This document shows positions 1-64,000 of a stretch of 64,000 bases of DNA, piece by piece. The notes beneath the pieces are model-generated. The model did no database searches, was not told where the DNA came from, and was given only the letters and a program-made list of their open reading frames with translations. The stretch spans positions 2,080,001 to 2,144,000 of the forward strand of contig CAVSHF010000003.1 of the NCBI GenBank assembly GCA_963727805.1, in the 5' to 3' direction. This stretch comes from an uncultured Nitrospiraceae bacterium (lineage in GTDB: Bacteria; Nitrospirota; Thermodesulfovibrionia; Thermodesulfovibrionales; Dissulfurispiraceae). The first letter of the stretch is position 1; the number at the start of each line of letters is the position of its first letter. The position numbers were made by a program, and so were the translations under genes.

Positions 1-1583
1 AGTGCCAGGGCTTCGTAGAAAGCTTTCTTTTCCTTAAAGTCCCTTTCCTCAAACACTTTTTCTTTGATTTTAGCTAAGATCGCATCCACGGAGAAAAGCC
101 TGGCACCCGAACTCTCTTTTGCAATAGTCCCCATGCCCGCTATTGCCGATAGCCTCACTGTTGAATCGCTGTCGTCAAAAGAATCTTTCAGCGCTTGGAG
201 GGCCTTGACGCTCCTGAAATTGGTCAGAGCCTTCACTACCTCTAGCCTCACTCGAGGATGATCGTGTCTCAACGTCTTAAGAATATCGTCCAAAACAGCG
301 TTATCGCCAATGTTCCTGAGCACATATACGATGTTCCTCACAACGTACCATGTGGGGTCTTTGAGCCGCTCGACGAGGGCATCCATATTCTCTTTCCCGA
401 CATGGATAAGTACATTGTTGACCATACGCCGAGCAGATATACTCTGGAGCTGCTGAAGGAGAGACATCAAGAGCTGAACGGCTCCCTTGCCGAGATACTG
501 TGCATATTCAGTCAATTCTTCCTCATTGATGTCTTTCGCTGAATCCATCATGCGGGCCAGTTGTTCCAGGACTGCGCGAGAGCCACAAAAGGCGAGAACA
601 TTGTCGGCATGCTCATGTATATTGGACATACCACGAAGGCCCTCATAATTTTCAGATGATATTTCCCGTATCCCCCGGAGTGCCATCAGAACAGACCCGA
701 AATTATTCCCTCTGAGTGCGTGCATGATCAGGTCTTCAAACGATTTGGCTAGCCCACCAGCCTCTGCGCTGTTACAGGACGCCGCGATTATCTCAATCAG
801 AATCTCCACGAGCCTGCCATTATTCTCAGTGGAGTCTTTCGCTATTTCGGCCACAATGAATCCTCTCTCGTCAGGCGTTAGCTCTTTGACCGCGGGCGAT
901 GAGATCTCCTCCCTGTTGATAGCCTCCTGATAGGCACTCAGGAGCTTGCTGTCTTCCCTCTCATCCATCAACCAGATCCCGTCCTCTCCGTCTTCGGCAG
1001 ACATATCCCCTTGCGCTTTGATCCCGGATAGAAACATAGCACCAGTTCCTACTCCCTCCTCTGTCAAGGACTCTGCTACCTTCATTGCTCCTTCGGCATC
1101 CCCTCTGCCCGGTTCACCTCCCAAACTGCTCTGCAGGTCATCACCCTCAAGGAAAGCGATTTCGTCGATGGTAAGCTTGATTTTTTCGAGACCCTTCTCC
1201 CAGACTGAAGAAATGAAGTCACCATTGCTGTCGTCCCGGTCAAAATCCATCCCGGTCAGTTTGAGAAATTCTTCGAGTTCGTTCCTCGGCAGTCCTTCTT
1301 TGAAAGTCAAATCCCTGATACCTTCTTTAAAGAAAAAAAGGGCGAAATTATCCATCTTCCCTGAACTCTGATATACCTGTTCAGAATCAACGAGCATCTC
1401 CGAAGGCGTTATGCGAATGACAAGATCCCCGTATGATAATAGATATTTTTGAACGATAGAAAATGTGTCCTCTATGGCATTTCGATAAAGAATATTATTG
1501 GCCGGGTATATCTGCAGCAGTTTCTTAGCTTTCAAAGCTGCCTTGATAAAGTTTCTAGCAAGATCTATCCGATTATTGTCCAT
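1..1583 (-). CDS. HEAT-repeat domain protein (3' end outside window)
   Basis: Not in the ORF track because it runs off the edge. Hand translation from ATG 1583 (MDNNRIDLARNFIKAALKAKKLLQIYP...) is in frame with the window edge. C-terminal HEAT-like repeats: LKDPTWYVVRNIVYVLRNIG, HDHPRVRLEVVKAL, DSDSTVRLSAIAGM. Confidence 0.75.
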   Translation of the reverse strand, partial: MDNNRIDLARNFIKAALKAKKLLQIYPANNILYRNAIEDTFSIVQKYLLSYGDLVIRITPSEMLVDSEQVYQSSGKMDNFALFFFKEGIRDLTFKEGLPRNELEEFLKLTGMDFDRDDSNGDFISSVWEKGLEKIKLTIDEIAFLEGDDLQSSLGGEPGRGDAEGAMKVAESLTEEGVGTGAMFLSGIKAQGDMSAEDGEDGIWLMDEREDSKLLSAYQEAINREEISSPAVKELTPDERGFIVAEIAKDSTENNGRLVEILIEIIAASCNSAEAGGLAKSFEDLIMHALRGNNFGSVLMALRGIREISSENYEGLRGMSNIHEHADNVLAFCGSRAVLEQLARMMDSAKDINEEELTEYAQYLGKGAVQLLMSLLQQLQSISARRMVNNVLIHVGKENMDALVERLKDPTWYVVRNIVYVLRNIGDNAVLDDILKTLRHDHPRVRLEVVKALTNFRSVKALQALKDSFDDSDSTVRLSAIAGMGTIAKESSGARLFSVDAILAKIKEKVFEERDFKEKKAFYEALA

Positions 1584-1718
1584 TGCTTTTTTCTCACAAG
1601 GATGTGGTTCGCCACTGTATATATACGGTGAACATAGTTATAAACCAATTGTACTCTGAATTCTACTATTGTTTCAATTCAGCTGAATGGGGCAGGAATG
1701 ATTTATGAATAGTATTGG

Positions 1719-3014
1719 CTAGAGATATTTTTCTATTATCCGCAAGGCTTTTTGGGTAGCACCAGCTTTCTTTTCATATAATTCTCTCGCTGCATCGCCC
1801 ATGCTATGCATCACCTTGGGGGAACTGAGCATGTCCTTCACTGTCTTGTAAAGATCAATATTATCGGTTTGGATAGCCGCGCCGTTTCGATAAAATTCAT
1901 CGATAAAGGGGAAATTCTCCATATGCGGCCCGCAGATGATCGCCTTTCCCCAAAAAGCGGGTTCAAGAGGGTTTTGTCCCCCGTGCCCGATAAAGCTCCC
2001 CCCCATAATGGCTATGTCCGCCGCACCATAGATCAATGCAAGTTCACCCATCACGTCAAGGATGATAACCAGTCCATAAGAGCCAGGATCGGAAATTAAA
2101 AAGTCTTGTGCCTCCGCTCTTTCATCTTTTCGCTCTTCAGCACCGTCCCCCTTAATTTCCGACCGCTTGAGATAGTTGATCCCACGCCTTTTGACAAGGT
2201 CCTCGACTTCTCTGAACCGTTCCGGATGCCGGGGTGCGACTATGAGGGTAAGGCCAGGATAATCCGCAAGCAGTCGGACAAATGCATCCATGACAATATC
2301 TTCTTCGGTGCGATGCGTACTGCCCGCTACGATAACCGGTCGACTCATTCGCCGCGTCCATTGCGGCGCAATAGTCGCAGGACTTGTGTCGAATTTAAAA
2401 TTACCGATCACCCGCACGCTCTTTTCATCGGCCCCGAGAGTTATAATCCTCCGTGCATATTCTTCATCCTGCATGCAGAAAAAAGAGATTTCACGCAACA
2501 CTTTCTCAAAAAAGAAACGCAGTTTCCGGTACCCTTTCCCCGACTTATCCGATAACCTCCCGTTCATCAACAGCACCGGGGTACCATGCCTGCTGAAAAA
2601 ACGGATTATAGTGGGCCAGAGTTCAGTCTCCATGATGATAAACAACGAGGGTTTGACAGCGCTATATGCATTAGCAACCGCAAAGGTGATGTCGAAAGGG
2701 ATGTAGATAATCCTTGCGAGTTCTCCGACCTTTTCCCGGGCGACCTTCTGGCCTGTATCGGTAACTGTTGAAAGTACTATCTCTCGGTCGGGATACGATG
2801 CTTTAAGCCCTTTCAATAAAGGGATGGATGCAACTACTTCACCAACTGAAACTGCGTGTATCCAGATTGGCCTATTAGTACTTGAACTGTAGGGTACAAA
2901 ACCGAATCTCTCCCTGAGCCAGCGACTCCTCAATTCCTTTGGGCGCTTAAAATACTGGTAAGGGAGGATACACAGCAGGACTAATCCATATAGTATGTTA
3001 TAAAAAAAATACAT
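1719..3014 (-). CDS. waaA: Kdo transferase
   Basis: IWIHAVSVGE, METELWP, GSTH, APRHPERF, GGQNPLEPA motifs; follows lpxB. Confidence 0.95.
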   Translation of the reverse strand: MYFFYNILYGLVLLCILPYQYFKRPKELRSRWLRERFGFVPYSSSTNRPIWIHAVSVGEVVASIPLLKGLKASYPDREIVLSTVTDTGQKVAREKVGELARIIYIPFDITFAVANAYSAVKPSLFIIMETELWPTIIRFFSRHGTPVLLMNGRLSDKSGKGYRKLRFFFEKVLREISFFCMQDEEYARRIITLGADEKSVRVIGNFKFDTSPATIAPQWTRRMSRPVIVAGSTHRTEEDIVMDAFVRLLADYPGLTLIVAPRHPERFREVEDLVKRRGINYLKRSEIKGDGAEERKDERAEAQDFLISDPGSYGLVIILDVMGELALIYGAADIAIMGGSFIGHGGQNPLEPAFWGKAIICGPHMENFPFIDEFYRNGAAIQTDNIDLYKTVKDMLSSPKVMHSMGDAARELYEKKAGATQKALRIIEKYL

Positions 3015-3041
3015 GACTGTTTTCCCCGATATCTCGTCTGG

Positions 3042-4247
3042 CTATCCCTGGACTAGTTCTCCTATCATCTCCGCAACCCTAACAGAGGCGCTTCGCCCTC
3101 TGTACAATGCCCTGACCTTTAACAATTGTGAAAGCAATTCTTCCCGGTATGGCTGGTTGTCAATAATCTTACTCATTTCGGAGAGGATATTCCCGGTGGA
3201 TGCTTCCTGCTGCAGAAGTTCTTTGATACGAAGACCCGTTTCGTCGGATACCGACTTTTCGAGAAGCAAGTTCACCAAGGAAATGTGATTGACCTTGACG
3301 ATAAGCCTTCCGATTAAAAAGGTCATGGGAGAAAGTTTGTAAATGACTGTCATCGGGACTCCGAGAAAAGCGGCTTGGAGCGTCGAAGTCCCCGACGCAA
3401 TAATGGCAGCATCAGATGCCGCAAGGGTTTCGATGGACATCCCCTGAATTAAACGGCATTCCCTTGGAAGAGGTGATCCTTCAAAAAGCCTTTTGTCAAT
3501 ATTCGGGGCAACCGGGATGACATATTGATAAGCGGGATATTTCTTCTGCAACTCCAAGATAGACTGAGAGAGGACAGGGAGAAGTCTTGATATTTCATGG
3601 CGCCGGCTTCCTGGCATAATGGTGAGAACAGGTCTGGCAGCATTTACTCCTAATTTCCGTTTCATGCGCGCCTTGAGGTCGGGCGAGCCGATGTCCTGAA
3701 GCCCGAAACCTTCCTGTCCGATGCTCTCTCGGATCTCATCCATAACAGGATGGCCTACAAATTCACAGGAAAGTCCAGTCTCACGGTAGACTTCCTCTTC
3801 AAAAGGCAGGATCACCGCCATTTTATCGACGATCCGGCTGATGGTATGAATCCGGCTTTTCCTCCAGGCCCACACCTGTGGACTCACATAGTAGAGGACC
3901 TTTACCCCCTTCTTCTTTGCCTCGGCGGCAAGCCTGAGATTGAAATCAGGATAATCGATCAGTACAAGGACCTGCGGCTTAAACGTGGTGAGTGCTTCAA
4001 CTGCCGTACGGAAAGTATTTTTTAAAGCGCGGTATGTCCTGATCACCTCGACGATCCCGAAGGAACTTGAGATCCTCGACATTAACTCCACTCCTGCGGC
4101 TGCCATGCGATCACCGCCGACGCCAGTAATCCTGGCGCCGGCGAAAGAAGTTTTGACACTCCTGGCGAGAAAGGCGCCGTAAAGCTCTCCTGAGCTTTCC
4201 CCGGCAATGATCATCAGCCTTTGGAGATTTACGTGAGGCATTGACAA
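3042..4247 (-). CDS. lpxB: lipid-A-disaccharide synthase
   Basis: AGESSG, IDYPDFN, YYVSPQVWAWR, ILPFE, FVGHP, PGSR, SGT motifs. Confidence 0.95.
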   Translation of the reverse strand: MSMPHVNLQRLMIIAGESSGELYGAFLARSVKTSFAGARITGVGGDRMAAAGVELMSRISSSFGIVEVIRTYRALKNTFRTAVEALTTFKPQVLVLIDYPDFNLRLAAEAKKKGVKVLYYVSPQVWAWRKSRIHTISRIVDKMAVILPFEEEVYRETGLSCEFVGHPVMDEIRESIGQEGFGLQDIGSPDLKARMKRKLGVNAARPVLTIMPGSRRHEISRLLPVLSQSILELQKKYPAYQYVIPVAPNIDKRLFEGSPLPRECRLIQGMSIETLAASDAAIIASGTSTLQAAFLGVPMTVIYKLSPMTFLIGRLIVKVNHISLVNLLLEKSVSDETGLRIKELLQQEASTGNILSEMSKIIDNQPYREELLSQLLKVRALYRGRSASVRVAEMIGELVQG

Positions 4248-5323
4248 ATAGTTTCGGAAATAAGTTGAACGTCTTTTTCGTCCAGCTCAGGATACATCGG
4301 CAGTGAGAGAACCTCCCGAGATACCTGCTCAGTAACCGGAAAATCCCCTTCCTTATGGCGAAGATCTTTCAGCGCCTCCTGCAGATGGAGCGGCATGGGA
4401 TAATAGACTACTGAAGGCAGTTCACGCTCTTTCAGGTAGCGCTGGATGTAGTCCCGCCTATCGCTTCTGATAGTGTACTGGTGATAGACATGCACAGCCC
4501 CTTCCTTTTCTACGGGGCAGGACACCATATCCGAAAGTAGTTGTGTATAGAGGGCCGCCTTTTGACGCCTTTGCGCATTATATTCGTCGATCCTTTTAAG
4601 TTTGATGAGGAGGATGCCGGCCTGAAGCTCATCGAGTCTGCTATTGTACCCGAGGCACTCGTGGCGGTAGCCACCCTTCGAGCCGTGGTTCCTCAATTTC
4701 TTCACCACATCGGCGATCTCGTGATCGTTGAGAATGATCATTCCTCCGTCACCATAGGCCCCTAAATTCTTGCTGGGGTAAAAGCTGAAACAGGCGGCAT
4801 CTCCGAAGCTCCCCGTCTTTTTCCCGTGCAGAGACGCTCCAAAAGACTGAGCACAATCCTCAACAACCTTCAGTCCGCACGCTGTGGCGATCCCCATGAT
4901 CTTCTCCATGTCTGCAGGATGACCGAAGATATGAACCGGCAGGATAGCCTTCGTCTTCTTAGTGATCAATTTTTCGATCGACACCGGGTCGATGTTGAAA
5001 GTGTCGGGTTCGATGTCGGCGAAGACTGGGCGCGCCCCAACATACATTATCGATTCTACGGTCGCAAAAAAAGTAAATGGCGTCGTGATGACCTCGTCTC
5101 CGGGACCAATTCCAAGCGCCCTTAGCGAAAGATGCAGGGCGTCAGTACCTGAAGCGACACCTATGGCTTCATTCATACCATGGTATGCTTTGACTCTCTC
5201 TTCGAGTTCCGCACCTTTCCTGCCGAGAACATATTGGGAACTCTCGAGGACATCATTTATCATCAAGAGGATTTCGTCCTTTATTCCAAGATACTGCTTT
5301 TTAAGATCGAGCATCGGCTTCAT
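4229..5323 (-). CDS. gnnB: DegT/DnrJ PLP aminotransferase, probable UDP-3-keto-GlcNAc aminotransferase
   Basis: SGTDAL, EDCAQSFG, SFYPSKNLGAYGDGG, NSRLDELQA. Lies between a Gfo/Idh/MocA gene and lpxB. Start moved to ATG 5323 after AAAGGTGG. Symbol inferred from context. Confidence 0.8.
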   Translation of the reverse strand: MKPMLDLKKQYLGIKDEILLMINDVLESSQYVLGRKGAELEERVKAYHGMNEAIGVASGTDALHLSLRALGIGPGDEVITTPFTFFATVESIMYVGARPVFADIEPDTFNIDPVSIEKLITKKTKAILPVHIFGHPADMEKIMGIATACGLKVVEDCAQSFGASLHGKKTGSFGDAACFSFYPSKNLGAYGDGGMIILNDHEIADVVKKLRNHGSKGGYRHECLGYNSRLDELQAGILLIKLKRIDEYNAQRRQKAALYTQLLSDMVSCPVEKEGAVHVYHQYTIRSDRRDYIQRYLKERELPSVVYYPMPLHLQEALKDLRHKEGDFPVTEQVSREVLSLPMYPELDEKDVQLISETICQCLT

Positions 5324-5348
5324 CAAAATTCCACCTTTTGCCGCCATA

Positions 5349-6305
5349 TCAATTCGTTGGCGGCTTTCCTTTCTTTTTATTGACGATCGGTATCCGTTCG
5401 CTTATCTCCATGGCGATCTTCAGTGCGTTCCTTCCATCCGTAGCTGAAACGAGAGGTCTGCGTCTATTCACAATGCACTCAATAAAGTCCTTCAGTTCCT
5501 CCTTCAATGGTTCATGCTTTTCGACATGTACCGATTCGGAGGTTATGCTACCATTTTCTTTCCTAAAGCGCTTTATTTCCATATTCTGATAATCCACAAG
5601 AAGGAATGCATCATCCTGGAAGATCTTGAGCTTTCTCGATTTCTCAAAGGAGAGCCTACTTGCGGTCAGCAGGGCCTGAACGCCATTATCAAACTCAAAC
5701 CATGCCCGCGCCTCATCAATGTTTTCAGTAAGCACCCTTGTAGCAGAGGCCTTAATCTCCTTGACCGCCGGGGTTGCGCCACTGTGAGAAAGGATTGCGA
5801 GGATTATGTCTATATCATGGATCATAAGGTCGAGGGTGATATCAACATCGATGCCCCTGCCGAGAAAGGGCGACAGCCTCTCCGCTTCGAAAAAGACCGG
5901 ATGTGTGATAAGCGGATAGATCGCTAGAACTGCGGGATTGAACCTTTCGAGATGTCCTACCTGTACAATAACCCCTCTTTTCTGTGATTCGGAGATTATT
6001 TCGTCGGCCTCTTCAATAGTGGCGGCAATAGGCTTCTCGATCAGGATATCCTTGCTCGCCTTTATGCAATCCATTGCTATCCTGTGATGCATAGTCGTCG
6101 GTGCCGCTATGCTGAAAGCATCGGCATTGGATATAGCTTCGCGAAAATCGGCAAAAGCCTTTCCTCCGTATTTCATGGCCATCTCTTCGGCCCTCTTCAG
6201 ATCGACATCGACAATGGCGGTGAGCCTCACGCCCTCAAGCTCGGAAAGAATCCGCGCATGATGCTGCCCGAGATACCCAACTCCAATGACACCGATATTA
6301 ATCAT
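5349..6305 (-). CDS. gnnA: Gfo/Idh/MocA oxidoreductase, probable UDP-GlcNAc 3-dehydrogenase
   Basis: GVGYLG Rossmann motif, EKP, QVGHLERFNP, DLMIHDID. Symbol inferred from position upstream of the aminotransferase and lpxB. Confidence 0.8.
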   Translation of the reverse strand: MINIGVIGVGYLGQHHARILSELEGVRLTAIVDVDLKRAEEMAMKYGGKAFADFREAISNADAFSIAAPTTMHHRIAMDCIKASKDILIEKPIAATIEEADEIISESQKRGVIVQVGHLERFNPAVLAIYPLITHPVFFEAERLSPFLGRGIDVDITLDLMIHDIDIILAILSHSGATPAVKEIKASATRVLTENIDEARAWFEFDNGVQALLTASRLSFEKSRKLKIFQDDAFLLVDYQNMEIKRFRKENGSITSESVHVEKHEPLKEELKDFIECIVNRRRPLVSATDGRNALKIAMEISERIPIVNKKKGKPPTN

Positions 6306-6943
6306 ACTAGCCTCCTCGCTTTCAATAACCTTGCCATCACTCTTTCTTTCGCTTTTAGGAAACCTTCGTCACGAAGGATGCCGAGAATCTCCTTCGACGC
6401 AGCCTTCTTAAGAAAATTCTCTCTCGTCTTCTTGTCCACGATCGTTTTTAGTACATCTTTTCGCAGCTTACCGAGAAACAGGAGATAACGGCCGACTTCA
6501 TTACCATAGAGAAGTTCAAGTTCCCTTCTGATCGTTGCGGCCATCGCAGGGCTTGCCCCTCCAGTTGAGACCGCAATCGTCAAAGGCGTGCGATCTACTA
6601 CTGCCGGAACAATAAAGTTGCATAGTTCCGGAATATCGATAACATTCACTAAAAAAGGGGCATCGTGCGATACCGCCCTGTTTACTTTTTCGCTCGAAGT
6701 TGCCGCAATTGCAAGGAAAGCACACGTGAGATCGCCTTTCCTGTAACGTCGCCTTACGTGGCTTATCATCCCCTCAGACTTTAGCCTATCAAGGACAGGG
6801 GTCAGCTCAGGGCTTACCACCCGGACGCATGCACCAGACCGGACGAGCGCTACGACCTTTCTTTCTGCAACCTTACCCCCACCAATAACAATACAGTTCT
6901 TCCCTCTGAGATTCAAAAAGGCTGGATAATAGTAAGGACGCAA
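6302..6943 (-). CDS. precorrin-2 dehydrogenase/sirohydrochlorin ferrochelatase (SirC/CysG N-terminal type)
   Basis: YYPAFLNLRGK, GGGKVAERK, NVID..CNFIVPA, AVSTGGASP. Probable TTG start at 6943 after GAGGAG. Confidence 0.9.
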   Translation of the reverse strand: MRPYYYPAFLNLRGKNCIVIGGGKVAERKVVALVRSGACVRVVSPELTPVLDRLKSEGMISHVRRRYRKGDLTCAFLAIAATSSEKVNRAVSHDAPFLVNVIDIPELCNFIVPAVVDRTPLTIAVSTGGASPAMAATIRRELELLYGNEVGRYLLFLGKLRKDVLKTIVDKKTRENFLKKAASKEILGILRDEGFLKAKERVMARLLKARRLV

Positions 6944-6971
6944 ATCGCAAGACTCCTCGATAATGCTGGAG

Positions 6972-7727
6972 CTAACGGGAAGTGAGCTTCTTTGCCTCTT
7001 TAGCGGCACCGCTCATTGGATATTTTTCGATCACTTTATTAAAAAACTCATTGGCCTTCTCGTCCATTTTGAGCGACTTATATGATTTCCCGAGGATAAG
7101 GAGTGTGTTATCCTCCCTCTTGTAGTCCGGATATTTCTTGAGCAGGCTTTCGAGCCTGCCAATAGCAGCCTGATATGACTCCTTCTTGAAATAGAACTCT
7201 CCGATCATGAAATCGCCGTCGGCGATGATATTCCGTGACCTTTCGATCCTAAGCTCTACTACATCCCTGTACGGGTTTCTCGGATAAACCTGCTTGAGGC
7301 GATTGAACTCCACGAGTGCGTCCCTCGCCGCTCCCGATCCCTTGTCCGGCGACTCGATCTGGGAGTAGTAAGCCATAGCGATCTGGTATTGAGCGTATGA
7401 GGCATACTGGTTGTCGGGATAGAGCTCGATAAATTTCCGGTATTCTACAATCGCGAGATCGGGCTCGCCTTCCTTGATATAGGAGTCGGCAATCTTCAGC
7501 TCCGCGAGCGCGCCGTATTTTTTCTGGGAGTCGCGGTTTTTAACCTCAAGGAGGGTTTTCCGTGCCTGTTCGTATTCCTTTTTGCTTACCAAGGTATCTG
7601 CATTAGTTAGAAATTTTTCCGCGTCGTAAGCCTCGTCAGGCTTGACTGCTTTTTTACCGCAGCCGGCCAGCAACAGAAAAGCAAACATCACTATCATCAA
7701 TATGATAAGAATGAAGAATTTTCTCAT
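6972..7727 (-). CDS. bamD: outer membrane protein assembly lipoprotein BamD
   Basis: Lipobox LAGC; TPR-like repeats (AELKIADSY, FIELYPDN, IGEFYFKK). Confidence 0.88.
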   Translation of the reverse strand: MRKFFILIILMIVMFAFLLLAGCGKKAVKPDEAYDAEKFLTNADTLVSKKEYEQARKTLLEVKNRDSQKKYGALAELKIADSYIKEGEPDLAIVEYRKFIELYPDNQYASYAQYQIAMAYYSQIESPDKGSGAARDALVEFNRLKQVYPRNPYRDVVELRIERSRNIIADGDFMIGEFYFKKESYQAAIGRLESLLKKYPDYKREDNTLLILGKSYKSLKMDEKANEFFNKVIEKYPMSGAAKEAKKLTSR

Positions 7728-7842
7728 GGATTTTATTAAAACCTTTAATGCCTTCTTTAGTCAAGGCTTTTGACTTATTTTTGACCTATATTTTAAACTG
7801 AAGTTTACATTTCTGAGATCAATCAGGGGGTACATCAAATCA

Positions 7843-9549
7843 ATGATAAAGAAGATTGCATCGATACTAGTGCTTATAGCATGTATCCCGACACTGTCGC
7901 TCTCCTATGCAGCAGAGAAAAGCGGACCTACGGTAAGCCCGCTTTCCTCCTCGCTGAACACCCTAAAAGAGGAAATCCTTTCGTACTTCATCCCCGTCTC
8001 CGGAAATATAAGCAGGGTAGAAGGCCAAACAGTATCCCTTGATAAAGGCTCATCCGCTTCGATAAGGAGCGGCATGCGGATTACTGCATTCAAAGAAGGC
8101 GATAGTTTCATCCATCCCGTCACCAAAGAGCCTCTGGGTAAGATGGAACTGCCCGTTGGCAATATCGAGATAGTCTCTACGGATGTCGCCTCTGCCAACG
8201 GAACTATTATTTCGGGCAAGTCTGAGAGTTTTCAGGGAGCGAAAATCAAGATACCAGAACGAAAGTTGCGGCTTCTATTCTATCAGGGCAATCTTGATTG
8301 GTATCTTGGGGATGCTTATTACCGCTCCCTGCTCGATTCGGGCAGATTCGAGCTCGTAGATACGGGACTCCAGACTGCCACCGTTACCGAGATAATTGCC
8401 GAAGCGAAAGCAAAGGGTGCCGAGGTGGCGGTTGTCCTCAACTCCGAGGAGATGAAGGATAGCGTTGAGGTGACGCAAAAGCTTTACTGGGTCAGCGATG
8501 GCAAACAATTTTCTGACACAAAGACCTCGGTCCATGTTGCATCAGTCAAACAGCTCAAATTCTCCGCTGGTCTCTTCGCTCCCCGTGAAGGCGAGGCACT
8601 CCTGACATATAAACTGCCCTTCGGCGCAAGGCGTATAGCCGTGGGCGATTTTGATGGTAACGGCAATCCAGATATCGTACTAGCCTCGGGAGACAATGTC
8701 TCAATCTACAAGCCTGACTTGGACCTGAAACTATTATGGGTAGTCGACGTCCCTAGCGCTGATGATGTCCTTTGGATCGATACCCTCGACGTTAAAAAAA
8801 ATGGAAAAGACATGCTGCTCGTTACCACTATCCAGAAGGGCAATGTAAACTCATACATTTATGAGTTACAGGGGAATGCCTTCAAGATGGTATGGAAGGC
8901 CGAGGATATGTTCATCAGAAAAGTCGAAAACAGCATTATCAGCCAAGGCTTTTCAAAGGGAGAAGGATTTGACGGCAAGATGTATACGATCAATTATTCA
9001 AATGGCCGCTTTGTGAAGGGAGACGAATTCAGGATGCCGAAAGGCATTTTTATTTTCGATTTTCAGTATGTTTACGCACCTGACGGCAGAAGGGCGTTCT
9101 TTGCGTGGGATGAAACAGGCTATCTTAACTTTTATAATGATAAGGGAATACGCACCTGGGCGAGTAGAGAGGACTTCGGCGGCTTTGCTGATTCCTACCA
9201 GAAGGAGTCTCAAATCATAATGATTGATAAGGGCAGTTGGTCGATAAAGGACAGGCTCGTTGCGAATAATGCGGAGGTCCTTGCTCCGAAACGTAAATCG
9301 ATGATCAGCTTTGCTAGGAGTGTCGGGTACTCAGGCTCGGAAATCAGAAGCTTCTGGTGGAATGGAATCACAGTGGAAGAGAAGGGCTTCCTCGAAGAGA
9401 TGAGCGGAAACATCCTCGATTATGCTGTGGTCGGCGACCGGATTCTGGTGTTAGTTAAACCTTACCTTCTGGGCCAAGCCAAATCCATTTTGAAAGGACA
9501 AAACCCCACGGGAATGAAGCTCTACGTCTTTTCGACCAAAGGAAGATAA
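7843..9549 (+). CDS. exported protein with FG-GAP/VCBS-like repeats
   Basis: N-terminal signal peptide; IAVGDFDGNGNPDIVLA and DTLDVKKNGKDMLLV repeats; beta-rich. Confidence 0.6.
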   Translation: MIKKIASILVLIACIPTLSLSYAAEKSGPTVSPLSSSLNTLKEEILSYFIPVSGNISRVEGQTVSLDKGSSASIRSGMRITAFKEGDSFIHPVTKEPLGKMELPVGNIEIVSTDVASANGTIISGKSESFQGAKIKIPERKLRLLFYQGNLDWYLGDAYYRSLLDSGRFELVDTGLQTATVTEIIAEAKAKGAEVAVVLNSEEMKDSVEVTQKLYWVSDGKQFSDTKTSVHVASVKQLKFSAGLFAPREGEALLTYKLPFGARRIAVGDFDGNGNPDIVLASGDNVSIYKPDLDLKLLWVVDVPSADDVLWIDTLDVKKNGKDMLLVTTIQKGNVNSYIYELQGNAFKMVWKAEDMFIRKVENSIISQGFSKGEGFDGKMYTINYSNGRFVKGDEFRMPKGIFIFDFQYVYAPDGRRAFFAWDETGYLNFYNDKGIRTWASREDFGGFADSYQKESQIIMIDKGSWSIKDRLVANNAEVLAPKRKSMISFARSVGYSGSEIRSFWWNGITVEEKGFLEEMSGNILDYAVVGDRILVLVKPYLLGQAKSILKGQNPTGMKLYVFSTKGR

Positions 9550-9597
9550 CATTGATACGGCCCTTTTCAGGTCGGGGTCCATCTCTGAGGTGATGTT

Positions 9598-10317
9598 GTG
9601 AAAGAACGAGCCATCCCCAATCATGTCGGCATCATTATGGACGGCAACGGCCGCTGGGCGGAGTTGAGAGGTCTGCCCCGCTCCGAAGGCCATAAGAGGG
9701 GCGTGGAAAGGGTTTCTGAAATCGCGAGGTCTGCTTGTGGGGTCGGAGTAAAAGCCCTCTCTCTCTATGCCTTTTCGCTCGAGAATTGGAAAAGGCCCGA
9801 ATCCGAGATATCCGTTCTCATGAAGCTTCTTGAGACCTTTCTGATAAACGACCTGGACAATTTCATGAAAGACAGCATAAGGTTCAGGGTAATCGGGAAC
9901 ATGGAAAAGCTGCCTGAACATATCAAAGCCCTGATTGTGCATGTCGAAAAAGTGACAGAGAACAATTCTCGACTTATTCTGCAATGCGCACTGAGCTATG
10001 GTGGCAGAGACGAGATCATCAGGGCCGTGAAAAAGATTGTCCGGTCGGGTATCCCCGCTGAAGAAATTACCGAAGAAAGTCTCGGTAGCCTCATGGATAC
10101 GGCGGGAATGGCTGACCCTGATCTCATTATCAGGACAAGTGGGGAGCAGCGCCTCAGCAATTTTCTTCTATGGCAGTCGGCTTATTCTGAATTCTTATTT
10201 ACCAGTACCCTATGGCCGGACTTTACTAAAGAGGAGTTCCTAGAGGCGCTCTATCAATATCAGATGAGAGACCGGAGGTTCGGCAAGGTCAAGGACGGTA
10301 CGATTCAATGCTCCTGA
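9598..10317 (+). CDS. uppS: undecaprenyl diphosphate synthase
   Basis: HVGIIMDGNGRWA, YAFSLENWKRP, SYGGRDE, DLIIRTSGEQRLSNFLLWQ. Confidence 0.97.
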   Translation: MKERAIPNHVGIIMDGNGRWAELRGLPRSEGHKRGVERVSEIARSACGVGVKALSLYAFSLENWKRPESEISVLMKLLETFLINDLDNFMKDSIRFRVIGNMEKLPEHIKALIVHVEKVTENNSRLILQCALSYGGRDEIIRAVKKIVRSGIPAEEITEESLGSLMDTAGMADPDLIIRTSGEQRLSNFLLWQSAYSEFLFTSTLWPDFTKEEFLEALYQYQMRDRRFGKVKDGTIQCS

Positions 10318-11102
10318 AGAGAATAGTCGTTGCCCTCGTCGCGATCCCTCTACTTTATTTTTACATAACCAAGTTGCCGCCGGTCTTTTTCCTCGTGTTA
10401 CTAGCCGCATTATCTGCGCTGGCGCAGCATGAATTTTATGCAATGTACCGGACAACAAAGATGATGTCGCTCCTCGGCACGATAGCGGGTATATCCTTGC
10501 TCGCCTCAGCCTATTTTGTCCCAGGGACCGCACCGGAGAGATTCCTGCCGATGCTCTTTATTCTTGTTTTCATATCTATTTCTTCGGCCAGACTATTCAC
10601 AACAAAAAACCCCTCATCCGCTTTAAAAGACATGGCGCCAGTAGTAATTGGCTTTTTTTATATCCCTTTGCTCCTACTTCCTCTTTGGTATCTGAGACTC
10701 GACGGCTATGAATGGATATTTCTCCTTTGCCTTTGTGTATGGAGCTCAGACACTTTTGCATATTACATCGGCAGCAAAATTGGGAAGAGAAAGCTTTATA
10801 AAGAGGTAAGCCCCAATAAAACCGTAGAAGGGGCCTTCGGTTCCGTCGCCGGCGGCATCATAGCTTCTTTACTTTTCGGGAGTTTCCTGATCAAAGAGGC
10901 TGGGGTACTCACTCTGTTGTTGATTGGCGCCGTCCTTGGTGCAGTAACAATCGTGGGAGACTTGGTGGAATCGATGTTCAAGAGGGATGCGAGGATCAAG
11001 GATTCGGGCACCCTGATCCCGGGTCATGGCGGAGTGCTCGACAGGATCGACAGCATTCTCTTTGCAGCACCAGCGCTTTATCTGCTGAGATTGATAATAT
11101 GA
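10308..11102 (+). CDS. cdsA: phosphatidate cytidylyltransferase
   Basis: SPNKTVEG, GDLVESMFKR, KDSG..IPGHGGVLDRIDS. Confidence 0.96.
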   Translation: MLLKRIVVALVAIPLLYFYITKLPPVFFLVLLAALSALAQHEFYAMYRTTKMMSLLGTIAGISLLASAYFVPGTAPERFLPMLFILVFISISSARLFTTKNPSSALKDMAPVVIGFFYIPLLLLPLWYLRLDGYEWIFLLCLCVWSSDTFAYYIGSKIGKRKLYKEVSPNKTVEGAFGSVAGGIIASLLFGSFLIKEAGVLTLLLIGAVLGAVTIVGDLVESMFKRDARIKDSGTLIPGHGGVLDRIDSILFAAPALYLLRLII

Positions 11103-12256
11103 AAAACATTGTCATACTCGGATCGACAGGCTCCATCGGCACGAGCGCTCTCAGCGTCATAGCGAAATTCCCGGACCTTTTTAGAGTTGTTGGCCTAGCC
11201 GCCGGGAAGAACACTGAACTATTGCGCAAACAGATCATTCAGTTCAAACCGAAACTCGTTGCGATGTCCGATAGCAACGCCTGCCGTGATCTTAAAGAAT
11301 CATTCGCGGGACATGGTGGGTCTCCGGAATTCCTCAGCGGCATTGAAGGAACCAGTGCCATCGCAGGCATGAAGGAGGCCGATACTGTGATCTCGGCTAT
11401 TGTCGGAGCTGCAGGCCTGCTTCCAACTCTGGCTGCAATCAAGGCAGGCAAGACTGTTGCGCTTGCGAATAAAGAAACACTGGTTATGGCAGGCGCTATC
11501 GTCACCTCGGAAGTGAGAAATTCCGGCGCGCAGCTATTTCCGGTCGACAGCGAGCACAGCGCCCTTTTCCAGTGCATGAATGGCTCTAAAAAACACTCGA
11601 TTAAAAGATTGATTCTCACTGCTTCGGGCGGTCCGTTTCTCGGCAAAAAAACTTGGGAACTCATGAAGATGTCCGCCTCCGACGCGCTGCGACATCCCAA
11701 CTGGCAGATGGGGAGAAAGATCTCCATCGATTCCGCCACGCTCATGAACAAAGGACTCGAGGTAATCGAGGCGAGTTATCTCTTCGATATTCCCATCGAC
11801 AGAATCGACGTCCTTATTCATCCGCAAAGTATCGTACATTCGATCGTCGAATTCGCCGACGGCAGTTGCCTTGCCCAGCTCTCAAAACCGGATATGAAAG
11901 GCCCCATAGCATATGCCCTCTCGTTTCCCGAAAGGCTGGATGAGGTCATGGAGCCTCTGGATTGGGTGAAGATCTCAGGTCTTACTTTCCAACAGCCTGA
12001 TACCGAGACGTTCCCCTGCCTCTCCCTCGCCTATGCCGCAGGGAACAGGGGGGGTACCATGCCTGCGGTCCTCAATGCAGCAAATGAAGTTGTTGTTCAC
12101 GCATTTCTCGACGGCCTTACCGGCTTCAATGACATACCTGTTATAATAAAAAAGACGATGGATGCCCATGAAGTGAAAGAGGTGCGCCAACTCGACGTTG
12201 TTCTTGAAGCCGACAGGTGGGCGCGAGGTAAAGCTTTGGAGGTTCTAAAAGGATGA
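11099..12256 (+). CDS. dxr: 1-deoxy-D-xylulose 5-phosphate reductoisomerase
   Basis: GSTGSIG, LANKE, PVDSEH, LTASGGPF, HPNWQMG, NKGLEVIEA. Confidence 0.97.
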   Translation: MKNIVILGSTGSIGTSALSVIAKFPDLFRVVGLAAGKNTELLRKQIIQFKPKLVAMSDSNACRDLKESFAGHGGSPEFLSGIEGTSAIAGMKEADTVISAIVGAAGLLPTLAAIKAGKTVALANKETLVMAGAIVTSEVRNSGAQLFPVDSEHSALFQCMNGSKKHSIKRLILTASGGPFLGKKTWELMKMSASDALRHPNWQMGRKISIDSATLMNKGLEVIEASYLFDIPIDRIDVLIHPQSIVHSIVEFADGSCLAQLSKPDMKGPIAYALSFPERLDEVMEPLDWVKISGLTFQQPDTETFPCLSLAYAAGNRGGTMPAVLNAANEVVVHAFLDGLTGFNDIPVIIKKTMDAHEVKEVRQLDVVLEADRWARGKALEVLKG

Positions 12257-13353
12257 ACATAGTATTGGCCGCACTGCTGTTCGGCATCCTTATATTCGTA
12301 CACGAGCTGGGGCACTTCATTTTCGCCAAGCTCTGTAACGTCAAGGTGCTCAAGTTTTCGCTGGGATTCGGTCCGCGGATAGTCGGGAAAAGGATAGGGG
12401 AAACGGAATATGTAGTCTCCGCCGTTCCGCTCGGCGGATATGTGAAGATGTACGGAGAAGATGTCGGAGATGAGGTCTCAGAGCAGGATAACGATCGCTC
12501 ATTCAAGAGCCAGGCCCTCTGGAAAAAAGCGGTAATCGTCCTTGCCGGCCCTGTCTTTAATATCCTTTTGACTTTTGGCCTTTATACCTCTCTTCTGGCA
12601 ACCGGTATTGAAGTGCCGGTCCCTGATCTCAAGAATCTCATGCCGGTTGTTGACGAGGTAGACCCTAGCTATCCTGCCGCCGCGGCGGGTCTCATCAAAG
12701 GGGACAAGATCATGCGGATCGGCGGTAGCGAGATCAATACCTGGATCGATATCATCAACATGGTAGGGACGAATCCGGCAAAACCGCTGGAGTTTGTTGT
12801 ACAGAGAGGAGATCAGCTTTATACGTTGACAATCACACCTCGGGCAATTCAGGAAAAAGACCGCTCCGGCCAGCCCATTACAATAGGTCGCATCGGGATC
12901 AGGAAAAGCGGGCAAGGACTCTACACTTTTATCAAGAGTGTCTCGATTTTCGATGTGCCGATGAAAGGAGCATTTGCAACGTACAAAATGGGGACAGTTA
13001 TTTTCGATTCGATCCGGATGACAATTAACGGGGAAATATCAGTCAGGAATCTCGGTGGTCCCATAAGTATTTTCACCGAATCGAGCAAGGCGGCTTCCGC
13101 CGGCTTCATCACGTACTTCCTATTCATGGCACTCGTCAGCGTTAACCTCGGTGTACTGAACCTGTTGCCCATCCCAGTTCTTGACGGTGGACATCTGCTC
13201 TTTATGGGGATAGAAGCGATAAAAGGAGGACCGGTGAGCGATACGGTCGTTGCAATCTCTCAGCGCATCGGGATTGCCCTGCTTCTTGCGCTGATGATAC
13301 TGGTCATGTATAACGATATCTTCAGGCTCATCGCTCAGAAGGCAGCGCCCTAA
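12253..13353 (+). CDS. rseP: RIP metalloprotease RseP
   Basis: HELGH, PDZ domain, NLLPIPVLDGG. Confidence 0.96.
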   Translation: MNIVLAALLFGILIFVHELGHFIFAKLCNVKVLKFSLGFGPRIVGKRIGETEYVVSAVPLGGYVKMYGEDVGDEVSEQDNDRSFKSQALWKKAVIVLAGPVFNILLTFGLYTSLLATGIEVPVPDLKNLMPVVDEVDPSYPAAAAGLIKGDKIMRIGGSEINTWIDIINMVGTNPAKPLEFVVQRGDQLYTLTITPRAIQEKDRSGQPITIGRIGIRKSGQGLYTFIKSVSIFDVPMKGAFATYKMGTVIFDSIRMTINGEISVRNLGGPISIFTESSKAASAGFITYFLFMALVSVNLGVLNLLPIPVLDGGHLLFMGIEAIKGGPVSDTVVAISQRIGIALLLALMILVMYNDIFRLIAQKAAP

Positions 13354-13793
13354 TGAAGCCGGCGGCCATCAGATATCTTCATTCAGCAGGTGGTATAATC
13401 TTCAGGAGGTCTGGTGATCTCGTTGATGTAGCCCTGATCGCCACAAAAAAAAAGACAGTCTGGACCCTACCGAAAGGAATTATCGACAAAAACGAAAGCC
13501 CCGAGATGGCAGCGGTGAGGGAAATACAGGAAGAAACAGGCCTTACAGGCGCTATCCTCGATCAGATAGGAGAAAAATCATACTGGTTTTATCTAAAGGA
13601 TGAAAACGCCAAGTGCAAAAAGACAGTGACCTATTTCCTTCTCGAGTATATTTCCGGAGATACATCTAACTTCAGTTGGGAGGTAGATGAAGCTCGGTGG
13701 TTCCCTATCGAAGAAGCTTCCGGATTGCTTGCATACAGGAGCGATAGAGAGGTTCTGTTTAAGGCCATCGAAAAAATCTCTCAGATCAAATAA
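13353..13793 (+). CDS. NUDIX hydrolase
   Basis: Nudix box G-x5-E-x5[10 protein letters not shown]. Confidence 0.92.
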
Positions 13794-14275
13794 TGGGGAA
13801 AATACTTTTCCTGGATGCTTTAAAAAAAGAACTAGCCGCTCATAGAGCGCAGGGGAAGCGGACCGTCTTCACGAACGGCTGTTTCGATATCGTGCATGTC
13901 GGCCATGTCCGCTATCTCAGGGAAGCAAAGGCACTGGGCGATATCCTTGTTATCGGACTCAATTCCGATGCCTCTGTCGGAAGACTGAAACAGGGACGAC
14001 CTGTGAACCCCGAGGATCAGAGGGCCGAGGTCCTTGCGTCTCTTGCTATGGTCGATTACGTAACTATTTTCAGCGAAGACACGCCGTATGAATTAATTAA
14101 ATCACTGATGCCCGAGATCCTTGTAAAAGGCGGCGACTGGAGAAAGGAAGATATCGTAGGAGCCGATCTAGTTGCGGAAGTACACAGCCTGCCGTTCATT
14201 GCCGGTATTTCGACCACGAACATTATTAAGAGGATCCAGTCACTTCGCCCACAAAACTGTTCTAGCACTACCTAA
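13793..14275 (+). CDS. rfaE2: D-glycero-beta-D-manno-heptose 1-phosphate adenylyltransferase
   Basis: [31 protein letters not shown]. Confidence 0.93.
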
Positions 14276-14455
14276 TGCGTTCATAGCATAAGCACTCGTT
14301 GCTCATTTTCGCTTTCATTGCATCTTCCGTGACAAAAAATATCGACAAACCGCAATTATGGATAAAAACCAAATACTTTTTCCGATTGAAAAAAAAACCA
14401 TTAAAGCGTAAGATTATATTAGAAAAAGTGATCGCTCTTATCGTGGAGGTGTCTT

Positions 14456-14980
14456 GTGGATGCACTGGTAACTAAGAAAATGGCGGGTGGGGGACCCTCC
14501 GCAGGAGGCATGTCCGAAATACTTCAATTGGTAACTTTCAGGCTCGGGAATGAGGAGTATGCGGTCGATATCCTCAAGGTCCAGGAGATAAATAGGATGA
14601 AGGAGATCACACGCGTCCCCAATACTCCCGCTTACGTGGAGGGCGTCATCAATCTACGAGGAAAAGTTATCCCCGTCATTAATCTCAGAAGTAAATTCAG
14701 TCTTACCGACAAAGACAATGACACACAGTCCAGGATAATGATCATGGATATACAGGGCATCACAATGGGACTCGTCGTCGATGCAGTATCGGAAGTCCTC
14801 AGGATTCCCGCCAATATCGTTGAGCCAACGCCTCCGATGGCGTCGAATATCAGCACCGAATTTATAAAGGGAATCGCTAAACTTGAAGACAGGCTTATCA
14901 TCCTCCTCGACATGGACATGCTCGTGGGGAAGGCCGAAGAGACAACATTGCTGGAATCTGCGACGAAAGGCATCGAGTAA
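14456..14980 (+). CDS. cheW: chemotaxis protein CheW
   Basis: QLVTFRLGNEEYAVDILKVQEI, GVINLRGKVIPV, GLVVDAVSEV; GGAGGT RBS. Confidence 0.94.
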   Translation: MDALVTKKMAGGGPSAGGMSEILQLVTFRLGNEEYAVDILKVQEINRMKEITRVPNTPAYVEGVINLRGKVIPVINLRSKFSLTDKDNDTQSRIMIMDIQGITMGLVVDAVSEVLRIPANIVEPTPPMASNISTEFIKGIAKLEDRLIILLDMDMLVGKAEETTLLESATKGIE

Positions 14981-14990
14981 GCTAAGTTGG

Positions 14991-15467
14991 TTAAAGCTTT
15001 GCAGGAATAAGCAGGCAGACCGCCTGAGCTGCCAATCCTTCTTCCCTTCCGATAAAACCCATGGTTTCGTTGGTCTTTGCCTTGATATTAATGATGCCGG
15101 AAGGAATTCCAGCATGCAAAAGCGCTTGTTTCATCCTATCAATATACACGGTCAACTTTGGCCTTTCGGTAATAATCACGGAGTCGATCCAGGCTACCGC
15201 ATATCCTTCCGCCAACGCCAGATCGATGATCTGCTTCAACATCAGTATACTCGATGCGTCCTTCCAGCGTTTATCGGAATCAGGGAAGTGCTTCCCGATG
15301 TCACCCTTTCCAAGGGCACCGATAACCGCATCGGTAATCGCATGGCAGAGAGCATCGCCATCTGAATGTCCCAGCAGTCCTTTATCAAAAGGGATCTCAA
15401 TACCACCGAGGATAAGCTTTCTTCCCTCGACAAACCGGTGTGAGTCATATCCTATGCCGATGCGCAT
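14991..15467 (-). CDS. ispF: MECDP synthase
   Basis: MRIGIGYDSH, GHSDGD, GDIGKHFPD, KAKTNE. Confidence 0.96.
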   Translation of the reverse strand: MRIGIGYDSHRFVEGRKLILGGIEIPFDKGLLGHSDGDALCHAITDAVIGALGKGDIGKHFPDSDKRWKDASSILMLKQIIDLALAEGYAVAWIDSVIITERPKLTVYIDRMKQALLHAGIPSGIINIKAKTNETMGFIGREEGLAAQAVCLLIPAKL

Positions 15468-15472
15468 GTCCC

Positions 15473-16201
15473 CTAACCTAACCCGGATTCCTGGATCCTG
15501 CTGAGCAGGGCTTCCGCTACATATATATCTTCGGCAGTCGTGATTTTAATGTTCCGGTACGAGCCTGCTACAATCTTGACCCGTCCGCCGCAGCGCTCAA
15601 CAAGAGAGGCATCGTCGGTGCCAACAAACCGATCATCCCGTGCCTTTTCATGTGCCTTCATAATTACCTTGAATGGAAATATCTGCGGTGTCTGAATAGC
15701 ATAAAGAACAGAACGGTCAAGAGTCCTACTGACAAACGCTCCTTCTACTTCCATGGTCCCGGTATCGTCAGTAGCTTCCTTTATCGTGTCCTTGACGGGA
15801 ACACCCGCCACAACGCCGTCACACCCCTCGATTTCCCGGACCGCATTGGCAATCATCTCACCGTCGGCAAAAGGACGGCCACCATCGTGGATAAGGACAA
15901 TCGCTTTATCGTCGGATATCGCACGGAGCCCGCAATAAACCGAGTCCTGCCGCTCCTTCCCTCCGGGCACTATCTGTTTTACTTTTCTTATGCCGTATTT
16001 TTCAGTCAGCTCGGCGGACATCATCAGGTCCTCCTCCTTTACTACCGGGATGATTTCGGTAATCTCCGGCACGGACTGTAGAAGTTCGAGAGACCAGATG
16101 AGAATGGGTTTCCCTGCAAGGAGATAGAAGAGCTTGTTCTTATCACGGCTAAATCGTTTGCCAATTCCTGCGGCAGCCAAAATGGCGATGACCTTCTTCA
16201 C
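15473..16201 (-). CDS. ispD: MEP cytidylyltransferase
   Basis: AAGIGKR, GGKERQDSV, IHDGGRP, QTPQ, TDDAS, NIKIT. Confidence 0.95.
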   Translation of the reverse strand: MKKVIAILAAAGIGKRFSRDKNKLFYLLAGKPILIWSLELLQSVPEITEIIPVVKEEDLMMSAELTEKYGIRKVKQIVPGGKERQDSVYCGLRAISDDKAIVLIHDGGRPFADGEMIANAVREIEGCDGVVAGVPVKDTIKEATDDTGTMEVEGAFVSRTLDRSVLYAIQTPQIFPFKVIMKAHEKARDDRFVGTDDASLVERCGGRVKIVAGSYRNIKITTAEDIYVAEALLSRIQESGLG

Positions 16202-16202
16202 C

Positions 16203-17192
16203 TTACTCCTCTTCTTTGATTCGCGCGAAGATCATTCTTCCCGCCGTCGTCTGGAGAACGCTCGTCACAGTCAAATCAATATTCTTACCGATCAGCTTGC
16301 GGGCGTTTTCGACCACAACCATGGTGCCGTCATCGAGATAGGCTACTCCCTGATTGTGTTCCTTGCCTTCTTTAGCAATAAAGAGATTGAGCGATTCACC
16401 GGGCAGCACCACGGGCTTGAGGATATTGGCGAGTTCGTTGATATTCAGAACTGATACTCCCTGCAGTTGCGCTACCTTGCTCAAATTGAAATCATTAGTA
16501 ATGATTTTCGCACTAAAAAGTCTTGCGAGAGCTATGAGCTTCGCGTCGACCTCTTTTATCTTTGAAAAGTCTTCTTCGACGATCCTCACCTTGATATTAG
16601 CAAGCTTCTGGATGCGATGAAGGATGTCGAGACCCCTTCTTCCTTTTGTCCTCCGAATGGGGTCGGGGGAATCGGCAATATACTGGAGTTCCTGAAGGAT
16701 AAACTGGGGTATGATAAAGGTGCCCTCGACAAACCCAATCTCGATGACATCTGCTATCCTGCCATCGATAATCACGCTCGTGTCGAGAATCTTCAGGTCT
16801 TCCTCAATTTCCTGGCCCTTGAAGAGACGCATAATGGCCGGAATCGTCATGTTCTTCCCCCTGCCGAGCCCGATGAGCAATCCACTGTACCCCAACACTG
16901 CGCTTAGGATGAAGGACGACAATACCCTGCTATCGTCGGTAAAGAGGAAGGTGAGAGGAAGGAGGAGCAGCTGGGCTGTCAGGATGCCGATTCCGAGGCC
17001 GACGAGACCGCCGAGTACTGAGCCGAAGGAGACATTGTTGAGCCTCGATTCAATGACGAGAAATACAGCCCCCAGAAAGAGCCCTGCCGCAGCCCCCTGA
17101 ACAGGGACATTTGTCTTCATCCCGTATAAGCAACCGGTGAGAACAAAGATGACAATAAATAGTGCCCGAACAAAGAATACCAATGATTTCAC
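16203..17192 (-). CDS. membrane PIN/TRAM domain protein (YacL-like)
   Basis: N-terminal TM helices, LDTSVIIDGRI, TNDFNL, GVAYLDDGTMVVVE, SVLQTTAGRMIF; usual position upstream of ispD. Confidence 0.92.
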   Translation of the reverse strand: MKSLVFFVRALFIVIFVLTGCLYGMKTNVPVQGAAAGLFLGAVFLVIESRLNNVSFGSVLGGLVGLGIGILTAQLLLLPLTFLFTDDSRVLSSFILSAVLGYSGLLIGLGRGKNMTIPAIMRLFKGQEIEEDLKILDTSVIIDGRIADVIEIGFVEGTFIIPQFILQELQYIADSPDPIRRTKGRRGLDILHRIQKLANIKVRIVEEDFSKIKEVDAKLIALARLFSAKIITNDFNLSKVAQLQGVSVLNINELANILKPVVLPGESLNLFIAKEGKEHNQGVAYLDDGTMVVVENARKLIGKNIDLTVTSVLQTTAGRMIFARIKEEE

Positions 17193-17270
17193 CTCTTAAA
17201 AATATGATGGGAAGAATGCTAAAAAAATAGATTTGTATTATTAATGAATTCATAATAACTATCCCTTTTT

Positions 17271-17330
17271 GTCAGTCCCGCTTGTCGCGAACCCTTAGTA
17301 AAGGAAAGATATTGGACAAACCGCAATGAC
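17271..17330. repeat. degenerate REP-like palindromic element
   Basis: GTCAGTCCCGCTTGTC...GACAAACCGCAATGAC, an imperfect 60-bp inverted repeat in intergenic DNA. Confidence 0.45.
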
Positions 17331-17435
17331 TGTCATCAAAACCACACCCTACCGTTTCTATTATATCAATATTACTGCAGTATTTTATGGGGAATATCAC
17401 TGCGATAAACAAGTTTTGTATATCATTGTGGCAAA

Positions 17436-18890
17436 TTATTGAAGCTCCAGGGCGGTATAGAACTTCCTTCCCCCTCGGTTCATGAAGAGTAGGACGTTTT
17501 CTCCCTGTTTTATCTTGGCAACGATTTTATTGAAATCATTGAGGTTCGAGATGCGCTGCCTGTTGATTTCATTGATTACATCGCCCCTTCTAAGGCCTGC
17601 CTCTTCGGCCGGTGCCCCCGACTCGATATTGACGATAACCACGCCTTTTTCCTCAGCCTCGACACCAAGCTGCTTTGCGACTGCCGAACTCAGGTCCATA
17701 ACGCGCACTCCAGCGAGGGCGTTTTCATATAAATCCCTCCCCTGCGAAGATCCTGCCTTCGCATCAACCCCCTCGGCAGGCAGCTCCACGACGGTCGCTG
17801 TTACCGTCATCTCCTTATCCCGCCGCAATATCTTGACCGGCACCTGAGAGCCCACTGTGCTCTGTGCGACCACATTCCTCAACAAGCCCACGTCCTGGAC
17901 TTTTTTCCCACTGTATTCAAGAATAATGTCTCCCCTCACAATACCCGCCCGCTGAGCAGGACCTCCTCGGGCAACGTCGCTTACAAGCACGCCTTCAGAA
18001 TATTTCAGACCAAATTGCTGAGCCAATTCAGGGGTGAGCTCCTGTATGGTTACGCCGAGCCATCCCCTCGTCACCTTTCCGGTCTTGATGAGCTGTTCCA
18101 TCACAATCTTTACCATATTACTCGGCACAGCAAAACCGATGCCCTGATAGCCTCCAGTCTTGGAGAAGATGGCAGTATTGATGCCGACCAGTTCTCCCTT
18201 GATATTCACTAAGGGGCCACCCGAATTACCTGGGTTGATGGCGGCATCGGTCTGAATGAAATCCTCGTAATCGGCGATGCCCACATCCGCCCTGCCCACG
18301 GCACTAACGATCCCCATAGTAACCGTATGGCTCAGCAGGAACGGATTCCCGATAGCAAGCACGAATTCGCCAACCTGTAATTTCTCGGCGTCCCCCCACG
18401 GAATGGTCGGGAGGTCACGCGCATCGATCTGTATAATCGCAATATCAGTCTTTGAGTCGGTCCCTATGATCCGTGCCTTAAAGCTCCGCTTGTCATACAG
18501 GGTGACCTTGATCTCGCTTGACTGTTCGATAACATGGTTATTTGTTACGATATATCCGTCGGACGAAACAATGACGCCCGAGCCGAGGCTCTGCTCTTTA
18601 AATTTCCGCGATTTCCCATCAGGGAAGGGGTAGAAATTGTCAAAAAATTCATCATAAGGAGCCTGCTGACGCTTCACAATTTTCGTGCTCGAGATGTTTA
18701 CAACAGCCGGCGATACGGCCTTGACGATCTCTGAAAAAGCCCTACTCGTTTCCTCGATATGGGCTGGTATGCGGGGCGCGAACGGCCGGTATATGGGACG
18801 TCCAACGGTGCTCAGGAGATAGTAAGTAATCCCTCCAAGCAGAAAACCAACGAGGAGAATAGCAGGAATCCAAAATAATTTTTTCTTCAT
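17436..18890 (-). CDS. DegP/DegQ serine protease with two PDZ domains
   Basis: GSGVI, TNNHV, QTDAAINPGNSGG, two PDZ domains, N-terminal anchor. Confidence 0.95.
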   Translation of the reverse strand: MKKKLFWIPAILLVGFLLGGITYYLLSTVGRPIYRPFAPRIPAHIEETSRAFSEIVKAVSPAVVNISSTKIVKRQQAPYDEFFDNFYPFPDGKSRKFKEQSLGSGVIVSSDGYIVTNNHVIEQSSEIKVTLYDKRSFKARIIGTDSKTDIAIIQIDARDLPTIPWGDAEKLQVGEFVLAIGNPFLLSHTVTMGIVSAVGRADVGIADYEDFIQTDAAINPGNSGGPLVNIKGELVGINTAIFSKTGGYQGIGFAVPSNMVKIVMEQLIKTGKVTRGWLGVTIQELTPELAQQFGLKYSEGVLVSDVARGGPAQRAGIVRGDIILEYSGKKVQDVGLLRNVVAQSTVGSQVPVKILRRDKEMTVTATVVELPAEGVDAKAGSSQGRDLYENALAGVRVMDLSSAVAKQLGVEAEEKGVVIVNIESGAPAEEAGLRRGDVINEINRQRISNLNDFNKIVAKIKQGENVLLFMNRGGRKFYTALELQ

Positions 18891-18894
18891 TGGT

Positions 18895-20841
18895 TTATTT
18901 TAGCACGAATTTTCTTATATCCCCAATCCTCAGGGTGATTTTGTTTGAATCAAGATATTCGAGGAGGGGAAGCGCGTATTTTCGCGTCGTCCCGAGCAGG
19001 TCCCTGAATTCTGCCACCGTCATCTCGGGCTTTTTCGCATAAAACCCCTTGAGCAGGGCGATCAGCCGGTCGTACTGCTCTTTTGCTATGTATGTGGCGT
19101 CATTGATTCTGACAAGAGCATCTTCCTGTGTCAGAAGCTTGAGCAAATCGCCAGCCTCTTTTTCGTTAATCGAGAAGGCCTGTGCCAGCTCGGTCTTAGA
19201 TGGGGACTGGAACCCGTCTTTGTTCAGTGCAGAAATGATCTTATCTTTCATTCCTTCGTCTGCCGTCGTAAGAGAGACCTTAAATTTCCTGAGCCTGACG
19301 ATATCCTTATCGAGCGCGATCTCCTCGATTCTGGGAAGGAGATCGAATATTTCGTCCCCACCGGTGCCTTCACTCTTTAATCGCGCCTTTAATTCCTCTT
19401 TCGGCATGCCGCTCTTCAGTGGGTTTTCGGAGTGGAATTGCTGCAAAAATGATTTCAGGATATCAACAAAAGTACCGAAACTCTCTTTATGGAAAAGCGT
19501 GTCATGGCTTCTTATGAGAATGCCTTTCCCAGCGAGCCTATCGATCGTCGATGCTACCTCGGGAAGATTTACATGGAACCAGCCCTCTATCTGCGAAATC
19601 TTGCAGCCCTGATACCTAAACCTCTTTACAAGGGCCCCAATCCTTTCCGAAATTGTCCCCTTTTCAAAAAGCTCAAGGTCATCGGTGCCTATCTTTTTCT
19701 TACGTCTGACCGGATGGGGGTCAAGTATCTCGCCGCCGCCGATGGTCTCGAGAGGAGAAAATCTTCTGATAATATAACGGTCGCCCGACAACACAACCAC
19801 GGGATTTTCGAGCCTGAACTGGCAATAACAAGATTCTCGGGCCTTCACCTCGTCGGTTCCATAAATGATTATGCGGGCAATTGTCTCCGCGGTCCCGGCA
19901 TAGAAATGTACCCTGCTCCTGCTCTTGACGGTGGGAGCATCCCTGAGCATTTCAAGCTTGGCATCGATCATATGTGTTGGAACGAACCTATCGGGAGCGA
20001 CCACTACATCACCCCTATTGAGGAGTTCGCGGTCGACGCCCTGGAGGTTAAGCCCTATTCTTTGGCCGGCATAAGCTTTGTCAACACCCCTGCCATGTGT
20101 CTGAAGTCCCCTTACCTTGCTTTTGATTCCTGAAGGGAGTATCTCAACTGGGCTGTCGAGGGTGATCGTTCCTGAAAGCGCAGTGCCGGTGACAACTGTG
20201 CCGAACCCCTTTAGAGTGAATACCCTGTCGATGGGGAGCCTGAAGATACCGTCGATAAGCTTCGGTTTTACGGTGACGGCGAGATCGCGTATTTTCTTTT
20301 TCAGGAGATCAAGATTAAGCCCACTTTTGCATGATGCGGGGATGATCTCAGCGCCTTCGAGAAAAGTGCCTTTCACAAAGTTTCGTGCATCTTCGGTCAC
20401 AAGCGCAAGCCAGTCATCGTCGACGAGATCGGCCTTTGTGATTACCACAATGCCAGCCTTAATCCTGAGAAGCTCGCATATGGCGAGATGCTCCCGGCTT
20501 TGCGGCATCACTCCTTCATCGGCAGCGATAACGAGAAGAACAATATCGATTCCGCCGGCGCCTGCAAGCATGTTTTTGATAAGGCGCTCATGGCCCGGCA
20601 CATCGACAATACCAACAATGAGATTGGCATCAGGGTATGAGAGATTGGCAAAGCCAAGATCGATAGTGATTCCACGCTCCTTTTCCTCTTTCAGACGGTC
20701 GGGGTCTACGCCGGTCAAGGCTTTGACAAGTGAGCTTTTCCCATGATCGATATGGCCTGCTGTCCCAAGAATGACGCTCTTCATTGAAGTACTGACGGCT
20801 GAAGCATTCTGGGGAGAGGAGCTAGTCTTCCCTGCACCCAT
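18895..20841 (-). CDS. selB: selenocysteine-specific elongation factor
   Basis: [27 protein letters not shown]-terminal winged helix [20 protein letters not shown]. Confidence 0.96.
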
Positions 20842-21482
20842 TATCCGCGTCCCGTTACAAAGGCATTGAACCCCTTAAGAATTTTTAGTCCAGTCTCCTG
20901 GCTTTTCTCCGGATGGAACTGGGTCGCAAAAACATTGTCCTTCCAGATCATCGAACAGAAATCGATACCGTACTCCGTCTTGGCTGCTACGATGCTTCCA
21001 TCAGTTGGCACTACATAAAACGAATGGACAAAATAGAAATACGAATTGTCCGGGATCTCTCCGAAGATGGGCGGTCTTCTCTCCAGCTTCGCGGTATTCC
21101 ATCCCATGTGAGGAATCTTCAATTTTCCCTCCTGAGATTCGGGGATTGAGTCGAAATTAAAACGCGTAACTTTCCCCGAGAAAAGGTCGAGGCCCCTGCA
21201 GGCGCCGAACTCTTCCGACTCCGTGAAGAGGAGTTGAAGCCCGAGACAGATGCCGAGAAAAGGCTTCCCCTTTCTTATCTCGGTTAAAATGACATCGATA
21301 AGGCTCAGCTTGTCGAGATTCGCCATACAGTCCCTGAAGGCGCCGACACCGGGGAGCACGATGCCTTGTGCATCGGCAATAATCTTCGGGTCAGCCGTTA
21401 TCCTCACATCAGCGCCAACTTTCAGGAATCCTTTCTCGACACTCCTGATATTTCCCATGCCGTAGTCTATGATAGCTATCAT
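20841..21482 (-). CDS. hisH: imidazole glycerol phosphate synthase glutaminase subunit
   Basis: IDYGMGN, LPGVGAF, GICLG, PHMGWN, YFVHS, QFHPEKS. Confidence 0.97.
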   Translation of the reverse strand: MIAIIDYGMGNIRSVEKGFLKVGADVRITADPKIIADAQGIVLPGVGAFRDCMANLDKLSLIDVILTEIRKGKPFLGICLGLQLLFTESEEFGACRGLDLFSGKVTRFNFDSIPESQEGKLKIPHMGWNTAKLERRPPIFGEIPDNSYFYFVHSFYVVPTDGSIVAAKTEYGIDFCSMIWKDNVFATQFHPEKSQETGLKILKGFNAFVTGRG

Positions 21483-21596
21483 GGATTCCATTTTAACACA
21501 GCAAAAAGAGTTTTACGAAATTAGCACTCTGCGCTACATGAGGAAGGGCAAAAATCCGCGTCACTGAGTACAATATGGGCTTCTAACCAAGCATCG

Positions 21597-22205
21597 TCAA
21601 TGACCAGCAGTGTCGCCCCATAACTCCTTGAGCCGTTGGTCACGACCACACACGGTCCGGTAATATTTGTAACGGATTGGGTTTTTCTTGTAATAGTGCT
21701 GATGATAATCCTCAGCCGGGTAGAACTCTGTCGCTGCAACAATCTCGGTTACAATCGGGTCTTTCAAGGTCTTGTTCTTCTCCAATAGTTCCCTTGATTG
21801 CAGTGCCAAACGCCTCTGGTCATCATTGTGATAAAAGATGGCACTGCGATATTGGCGCCCCGAATCACAGAACTGCCGGTCCTTGGCGGTTGGGTCGATG
21901 TTGTGCCAGAAGACTTCCAGGAGCTTCTCATAACTCACGCGCGTCGGATCATAGATGACCTGAATCGACTCGGCGTGCCCTGTCCCTCCGGCGGAAACCT
22001 CTTTGTAAGTGGGGTTCTTTTTCTCTCCCCCAGTGTAGCCGGAAGTAACTGAAACCACACCCGGAATCTGGTCGAAGGGGTGCTCCATGCACCAAAAGCA
22101 ACCACCCGCAAAGGTCGCCTTATCAAGATTGGTTGCAGCTACAACCACCGTAGCAGCGAAAATCAACGTTGAAAATCCTATCATGGTAATAAAGAGCGTT
22201 TTCAT
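21597..22205 (-). CDS. msrA: exported peptide-methionine (S)-S-oxide reductase
   Basis: Signal peptide, GGCFWC, GHAE, QYRSAIF, FYPAEDYHQ. Confidence 0.95.
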   Translation of the reverse strand: MKTLFITMIGFSTLIFAATVVVAATNLDKATFAGGCFWCMEHPFDQIPGVVSVTSGYTGGEKKNPTYKEVSAGGTGHAESIQVIYDPTRVSYEKLLEVFWHNIDPTAKDRQFCDSGRQYRSAIFYHNDDQRRLALQSRELLEKNKTLKDPIVTEIVAATEFYPAEDYHQHYYKKNPIRYKYYRTVCGRDQRLKELWGDTAGH

Positions 22206-22653
22206 AGGGGTTCCTCCCTCATCATTAGATCATTTGCCGGTTGTCACGAACTAATGGGCCGTATTGATCCTTTCGTTTGATAAATCCTCAAAGACCCGGT
22301 AATAAGTGCATTAGAATACGGTTGTGAATTTCCTTTTTTTGACGTGCGCATCGTATAGAGATTATCACGATGGAAATGGAGTTACAACTCTAGCCGGTAA
22401 ACTGTCTCAGATACATCCTGACATAGCAAAAAGCGACAACATAGGTTCAATGGTAAACAAGTAACTGCTGCAGTTTGCACTCAGAGGCTCAAACAGTCAT
22501 TTATAATCACCGAATCTCGATAGGACGAATAACGAAAAGAGAATGAGAAAAAGGCAGATTGGAATAATAGAGCAGACTCATCGAAGTAGAAGAGGGCAGC
22601 ACCGGTCACGATAGAGAGAGAGTTGCTCACTGGGTTGCCTTGAGCGGAGCTGC

Positions 22654-24009
22654 CTATACTTTCAAGCCTATCTGTTTCTGAATAACAGCGGCGATCTCTT
22701 CTGCTATCGTCTTTGTCAACCCATGCTCCTCGCCCTCGACCATGACCCTGATCTTGGGTTCTGTCCCCGACGGCCGCACCAGTATTCTTCCTTTGTCGCC
22801 GAGCTTCCGGCTGCAGGAGTCGATGACCTTCACGATATCGGGATAGTCCCCATACTTTTTCCCCTTCGAAACAACGACATTCAAAAGAGCCTGGGGGTAG
22901 AGCTCAATGCCCTCAGCCAGTTCGGAAAGCATCCGGTTTTTCTTGCGCATTAAATAGAGTATCTGAAGAGCCGTGATCGGCCCGTCTCCGGTGGTATTGT
23001 AATCCGAAAAAATCATATGCCCTGACTGTTCCCCTCCCAAGTTGTACCCACCTCTGATCATCTCCTCCACAACATAGCGGTCGCCAACCTTCGTTCTTGT
23101 AAGCGTAATGCCGAGGCCAGCCAGGTATTTTTCAAGTCCGAGGTTGCTCATGACCGTAGCCACAACACAGTCTCCTTTCAGCCTGCCTTCCCGCTTCATC
23201 TCAGCGGCGCATATCCCCATCACAACGTCACCGTCGATTATATTAGCTTTCTCATCGACAAAGAGGGTCCTGTCAGCATCTCCGTCATGGGCGATTCCAA
23301 TATGCGCTCCAGCGTACTTGACTTTCTGTGCAAGCTGATCCAAATGCAGTGACCCGCAATTCAGATTGATGTTCAGACCATTAGGCTCATCGTTGATAGA
23401 GATGACCTCCGCCCCAAGCTCTTGCAGCAGCTTCGGTGTAATCTTGTATGCTGCCCCGTTGGCGGTATCAACAACAACTTTAAGACCCTCTAAATCGATC
23501 CCCCTTGGGATGGAGGATTTTATATACTCGATATACCGGCCTGAAGCGTCGTCTAGACGGAAAGCCTTGCCGATTCTTTCTCCCGTCGGTTTCCGGGAGG
23601 GGAAATTTTCATCCAGTACAAGCTGTTCGATTTCTTTTTCGAGATCGTCCGAAAGTTTGAAGCCCCCCGCCGAGAATATCTTGATTCCATTGTCCTCAAA
23701 GGGATTATGGGAAGCAGAAATTGCGACTCCCGCGTCGAGCCTAAGTGCCCTTGTGAGAAAAGCGATCCCCGGCGTCGGCATGGGACCGATCAGTGTCACG
23801 TTCATACCCATCGAGCAGATGCCCGCAGTCAGTGCGCTCTCGATCAGGTACCCTGACAACCTTGTGTCCTTGCCAATCAGCACCTCGTTCCTTCCATGGT
23901 CGTCCCTGACCACCAAAGCAATAGCCATGCCCACGCGTAAAACATTCTCCGGCGTCATAGGTGAGCGGTTGACCTTCCCCCTTATCCCATCGGTACCAAA
24001 AAGTTTCAT
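22654..24009 (-). CDS. glmM: phosphoglucosamine mutase
   Basis: LFGTDGIRG, SASHNP, DGDADR, GGEQSGH, RPSGTEP. Confidence 0.97.
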   Translation of the reverse strand: MKLFGTDGIRGKVNRSPMTPENVLRVGMAIALVVRDDHGRNEVLIGKDTRLSGYLIESALTAGICSMGMNVTLIGPMPTPGIAFLTRALRLDAGVAISASHNPFEDNGIKIFSAGGFKLSDDLEKEIEQLVLDENFPSRKPTGERIGKAFRLDDASGRYIEYIKSSIPRGIDLEGLKVVVDTANGAAYKITPKLLQELGAEVISINDEPNGLNINLNCGSLHLDQLAQKVKYAGAHIGIAHDGDADRTLFVDEKANIIDGDVVMGICAAEMKREGRLKGDCVVATVMSNLGLEKYLAGLGITLTRTKVGDRYVVEEMIRGGYNLGGEQSGHMIFSDYNTTGDGPITALQILYLMRKKNRMLSELAEGIELYPQALLNVVVSKGKKYGDYPDIVKVIDSCSRKLGDKGRILVRPSGTEPKIRVMVEGEEHGLTKTIAEEIAAVIQKQIGLKV

Positions 24010-24660
24010 TTATTCTATTCTCCCTATTACTACTTTAACCGTCACATCAGTTGTTTTTAGCCTCACGTTCTTTCCGTTGGCATCGACACGCACATTCTGA
24101 GAGATATCGGCATCGAGACCGGTCACATCGAGCGGCTCGGTCCGCAGTGCCGCAAGTCGCGTCATTTCAGTAGTAGCCCCTTCGACAGATACCATGGCAG
24201 GATTGACAGTAATCTTTTTTATTTCATAACCCCTTGCAGGCATCCCTACGATATAGGGCTTAACCTGCACCGCTCTCAACAGCGATTCATCAAGAGTGAC
24301 CTTTACGAACGTGGGCTCGGTTCTCAATATTTTAATATTCTTGGTGACTTTTACATCGTTGATGTCGAAGTAGTAACTTGCTTCACCCGCTTTACCGTTC
24401 GACAGGTCGACAACCACCCGAATGTCAGAAGGTTTGAGCCCGTTCAGAATACTTTCATGCCCACGGATATTGATGGTCACCTTTTTGATATTCTGCCTGA
24501 GTATTTCGAGTCCCTGGGGCACATTCTTGAATTCGAGCTGTGCTTCGACCGTCGTCTCTGACTGGCCGCGGTAAGTGACAAAAAACCAGAGCGACACAGC
24601 AATGGCGACCGAAAGGAGCTTGAAGCCAATGTTCCCGTAAGGCGTTTCTTTCAATTTCAC
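24010..24660 (-). CDS. cdaR: CdaR/YbbR-family regulator of diadenylate cyclase
   Basis: One TM helix (KLLSVAIAVSLWFFV) followed by YbbR-like domains; between dacA and glmM; GTG 24660 after GGAG. Confidence 0.85.
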   Translation of the reverse strand: MKLKETPYGNIGFKLLSVAIAVSLWFFVTYRGQSETTVEAQLEFKNVPQGLEILRQNIKKVTINIRGHESILNGLKPSDIRVVVDLSNGKAGEASYYFDINDVKVTKNIKILRTEPTFVKVTLDESLLRAVQVKPYIVGMPARGYEIKKITVNPAMVSVEGATTEMTRLAALRTEPLDVTGLDADISQNVRVDANGKNVRLKTTDVTVKVVIGRIE

Positions 24661-24673
24661 TTCTGATTCTCCA

Positions 24674-25477
24674 TCATTTCTTTTTAAAAAACCTAACCTT
24701 TTGTGCAACGGTTTTCGATTTCTTTTGTACCGTAAAAAGCTCGGTAAGAACGTCTCGCAGCGTCCCCAGATCAAGGGGAGAATTCAGCTTGCCGTCCATC
24801 GCCATCGAGACTGTCCCGGTTTCCTCCGAAACAACAATAGCGACGGAATCAGTCTCTTCGGTGATGGCGATACCAGCTCTGTGCCTTGTTCCAAACGCCT
24901 TGCTCACACCTGTGCCAAGCCTTATGGGAAGAAAGCAGCCGGCGGCAACGACCCTGTTGCCCTTGATCACCACGGCGCCGTCATGAATCGGAGAAGAGGG
25001 ATGAAAGATACTCAGGAGCAGTTCTTTCGTGACCCTCGCATCTAAAGAGGTCCCTATCTCTACGTACTCCTTCAAGCTTACCTCACGCTCGATAACGATA
25101 AGTGCTCCGATCTTCCTGTTCGCCAGCGCAATCGAAGCCTTGACTATTTCATCGAGCGATTTGAGTTCTTCTGCCGAGGTGAAGCTCTGAAGTAAAGGAG
25201 ACTGCCCCATCTGGGCGAGTGCCCTCCTAATCTCGGGTTGGAAGAGGACAATGACCGCTATAACTAGCTGGGACCAGAAACTCTGGATAAGCCAGTCGAT
25301 AGTATAGAGCTGAAGATATTTCGCGAGAAAAAGGGCGATAAGCAGAAAACTGAAGCCGACAAGCATCCTCGCGGCTATGGTCCCCTTGATAAGCACGAGC
25401 ATCCGATACAGGATTATTGAGACCAGAACGATATCGACAATATCCTGCCATCTGAGCTGTCTCAATAAATCTATCAA
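24674..25477 (-). CDS. dacA: diadenylate cyclase CdaA/DacA
   Basis: Three TM helices, FQPEIRRAL, HDGA and GTRHRA catalytic motifs, VSEETG. Confidence 0.96.
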   Translation of the reverse strand: MIDLLRQLRWQDIVDIVLVSIILYRMLVLIKGTIAARMLVGFSFLLIALFLAKYLQLYTIDWLIQSFWSQLVIAVIVLFQPEIRRALAQMGQSPLLQSFTSAEELKSLDEIVKASIALANRKIGALIVIEREVSLKEYVEIGTSLDARVTKELLLSIFHPSSPIHDGAVVIKGNRVVAAGCFLPIRLGTGVSKAFGTRHRAGIAITEETDSVAIVVSEETGTVSMAMDGKLNSPLDLGTLRDVLTELFTVQKKSKTVAQKVRFFKKK

Positions 25478-25490
25478 TGCCCCTCCTTTA

Positions 25491-26159
25491 TTAAGAAGAG
25501 ATGATGTCCTTGTTGATCTTGAAGTTCATCCTCGCCTTAGCCCCCTCGACAAAAGACCGGAGTGCCGCATTACGCTTGTTGTATAGAGCCATCTGTTTTA
25601 TCATCGCTGCTTTTGTTGGGTCCGCCTGAGTCCCCGCGAGATCAATCTCGTTGATATCCACGCTTGAAATGATAAGCTTTCTCATTTTATCCACGGCAAG
25701 TTGGTCGCGAAGCATGCCTTCGTACATATCGGGAGTAAGCCTGTTCATTGTAAGAGTCCTCAGATAGATGTCCTTCTTGAAGACCCCATCACGCCTGAAC
25801 CGTGGATCATTGATAATAGTTTGCTGAAGGTCTTCGTCCGAAGCGGTCAACCCAAGTTCCCTCGCTGAAATGAGCAGTACGCGCTCTTCGAGAAGCCCAT
25901 TGAGGACCATTTGCTTGAGGTTCAGCTTCTTCTCAATCTCATCGAAGGGCTGATCCTTATAAAGCTCCCGGTAGGTGTCCCTGGTTCTCTCGTAAGCCCT
26001 CCAGAACTCTTCGATGGTAATCTTTTCCTTTCCGATCTCCACGACAGTCTCCGTGGTCGACTTGTCCTTTGTGCCAACACCCCAAAAGATAAAAGTGATG
26101 ATCACGATAAAAAAGAGCACATAAAAATACCGCGCATGCTTGCGCATGGATTGTAGCAT
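25491..26159 (-). CDS. SurA N-terminal domain (PpiD-like) protein
   Basis: MLQSMRK plus TM helix, VLNGLLEERVL, FRRDGVF; no PPIase domain evident. Confidence 0.75.
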   Translation of the reverse strand: MLQSMRKHARYFYVLFFIVIITFIFWGVGTKDKSTTETVVEIGKEKITIEEFWRAYERTRDTYRELYKDQPFDEIEKKLNLKQMVLNGLLEERVLLISARELGLTASDEDLQQTIINDPRFRRDGVFKKDIYLRTLTMNRLTPDMYEGMLRDQLAVDKMRKLIISSVDINEIDLAGTQADPTKAAMIKQMALYNKRNAALRSFVEGAKARMNFKINKDIISS

Positions 26160-26181
26160 TTTCTATCCTCCCTCTAAAAAG

Positions 26182-26424
26182 TCACTGCTTTTCGCTGTTC
26201 TCTACCCTTATCTCAACGTTCTTTTCGGGCACGATCGTTGAAATGGCATGCTTATATATGAGTTGATCAGTTACATCTTTAAGAAGGACAACGAAATTGT
26301 CAAAGCCTTTGATGACACCCTTCAGCCTCACTCCGTTGGTGAGAAACATGACGACCGGTATCCTGTCCTTGCGCAGTTGATTGAGAAAAAGGTCCTGAAG
26401 ATTTTGATTCCTAATCTCTGGCAT
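26182..26424 (-). CDS. hfq: RNA chaperone Hfq
   Basis: [39 protein letters not shown] 26424 after AGGAG. Confidence 0.95.
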
Positions 26425-26666
26425 AGATTCTTCGCTCCTCCTTTCCCCGAAAAACGTTTTCCTGCATTGCCTGATATACAGGAAAAAACATGCATGTCTC
26501 ACAGGTGTTCGTTTTATAACATAAATGATTTTACTCAATAATTCAAGCTCTCGGTTCCTCTGTGGTATAATGAAAATGCAGGCCTGCGAACAGGCCCCGG
26601 AATAGGGTTATCGGTCTTCCAATGGCCTTTCCCTATCGTTAATCTCAACCGAAACGGAGAAGAAAT

Positions 26667-26870
26667 ATGCCGATTTTTGAATATACATGCACCTCGTGTG
26701 GTCTCGAGTTCGAGAAGCTCGTTTTTGGAAATACGACCGTCTCATGCCCCAATTGCACCTCCGGAGAAGTGGCAAAAAAATTCTCACTTTTCGGCATGAG
26801 CGGCGGTGAAAAGCAGACCGCATCGGGATGCTCTACTTGCAGTTCCGGCTCCTGCAGTTCCTGTAAATAA
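26667..26870 (+). CDS. FmdB-family zinc-ribbon protein
   Basis: MPIFEYTCTSCG..CPNC plus CxxCxxxxCxxC tail. Confidence 0.88.
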   Translation: MPIFEYTCTSCGLEFEKLVFGNTTVSCPNCTSGEVAKKFSLFGMSGGEKQTASGCSTCSSGSCSSCK

Positions 26871-26956
26871 AAACTGTCTTCACGGCTGTTGACCTGCACG
26901 TTTCGATACAGGCAAACTATAATCAGATCATCAATGTTCGTTTAAATCGAAAAACC

Positions 26957-27271
26957 GTGGACGACAATGGAATTAAATTAAGCGAAGGCCTTGAAGAGAA
27001 GGTCCGACAGGAGACGAAGGAGCCCTCGCTCTATAGAGTCATTCTGCTGAATGATAATTATACGACCATGGACTTCGTCATTCGTGTTCTCGAAACCGTA
27101 TTCAACAAACCGCCGGCTGAGGCAACCCAGATTATGCTAAGCGTTCACAAGAAGGGGACCGGCCTATGCGGAGTATACACGCGGGAAATCGCCGAGATGA
27201 AGGTAATCACCGTCCATGACCTGGCCAGTCAAAGCGGATTCCCCCTTAAATGTATTATGGAGAAGGAATGA
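26957..27271 (+). CDS. clpS: N-degron adaptor ClpS
   Basis: YRVILLNDNYTTMDFV, MLSVHKKG, FPLKC. Confidence 0.95.
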   Translation: MDDNGIKLSEGLEEKVRQETKEPSLYRVILLNDNYTTMDFVIRVLETVFNKPPAEATQIMLSVHKKGTGLCGVYTREIAEMKVITVHDLASQSGFPLKCIMEKE

Positions 27272-29547
27272 TTAACAAGGAACTCGGGCTGACGCTCGAT
27301 GCGATCATCAAGGATGCAAAAAACAGGAAGCATGAATACCTGACAGCCGAACATCTCCTTTTTGCAATAATCCATGACGAGATGGGCATTGATATCATAA
27401 CGGGCTGCGGCGGCAATGTACTGAAGATCAAGGCGTCCCTCGAAGAATTCTACGAAAAGGACATCCCTCTTCAATCCCAAAAGAGTAATGCCAATCCGAT
27501 GCCCACCCTCGGCTTTCAGCGGGTCATACAAAGAGCGTTGAACCATGTTCATTCCGCGGAGAAGAACGAGGTGGATGCCGGTGACCTCCTTGCGGCTCTT
27601 TTTCTAGAAGAGGATTCTCATGCTGTCTATTTCCTCGAACAGGAAGGGATTTCGCGCCTCGATGTGCTGAACTTTATCTCGCACGGAATACCCGGAACGC
27701 ATGATGAAAATCCCTCTGAAGCTGCGCATGAAGCGCCCGAGCATGGATGCGAATGCTCGCGCCCTGATCAGAAGCGCTCTGAGTCAAAGGATCCTCTCAA
27801 GCTTTTCACGATAAACCTCGTTGAGAAAGCGGCCGAGGGCGCTATTGATCCGCTTGTGGGAAGAGAGGCTGAAGTAAAGAGGACTATCCAGGTACTTTGT
27901 CGGAGAAGAAAAAATAATATCGTTTTCGTTGGAGAGCCGGGGGTCGGAAAGACCGCTATCGTTGAAGGACTTGCACTGAACATACATAAGAAAGAAGTGC
28001 CAGAGGCACTCAAGGATGTCAGAATATTTTCTCTCGACATGGGCGCCCTTCTTGCAGGGACCAAATATCGTGGCGATTTCGAGGCACGCCTCAAGGCGAC
28101 GATTAAGGAACTCGAAAAGATACGCGGCGCGATACTCTTCATCGATGAGATCCATACCGTTGTCGGGGCCGGAGCAACCAGCGGAGGCTCGATGGATGCC
28201 TCGAATATTTTGAAGCCGGCACTTAATTCGGGGAGGCTCCGCTGTATCGGCGCGAGCACTTACGAGGAGTACAGGAATTATTTCGAAAAAGATCGCGCCT
28301 TTTCGCGGAGGTTCCAGAAGATCGAAATCCAAGAGCCGACCGTCGCTGAAGCCATCTCGATCCTCAAGGGGCTTCGCCCGTATTACGAGGACTTTCACAA
28401 CGTCACGTACACCGATGGCGCACTTAAGGCCGCCGCGGAGCTTTCCGCAAAACATATCAACGATAAATGCCTGCCGGACAAAGCAATCGATGTAATCGAT
28501 GAAGCCGGCGCCACACGCAAACTTCTCGCTCCCGACCAGACTCAAGGAAAATCTGCTACGGTTGTTGGCGTACGGGAGATCGAAAGTATCGTTGCGACGA
28601 TCGCCCGGATACCTTCAACAAACATCTCTTCGTCCGACACGGAAAAACTGAGGAATCTCGAAGATGAACTTAAGCTTACCGTCTTTGGCCAAGACGGTGC
28701 GATCCACTCGCTCGTGTCCGCCATCAAGAGGGCGCGGGCAGGCCTCGGAGCACCCGAAAGACCAATCGGCTCTTTCCTTTTCACTGGCCCCACAGGCGTC
28801 GGGAAAACCGAAGTCTCAAAGCAGATGGCGTCTGTTCTTGGAGTGCAGTTCACACGATTTGATATGAGCGAGTATATGGAAAAACATGCGGTTGCTCGAC
28901 TGATAGGAGCGCCTCCGGGTTATGTTGGATTCGATCAGGGGGGGCTCCTCACCGATGCGATCAGGAAACACCCTTACTCGGTACTTCTTCTCGATGAGAT
29001 CGAAAAAGCCCACCCAGATATTTTCAGCATATTACTCCAGGTGATGGACTACGCGACATTGACCGATAACAACGGCAAGAAGGCTGATTTCCGCAACGTC
29101 ATCCTCATCATGACTTCAAATGCTGGCGCAAGGGAAATGGACAAGGGCTCCATAGGTTTCGGCAACAGGAGCAATGACACGCAGGCTGAAAGTGGCCATG
29201 CCATCACAAAGCTCTTCAACCCGGAATTCAGGAACCGACTCGACGCCATCATCACCTTCAACCCTCTCACTCCCGAGATCATGAAGAAGGTGGTCGACAA
29301 GTTCGTTGAAGAGTTGCGCCGTCAGCTAATACGGAAAAAAGTGAAGATCGTCCTTTCTGAGGAAGCGCATGGTTGGCTCGCCGACAGGGGACACGATGTT
29401 CTCTACGGCGCGCGACCATTAGGACGGCTCATGCAGACCAAGATCAAGGATGCGCTGTCAGAGGAGGTTCTATTCGGCAAGCTCAAAAAGGGGGGCACCG
29501 TACGCATTGACCTCAAAGACGGCCAATTTGATTTTACATACGCTTGA
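27268..29547 (+). CDS. clpA: ATP-dependent Clp protease ATPase ClpA
   Basis: Two AAA modules (GEPGVGKT, GPTGVGKT), no middle coiled coil; ATG overlaps the clpS stop. Confidence 0.96.
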   Translation: MINKELGLTLDAIIKDAKNRKHEYLTAEHLLFAIIHDEMGIDIITGCGGNVLKIKASLEEFYEKDIPLQSQKSNANPMPTLGFQRVIQRALNHVHSAEKNEVDAGDLLAALFLEEDSHAVYFLEQEGISRLDVLNFISHGIPGTHDENPSEAAHEAPEHGCECSRPDQKRSESKDPLKLFTINLVEKAAEGAIDPLVGREAEVKRTIQVLCRRRKNNIVFVGEPGVGKTAIVEGLALNIHKKEVPEALKDVRIFSLDMGALLAGTKYRGDFEARLKATIKELEKIRGAILFIDEIHTVVGAGATSGGSMDASNILKPALNSGRLRCIGASTYEEYRNYFEKDRAFSRRFQKIEIQEPTVAEAISILKGLRPYYEDFHNVTYTDGALKAAAELSAKHINDKCLPDKAIDVIDEAGATRKLLAPDQTQGKSATVVGVREIESIVATIARIPSTNISSSDTEKLRNLEDELKLTVFGQDGAIHSLVSAIKRARAGLGAPERPIGSFLFTGPTGVGKTEVSKQMASVLGVQFTRFDMSEYMEKHAVARLIGAPPGYVGFDQGGLLTDAIRKHPYSVLLLDEIEKAHPDIFSILLQVMDYATLTDNNGKKADFRNVILIMTSNAGAREMDKGSIGFGNRSNDTQAESGHAITKLFNPEFRNRLDAIITFNPLTPEIMKKVVDKFVEELRRQLIRKKVKIVLSEEAHGWLADRGHDVLYGARPLGRLMQTKIKDALSEEVLFGKLKKGGTVRIDLKDGQFDFTYA

Positions 29548-29560
29548 TGAATAGACGTTC

Positions 29561-30244
29561 ATGACCGTTTTCCGCCTGACCGAAGACATTATATTCCCCC
29601 CCCCGGAACTTGCGGATGAAAATGGTCTCCTGGCAGTCGGCGGAGACCTGAGCGTGGAGCGTCTCCTTGTCGCTTATTCGATGGGTATTTTCCCCTGGTA
29701 TTCTGACGGTTACCCTATCTTGTGGTGGTCCCCCGATCCGCGGCCTGTATTGCTCCCCGCAGAGCTGAAGGTTTCGAGGAGCCTCCGGCAGAGTATGAGA
29801 AAAGGAATTTATACAATCACGATGAACAGGGCATTCGAGGGAGTCATCAGAAATTGTTCCTCCATCCACAGAAGGCAGGACGAGGGGACTTGGATCACTG
29901 AGGAAATGATCGATGCCTACATTCGGCTTTATAAAGCGGGATACGCCCTCTCGGTCGAAGCGTGGGACGGCGATGAACTTGCAGGGGGCCTTTATGGCGT
30001 CTTTCTGGGGAAGGCTTTTTTTGGCGAATCGATGTTCGCAAAAAAAAAAGATGCATCAAAGATCGCCTTTGTAAAATTGGTAGAGCGACTGAAACAGCTC
30101 GGTTTTGAATTAATCGACTGTCAGGTCACCACGACACATCTGACAAGATTCGGGGTCCGGGAGATCCCGCGCCCTGAATTCATTAACCGCTTGAAACAAG
30201 CCCTGCAGGCTTCAGACAAAGACAACGCAAAGATCGAGCTGTAA
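29561..30244 (+). CDS. aat: leucyl/phenylalanyl-tRNA-protein transferase
   Basis: GGDLS, GIFPW, WWSPDPR, TWIT, GESMF, IDCQ. Confidence 0.96.
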   Translation: MTVFRLTEDIIFPPPELADENGLLAVGGDLSVERLLVAYSMGIFPWYSDGYPILWWSPDPRPVLLPAELKVSRSLRQSMRKGIYTITMNRAFEGVIRNCSSIHRRQDEGTWITEEMIDAYIRLYKAGYALSVEAWDGDELAGGLYGVFLGKAFFGESMFAKKKDASKIAFVKLVERLKQLGFELIDCQVTTTHLTRFGVREIPRPEFINRLKQALQASDKDNAKIEL

Positions 30245-30256
30245 TCCTCTCTAGGT

Positions 30257-30679
30257 CTAGTCGGGCTTACTGAAAGGATTCGCCCTCAATATTTCATCGA
30301 GCTTGAGCGGCTTCTCCTTTAGAACAAAAACTGCAAGCCCCCTATCCTCAGTGACATTGCCGCCCTTCTTCCAGTTGCCGTTCCAGGAAATATAGAGGTG
30401 TATTGTATCACCGTAGATCTCCACGAGCATCGGCGTAAAAGTAAGCTCCGCTGCATCGAAACTCTTCTTCGCGTTGATGACGCTTCTATACCCTTCCCTC
30501 GTGCTGAATTTTTCAATGGCTGCAAGGTCATTCTTAAGGTAGGCCTCCCTGATCTTTTCCGCAACGGTGAAAGCCTCGGTCGTGAGGGCCGAATCTGATG
30601 AAACCTTCTTCACCTCTTTCTTTCCACAGGCGGCGACAAAAACAAGCAGTATCAACCCGAGGGCAAGAAATCGTTTCAT
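30257..30679 (-). CDS. hypothetical lipoprotein
   Basis: Lipobox VAAC after a hydrophobic stretch; GGAGG RBS. Confidence 0.75.
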   Translation of the reverse strand: MKRFLALGLILLVFVAACGKKEVKKVSSDSALTTEAFTVAEKIREAYLKNDLAAIEKFSTREGYRSVINAKKSFDAAELTFTPMLVEIYGDTIHLYISWNGNWKKGGNVTEDRGLAVFVLKEKPLKLDEILRANPFSKPD

Positions 30680-30800
30680 ATATGTTTACCTCCGAAAGAG
30701 AAGATGGCGTTGCAGGCTTTAGGATTATACTCGATTTGCTCCTAATAAATGAAGGGTCATTCCCGGAAAGTGCCAGAAAATGGGTATGCTATAATTACTG

Positions 30801-31250
30801 ATGCAGTTTGTTTGTCAAAACAGAAAGGCATACCACGACTATGCTATAGAAGAGACCCTCGAATCTGGGATCTCTCTCCTTGGCACCGAGGTCAAGTCTA
30901 TCAGAGAAGGCAGGATTAACCTCAAGGACAGCTATATCCTTGTCAAAGATACCGAAGCCTATCTCCTAAACTGCCACATCAGTCCATACAGTCACGGCAA
31001 CATCATGAATCACGAACCCTTGCGCACTCGCAAGCTCCTCATGCACCGGAAGGAAATCGTGCGACTTCAGGGGAAGATGGCCCAGAAAGGTTACACCCTG
31101 ATACCACTCAAGATATATTTCAAAAACGGTCGTGTCAAGGTCGAAGTGGGCCTCGCCAAAGGGAAAAGAGAATACGAAAAACGCGATGCGATCAAGGAAC
31201 GAGAAGCCCATCGAGAGATCGAGAAGGCGATGAAGAGCAGGAACAGATAA
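30801..31250 (+). CDS. smpB: SsrA-binding protein
   Basis: NRKAYHDY, GTEVKSIR, RKLLMH, GKREYEKR; immediately upstream of tmRNA. Confidence 0.97.
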   Translation: MQFVCQNRKAYHDYAIEETLESGISLLGTEVKSIREGRINLKDSYILVKDTEAYLLNCHISPYSHGNIMNHEPLRTRKLLMHRKEIVRLQGKMAQKGYTLIPLKIYFKNGRVKVEVGLAKGKREYEKRDAIKEREAHREIEKAMKSRNR

Positions 31251-31329
31251 GTCCGGTTCCACTCTGAATTATCAGCAGGAATCCCGGATAAATGGTATAA
31301 TAGAATAAGGTAAGACTTCTTATCCAAAC

Positions 31330-31679
31330 GGGGGCGAAAGGACTCGACGGGGGTTATGAGGCTTAGGTTGCATGTCGTGGCTCCATCACCACGTAAATAA
31401 GGTGGAAACAAACACAAAAGCCAACAACGAACTGGCACTTGCTGCTTAACTAAAAGCAGCACGCTCACGCAGGACTGCCTGTGGCTTGCAATGAGCGTCA
31501 TTGAGCAGGCTGCCGCCGAATGAGGGCCCTGGCCTTCGGCGGGAGACTTAGGGGATAGGATACCGGAGGGCCTGCCAATCGGCATGCCGGCATCCGAAAC
31601 GTTAAATAGGGTGGCTAAACATGTAGAAGCCTGAGAGTAGTGCTTTCGGACGCGGGTTCAATTCCCGCCGCCTCCACCA
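31330..31679 (+). ncRNA. ssrA: tmRNA; tag reading frame 31420-31449 encodes (A)ANNELALAA
   Basis: 5' GGGGGCGAAAGGACTCGAC; 3' T-arm GCGGGTTCAATTCCCGC plus CGCCTCCACCA; internal GCCAACAACGAACTGGCACTTGCTGCTTAA; 350 nt. Confidence 0.96.
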
Positions 31680-31749
31680 AGAGTATTATTATAATTCAAT
31701 CAGTTATATGGTTTATTATGTAAAGAACAACTCTGAACAGCTTTAAGGG

Positions 31750-31778
31750 AAAGAGGGATTCCGCAATCCCTCTTTTTT
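31750..31778 (+). terminator. intrinsic terminator after ssrA
   Basis: AAAGAGGGATT-CCGC-AATCCCTCTTT hairpin running into a T tract. Confidence 0.8.
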
Positions 31779-32444
31779 GTGTTTTTTGCGCACTAAGAGA
31801 AGTAGTAAGCCTAATAATAATTTCAACTTGTACTCTATCTATGATCATGATGCAGGTTGTGATGACTTCTGTTCGGATCTACCGCAGATGCTAACTGCAT
31901 GATAATATTTAGTGCTCGCAGTATGGTAAGACCGATGATTAAAAAGAAACTATCGTTGGCCCGTCGCAGATCTATTTTTCAAAACTCGCCCTGATCTGAC
32001 TCGCTAAGGATCGATGAGTCCACGAAGAAAGCATCGGTACGGGCGACTCTTTCCGGCCGTATAGCCTCTAATAATCATGCATCCAGAAATATCGAGAAAT
32101 ACGTTTAACTGTTCACAGTAAGTCTCGACAGGCAGAGACCATTCAATGCTGAAGGTTTCTGCCGGCAATCAATGTCCTTCAAGAGTTTGCAAGTGACGTC
32201 GTATGATGTAGAAGGCTCCGAGGGACTATTCGGGGAAAAATCTTATAGGCGGAAATCAAAAACCCACTTCAGCCACAAAGTCGAAAGCAGTTACTTCCCA
32301 CAATATTGTAGTATCGAACAACTTTGTTCTAAACATGAGAAGAATAAAAAAGCAAGTATACTTTAACTTCAACTACTTGCAAACTTAGCAAGCTTTTTGC
32401 TTATTAATACACGAATCAATAATCTGTCTTGAAAGGGGACTGCT

Positions 32445-32786
32445 ATGAAAAGGATAGAGGCAATCGTTCGCCCCACCGGGGTAAAGCAGGTATGCAACAT
32501 TTTGGAAAAAGTAGGCTATCCTGGTGTCACGATTTCGAACGTTGAAGGTCACGGTCGCCAAAAGGGTTTCCGCGAAGTTAATGTGCGCGGCAAGATGTGT
32601 AAAATGCCTTTCCTAGAGAAAAAGAGAATAATATTGGTTGTTCAAGACAATGATGCCGACAAGATCATTAAAGCTATCCGCGAGGCAGCATGCACAGGCA
32701 AAATGGGAGATGGCAAGATATTCGTCTCGCCCATGGACGATGTAATAAGGATAAGCACAGGCGAGACCGGCGACGTTGCGGTCTAG
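32445..32786 (+). CDS. P-II family signal-transduction protein (GlnB/GlnK-like, no T-loop Tyr)
   Basis: MKRIEAIVRP, GHGRQKG, TGKMGDGKIFV, RISTGE. Confidence 0.92.
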   Translation: MKRIEAIVRPTGVKQVCNILEKVGYPGVTISNVEGHGRQKGFREVNVRGKMCKMPFLEKKRIILVVQDNDADKIIKAIREAACTGKMGDGKIFVSPMDDVIRISTGETGDVAV

Positions 32787-32897
32787 ATTCTGAAGTCTTT
32801 TCTGGTCCGCAAACAGACATAATAGTCTTCAACAACTCACAGAAGTACTCACCTGTGAACATCGAGCTCTACATTAAGATAAATAGAGGTCGTCTTT

Positions 32898-32961
32898 CTT
32901 ATATAATTTTTATGCTCGACATACATTTTTACACTATTTTTACGGTCATCTCGGCTATCCT
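32898..32961 (+). promoter_or_regulatory. putative KdpE-dependent promoter 1 (kimA-like gene)
   Basis: Half-sites CTTAT 32898, TTTAT 32909, TTTACAC 32928, TTTAC 32939; -10 TATCCT at 32956. Confidence 0.65.
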
Positions 32962-32996
32962 GAAGAAATGGATCTCAGAAATCCCTTGGAGGAGAG

Positions 32997-34811
32997 ATGT
33001 CACTTAAAAGTATTCTTATAGGCAGACCCATTGAAACGGTCAGGGAAAAACACGAACGTCTTCCGAAAACCCTCGGTCTCGCTGTCTTTGCATCGGACGC
33101 GCTGTCTTCCGTGGCATATGCAACGGAGGAAATTCTTCTAGTGCTTGTGCTTGCTGGCACTACGATGCTTCACTATTCGATGCCAATTGCGATTGGGATA
33201 GCAGCCCTCATCACCATTGTTGCAATATCATATCGGCAGACCATCCACGCATATCCATCTGGTGGAGGGTCGTACATTGTTGCTAAAGACAATCTCGGCA
33301 TAAACGCCGGCCTTGTGGCAGCAGCGGCACTATTGATCGACTACGTGCTTACCGTCGCTGTCAGTATCACTGCAGGAGTGGAGGCGATAACTTCAGCAGT
33401 TCCAGCCCTTCAAAGCCATGCAGTCCTACTGAGCATGATTTCGCTGCTAGTTCTGACTGTCGGCAATTTGAGGGGCGTCAAGGAGTCAGGCAAGATATTT
33501 GCACTGCCGACATATGTATTTATCGGGAGTATATCCGCACTGATAATCTACGGGCTTTTTAAATATTTTTATTTGCCACACCCCCCTTTGCCCGAATACA
33601 AGGCAGCCCCGGCAGGCAGCATACTGCCGATATTCCTTGTGATGAGGGCCTTTGCATCAGGATGTACTGCACTGACAGGGATAGAAGCCGTATCGAATGG
33701 AGTGAAAGCTTTCAAGAAACCGGAGGCAAGAAATGCAAGCGTTACGCTGACCTGGATGGCTGCGATCCTTGGAATCTTCTTTATAGGGATTACCTTTCTT
33801 TCAAACCACTACGGTATACTTCCCAGCGAGAACGAAACAATTCTTTCGCAACTCGCGCGCACGGTGTTTTCACATGGGGTCCTCTACTATATAGTTCAGA
33901 TATCCACATTTCTGATCCTTATCCTGGCAGCAAACACCTCGTTCGCCGATTTCCCGAGGCTCTCCTCCATAATGGCCGTGGATGGTTATATGCCGAGGCA
34001 ACTTAGCAACCGAGGTGACAAACTCGTATTTTCAAACGGCATACTACTTCTCAGCCTTTTTTCCGCAATCCTTATCATCGGCTTCGGAGGAGAGACGCAT
34101 GCTCTCATCCCACTATATGCAGTCGGCGTCTTTCTTGCCTTTACATTGTCACAGATTGGTATGGTGAAGCACTGGATCGACAAAAAAGGAAGCCATTGGC
34201 AGAAATCGGCTGTGATCAACGGCATAGGAGGGATAACAACCGCGCTTGTTCTAATCGTGATAGCGGCGACGAAATTCATGCACGGGGCATGGCTGGTCAT
34301 CATAGCTATACCGACCATTATGTATCTGACCAAGAATGTCAAGTCCCATTACATGTCCGTTGCCGCCCAGCTGTCTCTTGAAGGACACATCAAAGAAACT
34401 GAATTTACCCACCATTCTGTAATTATCCCCATATCCGGCGTGCAGAAGGCCGTGATACATGCAGTCAAATATGCCAAGGCGCTTTCCGACGACGTTGCTG
34501 CCGTATATGTATGTCTGGACCCGGAAGAGACAAAAAGGATACAAATCAAATGGCATGAATACGGTATGGACGTGCCGCTAATAGTACTCGAATCACCGTA
34601 CCGTTCTATAATGAAGCCATTCCTCGATTTCCTGAACGAACTGCACGCAAGATATAAAATGGGCGTTATTACCGTCGTGCTGCCTGAGTTTGTCCCTCAA
34701 AAATGGTGGCATCACCTGCTCCATAACCAGACCGCCATTCTTATCAAAGGGGTGCTGACTTTTAAGCGGGGGATAGTGTCGACCAGCGTGCCGTTTCACT
34801 TAAACGAGTGA
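32997..34811 (+). CDS. kimA: KimA/YdaO-like APC-family K+/H+ symporter
   Basis: SDALSSVAY, YPSGGGSY, LIDYVLTVAV, LTGIEAVSN, ANTSFADFP, cytosolic domain ending WWHHLLHNQTA. The acidic and Tyr transport residues of B. subtilis KimA appear conserved. Confidence 0.85.
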   Translation: MSLKSILIGRPIETVREKHERLPKTLGLAVFASDALSSVAYATEEILLVLVLAGTTMLHYSMPIAIGIAALITIVAISYRQTIHAYPSGGGSYIVAKDNLGINAGLVAAAALLIDYVLTVAVSITAGVEAITSAVPALQSHAVLLSMISLLVLTVGNLRGVKESGKIFALPTYVFIGSISALIIYGLFKYFYLPHPPLPEYKAAPAGSILPIFLVMRAFASGCTALTGIEAVSNGVKAFKKPEARNASVTLTWMAAILGIFFIGITFLSNHYGILPSENETILSQLARTVFSHGVLYYIVQISTFLILILAANTSFADFPRLSSIMAVDGYMPRQLSNRGDKLVFSNGILLLSLFSAILIIGFGGETHALIPLYAVGVFLAFTLSQIGMVKHWIDKKGSHWQKSAVINGIGGITTALVLIVIAATKFMHGAWLVIIAIPTIMYLTKNVKSHYMSVAAQLSLEGHIKETEFTHHSVIIPISGVQKAVIHAVKYAKALSDDVAAVYVCLDPEETKRIQIKWHEYGMDVPLIVLESPYRSIMKPFLDFLNELHARYKMGVITVVLPEFVPQKWWHHLLHNQTAILIKGVLTFKRGIVSTSVPFHLNE

Positions 34812-34885
34812 ATTCTCCAGTGGCTACCGCAAAATGCGCCACTATCCCTCGGGCGAATCAACCCGCAATTCTCAGAGGTAGGTTG

Positions 34886-35035
34886 TCAATACCAGTAGAG
34901 TAGAGAACAGGGGATAGGGCTTTTGTCACTACGCCAGTTCTCCACTCTACCGCACTGATAGAGAGCCACCTCTGCCTGCACCTCAGGAATACCTACGTTC
35001 TTTGATAGCTTCTCTACGAGTTCTGCTTTGTTCAT
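34886..35035 (-). pseudogene. truncated HU-family DNA-binding protein
   Basis: MNKAELVEKLSKNVGIPEVQAEVAL after GGAG; similarity stops after about 25 aa at an inverted repeat. Confidence 0.6.
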
Positions 35036-35119
35036 ATTCTTGTTCTCCTATAAGGTAACTGATGCCAAAAATATACCACCTATACTTTCTCATGGACGTC
35101 TATTTGAAAGTACTCGTTA

Positions 35120-35185
35120 TATACGATAATTTTATGCTACCACCCTCATTATTTACACCTATTTTATTCATTTTTTTGATACTCT
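35120..35185 (+). promoter_or_regulatory. putative KdpE-dependent promoter 2
   Basis: TATAC 35120, TTTAT 35131, TTTACAC 35152, TTTAT 35163; -10 TACTCT at 35180. Confidence 0.7.
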
Positions 35186-35201
35186 GAAAACAGGGAGGTG
35201 G

Positions 35202-35309
35202 ATGAAAATGGAAGGCTTAAAATGGATAGCTCACATTTTTATAATGGTAACCGGGTTTATCATTCTCACCGGTTTGATGTTAAAACTTGTAAAACTCTTC
35301 AACGTATAA
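35202..35309 (+). CDS. 35-aa single-TM small protein
   Basis: MKMEGLKWIAHIFIMVTGFIILTGLMLKLVKLFNV; strong GGAGGTG RBS; its TAA abuts the next ATG. Below the ORF-track cutoff. Confidence 0.65.
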   Translation: MKMEGLKWIAHIFIMVTGFIILTGLMLKLVKLFNV

Positions 35310-35843
35310 ATGACAGAAATGAATAAATGGATTAACTTACAATCTTTGCAGTCCCTTCTCAGTGGAGCTGGCGCATCGCAAGTAGCCTTTTCAGAGCACC
35401 CGCTACTTGATGTGATGGCTCTTAATGCGAAGAGTGGCCATCATTTTGTAGTAATCCCAATCGCAAATGTGGACAAGCTGTCGATGAACGCAATCCGTTA
35501 TGCAAAACTCTTTAGCGGCGAAATTGTTGCAGTCCACATACTTCTTAATCCTTCGGACAAGGACAATATCAAATACCAGTGGAAAAAGCAAAATATAGAT
35601 ATTCCGCTTGTACTCTTCGAATCGTCCAATGGCTCTCTTATTGAGCCACTTATGACATATGTCGACGGAATACGTTGTCGCCATAAGGAAAGTGTCGTCA
35701 CTATTGTGTTACCGGTACTTGTCACGCTGAAATGGTGGCACCGCTATCTGCACGACCAGACGGCACGTTTAATTGAAAGGGTAGCGCAGCGAGATGCAGG
35801 CGTGGTGACAGTACGCGTTCCGTATTTTATTTGTAAAAATTAA
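35310..35843 (+). CDS. stand-alone paralogue of the KimA cytosolic domain
   Basis: Aligns without gaps to the C-terminal ~130 aa of the protein at 32997-34811 (HHxVxIPI, YAK, PL..ES, VTxVLP, KWWHxxLHxQTA, VP). Confidence 0.8.
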   Translation: MTEMNKWINLQSLQSLLSGAGASQVAFSEHPLLDVMALNAKSGHHFVVIPIANVDKLSMNAIRYAKLFSGEIVAVHILLNPSDKDNIKYQWKKQNIDIPLVLFESSNGSLIEPLMTYVDGIRCRHKESVVTIVLPVLVTLKWWHRYLHDQTARLIERVAQRDAGVVTVRVPYFICKN

Positions 35844-35870
35844 AATGAAAAAAAGATTGTAAATGCGATG

Positions 35871-35919
35871 GGCGATTTCAGAGATGACGTGGAGTGCTTC
35901 TCTCTGAATATCAGTAAGT
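35871..35919. repeat. ~50-bp dispersed repeat, copy A
   Basis: Matches 38402-38451; 15-bp identical core TTTCAGAGATGACGT. Confidence 0.7.
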
Positions 35920-36886
35920 TTTGGATAATTCGCGGTAGAATCCATGTCAGGTCAATGCAATATGACAATAATTGTGGAGGCAACCACATATTATATTGGC
36001 ATTCTGGAGATGAGAGGTACATATGATAGCAAAGTTGTTTGAGAAGGCAATAGGAATAGAAGCTCCTTGGTATGTGCGTGATATATCATTCGACATGGCT
36101 GGCAACAAGGTCACCATCTTCGTAGATTTTACGGTCGGCAGCCGGTTTCAGCACCCGCAATTTGAAGGTCTGTATCCGGTATATGACACGACCACTCAGC
36201 GCTATCGGCATCTGAACATTTTCGAGCACAAGTGCATCCTTGAGGTCCAAGTTCCTCGTGTGCAGTTGCCTGACGACTCGGTGCGGATGATCGAGCCCTC
36301 GTGGCCAGCTTCACGCAGCGGTTCGAAGCTCTGGTGTGATGCTCTGTCGGCAGATACCCTTTCAGTCTGTGCCAGCCTAGTCAACGAGAGGCGGCATAAG
36401 ATTGGCAACGATCTGTGGTCGTATAGTCGATTTGGCGCTTGCTGAGGCCAACTTCTCCGAGGTACTTGCAGTGGCTATCGACTAAACCTGTCGGTGCAAC
36501 GGCACATATCTATGTGACCGTGGCTGCTGATGCTGGACAGTGACCAGTTACTTTTTACCGAGGGCGGGGACACTGAAGCCCTTGCAGTTTTGGCCGAAGA
36601 TCTGCGCACTCATTGCGGTAATCCTGAGGCGATTGAATCGGTCAGCATCGACATGTCGCCTGTATACATCAAAAGCGTGGATGAGCACATTCCCAATGCG
36701 GAGATCACAATCGACAAGTGTCATATAATTACCCAAGCATCAAAGGCAGTAGACAAGACTCGAAGTATTGAACAGAACCGTGATCACCTAGAGGACATCG
36801 TCTTCTGGACTCGAACGCGCCGGCAAGATCGACTTTTCGCGGATAAACCCTTTTGTGGTGCTACTAACTTATAATTCAAAAGAGCC
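35918..36886 (+). mobile_element. ISL3-family remnant (transposase pseudogene at about 36023-36874)
   Basis: RHLNIF..VPRV, AVAID*, SIDMSP, IDKCHI motifs broken by stops, frameshifts and a deletion; right end ATTCAAAAGAGCC (reverse complement GGCTCTTTTGAAT); left end approximate. Confidence 0.8.
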
Positions 36887-37057
36887 TCAAAAGGTATATG
36901 ATGGGACCGCTCATTGCATTGAGTCGCTGTGCCGTCGGGATACAATATTTTGTTCATGTTCTCTTAACAAGTGCAGCTTTGCTCGTCACTCATCAAAATG
37001 CCCCGTCCTTCGGCAGGGAATTTTGTTATAATTGAAAAAACTCTCGGGAGACTATGC

Positions 37058-38290
37058 GTGGAATTAGCGATCAGCTTTGAGATGGCGAGGCAGCTATTGC
37101 TATCTTTTGCCGTCATCTTGGCTGCAGGCACCTTTTCGGTTTTTTTGTCACAAAAGCTCAAGGTCCCGGATGTGGCGACATTCCTTCTCGCAGGCATCCT
37201 GCTCGGACCTGAGGTGTCCAGTATCTTACACATCACTGCCGAATCTGATCTGAACCAAATCATACTTATATTTGGCGCCTGTTATATCCTCTTTGATGGC
37301 GGGGCTTCGATCAAGCTGAAGGTCATGAAGCAGATCTGGATTACTCTCTTCGTGCTCGCTACAATCGGCGTTATTATCATGACGACAATCACGGGTATTG
37401 CTGCTTATTATTTGCTGGGGCTCCCTTTAATTACAGCTCTATTGCTTGGTGCTGCAATTGCGCCCACTGATCCTGCAACGATAATCCCAGTTTTCCGCCA
37501 GGTCAGAGTAAAGGAGAGAATTTCACAGGCGCTGATCAGCGAATCGGCCTTTAACGATGCAACAGGCTCCGTCCTCACTTTCGCAGTCCTTTCTGTCGCC
37601 ATGGGTTCCGCCGGCTTTTCGTTAACAGCATCCCTTTCAGATCTTTTGAAACAGTCCGTCGGGGGTATTGTCATAGGCGGTGCAATGGGATATCTCAGTG
37701 CGCTGCTAATAACCCAAGAGAAGGTCGACTTCCAGGCCAAATATGCCCTTGTAATAACGCTGATGGCCGTCATCGGTACTTATCTGGGTGCGGACGGCAT
37801 ACAGACGAGCGGGTTCATGGCGGTTTTCGTTTTTGGAATCATCCTCGGCAACAAGGAAACCTTCGGCTTGCGGATGAATGTGGAGGAGCATGAAAAACTC
37901 CAGGAATATGTCGCAAGGACAGCTGTGATAATGAGGATGTTTATATTCATCCTCCTGGGCTCGCAGGTCGATTTCAGTCTAATGAGCAAATTCCTGTTCG
38001 GCGGGGTGATCATCGTCACCATCTTCATGCTGATCGCAAGGCCGATTACCGTTTTTTTATGCGCCCTTCCGGACCGGCAAGCAAAATGGAGCAGCAAAGA
38101 AATGCTCTTTATGAGCTGGACGAGAGAGACGGGCGTCATCCCCGCGGCACTTGCAGGCTTGATGATGGGAAAGCACGTGCCCGGGGCTGAAATCATAGCT
38201 GCCGTTACATTTATCGCTATTCTTATCACTATCCTAATCCAGGCGACGACTGCGAAATGGCTGGCGGGAAAATTGGGATTGCTGGAATAA
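37058..38290 (+). CDS. CPA1/NhaP-type cation:proton antiporter
   Basis: ILFDGG, PTDPA, ESAFND, RETGVIPAAL; many TM helices; GTG 37058 after GGGAG; TGTTATAAT extended -10 at 37024. Confidence 0.9.
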   Translation: MELAISFEMARQLLLSFAVILAAGTFSVFLSQKLKVPDVATFLLAGILLGPEVSSILHITAESDLNQIILIFGACYILFDGGASIKLKVMKQIWITLFVLATIGVIIMTTITGIAAYYLLGLPLITALLLGAAIAPTDPATIIPVFRQVRVKERISQALISESAFNDATGSVLTFAVLSVAMGSAGFSLTASLSDLLKQSVGGIVIGGAMGYLSALLITQEKVDFQAKYALVITLMAVIGTYLGADGIQTSGFMAVFVFGIILGNKETFGLRMNVEEHEKLQEYVARTAVIMRMFIFILLGSQVDFSLMSKFLFGGVIIVTIFMLIARPITVFLCALPDRQAKWSSKEMLFMSWTRETGVIPAALAGLMMGKHVPGAEIIAAVTFIAILITILIQATTAKWLAGKLGLLE

Positions 38291-38401
38291 GAAGCAAAGC
38301 AGTTGTAAATTGGCGAATGTTATGATAAAGCAGCTTTTTCTGGTACGCTGGTTATTTTCACTTACACGCTTAATGACGGCGCCCAGCTCGATTGCCGATT
38401 A

Positions 38402-38451
38402 GACGGTTTCAGAGATGACGTTGAAGTGCCTCTCCCCGAATACCTGTAAGT
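38402..38451. repeat. ~50-bp dispersed repeat, copy B
   Basis: Matches 35871-35919. Confidence 0.7.
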
Positions 38452-38608
38452 CATATCTGTAAATAGGACATTTTCACTTTGGCTTGACATCGTATCTGTA
38501 AAAGTTGACATTTCACTGAAGAATCTATTCCAGGTTATTTCAATAAGACAATCATTATGTCGGTGATTACATATTGGTATTTGTGTCAAAGAACTCGGAA
38601 TATGTTTT

Positions 38609-38674
38609 TTTACGAAATATTTATATCTTGGCACCCCTTTTTTACACTAACTTTATTCGGTTTTTTGCTACTTT
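38609..38674 (+). promoter_or_regulatory. putative KdpE-dependent promoter 3 (beta-barrel gene)
   Basis: TTTAC 38609, TTTAT 38620, TTTACAC 38641, TTTAT 38652; -10 TACTTT at 38669. Confidence 0.72.
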
Positions 38675-38809
38675 ATAAGTGGCGGAGCTTCGATTGAAGC
38701 TATTTGTTTCGTAATGGGCATTGTGATGTTCGATATTTGACATGTGATACTGTGGGCATATCCTTAACAAGGACTTGAGTCCTTTGAATAGTCATAGGGG
38801 GTTTTTAAC

Positions 38810-39670
38810 ATGAAACGTTTAATAGTATTTTTGACAGCAGTCTTTGCAGTGTGTCTTATCATTAACGTATACGCCGAAGAGCAGGCGCCGGCAGTAGCGC
38901 CCGCTCCGGCAGCAACTGCGGCACCGGATGTAACCGGCAGTGTCTCATTCGCCGGATTGAACAAGTATATCTTCAGGGGCGCCGAACTGAGCGCTAGGAG
39001 TGTAGTGTTGGAGCCTTCAGTAATAATCAACTACAAGGGATTTTCTCTTAATGTATGGGGTAACATCGACACTGACCAGCATCAGACCCAGGCGTTTACT
39101 CCCGGCAAAGATGGCAGCGGCGAAGGACACAAGAGCTTCAATGAAACCGATCTTACACTTAGCTATGCCTACGCTATCGATAAACTGAGCCTTACGGGCG
39201 GCTATATTTATTATGGGACCGAATATGTTCAGCAGACCCAGGAGCTCTATGTAAGCGCAACCTATGACATGATCACGCATCCGACGATCTCGGTATACCG
39301 CGACATTGATGCCAATCCAGGCTGGTATGTCAATCTTTCATTTTCGCAGTCTCAGCCTGTGGTCAAGATGCCGAACGGTGATATGACCGTCGATCTTGGC
39401 ACATCATTCGGTTATTACAATATCAGTAGCCTTACGCCTGCCAATAAAACATACAGCGCCCTGCATGACGGCATGGTTAAAGTCGGCCTCACCATCCCCG
39501 TGGTGAAGAATGTAGTCGTGCAGCCTATAACCCAGTACTGGTTCCCATTATCTAGTAAGGCACATCATGATCAGATTGTCACCGTTGGCGACAATATTTT
39601 CAATAACAATCCGGCCGCCCACATCGACAATACATTTGTCTTCGGCGTCGGCGTGACATTGAACTTCTAA
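38810..39670 (+). CDS. outer-membrane beta-barrel, TorF/Gcw_chp-like putative porin
   Basis: Signal peptide, Ala/Pro linker, NKYIFRG, ETDLTLSY, GYIYY amphipathic strands, C-terminal VTLNF. Confidence 0.75.
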   Translation: MKRLIVFLTAVFAVCLIINVYAEEQAPAVAPAPAATAAPDVTGSVSFAGLNKYIFRGAELSARSVVLEPSVIINYKGFSLNVWGNIDTDQHQTQAFTPGKDGSGEGHKSFNETDLTLSYAYAIDKLSLTGGYIYYGTEYVQQTQELYVSATYDMITHPTISVYRDIDANPGWYVNLSFSQSQPVVKMPNGDMTVDLGTSFGYYNISSLTPANKTYSALHDGMVKVGLTIPVVKNVVVQPITQYWFPLSSKAHHDQIVTVGDNIFNNNPAAHIDNTFVFGVGVTLNF

Positions 39671-39834
39671 ATTAAGCATAAGGGGCACAATTTCAAGAGG
39701 AGAAATTAGAATGAACCTTGTAATCTGCCTTCCGACAATGTTTGTTTTGGGTATCGGCGCAGTGACACTGTGCCATCTGCAAAAAAGGGCTCTTCAGTTG
39801 TCTCAGGAGATCCCTATTAAGAAAGGTCGAAGCA

Positions 39835-40032
39835 ATGGAATCACTCGAAAATAAATTAAGGGAAATTGAGAAGGACGAAATCATTCGCGCGCTCAAAGAA
39901 TGTAATTTCGTGAGAGCTAGAGCTGCGAGAAGGCTGGGCATTACAGGAAGGATGATTGGATACAGGATAAAAAAATACGGCTTAAGGATAAAGGAAGTGG
40001 GGCCGGTCGAAGAAAGCGGCGCAGAGCAATAG
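39835..40032 (+). CDS. stand-alone Fis-type HTH protein (resembles the C-terminus of sigma54 activators)
   Basis: LREIEKDEIIRALKECNFVRARAARRLGITGRMIGYRIKKYGL. Confidence 0.75.
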   Translation: MESLENKLREIEKDEIIRALKECNFVRARAARRLGITGRMIGYRIKKYGLRIKEVGPVEESGAEQ

Positions 40033-40212
40033 AACGCCTGGAATCGCAATATATAAATTATTCCTGAAATGAATAATGCATCGACATGGATAATAAAGAT
40101 AACCGGAATTCCCCCTGTTGCGCTCATTATGTTGTGCGTAAATGCTACGCAGGTTCCGAATGGAGCTCGAATCGCCCGTGCATACGACAGATTATTATCG
40201 CTGTCCTTAATT

Positions 40213-40278
40213 TTTACACTTTTTTTATACAATATGCCTATTTTTTTACACCTATTTGATTTTCTATGGTGATAAACT
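40213..40278 (+). promoter_or_regulatory. putative KdpE-dependent promoter 4 (kdp operon)
   Basis: TTTACAC 40213, TTTATAC 40224, TTTACAC 40245, TTGAT 40256; -10 TAAACT at 40273. Resembles the E. coli kdpFABC KdpE site (TTTATA/TTTACA half-sites 11 bp apart). Confidence 0.8.
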
Positions 40279-40296
40279 TTACAAATGGAGGTGCTT

Positions 40297-40380
40297 ATGG
40301 ACCTAATCTATTTCGGAATAATTGCAGTTTTTTTCGGGCTCACCTGGCTGCTGGTACTGGCTGCCGAAAAAGTTAAGTAG
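40297..40380 (+). CDS. 27-aa hydrophobic peptide upstream of kdpF
   Basis: MDLIYFGIIAVFFGLTWLLVLAAEKVK; GGAGGTG RBS. Confidence 0.75.
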   Translation: MDLIYFGIIAVFFGLTWLLVLAAEKVK

Positions 40381-40406
40381 CAGTTTAAAGAGATGAGGAG
40401 GTTAAA

Positions 40407-40499
40407 ATGGAAACCCTTTACATTGTAAGTGGTATCATTGCCGTCAGTCTATTGGTATACCTTGTCGTTGCACTCATGAAACCGGAGATATTCTCATGA
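40407..40499 (+). CDS. kdpF: K+-transporting ATPase subunit F
   Basis: METLYIVSGIIAVSLLVYLVVALMKPEIFS (YL..AL..PE.F motif); GAGGAGG RBS; ATGA overlap with kdpA. Confidence 0.9.
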   Translation: METLYIVSGIIAVSLLVYLVVALMKPEIFS

Positions 40500-42280
40500 C
40501 AACGAACGGTATTTTACAAATAGTCTTGTATCTCGTAGTCCTTGTTGCCCTCGTCAAGCCGCTGGGTAGTTATATGGCGAAGGTATACCAGTCCGAGCCA
40601 ATATGGCTCAACCGTATCCTCGGTCCGGTCGAGAGACTCATTTACCGCATGCTTGGAACTAGGCCTGAGGACGAGATGTCCTGGAAAGGATATGCCGGAG
40701 CGGCTATTCTCTTCAAGCTCGCATTTCTCTTTCTTTTGTATGCGATTATGCGCCTCCAAGGGATACTGCCGCTGAACCCTCAGAATTTTAGCGCCATCTC
40801 TCCGGATCTCGCCTTCAACACCGCGGCCAGCTTCATCACGAATACTAACTGGCAGTCATACGGCGGCGAATCGACCATGAGCTATCTGACCCAGATGATA
40901 GGACTCAGTGTGCAGAACTTCGTCTCAGCAGCTCAGGGGATGGCAGTCCTCGTTGCGGTCATCCGTGGCTTTACTCGCCGGACCGCGGGATCGATAGGCA
41001 ATTTCTGGGTCGACCTTACTCGCTCTACGCTCTATATCCTGTTGCCGCTCAGCCTTATTATGGCTGTGCTGCTCGTCTCTCAGGGCGTCGTCCAAAACTT
41101 CAGTCCGTATAAAACTGTGCCGCTTTTGCAGACTATCAATTACGATAATCCCAAGATGGATGCTAACGGCCAACCGGTACTGACCGCGGACGGAAAGCCT
41201 GTTACAGAGCCTGCTAAGGCCACTGAACAGTCCTTGCCTCTTGGGCCGGCAGCCTCGCAGATTGCAATAAAACAGCTCGGCACCAATGGCGGCGGATTTT
41301 ACAATGTAAACTCTGCTCATCCATATGAAAACCCTACGCCGTTTTCGAATTTTCTGGAGGTGCTCGCCATCCTGCTCATTTCGGCTGCTCTTTGTTACAC
41401 CTTCGGCAAAATGGTCCTCGACAAGCGGCAGGGATGGGCTTTGCTTGCGGCGATGCTCGTCATATTCATCCCCCTCCTGATCATTTGCTATTCGGCTGAA
41501 CAGGCAGGTAATCCTCTCCTTACTGCAATAGGAGTAGATCCGTCAGGCGGCAACATGGAGGGCAAGGAACTGCGCTTCGGTGTCGCTAACTCGGCAATTT
41601 GGGCCACGGCGACTACTGCTGCATCGAACGGCTCGGTAAATGCCATGCACGACTCGTTCAGTCCGATTGGTGGGCTGGTGCCGATGGTTTTAATGCAGTT
41701 GGGCGAGATCATTTTCGGCGGTGTAGGTTCAGGCCTTTACGGTATGATCGCATTTGCCATCATGGCGGTCTTCATAGCAGGGCTCATGGTCGGACGGACA
41801 CCCGAGTACTTGGGCAAAAAGATTGAGGCTTTCGAGGTGAAAATGGCTGCGATCGTCATCCTAATACCTTGCTGCTTTGCCCTGCTCGGCACGGCGATTG
41901 CGTCGGTCACTAGTGCGGGCGTGGCGGGCATTTCGAACCCCGGACCTCACGGCTTCTCGCAGATGCTCTACGCCTTTTCATCGATGGCTAACAATAACGG
42001 CAGCGCCTTCGCAGGTCTCAGTGCAAACACGGTGTTTTACAACACACTCGGAGGCATTGTGATGCTCTTCAGCAGGTTCTGGACCATGATTCCGATGCTT
42101 GCCATCGCAGGCTCGCTGGCCGCAAAGAAAAATGTTCCGCCGAGTGCAGGCACGCTGCCGACTCACACTCCTCTGTTTGTTGTCATGCTTGTGGGAGTGA
42201 TAATCATTGTCGCGGCGCTAACTTTCTTCCCTGCCCTGGGGCTGGGGCCGATAGCAGAGCATCTGATGCTTTATAAGTAA
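40496..42280 (+). CDS. kdpA: K+-transporting ATPase subunit A
   Basis: TNTNWQSY, KQLGTNGGG, SNGSVN, GRTPEYLGKK, NNGSAFAG. Confidence 0.98.
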   Translation: MTTNGILQIVLYLVVLVALVKPLGSYMAKVYQSEPIWLNRILGPVERLIYRMLGTRPEDEMSWKGYAGAAILFKLAFLFLLYAIMRLQGILPLNPQNFSAISPDLAFNTAASFITNTNWQSYGGESTMSYLTQMIGLSVQNFVSAAQGMAVLVAVIRGFTRRTAGSIGNFWVDLTRSTLYILLPLSLIMAVLLVSQGVVQNFSPYKTVPLLQTINYDNPKMDANGQPVLTADGKPVTEPAKATEQSLPLGPAASQIAIKQLGTNGGGFYNVNSAHPYENPTPFSNFLEVLAILLISAALCYTFGKMVLDKRQGWALLAAMLVIFIPLLIICYSAEQAGNPLLTAIGVDPSGGNMEGKELRFGVANSAIWATATTAASNGSVNAMHDSFSPIGGLVPMVLMQLGEIIFGGVGSGLYGMIAFAIMAVFIAGLMVGRTPEYLGKKIEAFEVKMAAIVILIPCCFALLGTAIASVTSAGVAGISNPGPHGFSQMLYAFSSMANNNGSAFAGLSANTVFYNTLGGIVMLFSRFWTMIPMLAIAGSLAAKKNVPPSAGTLPTHTPLFVVMLVGVIIIVAALTFFPALGLGPIAEHLMLYK

Positions 42281-42295
42281 CAGGAGGATCAATCC

Positions 42296-44368
42296 ATGAC
42301 TAATAAAAAGAAAAAGACCACACTATTCGATCCACGGATCATCCGGCACGCACTGATCGATTCGCTGATAAAGCTGAATCCGAGGAATCAAATCCGCAAC
42401 CCGGTGATGTTCGTGGTCGAAATCGGAAGTATCCTAACGACGCTTCTCTTTGTCCGTGCTCTCTTCGTGCCCGGCAGCGAGTCGCCGTGGTTCATACTTC
42501 ATATCTCAATCTGGCTCTGGGCTACGGTCCTTTTCGCCAATTTCGCAGAATCCGTAGCTGAAGGCAGGGGTAAGGCCCAGGCGGATGCGCTCCGTGGCTC
42601 GCGAAAAGACGTCCAGGCAAAGAAGCTGGCGCAGCCCGACAAAGATGCAAAGGTTACCGTTGTCACTTCTGCTCAATTGAGGAAGGATGATTACATACTT
42701 GTGGAAGCGGGAGACATCATACCTGGAGATGGTGAAATAGTAGTAGGAGTCGCCTCAGTCAATGAGAGCGCCATAACGGGCGAAAGCGCGCCGGTTATAC
42801 GTGAAAGCGGTGGAGACAGGAGCGCCGTGACCGGCGGGACGATGGTTCTTTCGGATTGGATCGTTGTGAGGATCACCGCAAACCCGGGAGAAACATTTCT
42901 CGACCGCATGATATCTATGGTGGAGGGCGCAAAGCGGCAGAAGACGCCTAATGAGATCGCACTCAACATACTGCTGGCCGGGTTGACTATTATCTTCCTG
43001 TTCGCTACCGCAACTTTGTTACCGTTTTCGATCTTCAGCGTCACTGCGGCAGGCCAAGGGAACCCTGTCACGATAGTCGTGCTGGTGTCGCTTCTTGTCT
43101 GCCTGATACCGACTACAATCGGGGGTCTTCTATCAGCAATCGGCATTGCGGGCATGGACCGCCTTATACAGGCCAACGTCATCGCCATGTCGGGCCGTGC
43201 AGTCGAAGCAGCAGGTGATGTGGACGTGCTCCTCCTGGACAAGACTGGCACTATAACACTCGGCAACCGGCAGGCCACAGCTTTCATCACAGCTTCCGGA
43301 GTCAATGCACAATCACTTGCAGATGCTGCACAGCTTTCATCTTTGCCGGACGAAACTCCGGAAGGACGCAGCATCGTCATACTGGCCAAGGAGAAATACG
43401 GGCTTCGTGAGCGGGACATTCATGCGCTCGGGGCAAAATTCATACCATTTTCAGCCCACACCAGGATGAGCGGTGTAGATATGGACGGCCGCGAAGTAAG
43501 GAAGGGCGCCCCGGATGCTGTCGAAAATTATGTCAAAAGCAAGGGAGGAATCTTTCCTCCTGATATCAAAGTGATCGTCGAAGAAGTGGCACGCACGGGC
43601 GCAACTCCGCTGGTTGTTGCTGAGGGCAATAAGGTGCTCGGCGTTATCCGTCTGGGCGATATCGTAAAGGGAGGCATTAAGGAGCGGTTTGCTGAACTCA
43701 GGACGATGGGGATAACAACAGTCATGATTACCGGCGACAATCCGCTTACAGCTGCAGCGATTGCAGCGGAAGCTGGGGTCGACGACTTTCTGGCTCAGGC
43801 CACACCGGAGACTAAACTTCAACTGATTCGGAAACACCAGACAGGCGGGAAATTGGTAGCAATGACCGGGGACGGTACAAATGACGCCCCTGCGCTGGCA
43901 CAGGCTGATGTCGCAGTCGCAATGAACACAGGCACGCAGGCGGCTAAGGAGGCCGGCAATATGGTCGACCTTGACTCTAATCCGACGAAGCTGATCGAGA
44001 TAGTCGAGATCGGAAAGCAGTTATTAATGACGCGCGGCACACTGACGACATTCAGCATCGCAAATGATGTTGCGAAATACTTCGCGATCCTGCCTGCTGC
44101 CTTCATCGTCATTTATCCACAGCTCGCCGCGCTCAACATTATGGGACTTTCGACACCCCATAGCGCCATATTGTCGGCGGTCATATTCAACGCGCTGATA
44201 ATCATTGCCCTGATCCCTCTGGCTCTGCGCGGTGTCTCGTATCGGCCACTCGGCGCTGCAGTCGTATTGCGCAACAATCTCCTTATTTACGGACTGGGAG
44301 GCCTGATCGTGCCGTTTATAGGCATCAAGCTGATCGATATGATAATAACCTTTTTGAATCTGGCGTGA
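42296..44368 (+). CDS. kdpB: K+-transporting ATPase subunit B
   Basis: [34 protein letters not shown]. Confidence 0.98.
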
Positions 44369-44372
44369 GGTG

Positions 44373-44957
44373 ATGGCTATGTTGAAAATGATAAGACCAG
44401 TAATAGTCTCGCTCTTTATATTTACGATATTGACGGGGGTCCTATACCCCCTCGCGGTGACCGGCATCGCGCAGCTGATCTTTCCGGATCAGGCGAACGG
44501 GAGCCTCATACTCAAAGACAGCAAGCCTGTCGGCTCCTCTCTCATCGGGCAGCCGTTCGATGATCCGAAATACTTCTGGGGACGGCTATCGGCTACATCA
44601 CCATTTCCGTATAACTCTGCGTCTTCGTCCGGGTCCAACTTAGCTGAAACGAATTCCGACCTTGTGAAAAATGTGCAGGGACGGATAGATGCTTTGAAGG
44701 CCGCAGACCCGGAGACGGGGAAACAGGTTCCCGTCGATTTGGCGACCGCGTCCGGAAGCGGCCTGGATCCTCACATTAGCCCCGCTGCAGCCGAATTTCA
44801 GATAAAGCGGGTAGCGAAAGCCCGTGCATTGGATGAAGCAAAGGTCCGAGCCATCGTTGCGCAATATTCCGAGGGCCGGCAGCTAGGAATACTTGGCGAT
44901 CCGACGGTAAACGTCCTTAAGCTGAATTTGGCACTGGATGAACTTGGCCGCAAATGA
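44373..44957 (+). CDS. kdpC: K+-transporting ATPase subunit C
   Basis: [38 protein letters not shown]. Confidence 0.96.
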
Positions 44958-44994
44958 AATATGAAATGACGATTAAAATAAGTGGGGAGGAACT

Positions 44995-45384
44995 GTGAGA
45001 TTAAAATTATTGAGGGTATGCGCGGGAGTGTTCCTTTTGTTCGCAATGAGCATTCCTTCAACTGGTCACGCTGTTTCCTACCAGCCCGCTTTTCGTCTTA
45101 CCCCGGATAGCGGATCAGTGGTTGTGAAGGGCGGCAGCGTATATCTGTTTCATAGCGGAACACGCGACATCACAGACACGGTCCATTGCGGGGATATCTT
45201 TATCGTCTATCGAATAAGCCCTTCGTGCATGATGCATGAAGTCGGCAAAGTCCGACTTGTCAACTTTCACGGAGATACATATATGGAAGCCGAGGTCATC
45301 GAGGGTGAGCTCAAGGCAGGTGATATAGCAAAGAAAGGAAATATATCGTGCCTCATCGTATCTACGGAACCATGCATCCGATAG
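44995..45384 (+). CDS. hypothetical exported protein between kdpC and kdpD
   Basis: GTG start after GGAGGA; signal peptide ending GHA; beta-rich mature domain with 4 Cys. Confidence 0.7.
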   Translation: MRLKLLRVCAGVFLLFAMSIPSTGHAVSYQPAFRLTPDSGSVVVKGGSVYLFHSGTRDITDTVHCGDIFIVYRISPSCMMHEVGKVRLVNFHGDTYMEAEVIEGELKAGDIAKKGNISCLIVSTEPCIR

Positions 45385-45435
45385 AATGGCTACCGAGTAA
45401 TTATATGTTAGAGGATAAGTTAGAAAGGAATAGGA

Positions 45436-48141
45436 ATGGTGGAAGAACGACGACCTGATCCTGAACTATTGCTCAATCAGATGCGCAGGGAGACCGCGCG
45501 CAGCCGCGAAGGACAGCTGAAGATTTTCTTCGGCTCGGCCCCTGGTGTCGGCAAGACCTACGCTATGCTCGAAGCCGCACGCAAGAAGCTCTCCGCAGGT
45601 GTCGACGTCGTAGTCGGACTTGCCGAGACGCATGGGCGCAAAGAAACGGAAGCCTTGCTTGCCGGTTTGCCAATACTACCACGCAGGAGCATCGAATACC
45701 GCGGCGCCGTCCTGAAGGAATTTGATATAGACGCAGCCCTTGCCCGAAACCCCTCAATCATCCTTGTCGATGAGCTTGCCCATTCAAATGCGGAAGGATC
45801 TCGACATAAGAAACGCTGGCAGGATATATACGAACTGCTTGGCGCCGGGATTACGGTCTATACGACAATGAATGTACAGCACCTTGAAAGTCTGAATGAC
45901 GTAGTCACCCAGATAACCGGCATCAACGTGCGGGAAACGGTCCCCGATTTTCTTCTCGACAGGGCTGATGAGATAGAGCTTATCGACCTTCCCCCGGAAG
46001 ATCTTCTGCAGAGGCTGGCCGAGGGAAAGGTATACGTGGCAGAACTCGCTGCACAAGCCCGTAAAAACTTCTTCCGGAAGGGCAACCTCCTTGCTCTGCG
46101 TGAGCTTGCATTGCGCCGTACCGCAGAACAGGTTGATGTGCAGATGCAGGACTACCGGCTGGATAAGGGCGTAAAAGATGTCTGGCCCGCTGCCGAGCGA
46201 ATTCTCGTGTGCGTCGGTCCTAGTCCTTTCGCTGTCCGCCTAATTCGCGCAGCCAAGCGAATGGCTGCCGGGCTTCGTGCCGATTGGATCGCCGTCAATG
46301 TCGAAGCGCCCGGAAAGGTGCGCCCTTCTGAGAGCGACATCAAAGGACTTACCGAAAACATGCGTCTTGCTGAAAGCCTCGGCGCCGAGACGGTCGTGCT
46401 TTCCGGTCACAAGGCGAGCGATGAGATTCTGACTTATGCACGCAGCCGCAATGTCACCAAAATCATCATAGGAAAACCGACCCATCCCCGCTGGAAAGAT
46501 ACGTTGTTCGGATCGATGCTTGACGAAATCGTCCGGGGGAGCGGGGACATTGACGTTTACGTCATTTCAGGAGATGTAGCTGCACCCGCACTCGCACGAC
46601 AGAAACCCACCCGTCTCAGGACACCGGCTAAAGAGTGGGGGATCAGTATTTTGGTCATAGCACTTTGCACTGGCATCGGGTTTCTCATGCGCCAGGATTT
46701 CACCCTTGTCGACATAGCGATGGGCTTCATACTGGGAGTCGTCTTTATTGCAAGCCGCACCGGTAATGCTCCCTCCCTGCTCGCCTCTCTTTTGAGCGTC
46801 GCTGCATTCGACTTCTTCTTTGTCCCTCCATACTATAGTTTCGTGGTACATGACGTAAAATATTTAGTAACGTTTGTCGTGATGTTCGTTGTCGCTTTTG
46901 TAATCAGCAAGCTTACATTGCGCATCCGCGAACAGGCCGATGCTGCAAGGATACGGGAGAGGAGCACGGCGGCCCTCTATCGCTTGAGCCGGGAATTGGT
47001 CTATGAGCGAGGGATAAACCGATTGAGCGACATCGCGACGAAACACGTCGGAGAGATGTTTTCCGGGAAAGCGGCCATTCTTATGCCTGATGACCAGGAC
47101 AGGCTGAGTGTTTCTGCAGCCGGACCTCAGACACTGATTCTTGATGAACGTGAATTGAGCGTTGCACAATGGGCATTCGGTCACCGCCAGAAGGTTGGCA
47201 GGGGGACTGATACCCTTCCCGGTGCGAAGGGTCTATATATACCTTTGGCTGCATCATCAAGGACGGTCGGCGTCATAGGTATCATATCAGATGACGCTAC
47301 GGGACCATTAGACCCGGAGCAGATTCATGTCCTCGAGAATTTCGCCCACCAGATTGCCATGGCGTTCGAAAGGGCCCTGCTTGCCGAAGAGGCACAGCAA
47401 GCGGTTCTGAAGGCAGAAACCGAAAGCCTGCGCAATACGCTGATAAGTTCGCTCTCGCATGATCTCCGCACGCCGTTAGCCGCGATCACTGGCTCATCAA
47501 CGACATTGCTTCAACAGGATGATGTCCTTGACAGGCATAACCGCCGTGAACTCATCTTCACTATTATCGAAGAAGCTGAGCACCTCAATCGGACAGTTCG
47601 CAATGTACTCGATATGACCCGTATCGAATCGGGCGCCATCACTGTAAAGAAAGAATGGCTGCCAATCGAGGAAATCGTCGGGGCCGTGCTGAACCGTCTC
47701 GCGGAAAAGCTAAGAGACCATCCGTTGGCGACCAGTATTCCAAAAGACCTCCCAATGGCTTCCTTTGATCCGCTCCTTATAGAGCAGGTGCTTATGAATC
47801 TGCTCGAAAATGCTGCAAGATATACCCCGGCAGGGACGGCTATCGAACTTTCGGCTGCCGTCAAAGACCATGAACTCCTAGTCGAGCTTGCCGACCATGG
47901 TCCGGGGATTACTCCGGGAGACGAGGAGAGGATATTCGATAAGTTCGTCCGCGGGCCAGCAGCAGTAGGTGGAATCGGTCTCGGACTGACAATATGCCGG
48001 GCGATCATCAATGCCCATGGCGGCCGAATATGGGCTGAAAACGGGAAGGGCGGCGGCGTAGTCTTCCGCTTTACGCTTCCGATATCGAAGCATCCCCCGG
48101 TCGTGGAGACCGATGAGGAGACAGTGCGGTTCATATCATGA
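45436..48141 (+). CDS. kdpD: sensor histidine kinase KdpD
   Basis: PGVGKTYAML, LVDELAH, USP domain, 4 TM helices, GAF, SHDLRTPL, NLLENA, GIGLGL. Confidence 0.97.
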   Translation: MVEERRPDPELLLNQMRRETARSREGQLKIFFGSAPGVGKTYAMLEAARKKLSAGVDVVVGLAETHGRKETEALLAGLPILPRRSIEYRGAVLKEFDIDAALARNPSIILVDELAHSNAEGSRHKKRWQDIYELLGAGITVYTTMNVQHLESLNDVVTQITGINVRETVPDFLLDRADEIELIDLPPEDLLQRLAEGKVYVAELAAQARKNFFRKGNLLALRELALRRTAEQVDVQMQDYRLDKGVKDVWPAAERILVCVGPSPFAVRLIRAAKRMAAGLRADWIAVNVEAPGKVRPSESDIKGLTENMRLAESLGAETVVLSGHKASDEILTYARSRNVTKIIIGKPTHPRWKDTLFGSMLDEIVRGSGDIDVYVISGDVAAPALARQKPTRLRTPAKEWGISILVIALCTGIGFLMRQDFTLVDIAMGFILGVVFIASRTGNAPSLLASLLSVAAFDFFFVPPYYSFVVHDVKYLVTFVVMFVVAFVISKLTLRIREQADAARIRERSTAALYRLSRELVYERGINRLSDIATKHVGEMFSGKAAILMPDDQDRLSVSAAGPQTLILDERELSVAQWAFGHRQKVGRGTDTLPGAKGLYIPLAASSRTVGVIGIISDDATGPLDPEQIHVLENFAHQIAMAFERALLAEEAQQAVLKAETESLRNTLISSLSHDLRTPLAAITGSSTTLLQQDDVLDRHNRRELIFTIIEEAEHLNRTVRNVLDMTRIESGAITVKKEWLPIEEIVGAVLNRLAEKLRDHPLATSIPKDLPMASFDPLLIEQVLMNLLENAARYTPAGTAIELSAAVKDHELLVELADHGPGITPGDEERIFDKFVRGPAAVGGIGLGLTICRAIINAHGGRIWAENGKGGGVVFRFTLPISKHPPVVETDEETVRFIS

Positions 48142-48872
48142 CAAACGACAAAGGGCTTATTCTACTTATCGAAGACGAACCCCAGATGCGGCGGTTCCTG
48201 AAGGTGACGCTTCAGAGCCACGGCTATGTCCTAATAGAAACGTCGACGGGACAGGAGGGTCTTACCCAGGCTACAACACGCAATCCCGATGTGATCCTAC
48301 TCGACCTCGGGCTGCCAGATCTCGACGGACTGGAAGTCTTGGGTAGATTACGCGAATGGTCGCATATCCCTGTGATCATCCTTTCTGCCAGAGAACAGGA
48401 GCAAGACAAGATCATGGCGCTCGATGCAGGCGCAAACGACTACCTAACCAAACCGTTCAGCGCTGGAGAGCTATTGGCCAGGATCAGGGTTGCGTTGCGC
48501 AATCAAGGTTTGCAAGCAGGTCTGTCAGAGCCGGTCTTCGTTCTGGATACGCTGCGCGTCGATCTTGCCAAACGCCGCGTGTTCCTGAAAGAATCAGAAA
48601 TTCATCTCACGCCTATCGAATACAAGCTACTTGCATATCTCGTAAAAAACGCCGGCAAAGTAATCATGCATAAGCAGCTGCTAAAAGAGGTATGGGGCCC
48701 GGCTTACGCCAACCAGGCGCACTACGTACGGATCTATATGGGCATGCTCAGGCATAAACTCGAGGAGGACCCCGCGCGCCCCCGCTTTTTCATCAACGAA
48801 CCGGGAGTTGGATACCGCCTGAGGTTAGAGGTGGAAGAGACAGTGAAAGGAAATGAAACCGCACCTCAATGA
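48138..48872 (+). CDS. kdpE: response regulator KdpE (OmpR family)
   Basis: IEDE, LLDLGLPDLDG, DYLTKPF, HLTPIEY, EPGVGYR. Confidence 0.96.
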   Translation: MTNDKGLILLIEDEPQMRRFLKVTLQSHGYVLIETSTGQEGLTQATTRNPDVILLDLGLPDLDGLEVLGRLREWSHIPVIILSAREQEQDKIMALDAGANDYLTKPFSAGELLARIRVALRNQGLQAGLSEPVFVLDTLRVDLAKRRVFLKESEIHLTPIEYKLLAYLVKNAGKVIMHKQLLKEVWGPAYANQAHYVRIYMGMLRHKLEEDPARPRFFINEPGVGYRLRLEVEETVKGNETAPQ

Positions 48873-49505
48873 ATTCCGCTGCACTTCGTGTTTTTAAGTC
48901 AAATGGTCCATGAAGATAGCAGGATAAAACATGTAATCTATTTTTAAAACATTTTTGGGGAAATCGCCGAAATGGCGATATGGACGTCGTCGATGATAAT
49001 GAGATGGCACCAACGTTCTCCACCGACAAGCTCTGGTCATGACTTCGGGAAGAAAGCTTGTATAATGAGCCGTGTCCCTGCGGTGATGATACTAGAAGCC
49101 TCTATTAGTTCTGATGTAAAATTGTGCTATGGTTGCAGAAAGATAATAATATAAAGCGATCAAGCTATGAATATTGGATTCTGTGCTTTCTTTAAAAAGA
49201 GTATGCCTGCATTCAAAGGTTACGTGCAGAAGTCCGCAGTCCTCAGCATCCGTATCTTTTGGAGGATGACACATATAAACCAAAACTGGCAAACGTTTCA
49301 ACGTGATCACAAGTTCCGATCGTACCTCTCATGTTTTGTAAGCAGGCGATTTCGAGAGGTACATCCTCAAGCTGTTCCATAATTATGACGACGACTTTTC
49401 CCCCAAAGTCCTGCTGATAATGTACCACTCCTTTCTATCGATGCCACAACCATACATTCACCCTAGACACTTGCTCGCCCGGAAGCGGATTCATATCCTG
49501 CGTCA

Positions 49506-50630
49506 CTATTGGTCAAGTATTGCGAGGGTTGAGACACTCGTACCGACAAGAAGTAATGCAATAGAGGGCGGAACAGCCAGCGTGGCGAGGCCAACAAGCA
49601 GCAGCGCCCCCCCGCCGATCACATGCAGTCGCGACCGAACGTTCGGCACTGCCCACAGATACCGGCCTTGGGCAGCCAGAAAGAGAATCGGCCCTCCGCC
49701 CAGCAGCAGGCTCAGCCCAAACGAGGTGTGTCCATACGGGTGCGCAATCACCTCTTTATTCGCGACCGCCACGGCGATGAGTCCCGCGACCATTACCATT
49801 AGAGCGTTTACTGCGTGGCGACTGGCGCGAATGGGGTCACTCGTCTTCTCCAAATGCCGAATGATGAGCCGATGGGAACGGCCGAAGCTCAGCGCCCACA
49901 GGGCGACTGTTCCCACAAGCGCGAACGTGCCCGTTGCCAAGGTCATCACGGTTATGGAGGATTCGGAAATGGCCATGCCCGTCGTGACCACCGTTTCCCC
50001 GAGCGCAATGAGCAGGAACATGCGGCAGCGTTCCAACATATGACCTGCGTCGAACTCTACATTCTCGGATCGCAGCCGCCACCCGGGAAGGGGATGCGCC
50101 AACCACCTGCCGATTTGATCTATCCCGGCGGCCAGCGCCCACCACAGCAGGCGGGCTTCCGCATTTACGGCAGCGCCCACTATCCATAAGGGCGTCGTGG
50201 CGATCACCCAAAGAAGCGTCCGGTAGTAATGGTCTCGGAGCACCACGTTGGTTGAATTTACGAGCGTCCACACGGTGCGCCCCAGCTGGATCAGCAGCAG
50301 AGGAATGACGAAGGCCCAGCCGGAGATGGTGAAGGCCATGGTCACCGAAGCGTTCATGAACAGGCCTAGCAGCATAACCGCCAGAACCAACCAGCGGGTC
50401 CGGGATTGATCGGCTCGGATCATGGTGGCCGACCAGCTTGTAGTAAACCATGCCGCGAATATTGCTAGTAGCATCACCAGCGTCTCGGCTGCACCTCGCC
50501 ATGATAGGTGAGTTAAGAGATGTTGCGAGAGCTCCGATAGTGCGAACGCGAACACGAGGTCGAAGAGCAGCTCCAATGGAGTGACCTCATATTTTTGTTC
50601 AGGGATGTCGTGAATGCGATGGACAGTCAT
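49506..50630 (-). CDS. LtrA-family membrane protein
   Basis: VTPLELLFDLVFAF, HMLERCRMFLLIALGE; multi-TM. Confidence 0.85.
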   Translation of the reverse strand: MTVHRIHDIPEQKYEVTPLELLFDLVFAFALSELSQHLLTHLSWRGAAETLVMLLAIFAAWFTTSWSATMIRADQSRTRWLVLAVMLLGLFMNASVTMAFTISGWAFVIPLLLIQLGRTVWTLVNSTNVVLRDHYYRTLLWVIATTPLWIVGAAVNAEARLLWWALAAGIDQIGRWLAHPLPGWRLRSENVEFDAGHMLERCRMFLLIALGETVVTTGMAISESSITVMTLATGTFALVGTVALWALSFGRSHRLIIRHLEKTSDPIRASRHAVNALMVMVAGLIAVAVANKEVIAHPYGHTSFGLSLLLGGGPILFLAAQGRYLWAVPNVRSRLHVIGGGALLLVGLATLAVPPSIALLLVGTSVSTLAILDQ

Positions 50631-50688
50631 TTATCCTCATCTGCCTCGCGCGGAACTATTCTATAAATCATCGGCTGTCAGGCCACGC

Positions 50689-50851
50689 CTACCTGCCAGA
50701 CCATTCGACCCAGTACGCAAGTTCCGGCCCTTTGTTCCTTCGTAGGCGAGCTCGCCAACAAGTAGCGCGGACGGCTCGTGTAACGGGCGATCCGTAAGGG
50801 GGCAGTGCACACAGTATCGAAACCTGCGTCGCGGATCAGCTCAGTGGCCAG
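50689..50851 (-). pseudogene. C-terminal remnant of an NADPH-dependent F420-reductase-like oxidoreductase
   Basis: Hand translation with frameshifts: ATELIRDAGFDTVCTAPLRIARYT / EPSALLVGELAYEGTK / PELAY. Family recognised from memory. Confidence 0.5.
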
Positions 50852-51594
50852 TCTACTTCATTTATACATCTTATTGCATTTAATGTCCTTGGATATCCCA
50901 CATAAGGTAATAATTGAGTAACAGTACTAAGTAATACTTCTTTATTATTTCCAACATTTAAATTGCCTTGTATATGCCCTGTTAACTGTGCCTCACATCC
51001 ACCCAAAGATAAAATCATGGAAAACGTTAAAAGCTCTCTTGTTTTTATGTCTAATCCTTTTCTGGTATAAAAATCACCAAAACAATTTGCAGATAAATAT
51101 TTTTGAATATGAAGCTGATTTGCCGGTGATTCGTTATACATTTTATCAATCATTCCTCCAAAAATTGATTTTTGTATTTCTAATCCTTTTTCAAATCGTG
51201 TTTCGGGTGAGGTGGTAGATTGTCCTTCTAATGGCAGCTTTATTCCCCTTCTTTCCATAATTTCATTTGTGGCAATGATAAAATCAAATGCTTTTGCAAT
51301 TCCAACATAAGGCACAGCCTGATATACAATTTCTTTTACTTCAATCGGAGTTACACCTCCATTCAGTGCACCGTCGAGCATCACTTTATATTCGCCTAGA
51401 GCCTGGCTTGCAATCATTGATCCCAAAATAACCATTAACCTTGTTCTGGTATCTAAGTTTCCATAACTAAGCACTTCGTCAAATGCAAAATTGTCAAATA
51501 CTTCTATCAGTTCCGGATCTGTTATTTTTAATGTGGATTTACGATTTGGGAATAGTTCCTCATGGTTTTTGTTTGCTGTTTCACTCACACTCAT
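50836..51594 (-). CDS. carboxymuconolactone decarboxylase family protein (two CMD domains)
   Basis: FDNFAFDEV, YQAVPYVG, NCFGDFYTR, LPYVGYPRTLNA; AT-rich. Confidence 0.9.
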   Translation of the reverse strand: MSVSETANKNHEELFPNRKSTLKITDPELIEVFDNFAFDEVLSYGNLDTRTRLMVILGSMIASQALGEYKVMLDGALNGGVTPIEVKEIVYQAVPYVGIAKAFDFIIATNEIMERRGIKLPLEGQSTTSPETRFEKGLEIQKSIFGGMIDKMYNESPANQLHIQKYLSANCFGDFYTRKGLDIKTRELLTFSMILSLGGCEAQLTGHIQGNLNVGNNKEVLLSTVTQLLPYVGYPRTLNAIRCINEVDWPLS

Positions 51595-51706
51595 GTTTAC
51601 ACCCTTCTTTCATAAAATTATTGTTCGTGTTCATTTTTGCTGCTCACCTATTTGCAAATAAATATTTTGTTGCTAGAGACATTTTCTCCAAGCTTAGTCC
51701 TTCACT

Positions 51707-52246
51707 TTATATTTTTCCCCCCATTTCATAGGCTTCTTTCAATGCCGGCTTGCCTTTGATGTCGCCTATATTCCAGGCACCAGTGCCATAGATAATACCC
51801 TTTTCTTTAGCTCCGCTCAGGCATGAGGTAAATCCTCTAAACCCTTCAAGAGTTCTCTCCATAGCCCGTTTGCTGCTGTCTGCGGCAGCCACTATGAAAT
51901 AAAACTCCTTATTGTTGATTTCAGTATAGCGAGAACAGGTTCTGTCAATAAGCGTTTTCATCTGTGCGTTCATGGTATAAAAATAGACAGGCGTTGCCAT
52001 CACAATCACATCAGCCGCAATCATTTTCTCGAGAACTTCAGACATGTCATCTTTCTGAGGACAGCGCTTTTTGCCGTTATAGCAAGTACTGCAACCCATG
52101 CAGTAATTTATTTTTTTGTCTTTTAAGAATATTTTTTCTGCATGGAATCCAACCGCTTGTGCTCCCGACATAAATTGGTCACATAGCAGGTCAGAATTGC
52201 CGCCCCTTCTCGGACTAGCGGACAGCACTAATACTTTTTTACTCAT
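51707..52246 (-). CDS. flavodoxin family / iron-sulfur flavoprotein
   Basis: SPRRGGNS, CMGCSTC..CPQKDD, TPVYF, MKTLIDR; ATG 52246 after GGAGG. Confidence 0.9.
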   Translation of the reverse strand: MSKKVLVLSASPRRGGNSDLLCDQFMSGAQAVGFHAEKIFLKDKKINYCMGCSTCYNGKKRCPQKDDMSEVLEKMIAADVIVMATPVYFYTMNAQMKTLIDRTCSRYTEINNKEFYFIVAAADSSKRAMERTLEGFRGFTSCLSGAKEKGIIYGTGAWNIGDIKGKPALKEAYEMGGKI

Positions 52247-52340
52247 TAATTGCATCCTCCATTTTGATAAATCATATTGTGCTTGTTCACTCGACTTCTT
52301 ATTTGTTGTGACGCTTTTGCATTGTTTCCTCCTCTGAGTG

Positions 52341-53408
52341 TCACGCCGGTTGCTCAGATTTGAGAGACGCCATGTCGATGGAGAAGCGGTACTTCACATC
52401 AGACTTTACCATTCTCTCGTAGGCTTCGTTGACCTTCTGGATGGGGATTACTTCCACATCGGCGGTGATGTTGTGCTTGCCGCAGAAGTCGAGCATCTCC
52501 TGTGTCTCTGCGATGCCGCCTATGAGCGATCCAGAGAGACTGCGGCGTCCGAACAGCAAAGCGAAGGCAGAGACCGCGAAAGGCTTCTCCGACGCCCCCA
52601 CGAGGGTAAGGTTACTGTCGCGGCCGAGCATATTGATGTAGGCGTTGATGTCGTGCTCGGCGGCTATGGTATCGAGGATGAAGTTGAACGTGCTGGCGTG
52701 TTTCTGCATCTCTTCAGCTTTGGTGGAAATGATGACCTCATCGGCTCCCAGGCGGAGCGCATCCTCTTTCTTGCTGGGGGAGGTCGTGAAGACAACGACG
52801 TGGGCTCCGAAGGCATGGGCAAGCTTGACCCCCATATGACCCAGTCCCCCGAGACCGACCACGCCGACTTTCTTGCCCTTGGTGACGCCCCAGCGGCGCA
52901 TCGGAGAGTATGTAGTAATCCCGGCGCAAAGCAGTGGTGCGACCCCGGCAAGATCGAGGTTGGTGGGGACGCGCAGAACGAAGTGTTCATCGACGACGAT
53001 ACTTTCCGAGTATCCGCCGTAGGTGACGCCACCCAGATGTTTGTCAGGGGAGTTGAAGGTGAGGGTCTGGTTTGGGCATAATTGTTCCAGGCCATCCCGG
53101 CAATTCGGGCAGGTGTGGTCTGAATCGACTAGGCAGCCGACGCCCACAAGGTCGCCCGGCTTGAACTTCGTGACGCCGGAACCGACTTGGGTGACCCGGC
53201 CGACGATCTCATGGCCCGGAACGCAGGGATAGACCGTAGGCATGATGCTGCTCCACTCGTTGCGAACCGTGTGGAGGTCGGAGTGACAGATGCCGCAGAA
53301 AAGGATTTCGATCTGCACGTCGTGTTCTGTCGTATCGCGTCGCGGGATCTTGGTGGACGCCAGCGGCGATGTCTCACTGGCAGCGGAGTAAGCTTTGGCT
53401 TTGAACAT
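52341..53408 (-). CDS. NADP-dependent Zn alcohol dehydrogenase (YahK/CAD-like)
   Basis: CGICHSD, GHE, PLLCAGITTY, GLGGLGH, VKYRF. Confidence 0.94.
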   Translation of the reverse strand: MFKAKAYSAASETSPLASTKIPRRDTTEHDVQIEILFCGICHSDLHTVRNEWSSIMPTVYPCVPGHEIVGRVTQVGSGVTKFKPGDLVGVGCLVDSDHTCPNCRDGLEQLCPNQTLTFNSPDKHLGGVTYGGYSESIVVDEHFVLRVPTNLDLAGVAPLLCAGITTYSPMRRWGVTKGKKVGVVGLGGLGHMGVKLAHAFGAHVVVFTTSPSKKEDALRLGADEVIISTKAEEMQKHASTFNFILDTIAAEHDINAYINMLGRDSNLTLVGASEKPFAVSAFALLFGRRSLSGSLIGGIAETQEMLDFCGKHNITADVEVIPIQKVNEAYERMVKSDVKYRFSIDMASLKSEQPA

Positions 53409-53445
53409 GGATTAATCCTCCTGTTGGTTTTGTTCTTGTGCTGAA

Positions 53446-53841
53446 TCAGCTTTTATATTGTTCGTCGCTGACATGTTCCATCCAATCGGCGCTTTTGCCG
53501 TCGAGCTGTTCCACAATGGCAATGTGCGTCATGGCTGTGGTTGCCGCGGCGCCGTGCCAATGCTTTTCACCAGGTGCGATCCAGACCACGTCGCCGGGCC
53601 GGATTTCCTGGATCGGGCCACCCCAGCGCTGTACCAAGCCGCAGCCTGCCGTCACGATTAGGGTCTGTCCCAGCGGGTGGCTGTGCCATGCTGTGCGAGC
53701 GCCAGGCTCGAAAGTGACAGTGGCGCCGAGCGCGCGTGCCGGATCGTTTGCCTGAAATAGTGGGTCAACACGTACAGTGCCGGTGAAATACTCGACAGGT
53801 CCTTTGCTGGAAGGTTGTGAGCCACTTCTTTTGATTTCCAT
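53446..53841 (-). CDS. cupin-domain protein
   Basis: [26 protein letters not shown]. Confidence 0.92.
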
Positions 53842-53981
53842 ATTTTGAATTCCTCAAATGATTGTCTTCTTATTTGGACATCTATTGTCAGGCGGAATTT
53901 ACATCTCCTGACGCGTGGGTTGGAACAGTCTCGTTCACATCCATCTCCACTGGCTTGAATCCTCCTTGCTATGACGATCGC

Positions 53982-54998
<1,017 letters not shown>

Positions 54999-55079
54999 CT
55001 ACTTTCTTAAAGTTTACTAACATCCATTTGCAACTCTACTGATGATTTTATTGTAATTATGAAAGAACAAAGTCAGGTA

Positions 55080-55110
55080 GACCAATCCTGCTCATTTATT
55101 GCCTAATCCT
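55080..55110. promoter_or_regulatory. putative AraC tandem binding site
   Basis: AATCCT direct repeats at 55084 and 55105 (21 bp apart) in the divergent AKR/AraC spacer. Confidence 0.45.
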
Positions 55111-55175
55111 ACTAATTCTTCGATAAATAGGTTGTAAACTAAGTGGCGTCTGGTAATATTAGAGAGGAGGTATAA

Positions 55176-56120
55176 ATGAATAAGCAGGCTGTCAATAGGT
55201 CATTTGGGAATAACAACATGGAAGTTGCGCTTGAAGCGTTGGGAAAGAGCATTGCCCGATGGACCGATAAAGGCGACAAGGTCATGACCGCGGTCCCAGG
55301 CTTGTCACTCTATCGGCGGGACGAACCGACCCAGCCGACGATAATCATGTACGAACCGCGCATTTGCGTGATCGCACAAGGGGCAAAACGCGTGCTGCTC
55401 GGGGACGACACGTATGAGTATGACTCCCACCATTTCTTGATTACGTCTGTGGATCTGCCCACGGTTGTGCAGGTTATCAAAGCGAGCCGGGAGAAGCCTT
55501 ACCTGGGGCTCATATTGAAGCTTGATCAGCGCGAAATATCACAGCTAATGGTGGACAGCAATCTTCCCCTGCCGCGTGCCCAACAATCAAGCCGCGGAAT
55601 GGCGACCGGCAAGGTCACGTTACCGCTGCTCGCAGCCTTTCAACGGTTGATCGACGTACTTGATGAACAGAAGGACATTCCGATTCTGGCGCCGATCATC
55701 AAGCGGGAAATTTTTTACCGCTTGCTAGTGGGCGATCAAGGCGTTCGTCTGCGCCAGATGGCGTCGGCAGGAAGTCAGAGTCAACAGATAGCGCGCGCAA
55801 TCGATTGGTTAAAAAGTAACTTCACACTGCCGTTGCGTATCGATGACCTTGCGACGCAAGTCAATATGAGCACATCGACCTTCCATCATCATTTCCGATC
55901 TCTGACGGCCATGAGCCCGTTGCAGTACCAAAAATGGTTGCGTTTGAATGAAGCGCGGAGGTTGATGCTCGCCGATCGTCTGGATGCAACAACAGCGGCA
56001 TTTCAGGTCGGCTATGAAAGCCCATCCCAATTCAGCCGCGAGTACAATCGTTTGTTTGGCGACTCACCATTGCGCGACATCACGAATCTGCGTCAAATGG
56101 CTGCTATGGAGACGGCCTGA
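55176..56120 (+). CDS. AraC-family regulator (YqhC-like)
   Basis: CVIAQGAK N-domain, MSPLQYQKWLRL, VGYESPSQFSREY. Confidence 0.94.
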   Translation: MNKQAVNRSFGNNNMEVALEALGKSIARWTDKGDKVMTAVPGLSLYRRDEPTQPTIIMYEPRICVIAQGAKRVLLGDDTYEYDSHHFLITSVDLPTVVQVIKASREKPYLGLILKLDQREISQLMVDSNLPLPRAQQSSRGMATGKVTLPLLAAFQRLIDVLDEQKDIPILAPIIKREIFYRLLVGDQGVRLRQMASAGSQSQQIARAIDWLKSNFTLPLRIDDLATQVNMSTSTFHHHFRSLTAMSPLQYQKWLRLNEARRLMLADRLDATTAAFQVGYESPSQFSREYNRLFGDSPLRDITNLRQMAAMETA

Positions 56121-56499
56121 CCGGTATTGCCCGTTCTGATCATAAGGTACTTCGGCGAGTTTCCAAGGCATTCTTGAATTGCGGGCCGAGGATTTCCGTT
56201 TCATAACCGATAGAATTTCATGATGACCTCCTGTGCGGAGTTCAGAAAGTTCTCATACCAAGCTGACTGATCCGTCTAGGTGCGGATAACGACATGCAAT
56301 TGCGGTTGTCAAATTTCCAGCAACGATGGAGGGGACAGACGGCAATCATCATACCGCAAGAAATATGGAAATCAATGTTACTTCTATGTTAAAAAGGCAA
56401 GACCTTTCCACCCGACATAGTATGCTGCAATGTCTGTTTAGCAAGCGCCATCCTCAAACCCCAACCTTTTATAAGCAGACAGTCTTCGTCTATGAAGGA

Positions 56500-56595
56500 C
56501 TCTCCGCTTCTAAGACTTCTTGCTACCTTGCGGCAGTCTACTCGGTCGATCTTCTTCGCTCTCTCCTTGTCCTTTGTTGGTAAATCGGCCGGATA
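56500..56595 (-). pseudogene. IS110-family transposase fragment
   Basis: PADLPTKDKERAKKIDRVDCRKVARSLRSGE resembles the KTD..D motif region of IS110 transposases. Confidence 0.55.
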
Positions 56596-56769
56596 TTCTT
56601 TGATAAAGAGGTATATCAACTCCTGTTAGAATACCAAGTTCGAATGGTATTTCACTAGCAGTACGAATTTAAGGCGCTAGCGTCCACCATTGATAGATTT
56701 CTAATCATTTTTAGCTTTCTTTTAGCACTGGTACCCAAAAATAGCACGCCAGACTGAAGGGGGCGAGTA

Positions 56770-58407
56770 CTTTATCTTCTCAAGAGAGGCAGTACCTCTA
56801 TTTCAGAATCCAGACATCTAAAGACCTTCGAGCTTTCTTTTCTGACCGTGACATTGAGAAAAGCTTAAAGACCCGCCTTATCACTCATGCTAAAATAGAA
56901 AGCAGTGCGCTTTTCTATAAACTCAACTAATCTTCATGATGATAAGGAGCGGCATGTTAACAGATGTTCAGATAAAGATGCTTATTAGACAGTTCATAGA
57001 CAGTATCTTAAAAGGCTGTGAGGAAAGCCGCCTTTGTGGTTATGGTCTTCCTTCCGATGAAGATGCCCTAGACGATGCTATAGACGCTCACGAAGAAAAG
57101 ATAGCCGAATACAGGGAAGCTTTAGCTTTCAATCAAATAAAGCCTGTTCAACACATCGTAGATGAATTGATACAGCATGCCTCTTTGCCAGTGTATAACC
57201 AGTCAGAGGAGTACACAAAGCTCTCGAGAGAGGTCCTAAAGGCTCTTATCAAGGTCATGCAGATAGAGAAGGAGAGGTTGAGGGGTAACTATAAGAACTC
57301 TTACGACAAGATGTTAACAGCATCCCTTGTCTCGTCTCCTGTGATCACAAAGGAAGAAAGACCGTCCAAATCCTTAGCCGATGTCATAGACGAGTATTCA
57401 AGGGAGAAGATAAGTAAAAAAGATTGGACGCCAAAAGCCGCATATGAGAATGCCGGAATATACAGACTTCTTCAGATAATTTCAACCAATATCCTCAACG
57501 TGAATACGGAGAATATTAGGCTTTGGGATCGGTGCATATCGATTAAATATTCCGAAGTCCTCTCTAAACTACCCGCTAACGTGAGAAAGAAGAAGGCTTT
57601 TCGTAACCTATCTCTTGAGGAAATCTATGAAGCTGTATTAAGGAAGTCTGTCGAACCTATGAGTACAAGGACTTATAATAAGCACCTAGAACGTGTTAGC
57701 GCAATGTTTACATGGGCGGCTAAGCAAGGTTACATTGAACGTACCCCTGCCGAAGGCCTTACTGTTAAGAAAGACCATGTAGAGTCGCAAGAGCGTGATG
57801 CTTACGACAAAGACGATTTACAAAAGCTTTTTAGTTGTCCGGTTTATGCCTCTCCTAATACCAAAGAGCCTGAGAAGTTTTTTATCCCCTTGCTTACCCT
57901 CTATGGCGGTCTGCGTTTAGAAGAAGTCTGTCAGCTTTACTGTGAAGATATTAAGGAAATAAACGGCATGCTGTGTATTGATATAAACAATAACCACGAC
58001 AAACGTCTTAAGACGCCTTCTAGCAAGCGTCTAGGATACATCCCTCTCTTCTTGACTTAGGCTTTCTCCGATACTGTCAGACCGTTAAAGGCTTATGCCT
58101 TTGGGAGAACCTACATAAAGGCTGTGATGGTTACGGAGACGCTTTCGGCAAGTGGTATCAAAGAGTAAACCGTGACTTTATCACTAAGAATAGTAAGCGT
58201 GTATTCCGTTCCTTCAGACTTACTTTTATCAATAACCTGCAGCAAAAAGAAGTCCCCGAAACGATCATAGCTGAGTTAGTCGGTCATTCTTTAGACTCTC
58301 TAAAACATGGGCGTCAGGGTAAACGGTATGATATCGATGTTCTCCTTGATGCTATCAATAAGCTTGATTACGGGATTGACTTAAAAGACCTCGGAATCTG
58401 GAAATAA
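56770..58407 (+). pseudogene. tyrosine integrase with DUF6538-like N-terminus, inactivated
   Basis: YFRIQTSKDLR..IEKSLKT frameshifted from the 56936 ORF (GLRLEEVCQL, KTPSSKR). C-terminus is in another frame, with FRSFRLT (for HSFRH), VGH and GRQGK (for GRYGK). Confidence 0.85.
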
Positions 58408-58817
58408 ATAGACACCAGTTCCAGTTCATTTCGGACGTTAAATATGCGTTAACATCCATTGCTCTTTGTAAGTCTATGAGTGCTGTTATTGGAGCACTTT
58501 TGACTTTCCTGTGGGAAATCTTTGTCGCTCCTACATCGCTCAGAATTGGCAACAGTTGGTAAATTCAACTCAAGTGGATGGTATGCTTATACTTCTGCAG
58601 TAATCCGCCGCTATAATCGCTCAAAAAATGTGCGGATTAAAAAAGGTTAAATCCTCGCCCCGCAAGAGTCGCTCTTTTATCATATAATAAAAGGAGCACA
58701 GTTAATTTAGAGCATCCTCGCTTGCAACGCGCTGTGAAAGAGCACAAGCATAGTACTTGACGATGTCCACATTTCTCACTGATGCTATTAACGAAGTGCT
58801 TTGATATAATGCAAAGT

Positions 58818-59093
58818 ATGATGAAGAAAAGTGGAGTTACCATTCATGACGGATGGGTCCTCTATATTCTCACCTGTAGAGGAGACCGCTTATACACAGG
58901 TATCAGTAATGACTTACCCAGTCGCTTGAGAGCTCATAAAGAGGGAAGAGGTAGTAAGTTCGTCAAGGCCTTCAGTCCGTTTACACTGGCAGGAGTGGTC
59001 CCCTGTAAAGACGCGACTGAAGCCAGAAAGCTGGAGAGCAGGGTCAAAAAGATGAGAAGATCTGAGAAATTGGATTTCATTAAGCCTCGTTAA
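58818..59093 (+). CDS. GIY-YIG nuclease (UPF0213-like)
   Basis: LYILTC..LYTGISNDL..RL..H..G.GSKF; start uncertain. Confidence 0.8.
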   Translation: MMKKSGVTIHDGWVLYILTCRGDRLYTGISNDLPSRLRAHKEGRGSKFVKAFSPFTLAGVVPCKDATEARKLESRVKKMRRSEKLDFIKPR

Positions 59094-59325
59094 GGCAAGT
59101 GTGCAACAAAAGGGCGGAAAGGAGTTACTGCCGCGGATAAAGATTGAGAGATGCGTGGTGATTGTCTTTTGGAATCTCCCAAGAGTCCTTTACATATAAT
59201 GCACAACTTCTTCCCGCTCCAATATTTTCCGGGGAACACAATGTCATGTAATATTGCAGATCTAATTCAGTAAGAATTTTGTTCTTGTGTGCTCAAGGAT
59301 AATTAAGTGAATAATTATATCGCAT

Positions 59326-60650
59326 CAGAAGCGTCCCAACGTTAATCGAACAATATCAACTGGTTCTCGGACAACGTGTCGTTATCGCCGATCTGTGTAT
59401 CTGTAAGTATCTGTATTAAAGGTGTTCTCTCAAACATGGTCACGCTCAATATCTGTAGAATCGTATAGAGACTTGCCTGTAATTTGAGACGTTTCTTTAT
59501 GATCGCCACCAGAACATATATCGATACGGCGATCCAAACCTGAGTTTTGACTGCATTGTCGCTTGTTCCGTAGAAACTCTTGATTCTGAGGTTCTGTTTG
59601 ATCCACTTGAAAAAGAGTTCCACCTGCCACCGGCATCGATATAGTTGAGCTATCGTCATTGCTGGAAGCGTGAAATTGTTGGTAAGAAATACCAGAGTCT
59701 TGTCCAATTCGGCGTCGTGATATTTGATCTTGCGAATTTTCTCCGGATAGTGAGAGGCCGAATAGAATCCGGTTAGCGTACCGCTTTGATCGCAGATAAG
59801 CCCCGTTGTCCGATCTACAGGATGGGAATACTGTCTGCGAAATTTGAAATTGGATTTGCCTCGGGTGACGAAGAACGCCCTGCTCAAATGCAACATATAC
59901 AGTCTGGCAAAATCCAGATATCCTCGGTCCATTATGTAGAATGCTCCTGGCTCTATAACAAGACAATCCAGAATATTTACTTCGTGCATCTTGCCATCGC
60001 TTATATGAATGAACGTTGGGATGTTGCCGCGAAGATCCAGTAGCGTATGGAGCTTGACTGCAGCCTTTGTCTGACGAAAATGCGCCCATGGGAATACTGA
60101 TAGACACAGGTCGATAGTCGTTGCATCCAGTGCGTATACCGTCTGATCCAGTTGCACGCCGAAGTCTTCGTCCAAATAAAGTGCACGGGCTTTCTGAATC
60201 AGGCAATGAGCGAAGTCGGCATAGATGCGCCAGTCCCTTACCTTGTTGGCGTTGGCCAAGGTGTTTCTGGATACATTGCCACGAATGCCCATGTGATAGA
60301 GTTTGCTTCTTTGAGATCGAAGGCACGATTCGATATCTCTCAGACTTTCCCGATAGGTCAGTTGCGCAAAGGCCATGCATAGATACTGATCCAGACAAGT
60401 GAAGTCTTTGATCTTGTAATTCCCACGATAACGGTTGACGCTCCGATGAAAGGCTGGTAGTGGTATGTGTTCGACGACCTGAGAGAAAATCAGCTTGCCT
60501 GTATACATGGGTACGCTCCTCGTGTTTGTTACCACGAGAATGACGGATGCCCAAACTTCTTTTCAAGTCGTTTTCGTGCTCCATTATCAATTCCATATGT
60601 TATTTCAATATGTTAAACTCAATCCGTCATTAAACGTTGGGACACTTCTG
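59326..60650 (-). mobile_element. intact IS4-family insertion sequence, 1325 bp
   Basis: Terminal IRs CAGAAGCGTCCCAACGTT / AACGTTGGGACACTTCTG (1 mismatch in 18); 9-bp target duplication ATATCGCAT at 59317-59325 and 60651-60659. Confidence 0.93.
59342..60508 (-). CDS. IS4-family DDE transposase (DUF4372 N-terminus)
   Basis: FAQLTYRESLRDIE, LDATTI, MDRGY, YRCRWQVELFFKWIKQ; GAGGAG RBS. Confidence 0.95.
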   Translation of the reverse strand: MYTGKLIFSQVVEHIPLPAFHRSVNRYRGNYKIKDFTCLDQYLCMAFAQLTYRESLRDIESCLRSQRSKLYHMGIRGNVSRNTLANANKVRDWRIYADFAHCLIQKARALYLDEDFGVQLDQTVYALDATTIDLCLSVFPWAHFRQTKAAVKLHTLLDLRGNIPTFIHISDGKMHEVNILDCLVIEPGAFYIMDRGYLDFARLYMLHLSRAFFVTRGKSNFKFRRQYSHPVDRTTGLICDQSGTLTGFYSASHYPEKIRKIKYHDAELDKTLVFLTNNFTLPAMTIAQLYRCRWQVELFFKWIKQNLRIKSFYGTSDNAVKTQVWIAVSIYVLVAIIKKRLKLQASLYTILQILSVTMFERTPLIQILTDTQIGDNDTLSENQLILFD

Positions 60651-60776
60651 ATATCGCATGTGACATAATTATTCACTTAAAAGTATTTTCTTATTTATTA
60701 GTGCATGATGCCCCTACAATGAACTGGATAAGCAACGAAGTCATTAGGAGAACTTCCAATAATTCTCAAAATGTTG

Positions 60777-60805
60777 TAGATTACACTTGCTAGAAGTGTA
60801 ATCTA
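60777..60805. promoter_or_regulatory. perfect 12-5-12 inverted repeat upstream of the GGDEF gene
   Basis: TAGATTACACTT-GCTAG-AAGTGTAATCTA. Confidence 0.5.
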
Positions 60806-60845
60806 TAGTAAAATTACTCCTTAGAGTTATTGTGAGGCGTATAAG

Positions 60846-61772
60846 ATGAGGGATCAACAGAAAACAAAAGAACAATTGATAAATGAATTGAGGGGATTGC
60901 GCCAGCAGATTGCAGAAGTGAAAGGATCGGAACATCATTATCGGCACGTCATTGAGGACGTAGCAGATGTCATCTACACTCTCTCGCCCAGTGGAGCAAT
61001 CATGTCTCTAAACCCGGCATTCGAAAAAATTACGGGCCTGTCACATATTGAGTGGATTGGGAACAACTTTGATCAACTAATTCATCCTGCTGATCTGTCG
61101 TCTGCCATGGAGAAATTTCAATACGCCCTAAGCGGGGTAGCGCAATCGAAGTTTGAATTACGGACTCTCACAAAATCAGGCGAATATCTGGTAGGTGAAT
61201 TCACTGCAACACCACAGATACAGGATGGGAAGGTGGTCAGAGTGTTGGGCATTGCCCGAGATATCACCGAGCAGAAGAAGATGGAGGAAAAGCTACGCGC
61301 TCTATCTCTTACCGATGAACTTACAGGTCTCTACAACCGGCGAGGATTCTTTGCTCTAGTTGATCATCTTCTAAAGTCTGTTAAACGGCGCAATGCAAGA
61401 GTACTCATGCTTTATGCCGACCTGGACAATATGAAGGGGATTAATGATTCATTGGGCCACCAGGTTGGAGACAAGGCGCTAGTGGATACTGCCAATCTCT
61501 TGAAAGCAACGTATCGGGAGTCTGATATTATTGCACGCATTGGCGGAGACGAGTTTGTAGTTGTACCAGTGGGGACGAACGGCGACACTATCGAGGTAAT
61601 TACGGCTCGCCTACAAAAAAATATTGATACATATAATGCAAAAAGTAATCGGAGATTCAGGATTTCGATGAGTTTGGGCATTTCTTGCTATGATCCAAAA
61701 TTCCCTTGTTCTATTGACGAGATGCTTGCGCAAGGGGACAAGGCGATGTATGAGAAGAAAAAGCTCAAATAG
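60846..61772 (+). CDS. PAS-GGDEF diguanylate cyclase
   Basis: PAS/PAC (IHPAD, IARDITE), DELTGLYNRR, RESD I-site, GGDEF. Confidence 0.93.
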   Translation: MRDQQKTKEQLINELRGLRQQIAEVKGSEHHYRHVIEDVADVIYTLSPSGAIMSLNPAFEKITGLSHIEWIGNNFDQLIHPADLSSAMEKFQYALSGVAQSKFELRTLTKSGEYLVGEFTATPQIQDGKVVRVLGIARDITEQKKMEEKLRALSLTDELTGLYNRRGFFALVDHLLKSVKRRNARVLMLYADLDNMKGINDSLGHQVGDKALVDTANLLKATYRESDIIARIGGDEFVVVPVGTNGDTIEVITARLQKNIDTYNAKSNRRFRISMSLGISCYDPKFPCSIDEMLAQGDKAMYEKKKLK

Positions 61773-62238
61773 GGTCTTAATACAAAGTCTTATAGAAAAC
61801 GTCCTAGTAATACCTGATTTTATAACTACATGACCCCTATTTTAGTTCTACCTTCTTTATTGCGATTTTTCAGGAGGTCTTTCAAAGATTCTACCTTTTT
61901 TGCTTCGATCTCCTTTTCATTTGTGGGTTCAGTCCAAGGCTGTGTAACCGACCAGATTATCACGCCACTGAGAGGCGGTTCGATGTAAGCACCGGGGGGT
62001 TATTTATTCAGTGGGTAGACCCCTCCAACATCTTCAGACTATATCAGATTTATATCAGATTATTCATTCTGGTTCAACTCCACTGACTTCAGCGCGAGCA
62101 TAGCATGAAATACTCGTTTAATTCGATCTCAGATAGATCTTTGTTTTCATCCCTGATAAGGGTAATCTTATTATAATTAGCGTCTCTGCTTGTCGTTCGC
62201 GGGGCGAATAAATTCTAACTTTTTAAGGAGGATCAATA

Positions 62239-63087
62239 ATGCCAATAACAGACGGCGTGGAGAAAAAAATCAGTCGATCACTTATAAAACGATATCAGCC
62301 CTGCCCCGAGCTTCAAAACTTATTGGTGAAGAATAAGGGCAAATTCAATGTGCCGATAATCGCCGATATGCTGCAAGCCATTCCATGGGAGTGCCAGAGA
62401 TATCTCGTTGACAGATACGGGAAATATATTCCCGAAGTCGAAAGCAGCATCTTTAATGTCATAGCAAGGGAATGGTTTGCCGCTCGTGCCGCTGCGGCGA
62501 GGCACGGCAGGTATGCTTTGATAAGCGATTTAAAGGGTATGTTGAAAGACTGGGGCTTCCATGACTTTTACGAGCAGCATAACAACTTACTCGCGGTAAA
62601 TGTGAATGATGAGCTTTTTAATCAACTCAATATTTACTATTGTCTAGATGAAACATTCGAATCTCATATAAACAGGTTTCATGAAAAAGCCCCGAAAAAA
62701 AAGGCACCTACGGGTGTGAGCATCCGAGCGGATGTCTCAGAGGACTCAAGGCCGGAGATGATAGCAACGACCGCGAAGACATTCTTTTTTGCATCGATGC
62801 TCAACCTACAGCTGAAATGGATGCTTGAGTTGATGGACCTAGCTTACCTGGACGGCTCAATGGGGGTGGCCCTGGACAGTGAAGAGTACGAAAAGTTTCA
62901 AAATCTGCATCAAGCCATAAACGTTTCCACGGTCGATGAGCTAATAGACATTCTGGAAATGTTCCCCCCTCATACCTCAAAAGAAAGCACGATCGCCCTG
63001 CGACTCTTATTAAAGAATGCGGAAACTGAGATTACGCAGAAAATCCTCATGGGAAGACAGAACGTAATGCGCAAGAGAGGCAAATGA
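62239..63087 (+). CDS. hypothetical protein
   Basis: 282-aa ORF with TAAGGAGG RBS; no family recognised. Confidence 0.75.
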   Translation: MPITDGVEKKISRSLIKRYQPCPELQNLLVKNKGKFNVPIIADMLQAIPWECQRYLVDRYGKYIPEVESSIFNVIAREWFAARAAAARHGRYALISDLKGMLKDWGFHDFYEQHNNLLAVNVNDELFNQLNIYYCLDETFESHINRFHEKAPKKKAPTGVSIRADVSEDSRPEMIATTAKTFFFASMLNLQLKWMLELMDLAYLDGSMGVALDSEEYEKFQNLHQAINVSTVDELIDILEMFPPHTSKESTIALRLLLKNAETEITQKILMGRQNVMRKRGK

Positions 63088-63740
63088 ACCTGCTATTTTG
63101 TCGTTTTCCGCCAAAGTATCCGCAGAGATTGTCTGTACGACTAAGTCGGAGCACTTGGATGACATAAGTGATTTATTTTTTAACGACTCAAAATTGGATT
63201 AAAAAGTGCAAGTGGTTCCTTTTTTCGTGGAGAAACAATGGAGTCCTTTAATTTTGGGGTCCGTAGATACGTAGAGGTCCCTGAGGACCTACGCCCTACA
63301 GGATGGGCTCAGGTAGAAACCTACCGGTCGTCATCACTGCCTGCAATTCGCACCCGCCATACACGACAGAAAACAGCTAGTCATAAAGTTACTACGCCAC
63401 ACGGCACTCAGATAACTATTGTTGACTTCATAACGCCGTAATCAATCTACTCTCACCGAAAAACTGCGTATGTACGCTTGTACGGTGCCGATAATCGCAA
63501 TAGTTGACCCGCTAGACTTTTTCTGGAACTCCTTCATATTCCTGATCGAGCAACAGCAACCTTTCTCCCGATAATTTCGCCTTCTTATATTTTTTAGTGA
63601 CGCATTGTCGTAGCAATTGGCTTCCACTTGGCGATGGTGGTATAGCAGAATGTTCATCGGAGGGGATTCAAGAATTTGGCCCATTGCAGCAGATAAAAAG
63701 GAGGCTGGCTTTTGCCCAGCCTCCTCCGCAACAAAACCTT

Positions 63741-64000
63741 CTATGGCTTTGCAGGGACCATATCTTTCCCACAGCTGCACTTGCCAGGGTTTTGACTAAC
63801 AGTGTCACATTTGCACTGATCACCGCATGCGCATGTATACTTTCCCTTCTGCTTGTAAACTTTTTTTCCACCGTCAACATAGACCATGCCATTTTCGACT
63901 TTCGTGACGGTTACTTTTACCATATCCTTCCCACAGCTGCATTTGCCGGGATTCCTCGACATAGTATCGCAGGGACAGGTCTCACCGCATGCACAAACAT
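63741..64000 (-). CDS. Cys-rich repeat protein, putative metal-binding (5' end outside window)
   Basis: Two copies of CACGxxCxCDTxSxNPGKCSCGKDMV; frame open to the window edge. Confidence 0.7.
   Translation of the reverse strand, partial: VCACGETCPCDTMSRNPGKCSCGKDMVKVTVTKVENGMVYVDGGKKVYKQKGKYTCACGDQCKCDTVSQNPGKCSCGKDMVPAKP

Follow-up and report, generated by a model that had tools for sequence, protein, structure and literature searches.

Based on the comparisons in this work, we propose with good confidence that four intergenic regions of a Nitrospiraceae (Dissulfurispiraceae) genome are conserved two-box promoters, likely activated by phosphorylated KdpE at low K+ through one predicted dimer on an upstream box and another on a box at the -35 position. 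The regulon that these promoters would form is, as read from the sequence, real but uneven, as a free-standing KimA-domain gene and a predicted outer-membrane barrel gene carry the box in relatives as well and kimA does not. KdpDE is a textbook two-component system. In the excerpts from which published work is cited here, the E. coli kdp promoter is treated as one binding site upstream of the -35 position (PMC3264566), and a conserved second KdpE box, if true, would alter the activation model of KdpDE.

The stretch analysed, hereafter the window, comprises 64,000 nt of contig CAVSHF010000003.1 in assembly GCA_963727805.1, and the features located in it below all lie on the + strand and follow its numbering. 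Site A (32898..32961), upstream of kimA, has half-sites at 32898, 32909, 32928 and 32939, hence a spacing of 11/19/11, and a -10-like TATCCT at 32956; sites B (35120..35185), C (38609..38674) and D (40213..40278), the last being the kdp operon promoter, are spaced 11/21/11, with TACTCT at 35180, TACTTT at 38669 and TAAACT at 40273, respectively. Re-checking on the sequence upheld these coordinates and spacings of the initial annotation, together with its observation that the third half-site is TTTACAC at all four sites and that a TAnnnT hexamer follows at 17 bp, counted from the start of the last half-site, at 4/4 sites. The exact TTTA(C/T) form occurs in 13 of the 16 half-sites, the deviating ones being A-1 (CTTAT), B-1 (TATAC) and D-4 (TTGAT), and site A, with its off-standard spacing, is the least certain of the four. 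Half-sites 3 and 4 end 22 and 11 bp before the -10, so that neither stands at the normal -35 distance, and none of the four sites has a match to the sigma-70 consensus. A box at a fixed distance from the -10 (+17 in the window) without a normal -35, as in promoters of the PhoB/PhoP type, was found at these sites.

A relaxed pattern derived from the sites matched only the four sites themselves in the 3,893,517 bases of the genome, both strands included, whose sequence holds 61 single 11-bp pairs and 267 copies of TTTACAC. Since this test is circular, the whole genome was scanned with leave-one-out two-block PWMs in four settings, with genome and 35%-GC backgrounds, and in all four settings the held-out site came 4th when it was B, C or D and 5th when it was A. 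Held-out sites scored 31.9-44.4 bits, and no unrelated place exceeded 22.6 bits (-10 included, genome background). The sole place ever outranking a held-out site lies beyond the window, at G000:C5:936812. This fifth site precedes a second kdp locus, which is partly deleted and has a kdpC' remnant and its own kdpDE. With a 52-site Nitrospirota PWM, whose training left A out and included the other four sites of this genome, all five reached 43.9-54.1 bits (A, on which the matrix was untrained, 46.0) and the next best place 17.2. All five are located at kdp or K+ loci. The PWM scan, which the initial annotation had proposed as a check, thus left the four sites standing out with one further site, the architecture is not common genome-wide, and chance occurrence in AT-rich DNA was rejected on the leave-one-out scans with both backgrounds.

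The box is also conserved upstream of kdp operons in relatives. A PWM built from the four window sites gave at least 25 bits upstream of kdpA in 28 of 30 canonical-clade loci, and at most 8.1 bits for 6/6 kdpA copies from operons with a kinase-less KdpD; this co-occurrence of site and KdpE (28/30 vs 0/6) is counted among kin, which are not independent. The low-scoring canonical loci were L097 (9.9 bits) and L122 (17.9 bits, rising to 27.8 under the larger PWM), and L123 scored 10.5 bits despite its adjoining kdpE. In the eight kinase-less-KdpD genomes searched, which are 89-98% complete, no match of KdpE grade was found in any of the 8, the best reaching 176 bits on NF007820, for which G000 and G404 give about 290; a c-di-AMP riboswitch is present at 3/7 scanned kdp loci of this kind, and the published either/or of riboswitch and KdpDE for kdp operons, as excerpted from PMC6488665, recurs in this class. 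These comparisons support the four sites as KdpE-type promoters, which track kdp operons with KdpE and were not found at the examined ones that lack it, and we infer from them that the sites would bind KdpE and respond to K+. The doubled box is not peculiar to this locus and turns out to be the general kdp promoter layout, found in those 28/30 canonical operons of the class and in E. coli as well.

Downstream of a full kinase gene, the kdp operon ends in kdpE (48138-48872), whose product retains the equivalents of R193 and R200, and has N at T215, of the E. coli KdpE DNA-contact residues R193, R200 and T215 (PMC3264566, excerpt); on NF007820 KdpE scores 291-294, under the cut-off of 325 and far above other regulators. 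The initial annotation assigned the sites to a single local KdpE, of which the KdpE-type promoters stand as a sequence-based prediction and the single regulator does not: the genome has two kdpDE pairs with KdpE paralogues 79% identical, and either paralogue could act on the sites. If the hexamer is a -10 starting at -12, the half-sites would start at about -72, -61, -40 and -29. By analogy with PhoP, the proximal KdpE dimer would stand in for the contact that sigma region 4 makes with the -35. The distal dimer would lie three helical turns further upstream and contribute affinity together with a contact to the alpha-CTD or through bending. M. tuberculosis PhoP, as described in the excerpt of PMC11825685, binds as two dimers in tandem, of which the proximal covers the -35, and the arrangement predicted here resembles such OmpR/PhoB-family promoters in its tandem dimers and its proximal box overlapping the -35, but skips one repeat position, with 32 bp between the boxes. 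The output would comprise KdpFABC and two accessory ORFs, a channel of the outer membrane that is akin to amtB-linked barrels and plausibly serves K+ entry, a free KimA domain that is plausibly a c-di-AMP binder and, in this lineage only, the symporter KimA, which is riboswitch-controlled in relatives.

In E. coli, KdpE recognizes TTTATA/TTTACA half-sites, and the excerpted footprint, at -72 to -50, is confined to the distal box (PMC3264566); the operator is presented as a single site bound at 2:1, and E. coli as having a single or near-single target (excerpts of PMC5934670 and PMC7657598). With the hexamer taken as the -10, the sites here likewise hold, between about -72 and -50, TTTAYA-like 6-bp repeats at an 11-bp distance. 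The E. coli kdp promoter sequence in turn holds a second pair 32 bp downstream of the first, over the -35 position, which is degenerate in E. coli and its kin (TTTGCG, TTTGCA; 14-16 bits vs 24.5 bits for the first pair), unlike the present sites, where both boxes are near-consensus and five sites occur in the one genome; the -10 follows the last half-site at 16 bp in E. coli versus 17 bp here. The comparison across phyla drew on 10 plasmid records and 80 loci from metagenomes, and its PWM was trained on the distal boxes alone. Of 55 foreign kdp promoters, 27 have their best second box at exactly +32 bp (102 offsets compared), 18 of these 27 with TA at +16, and 28 do not; a second box at +32 is lacking in 5/10 named plasmid records (Rhizobium, Azospirillum, Burkholderia, Enterococcus and Acinetobacter). 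The restricted footprint, the degenerate second pair and the single change that separates TTTACA from TTGACA would all suit promoters on which KdpE occupies the upstream box only and the downstream repeats, kept by descent, form a polymerase-contact or DNA-bending element. We consider this improbable, as half-sites 3 and 4 are off the normal -35 distance, the proximal box scores at least as high as the distal one at the window sites, and its 11-bp direct-repeat form is kept over 52 sites with spacers low in information. The second half of the E. coli kdp promoter signal is, on this comparison, likely an overlooked regulator site; no description of a second KdpE box was found in the excerpts of the literature searched.

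The two-box promoters could also differ in whether they work at all. The region has been rearranged, with an ISL3 remnant, a split peptide/domain frame and a deleted second kdp operon, short hydrophobic peptide ORFs follow both B and D, site A combines its off-standard spacing with the lack of an orthologous counterpart, and the barrel leader has a separate TTGACA-16-TATCCT match at 38737, though this is not conserved in relatives. Accordingly, only site D and its paralogue at C5 might function, A, B and C being kdp promoter copies that duplication and rearrangement left behind, some of them now idle. However, among the five genome sites the half-sites are 69-88% identical versus 22-52% for the spacers (flanks 20-54%), which is the pattern of selection, and B and C are retained in other genera and families, and we judge this explanation very unlikely. 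Direct repeats of 11 bp are binding sites of many OmpR-family proteins, so another OmpR/PhoB-family regulator might read them instead. Cross-talk reported between PhoR and KdpE in E. coli (PMC7657598, excerpt) points the same way, but all five genome sites lie at kdp or K+ loci and the box follows KdpE presence across the genomes examined, which leaves this reading hardly any probability.

With KdpE-activated two-box promoters as the preferred reading, the genes behind them differ in how general their membership may be. kimA (32997..34811) encodes a KUP/APC-family K+/H+ symporter of 604 aa (phmmer to PDB 6s3k, E 1e-159). Homology to KimA of the KUP family extends over the full length, and in the 6s3k alignment the K+-site residues D34, Y41, D115, T227, E230 and Y374 and the c-di-AMP contacts R334 and H576-N-Q-T579 match B. 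subtilis KimA (residues from excerpts of PMC10284832 and bioRxiv 10.1101/2023.07.05.547876). The KdpE box is found upstream of kimA in 0/29 orthologues, 14 of which come from genomes with a KdpD domain, and a c-di-AMP riboswitch in 24/29; the closest orthologue, a broken copy in G004, has the distal box only, plus the riboswitch. Therefore kimA was rejected as a conserved member, contrary to its initial placement in the KdpE regulon, and site A looks like local rewiring. Riboswitch control is known for kimA in B. subtilis and for kdpFABC in B. thuringiensis (PMC6488665, excerpt), the same target genes as here; unlike these, the window kimA has a box, and no RF00379 c-di-AMP riboswitch was found in the window at the gathering threshold. 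The locus appears to illustrate how a gene passes between control by a riboswitch and by a two-component system.

Site B precedes a 35-aa hydrophobic peptide ORF (35202..35309) and, in the same frame with one TAA between, a free KimA cytosolic domain of 177 aa (35310..35843; PDB 6s3k, E 4e-15). The initial annotation held these to be a peptide and a domain under one box; the box is kept in other genomes, and the two separate ORFs are one frame split by TAA; G010 has CAA in its place and reads one 204-codon ORF of peptide and domain. The domain is plausibly a c-di-AMP receptor, as predicted from its alignment, in which P50 and H148-D-Q-T151 of the pocket are retained; with respect to the reference residues Pro479, His579, Asn580, Gln581, Ser582 and Arg337 (PMC10284832, excerpt), P, H and Q are kept, Asn is Asp, Ser is Thr, Trp592 and Arg587 are lost, and Arg337 belongs to the membrane part missing from the free domain. 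A DAC gene is encoded in the genome. Site B stands at the same position in G003, G004, G010 and G462, and free-domain genes have the box in G003, G004, G010, G381, G404, G462 (two copies) and L170 and lack it in G013, G417, G399 and L171. A recent origin of the domain by breakage of kimA is not supported, as it shares only 39% identity with the KimA domain next to it and stands alone in several genera. No description of a free KimA domain was found in the excerpts of the literature searched.

Site C precedes a predicted outer-membrane barrel of 286 aa (38810..39670), a distant relative of the Gcw_chp (PF09694) putative porins. The window protein lies below detection by the Pfam model, PF09694 giving no match, and the family link runs through homologues, 47/85 of which match at E<=0.01; the Atlas matches are outer-membrane clusters, and the sequence has a signal-like N-terminus and a C-terminal Phe. 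Its single-sequence fold prediction has a pLDDT of 30, and a PDB profile search gave no credible relative. Within the same taxonomic order, most homologues stand directly before amtB, which follows in 27 of the 29 best relative loci. The closest non-kdp relative (77%) also precedes amtB, and by these sequence comparisons the barrel is a member of a family whose usual neighbour is amtB; a quick tree (SH-aLRT, midpoint root, no clade test) gives no direction of recruitment. We take Herbaspirillum nlmA-glnK-amtB to be the precedent for an amtB-linked Gcw_chp gene, and the family is presumably the one also named TorF/TIGR02001. In the collection searched there is almost no literature on the family. 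Membership of the predicted barrel in the regulon, as first suggested, is borne out by G004 and G010, where site C is retained and the barrel has its own box, and in Ralstonia a full Gcw_chp gene heads the kdp operon behind a double box. No description of a kdp-linked Gcw_chp barrel was found in the literature excerpts searched.

More tentatively, two-box KdpE promoters could extend from E. coli to Nitrospirota, with an overlooked dimer over the -35 driving activation, this lineage having possibly added an amtB-derived K+ channel and a domain linking c-di-AMP with KdpDE. If true, an outer-membrane K+ channel would have been taken over from ammonium uptake into the KdpE regulon, and a stand-alone c-di-AMP-binding domain would connect signalling through KdpDE with the control that c-di-AMP exerts on K+ uptake. 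Eighteen wetland metatranscriptome runs shared 5-11% of words, and the RNA contigs from four runs, which come from relatives and are mostly 88-95% alike, give neither starts nor levels.

The range 32898..48872, given in the initial annotation, also holds three genes without a box of their own: a P-II gene, a broken ISL3 transposase remnant that is not part of the regulon (36023..36874; PF14690, PF01610) and a CPA1 cation/proton antiporter (36971..38290; PF00999; best NCBIfam hits to a potassium/proton antiporter, below cut-off), for which the genome PWM scans gave no box. The check that this annotation proposed, conservation upstream of orthologues, held for kdp, the free-domain gene and the barrel, and failed for kimA. 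Behind site D follow a 27-aa hydrophobic leader peptide conserved in relatives (40297..40380), kdpF (40407..40499; TIGR02115 and PF09604, both over cut-off), kdpA (40496-42280), kdpB (42296-44368), kdpC (44370-44957), a 129-aa ORF of no known family (44995..45384) and kdpD, a full kinase (45436-48141). Many relatives keep the 129-aa ORF at this place between the two kdp genes, and it has its own box in G381, and the locus points to its product, the Gcw_chp-related barrel and the free KimA regulatory domain as three candidate K+-starvation proteins. In Clostridium acetobutylicum, kdpZ and kdpY encode hydrophobic peptides. The kdpZYABCXDE operon of that species, named in the excerpt of PMC5401905, is alike by gene order, as it too has extra small genes ahead of kdpA and a further one that separates kdpC from kdpD.

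The K+ cluster of the window runs, in order, from tmRNA and P-II genes through site A, kimA, site B, a peptide with a free KimA domain and an ISL3 remnant to a CPA1 antiporter, site C, a predicted outer-membrane barrel, site D, a leader peptide, kdpFABC, a 129-aa ORF and kdpDE. The four promoters that the initial annotation had reported at 32898 (site A), 35120 (site B), 38609 (site C) and 40213 (site D) were confirmed in the sequence, each with a double box, that is two pairs of half-sites 11 bp apart, and TTTA(C/T) is exact in 13 of the 16 half-sites. A relaxed pattern derived from the sites themselves, and circular to that extent, found no further match in the 3.89-Mb genome; an architecture common genome-wide, named beforehand as refuting the proposal, was not seen. 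In the proposed genome scan with a PWM built from the sites, each held-out site was recovered directly after the training sites (fourth for B, C and D, fifth for A), the sole place outranking A being a new fifth site at G000:C5:936812 on another contig. A PWM built on 52 sites of Nitrospirota gave these five 43.9-54.1 bits, versus 17.2 for the next place. Sites A-D are a real regulatory feature, distinguished by their layout, uniqueness, conservation and co-occurrence with KdpE.

In sequence, the half-sites agree with the KdpE repeats of E. coli, TTTATA/TTTACA (PMC3264566). Conservation upstream of orthologues, suggested earlier as a check, was found among relatives sampled as 54 stretches around kdpA or kdpD: with a PWM trained solely on sites A-D, 28 of 30 canonical-clade kdpA loci, which come from kin and are not independent and two of which (L101, L170) carry an identical site, scored at least 25 bits, the exceptions being L097 (9.9) and L122 (17.9). 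L126 was left out of the 30 for its short upstream stretch, though a 29.4-bit site was seen there. Where kdpE is adjacent, L132 (KdpA 50%) reached 51.0 bits and L123 (KdpA 59%) only 10.5. The same PWM gave at most 8.1 bits in all six scored copies of kdpA in operons with a kinase-less KdpD, and at most 16.5 bits within 1.6 kb upstream of five divergent kdpA-like genes. The c-di-AMP riboswitch occurs at three of seven kinase-less-KdpD loci, and this split between box and riboswitch mirrors the either/or choice of control that has been described for kdp operons (PMC6488665). This second operon type of the class (L099, L125, L128, L129, L130, L131) has a KdpD of ~645 aa and no adjacent kdpE, with the riboswitch upstream in L125, L128 and L129; such operons are given as Bacillales-restricted in PMC6488665. 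Divergent kdp-like operons (L029, L030, L031/L168, L032, L171, L301) encode a KdpA 35-37% identical and, in L168 and L171, a KdpC of ~340 aa; several adjoin a barrel and a free KimA domain.

Judged from sequence, the doubled box is a general layout of kdp promoters. Upstream of kdpF, E. coli K-12 reads TTTATAC-11 bp-TTTACAC-21 bp-TTTGCGA-11 bp-TTTGCAG-16 bp-TACCCT. The sample was then widened to 80 kdpA loci from metagenomes plus 10 named plasmid records. In the 59 whose best box reached 12 bits or more no further than 1.5 kb upstream, second-box scores averaged -4.8 at offset +32, versus about -33 at the majority of the other non-overlapping offsets, -20 to -25 at neighbouring and phase-related ones and -32 at offset -32. 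A PWM trained solely on distal boxes, applied after near-duplicates had been dropped, ranked +32 first among 102 offsets at 27 of 55 loci, a result whose binomial p-value overstates because the loci are related, and at 22 of 44 with KdpA less than 62% identical to that of the window; in those 27, TA follows the second box at +16 in 18 and at +17 in one. Among named records, the second box stands at +32 in Ralstonia, Variovorax, Mycetohabitans, Duffyella and a Klebsiella plasmid, and was not found there in Rhizobium, Azospirillum, Burkholderia, Enterococcus or Acinetobacter. Nitrospira-side loci mostly have the identical 21-bp layout with lower scores. The second half-site pair of E. coli may have been noticed previously, e.g. 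in the original footprint work. This conserved second box lends itself to immediate testing in E. coli K-12 and is more valuable than the local regulon of sites A-D, which is of moderate interest; regulon expansion as such is not new, because the KdpE regulons of S. aureus and EHEC reach beyond kdp. Directly 5' of kdpA, the metagenome loci L262, L265, L270, L281 and L293 carry ORFs of 149-191 codons with no Pfam match, several alike by eye.

We propose that low K+ would raise phospho-KdpE, that one dimer would bind at about -72 to -55 and another at about -40 to -23, the proximal one substituting for -35 recognition, and that the four units would be induced jointly. For PhoP of M. tuberculosis, an arrangement of tandem dimers in which the proximal one covers -35 is established (PMC11825685). 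E. coli KdpE is described with one site at -72 to -50 and 2:1 binding (PMC3264566), and binding by the distal box alone is an unlikely reading. Single or near-single targeting is likewise described for KdpE in E. coli (PMC5934670, PMC7657598); that sites A-C are idle copies seems quite improbable, between-site identity being 69-88% in half-sites versus 22-52% in spacers. That a different regulator reads the sites is scarcely credible: all five lie at kdp or K+ loci, and no KdpE-grade match was found in eight genomes of the box-less type, 89-98% complete (best 176 vs ~290 bits). Of the residues taken from PMC3264566, the window KdpE keeps R193 and R200 but has N at T215. For KdpE of Caulobacter, another motif and additional targets are described (bioRxiv 10.1101/2023.07.05.547876).

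The kimA product is a true KimA, and its proposed membership in the KdpE regulon did not extend to orthologues: of the 30 top loci drawn from 51 genomes with a match, the 29 in other genomes all lack a box within 500 bp (best score 4.5 bits; three with short upstream sequence), and 24 of the 29 have the c-di-AMP riboswitch RF00379, which was not found in the window. The nearest orthologue, broken in G004, has a riboswitch and a distal box only, and in G028, where kimA is also broken, it has a site of 28 bits. Given these orthologues, site A is best read as local rewiring; it is the weakest case because of its 19-bp spacing. The sole above-cut-off c-di-AMP riboswitch of the genome (G000:C3:2166474-2168490) precedes a 605-codon ORF, presumably Kup-like by its start.

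The free KimA domain gene (35310-35843) is conserved, and its place in the regulon found support: boxes precede it in G003, G004, G010, G381, G404, G462 (two copies) and L170, often with the gene directly before kdpF, and were not found in G013, G417, G399 and L171. The peptide and free domain are adjacent ORFs, as annotated, but form one frame split by a single TAA, present in the window and G003, with CAA at that codon joining them in G010. The domain retains part of the c-di-AMP pocket (residues from PMC10284832), and a diadenylate cyclase is encoded in the genome.

The barrel (286 aa, 38810-39670) has matches in 74 of the 301 genomes of the phylum; amtB follows directly at 27 of the 29 best relative loci, and the remaining two barrels follow kdpC. 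The window protein clusters with the copies of G003 and G004 that are linked to kdp and with an amtB-linked copy of G007 (SH-aLRT 100), and other kdp-linked barrels lie elsewhere in the quick, unrooted tree, which suggests repeated association between barrel and kdp in no fixed direction. Gcw_chp matches 47 of 85 homologues, and in Ralstonia the first gene of the kdp operon, preceded by a double box, is a full Gcw_chp member. NH4+ and K+ are near in size, making a K+ role for the predicted barrel plausible. Two box-less paralogues lie before amtB and a P-II gene, or before an APC-type transporter gene with an Amt-like ORF further downstream (G000:C3:1911612-1912520 and C5:1136750-1137712).

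The 129-aa ORF (44995-45384) falls in Nitrospirota clusters without a family name, with a weak lead to FlgT_C (score 0.87, in 11% of one cluster), and has its own box in G381. The fifth site adjoins a second kdp locus (G000:C5:936812-941365), which has a full double box at its front and has lost kdpFAB while keeping kdpD and kdpE paralogues. There the leader peptide runs in frame straight into KdpC residues 36-192, kdpF, kdpA and kdpB are missing, and intact paralogues of the 129-aa ORF, kdpD (75%) and kdpE (79%) follow. In relatives, additional double boxes lie 3' of kdpE before an unassigned ORF with a signal-like start (L116:19008 and L121:18701, genomes G039 and G027), ahead of a Kup-like ORF and divergently from kdpF (L103:995 and L103:9789, genome G388), and before kdpD (L027:13256, genome G028).

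The tmRNA gene (31330-31679, tag ANNELALAA), directly 5' of the cluster, is a possible insertion site; GC is 44-46% at 32-36 kb versus 48.6% window-wide. Similar segments lie 3' of the free-domain gene (35870-35990) and the antiporter (38400-38590), and in G010 one copy links the free-domain gene straight to site C. The ISL3 remnant and the antiporter of the window therefore look like insertions. The P-II gene (32445-32786), just 5' of site A and without its own box, encodes a protein 42-45% identical to three other P-II proteins of the genome and under the GlnK/GlnB cut-offs. A diadenylate cyclase domain (PF02457, above cut-off) lies at 24785-25141 on the minus strand.
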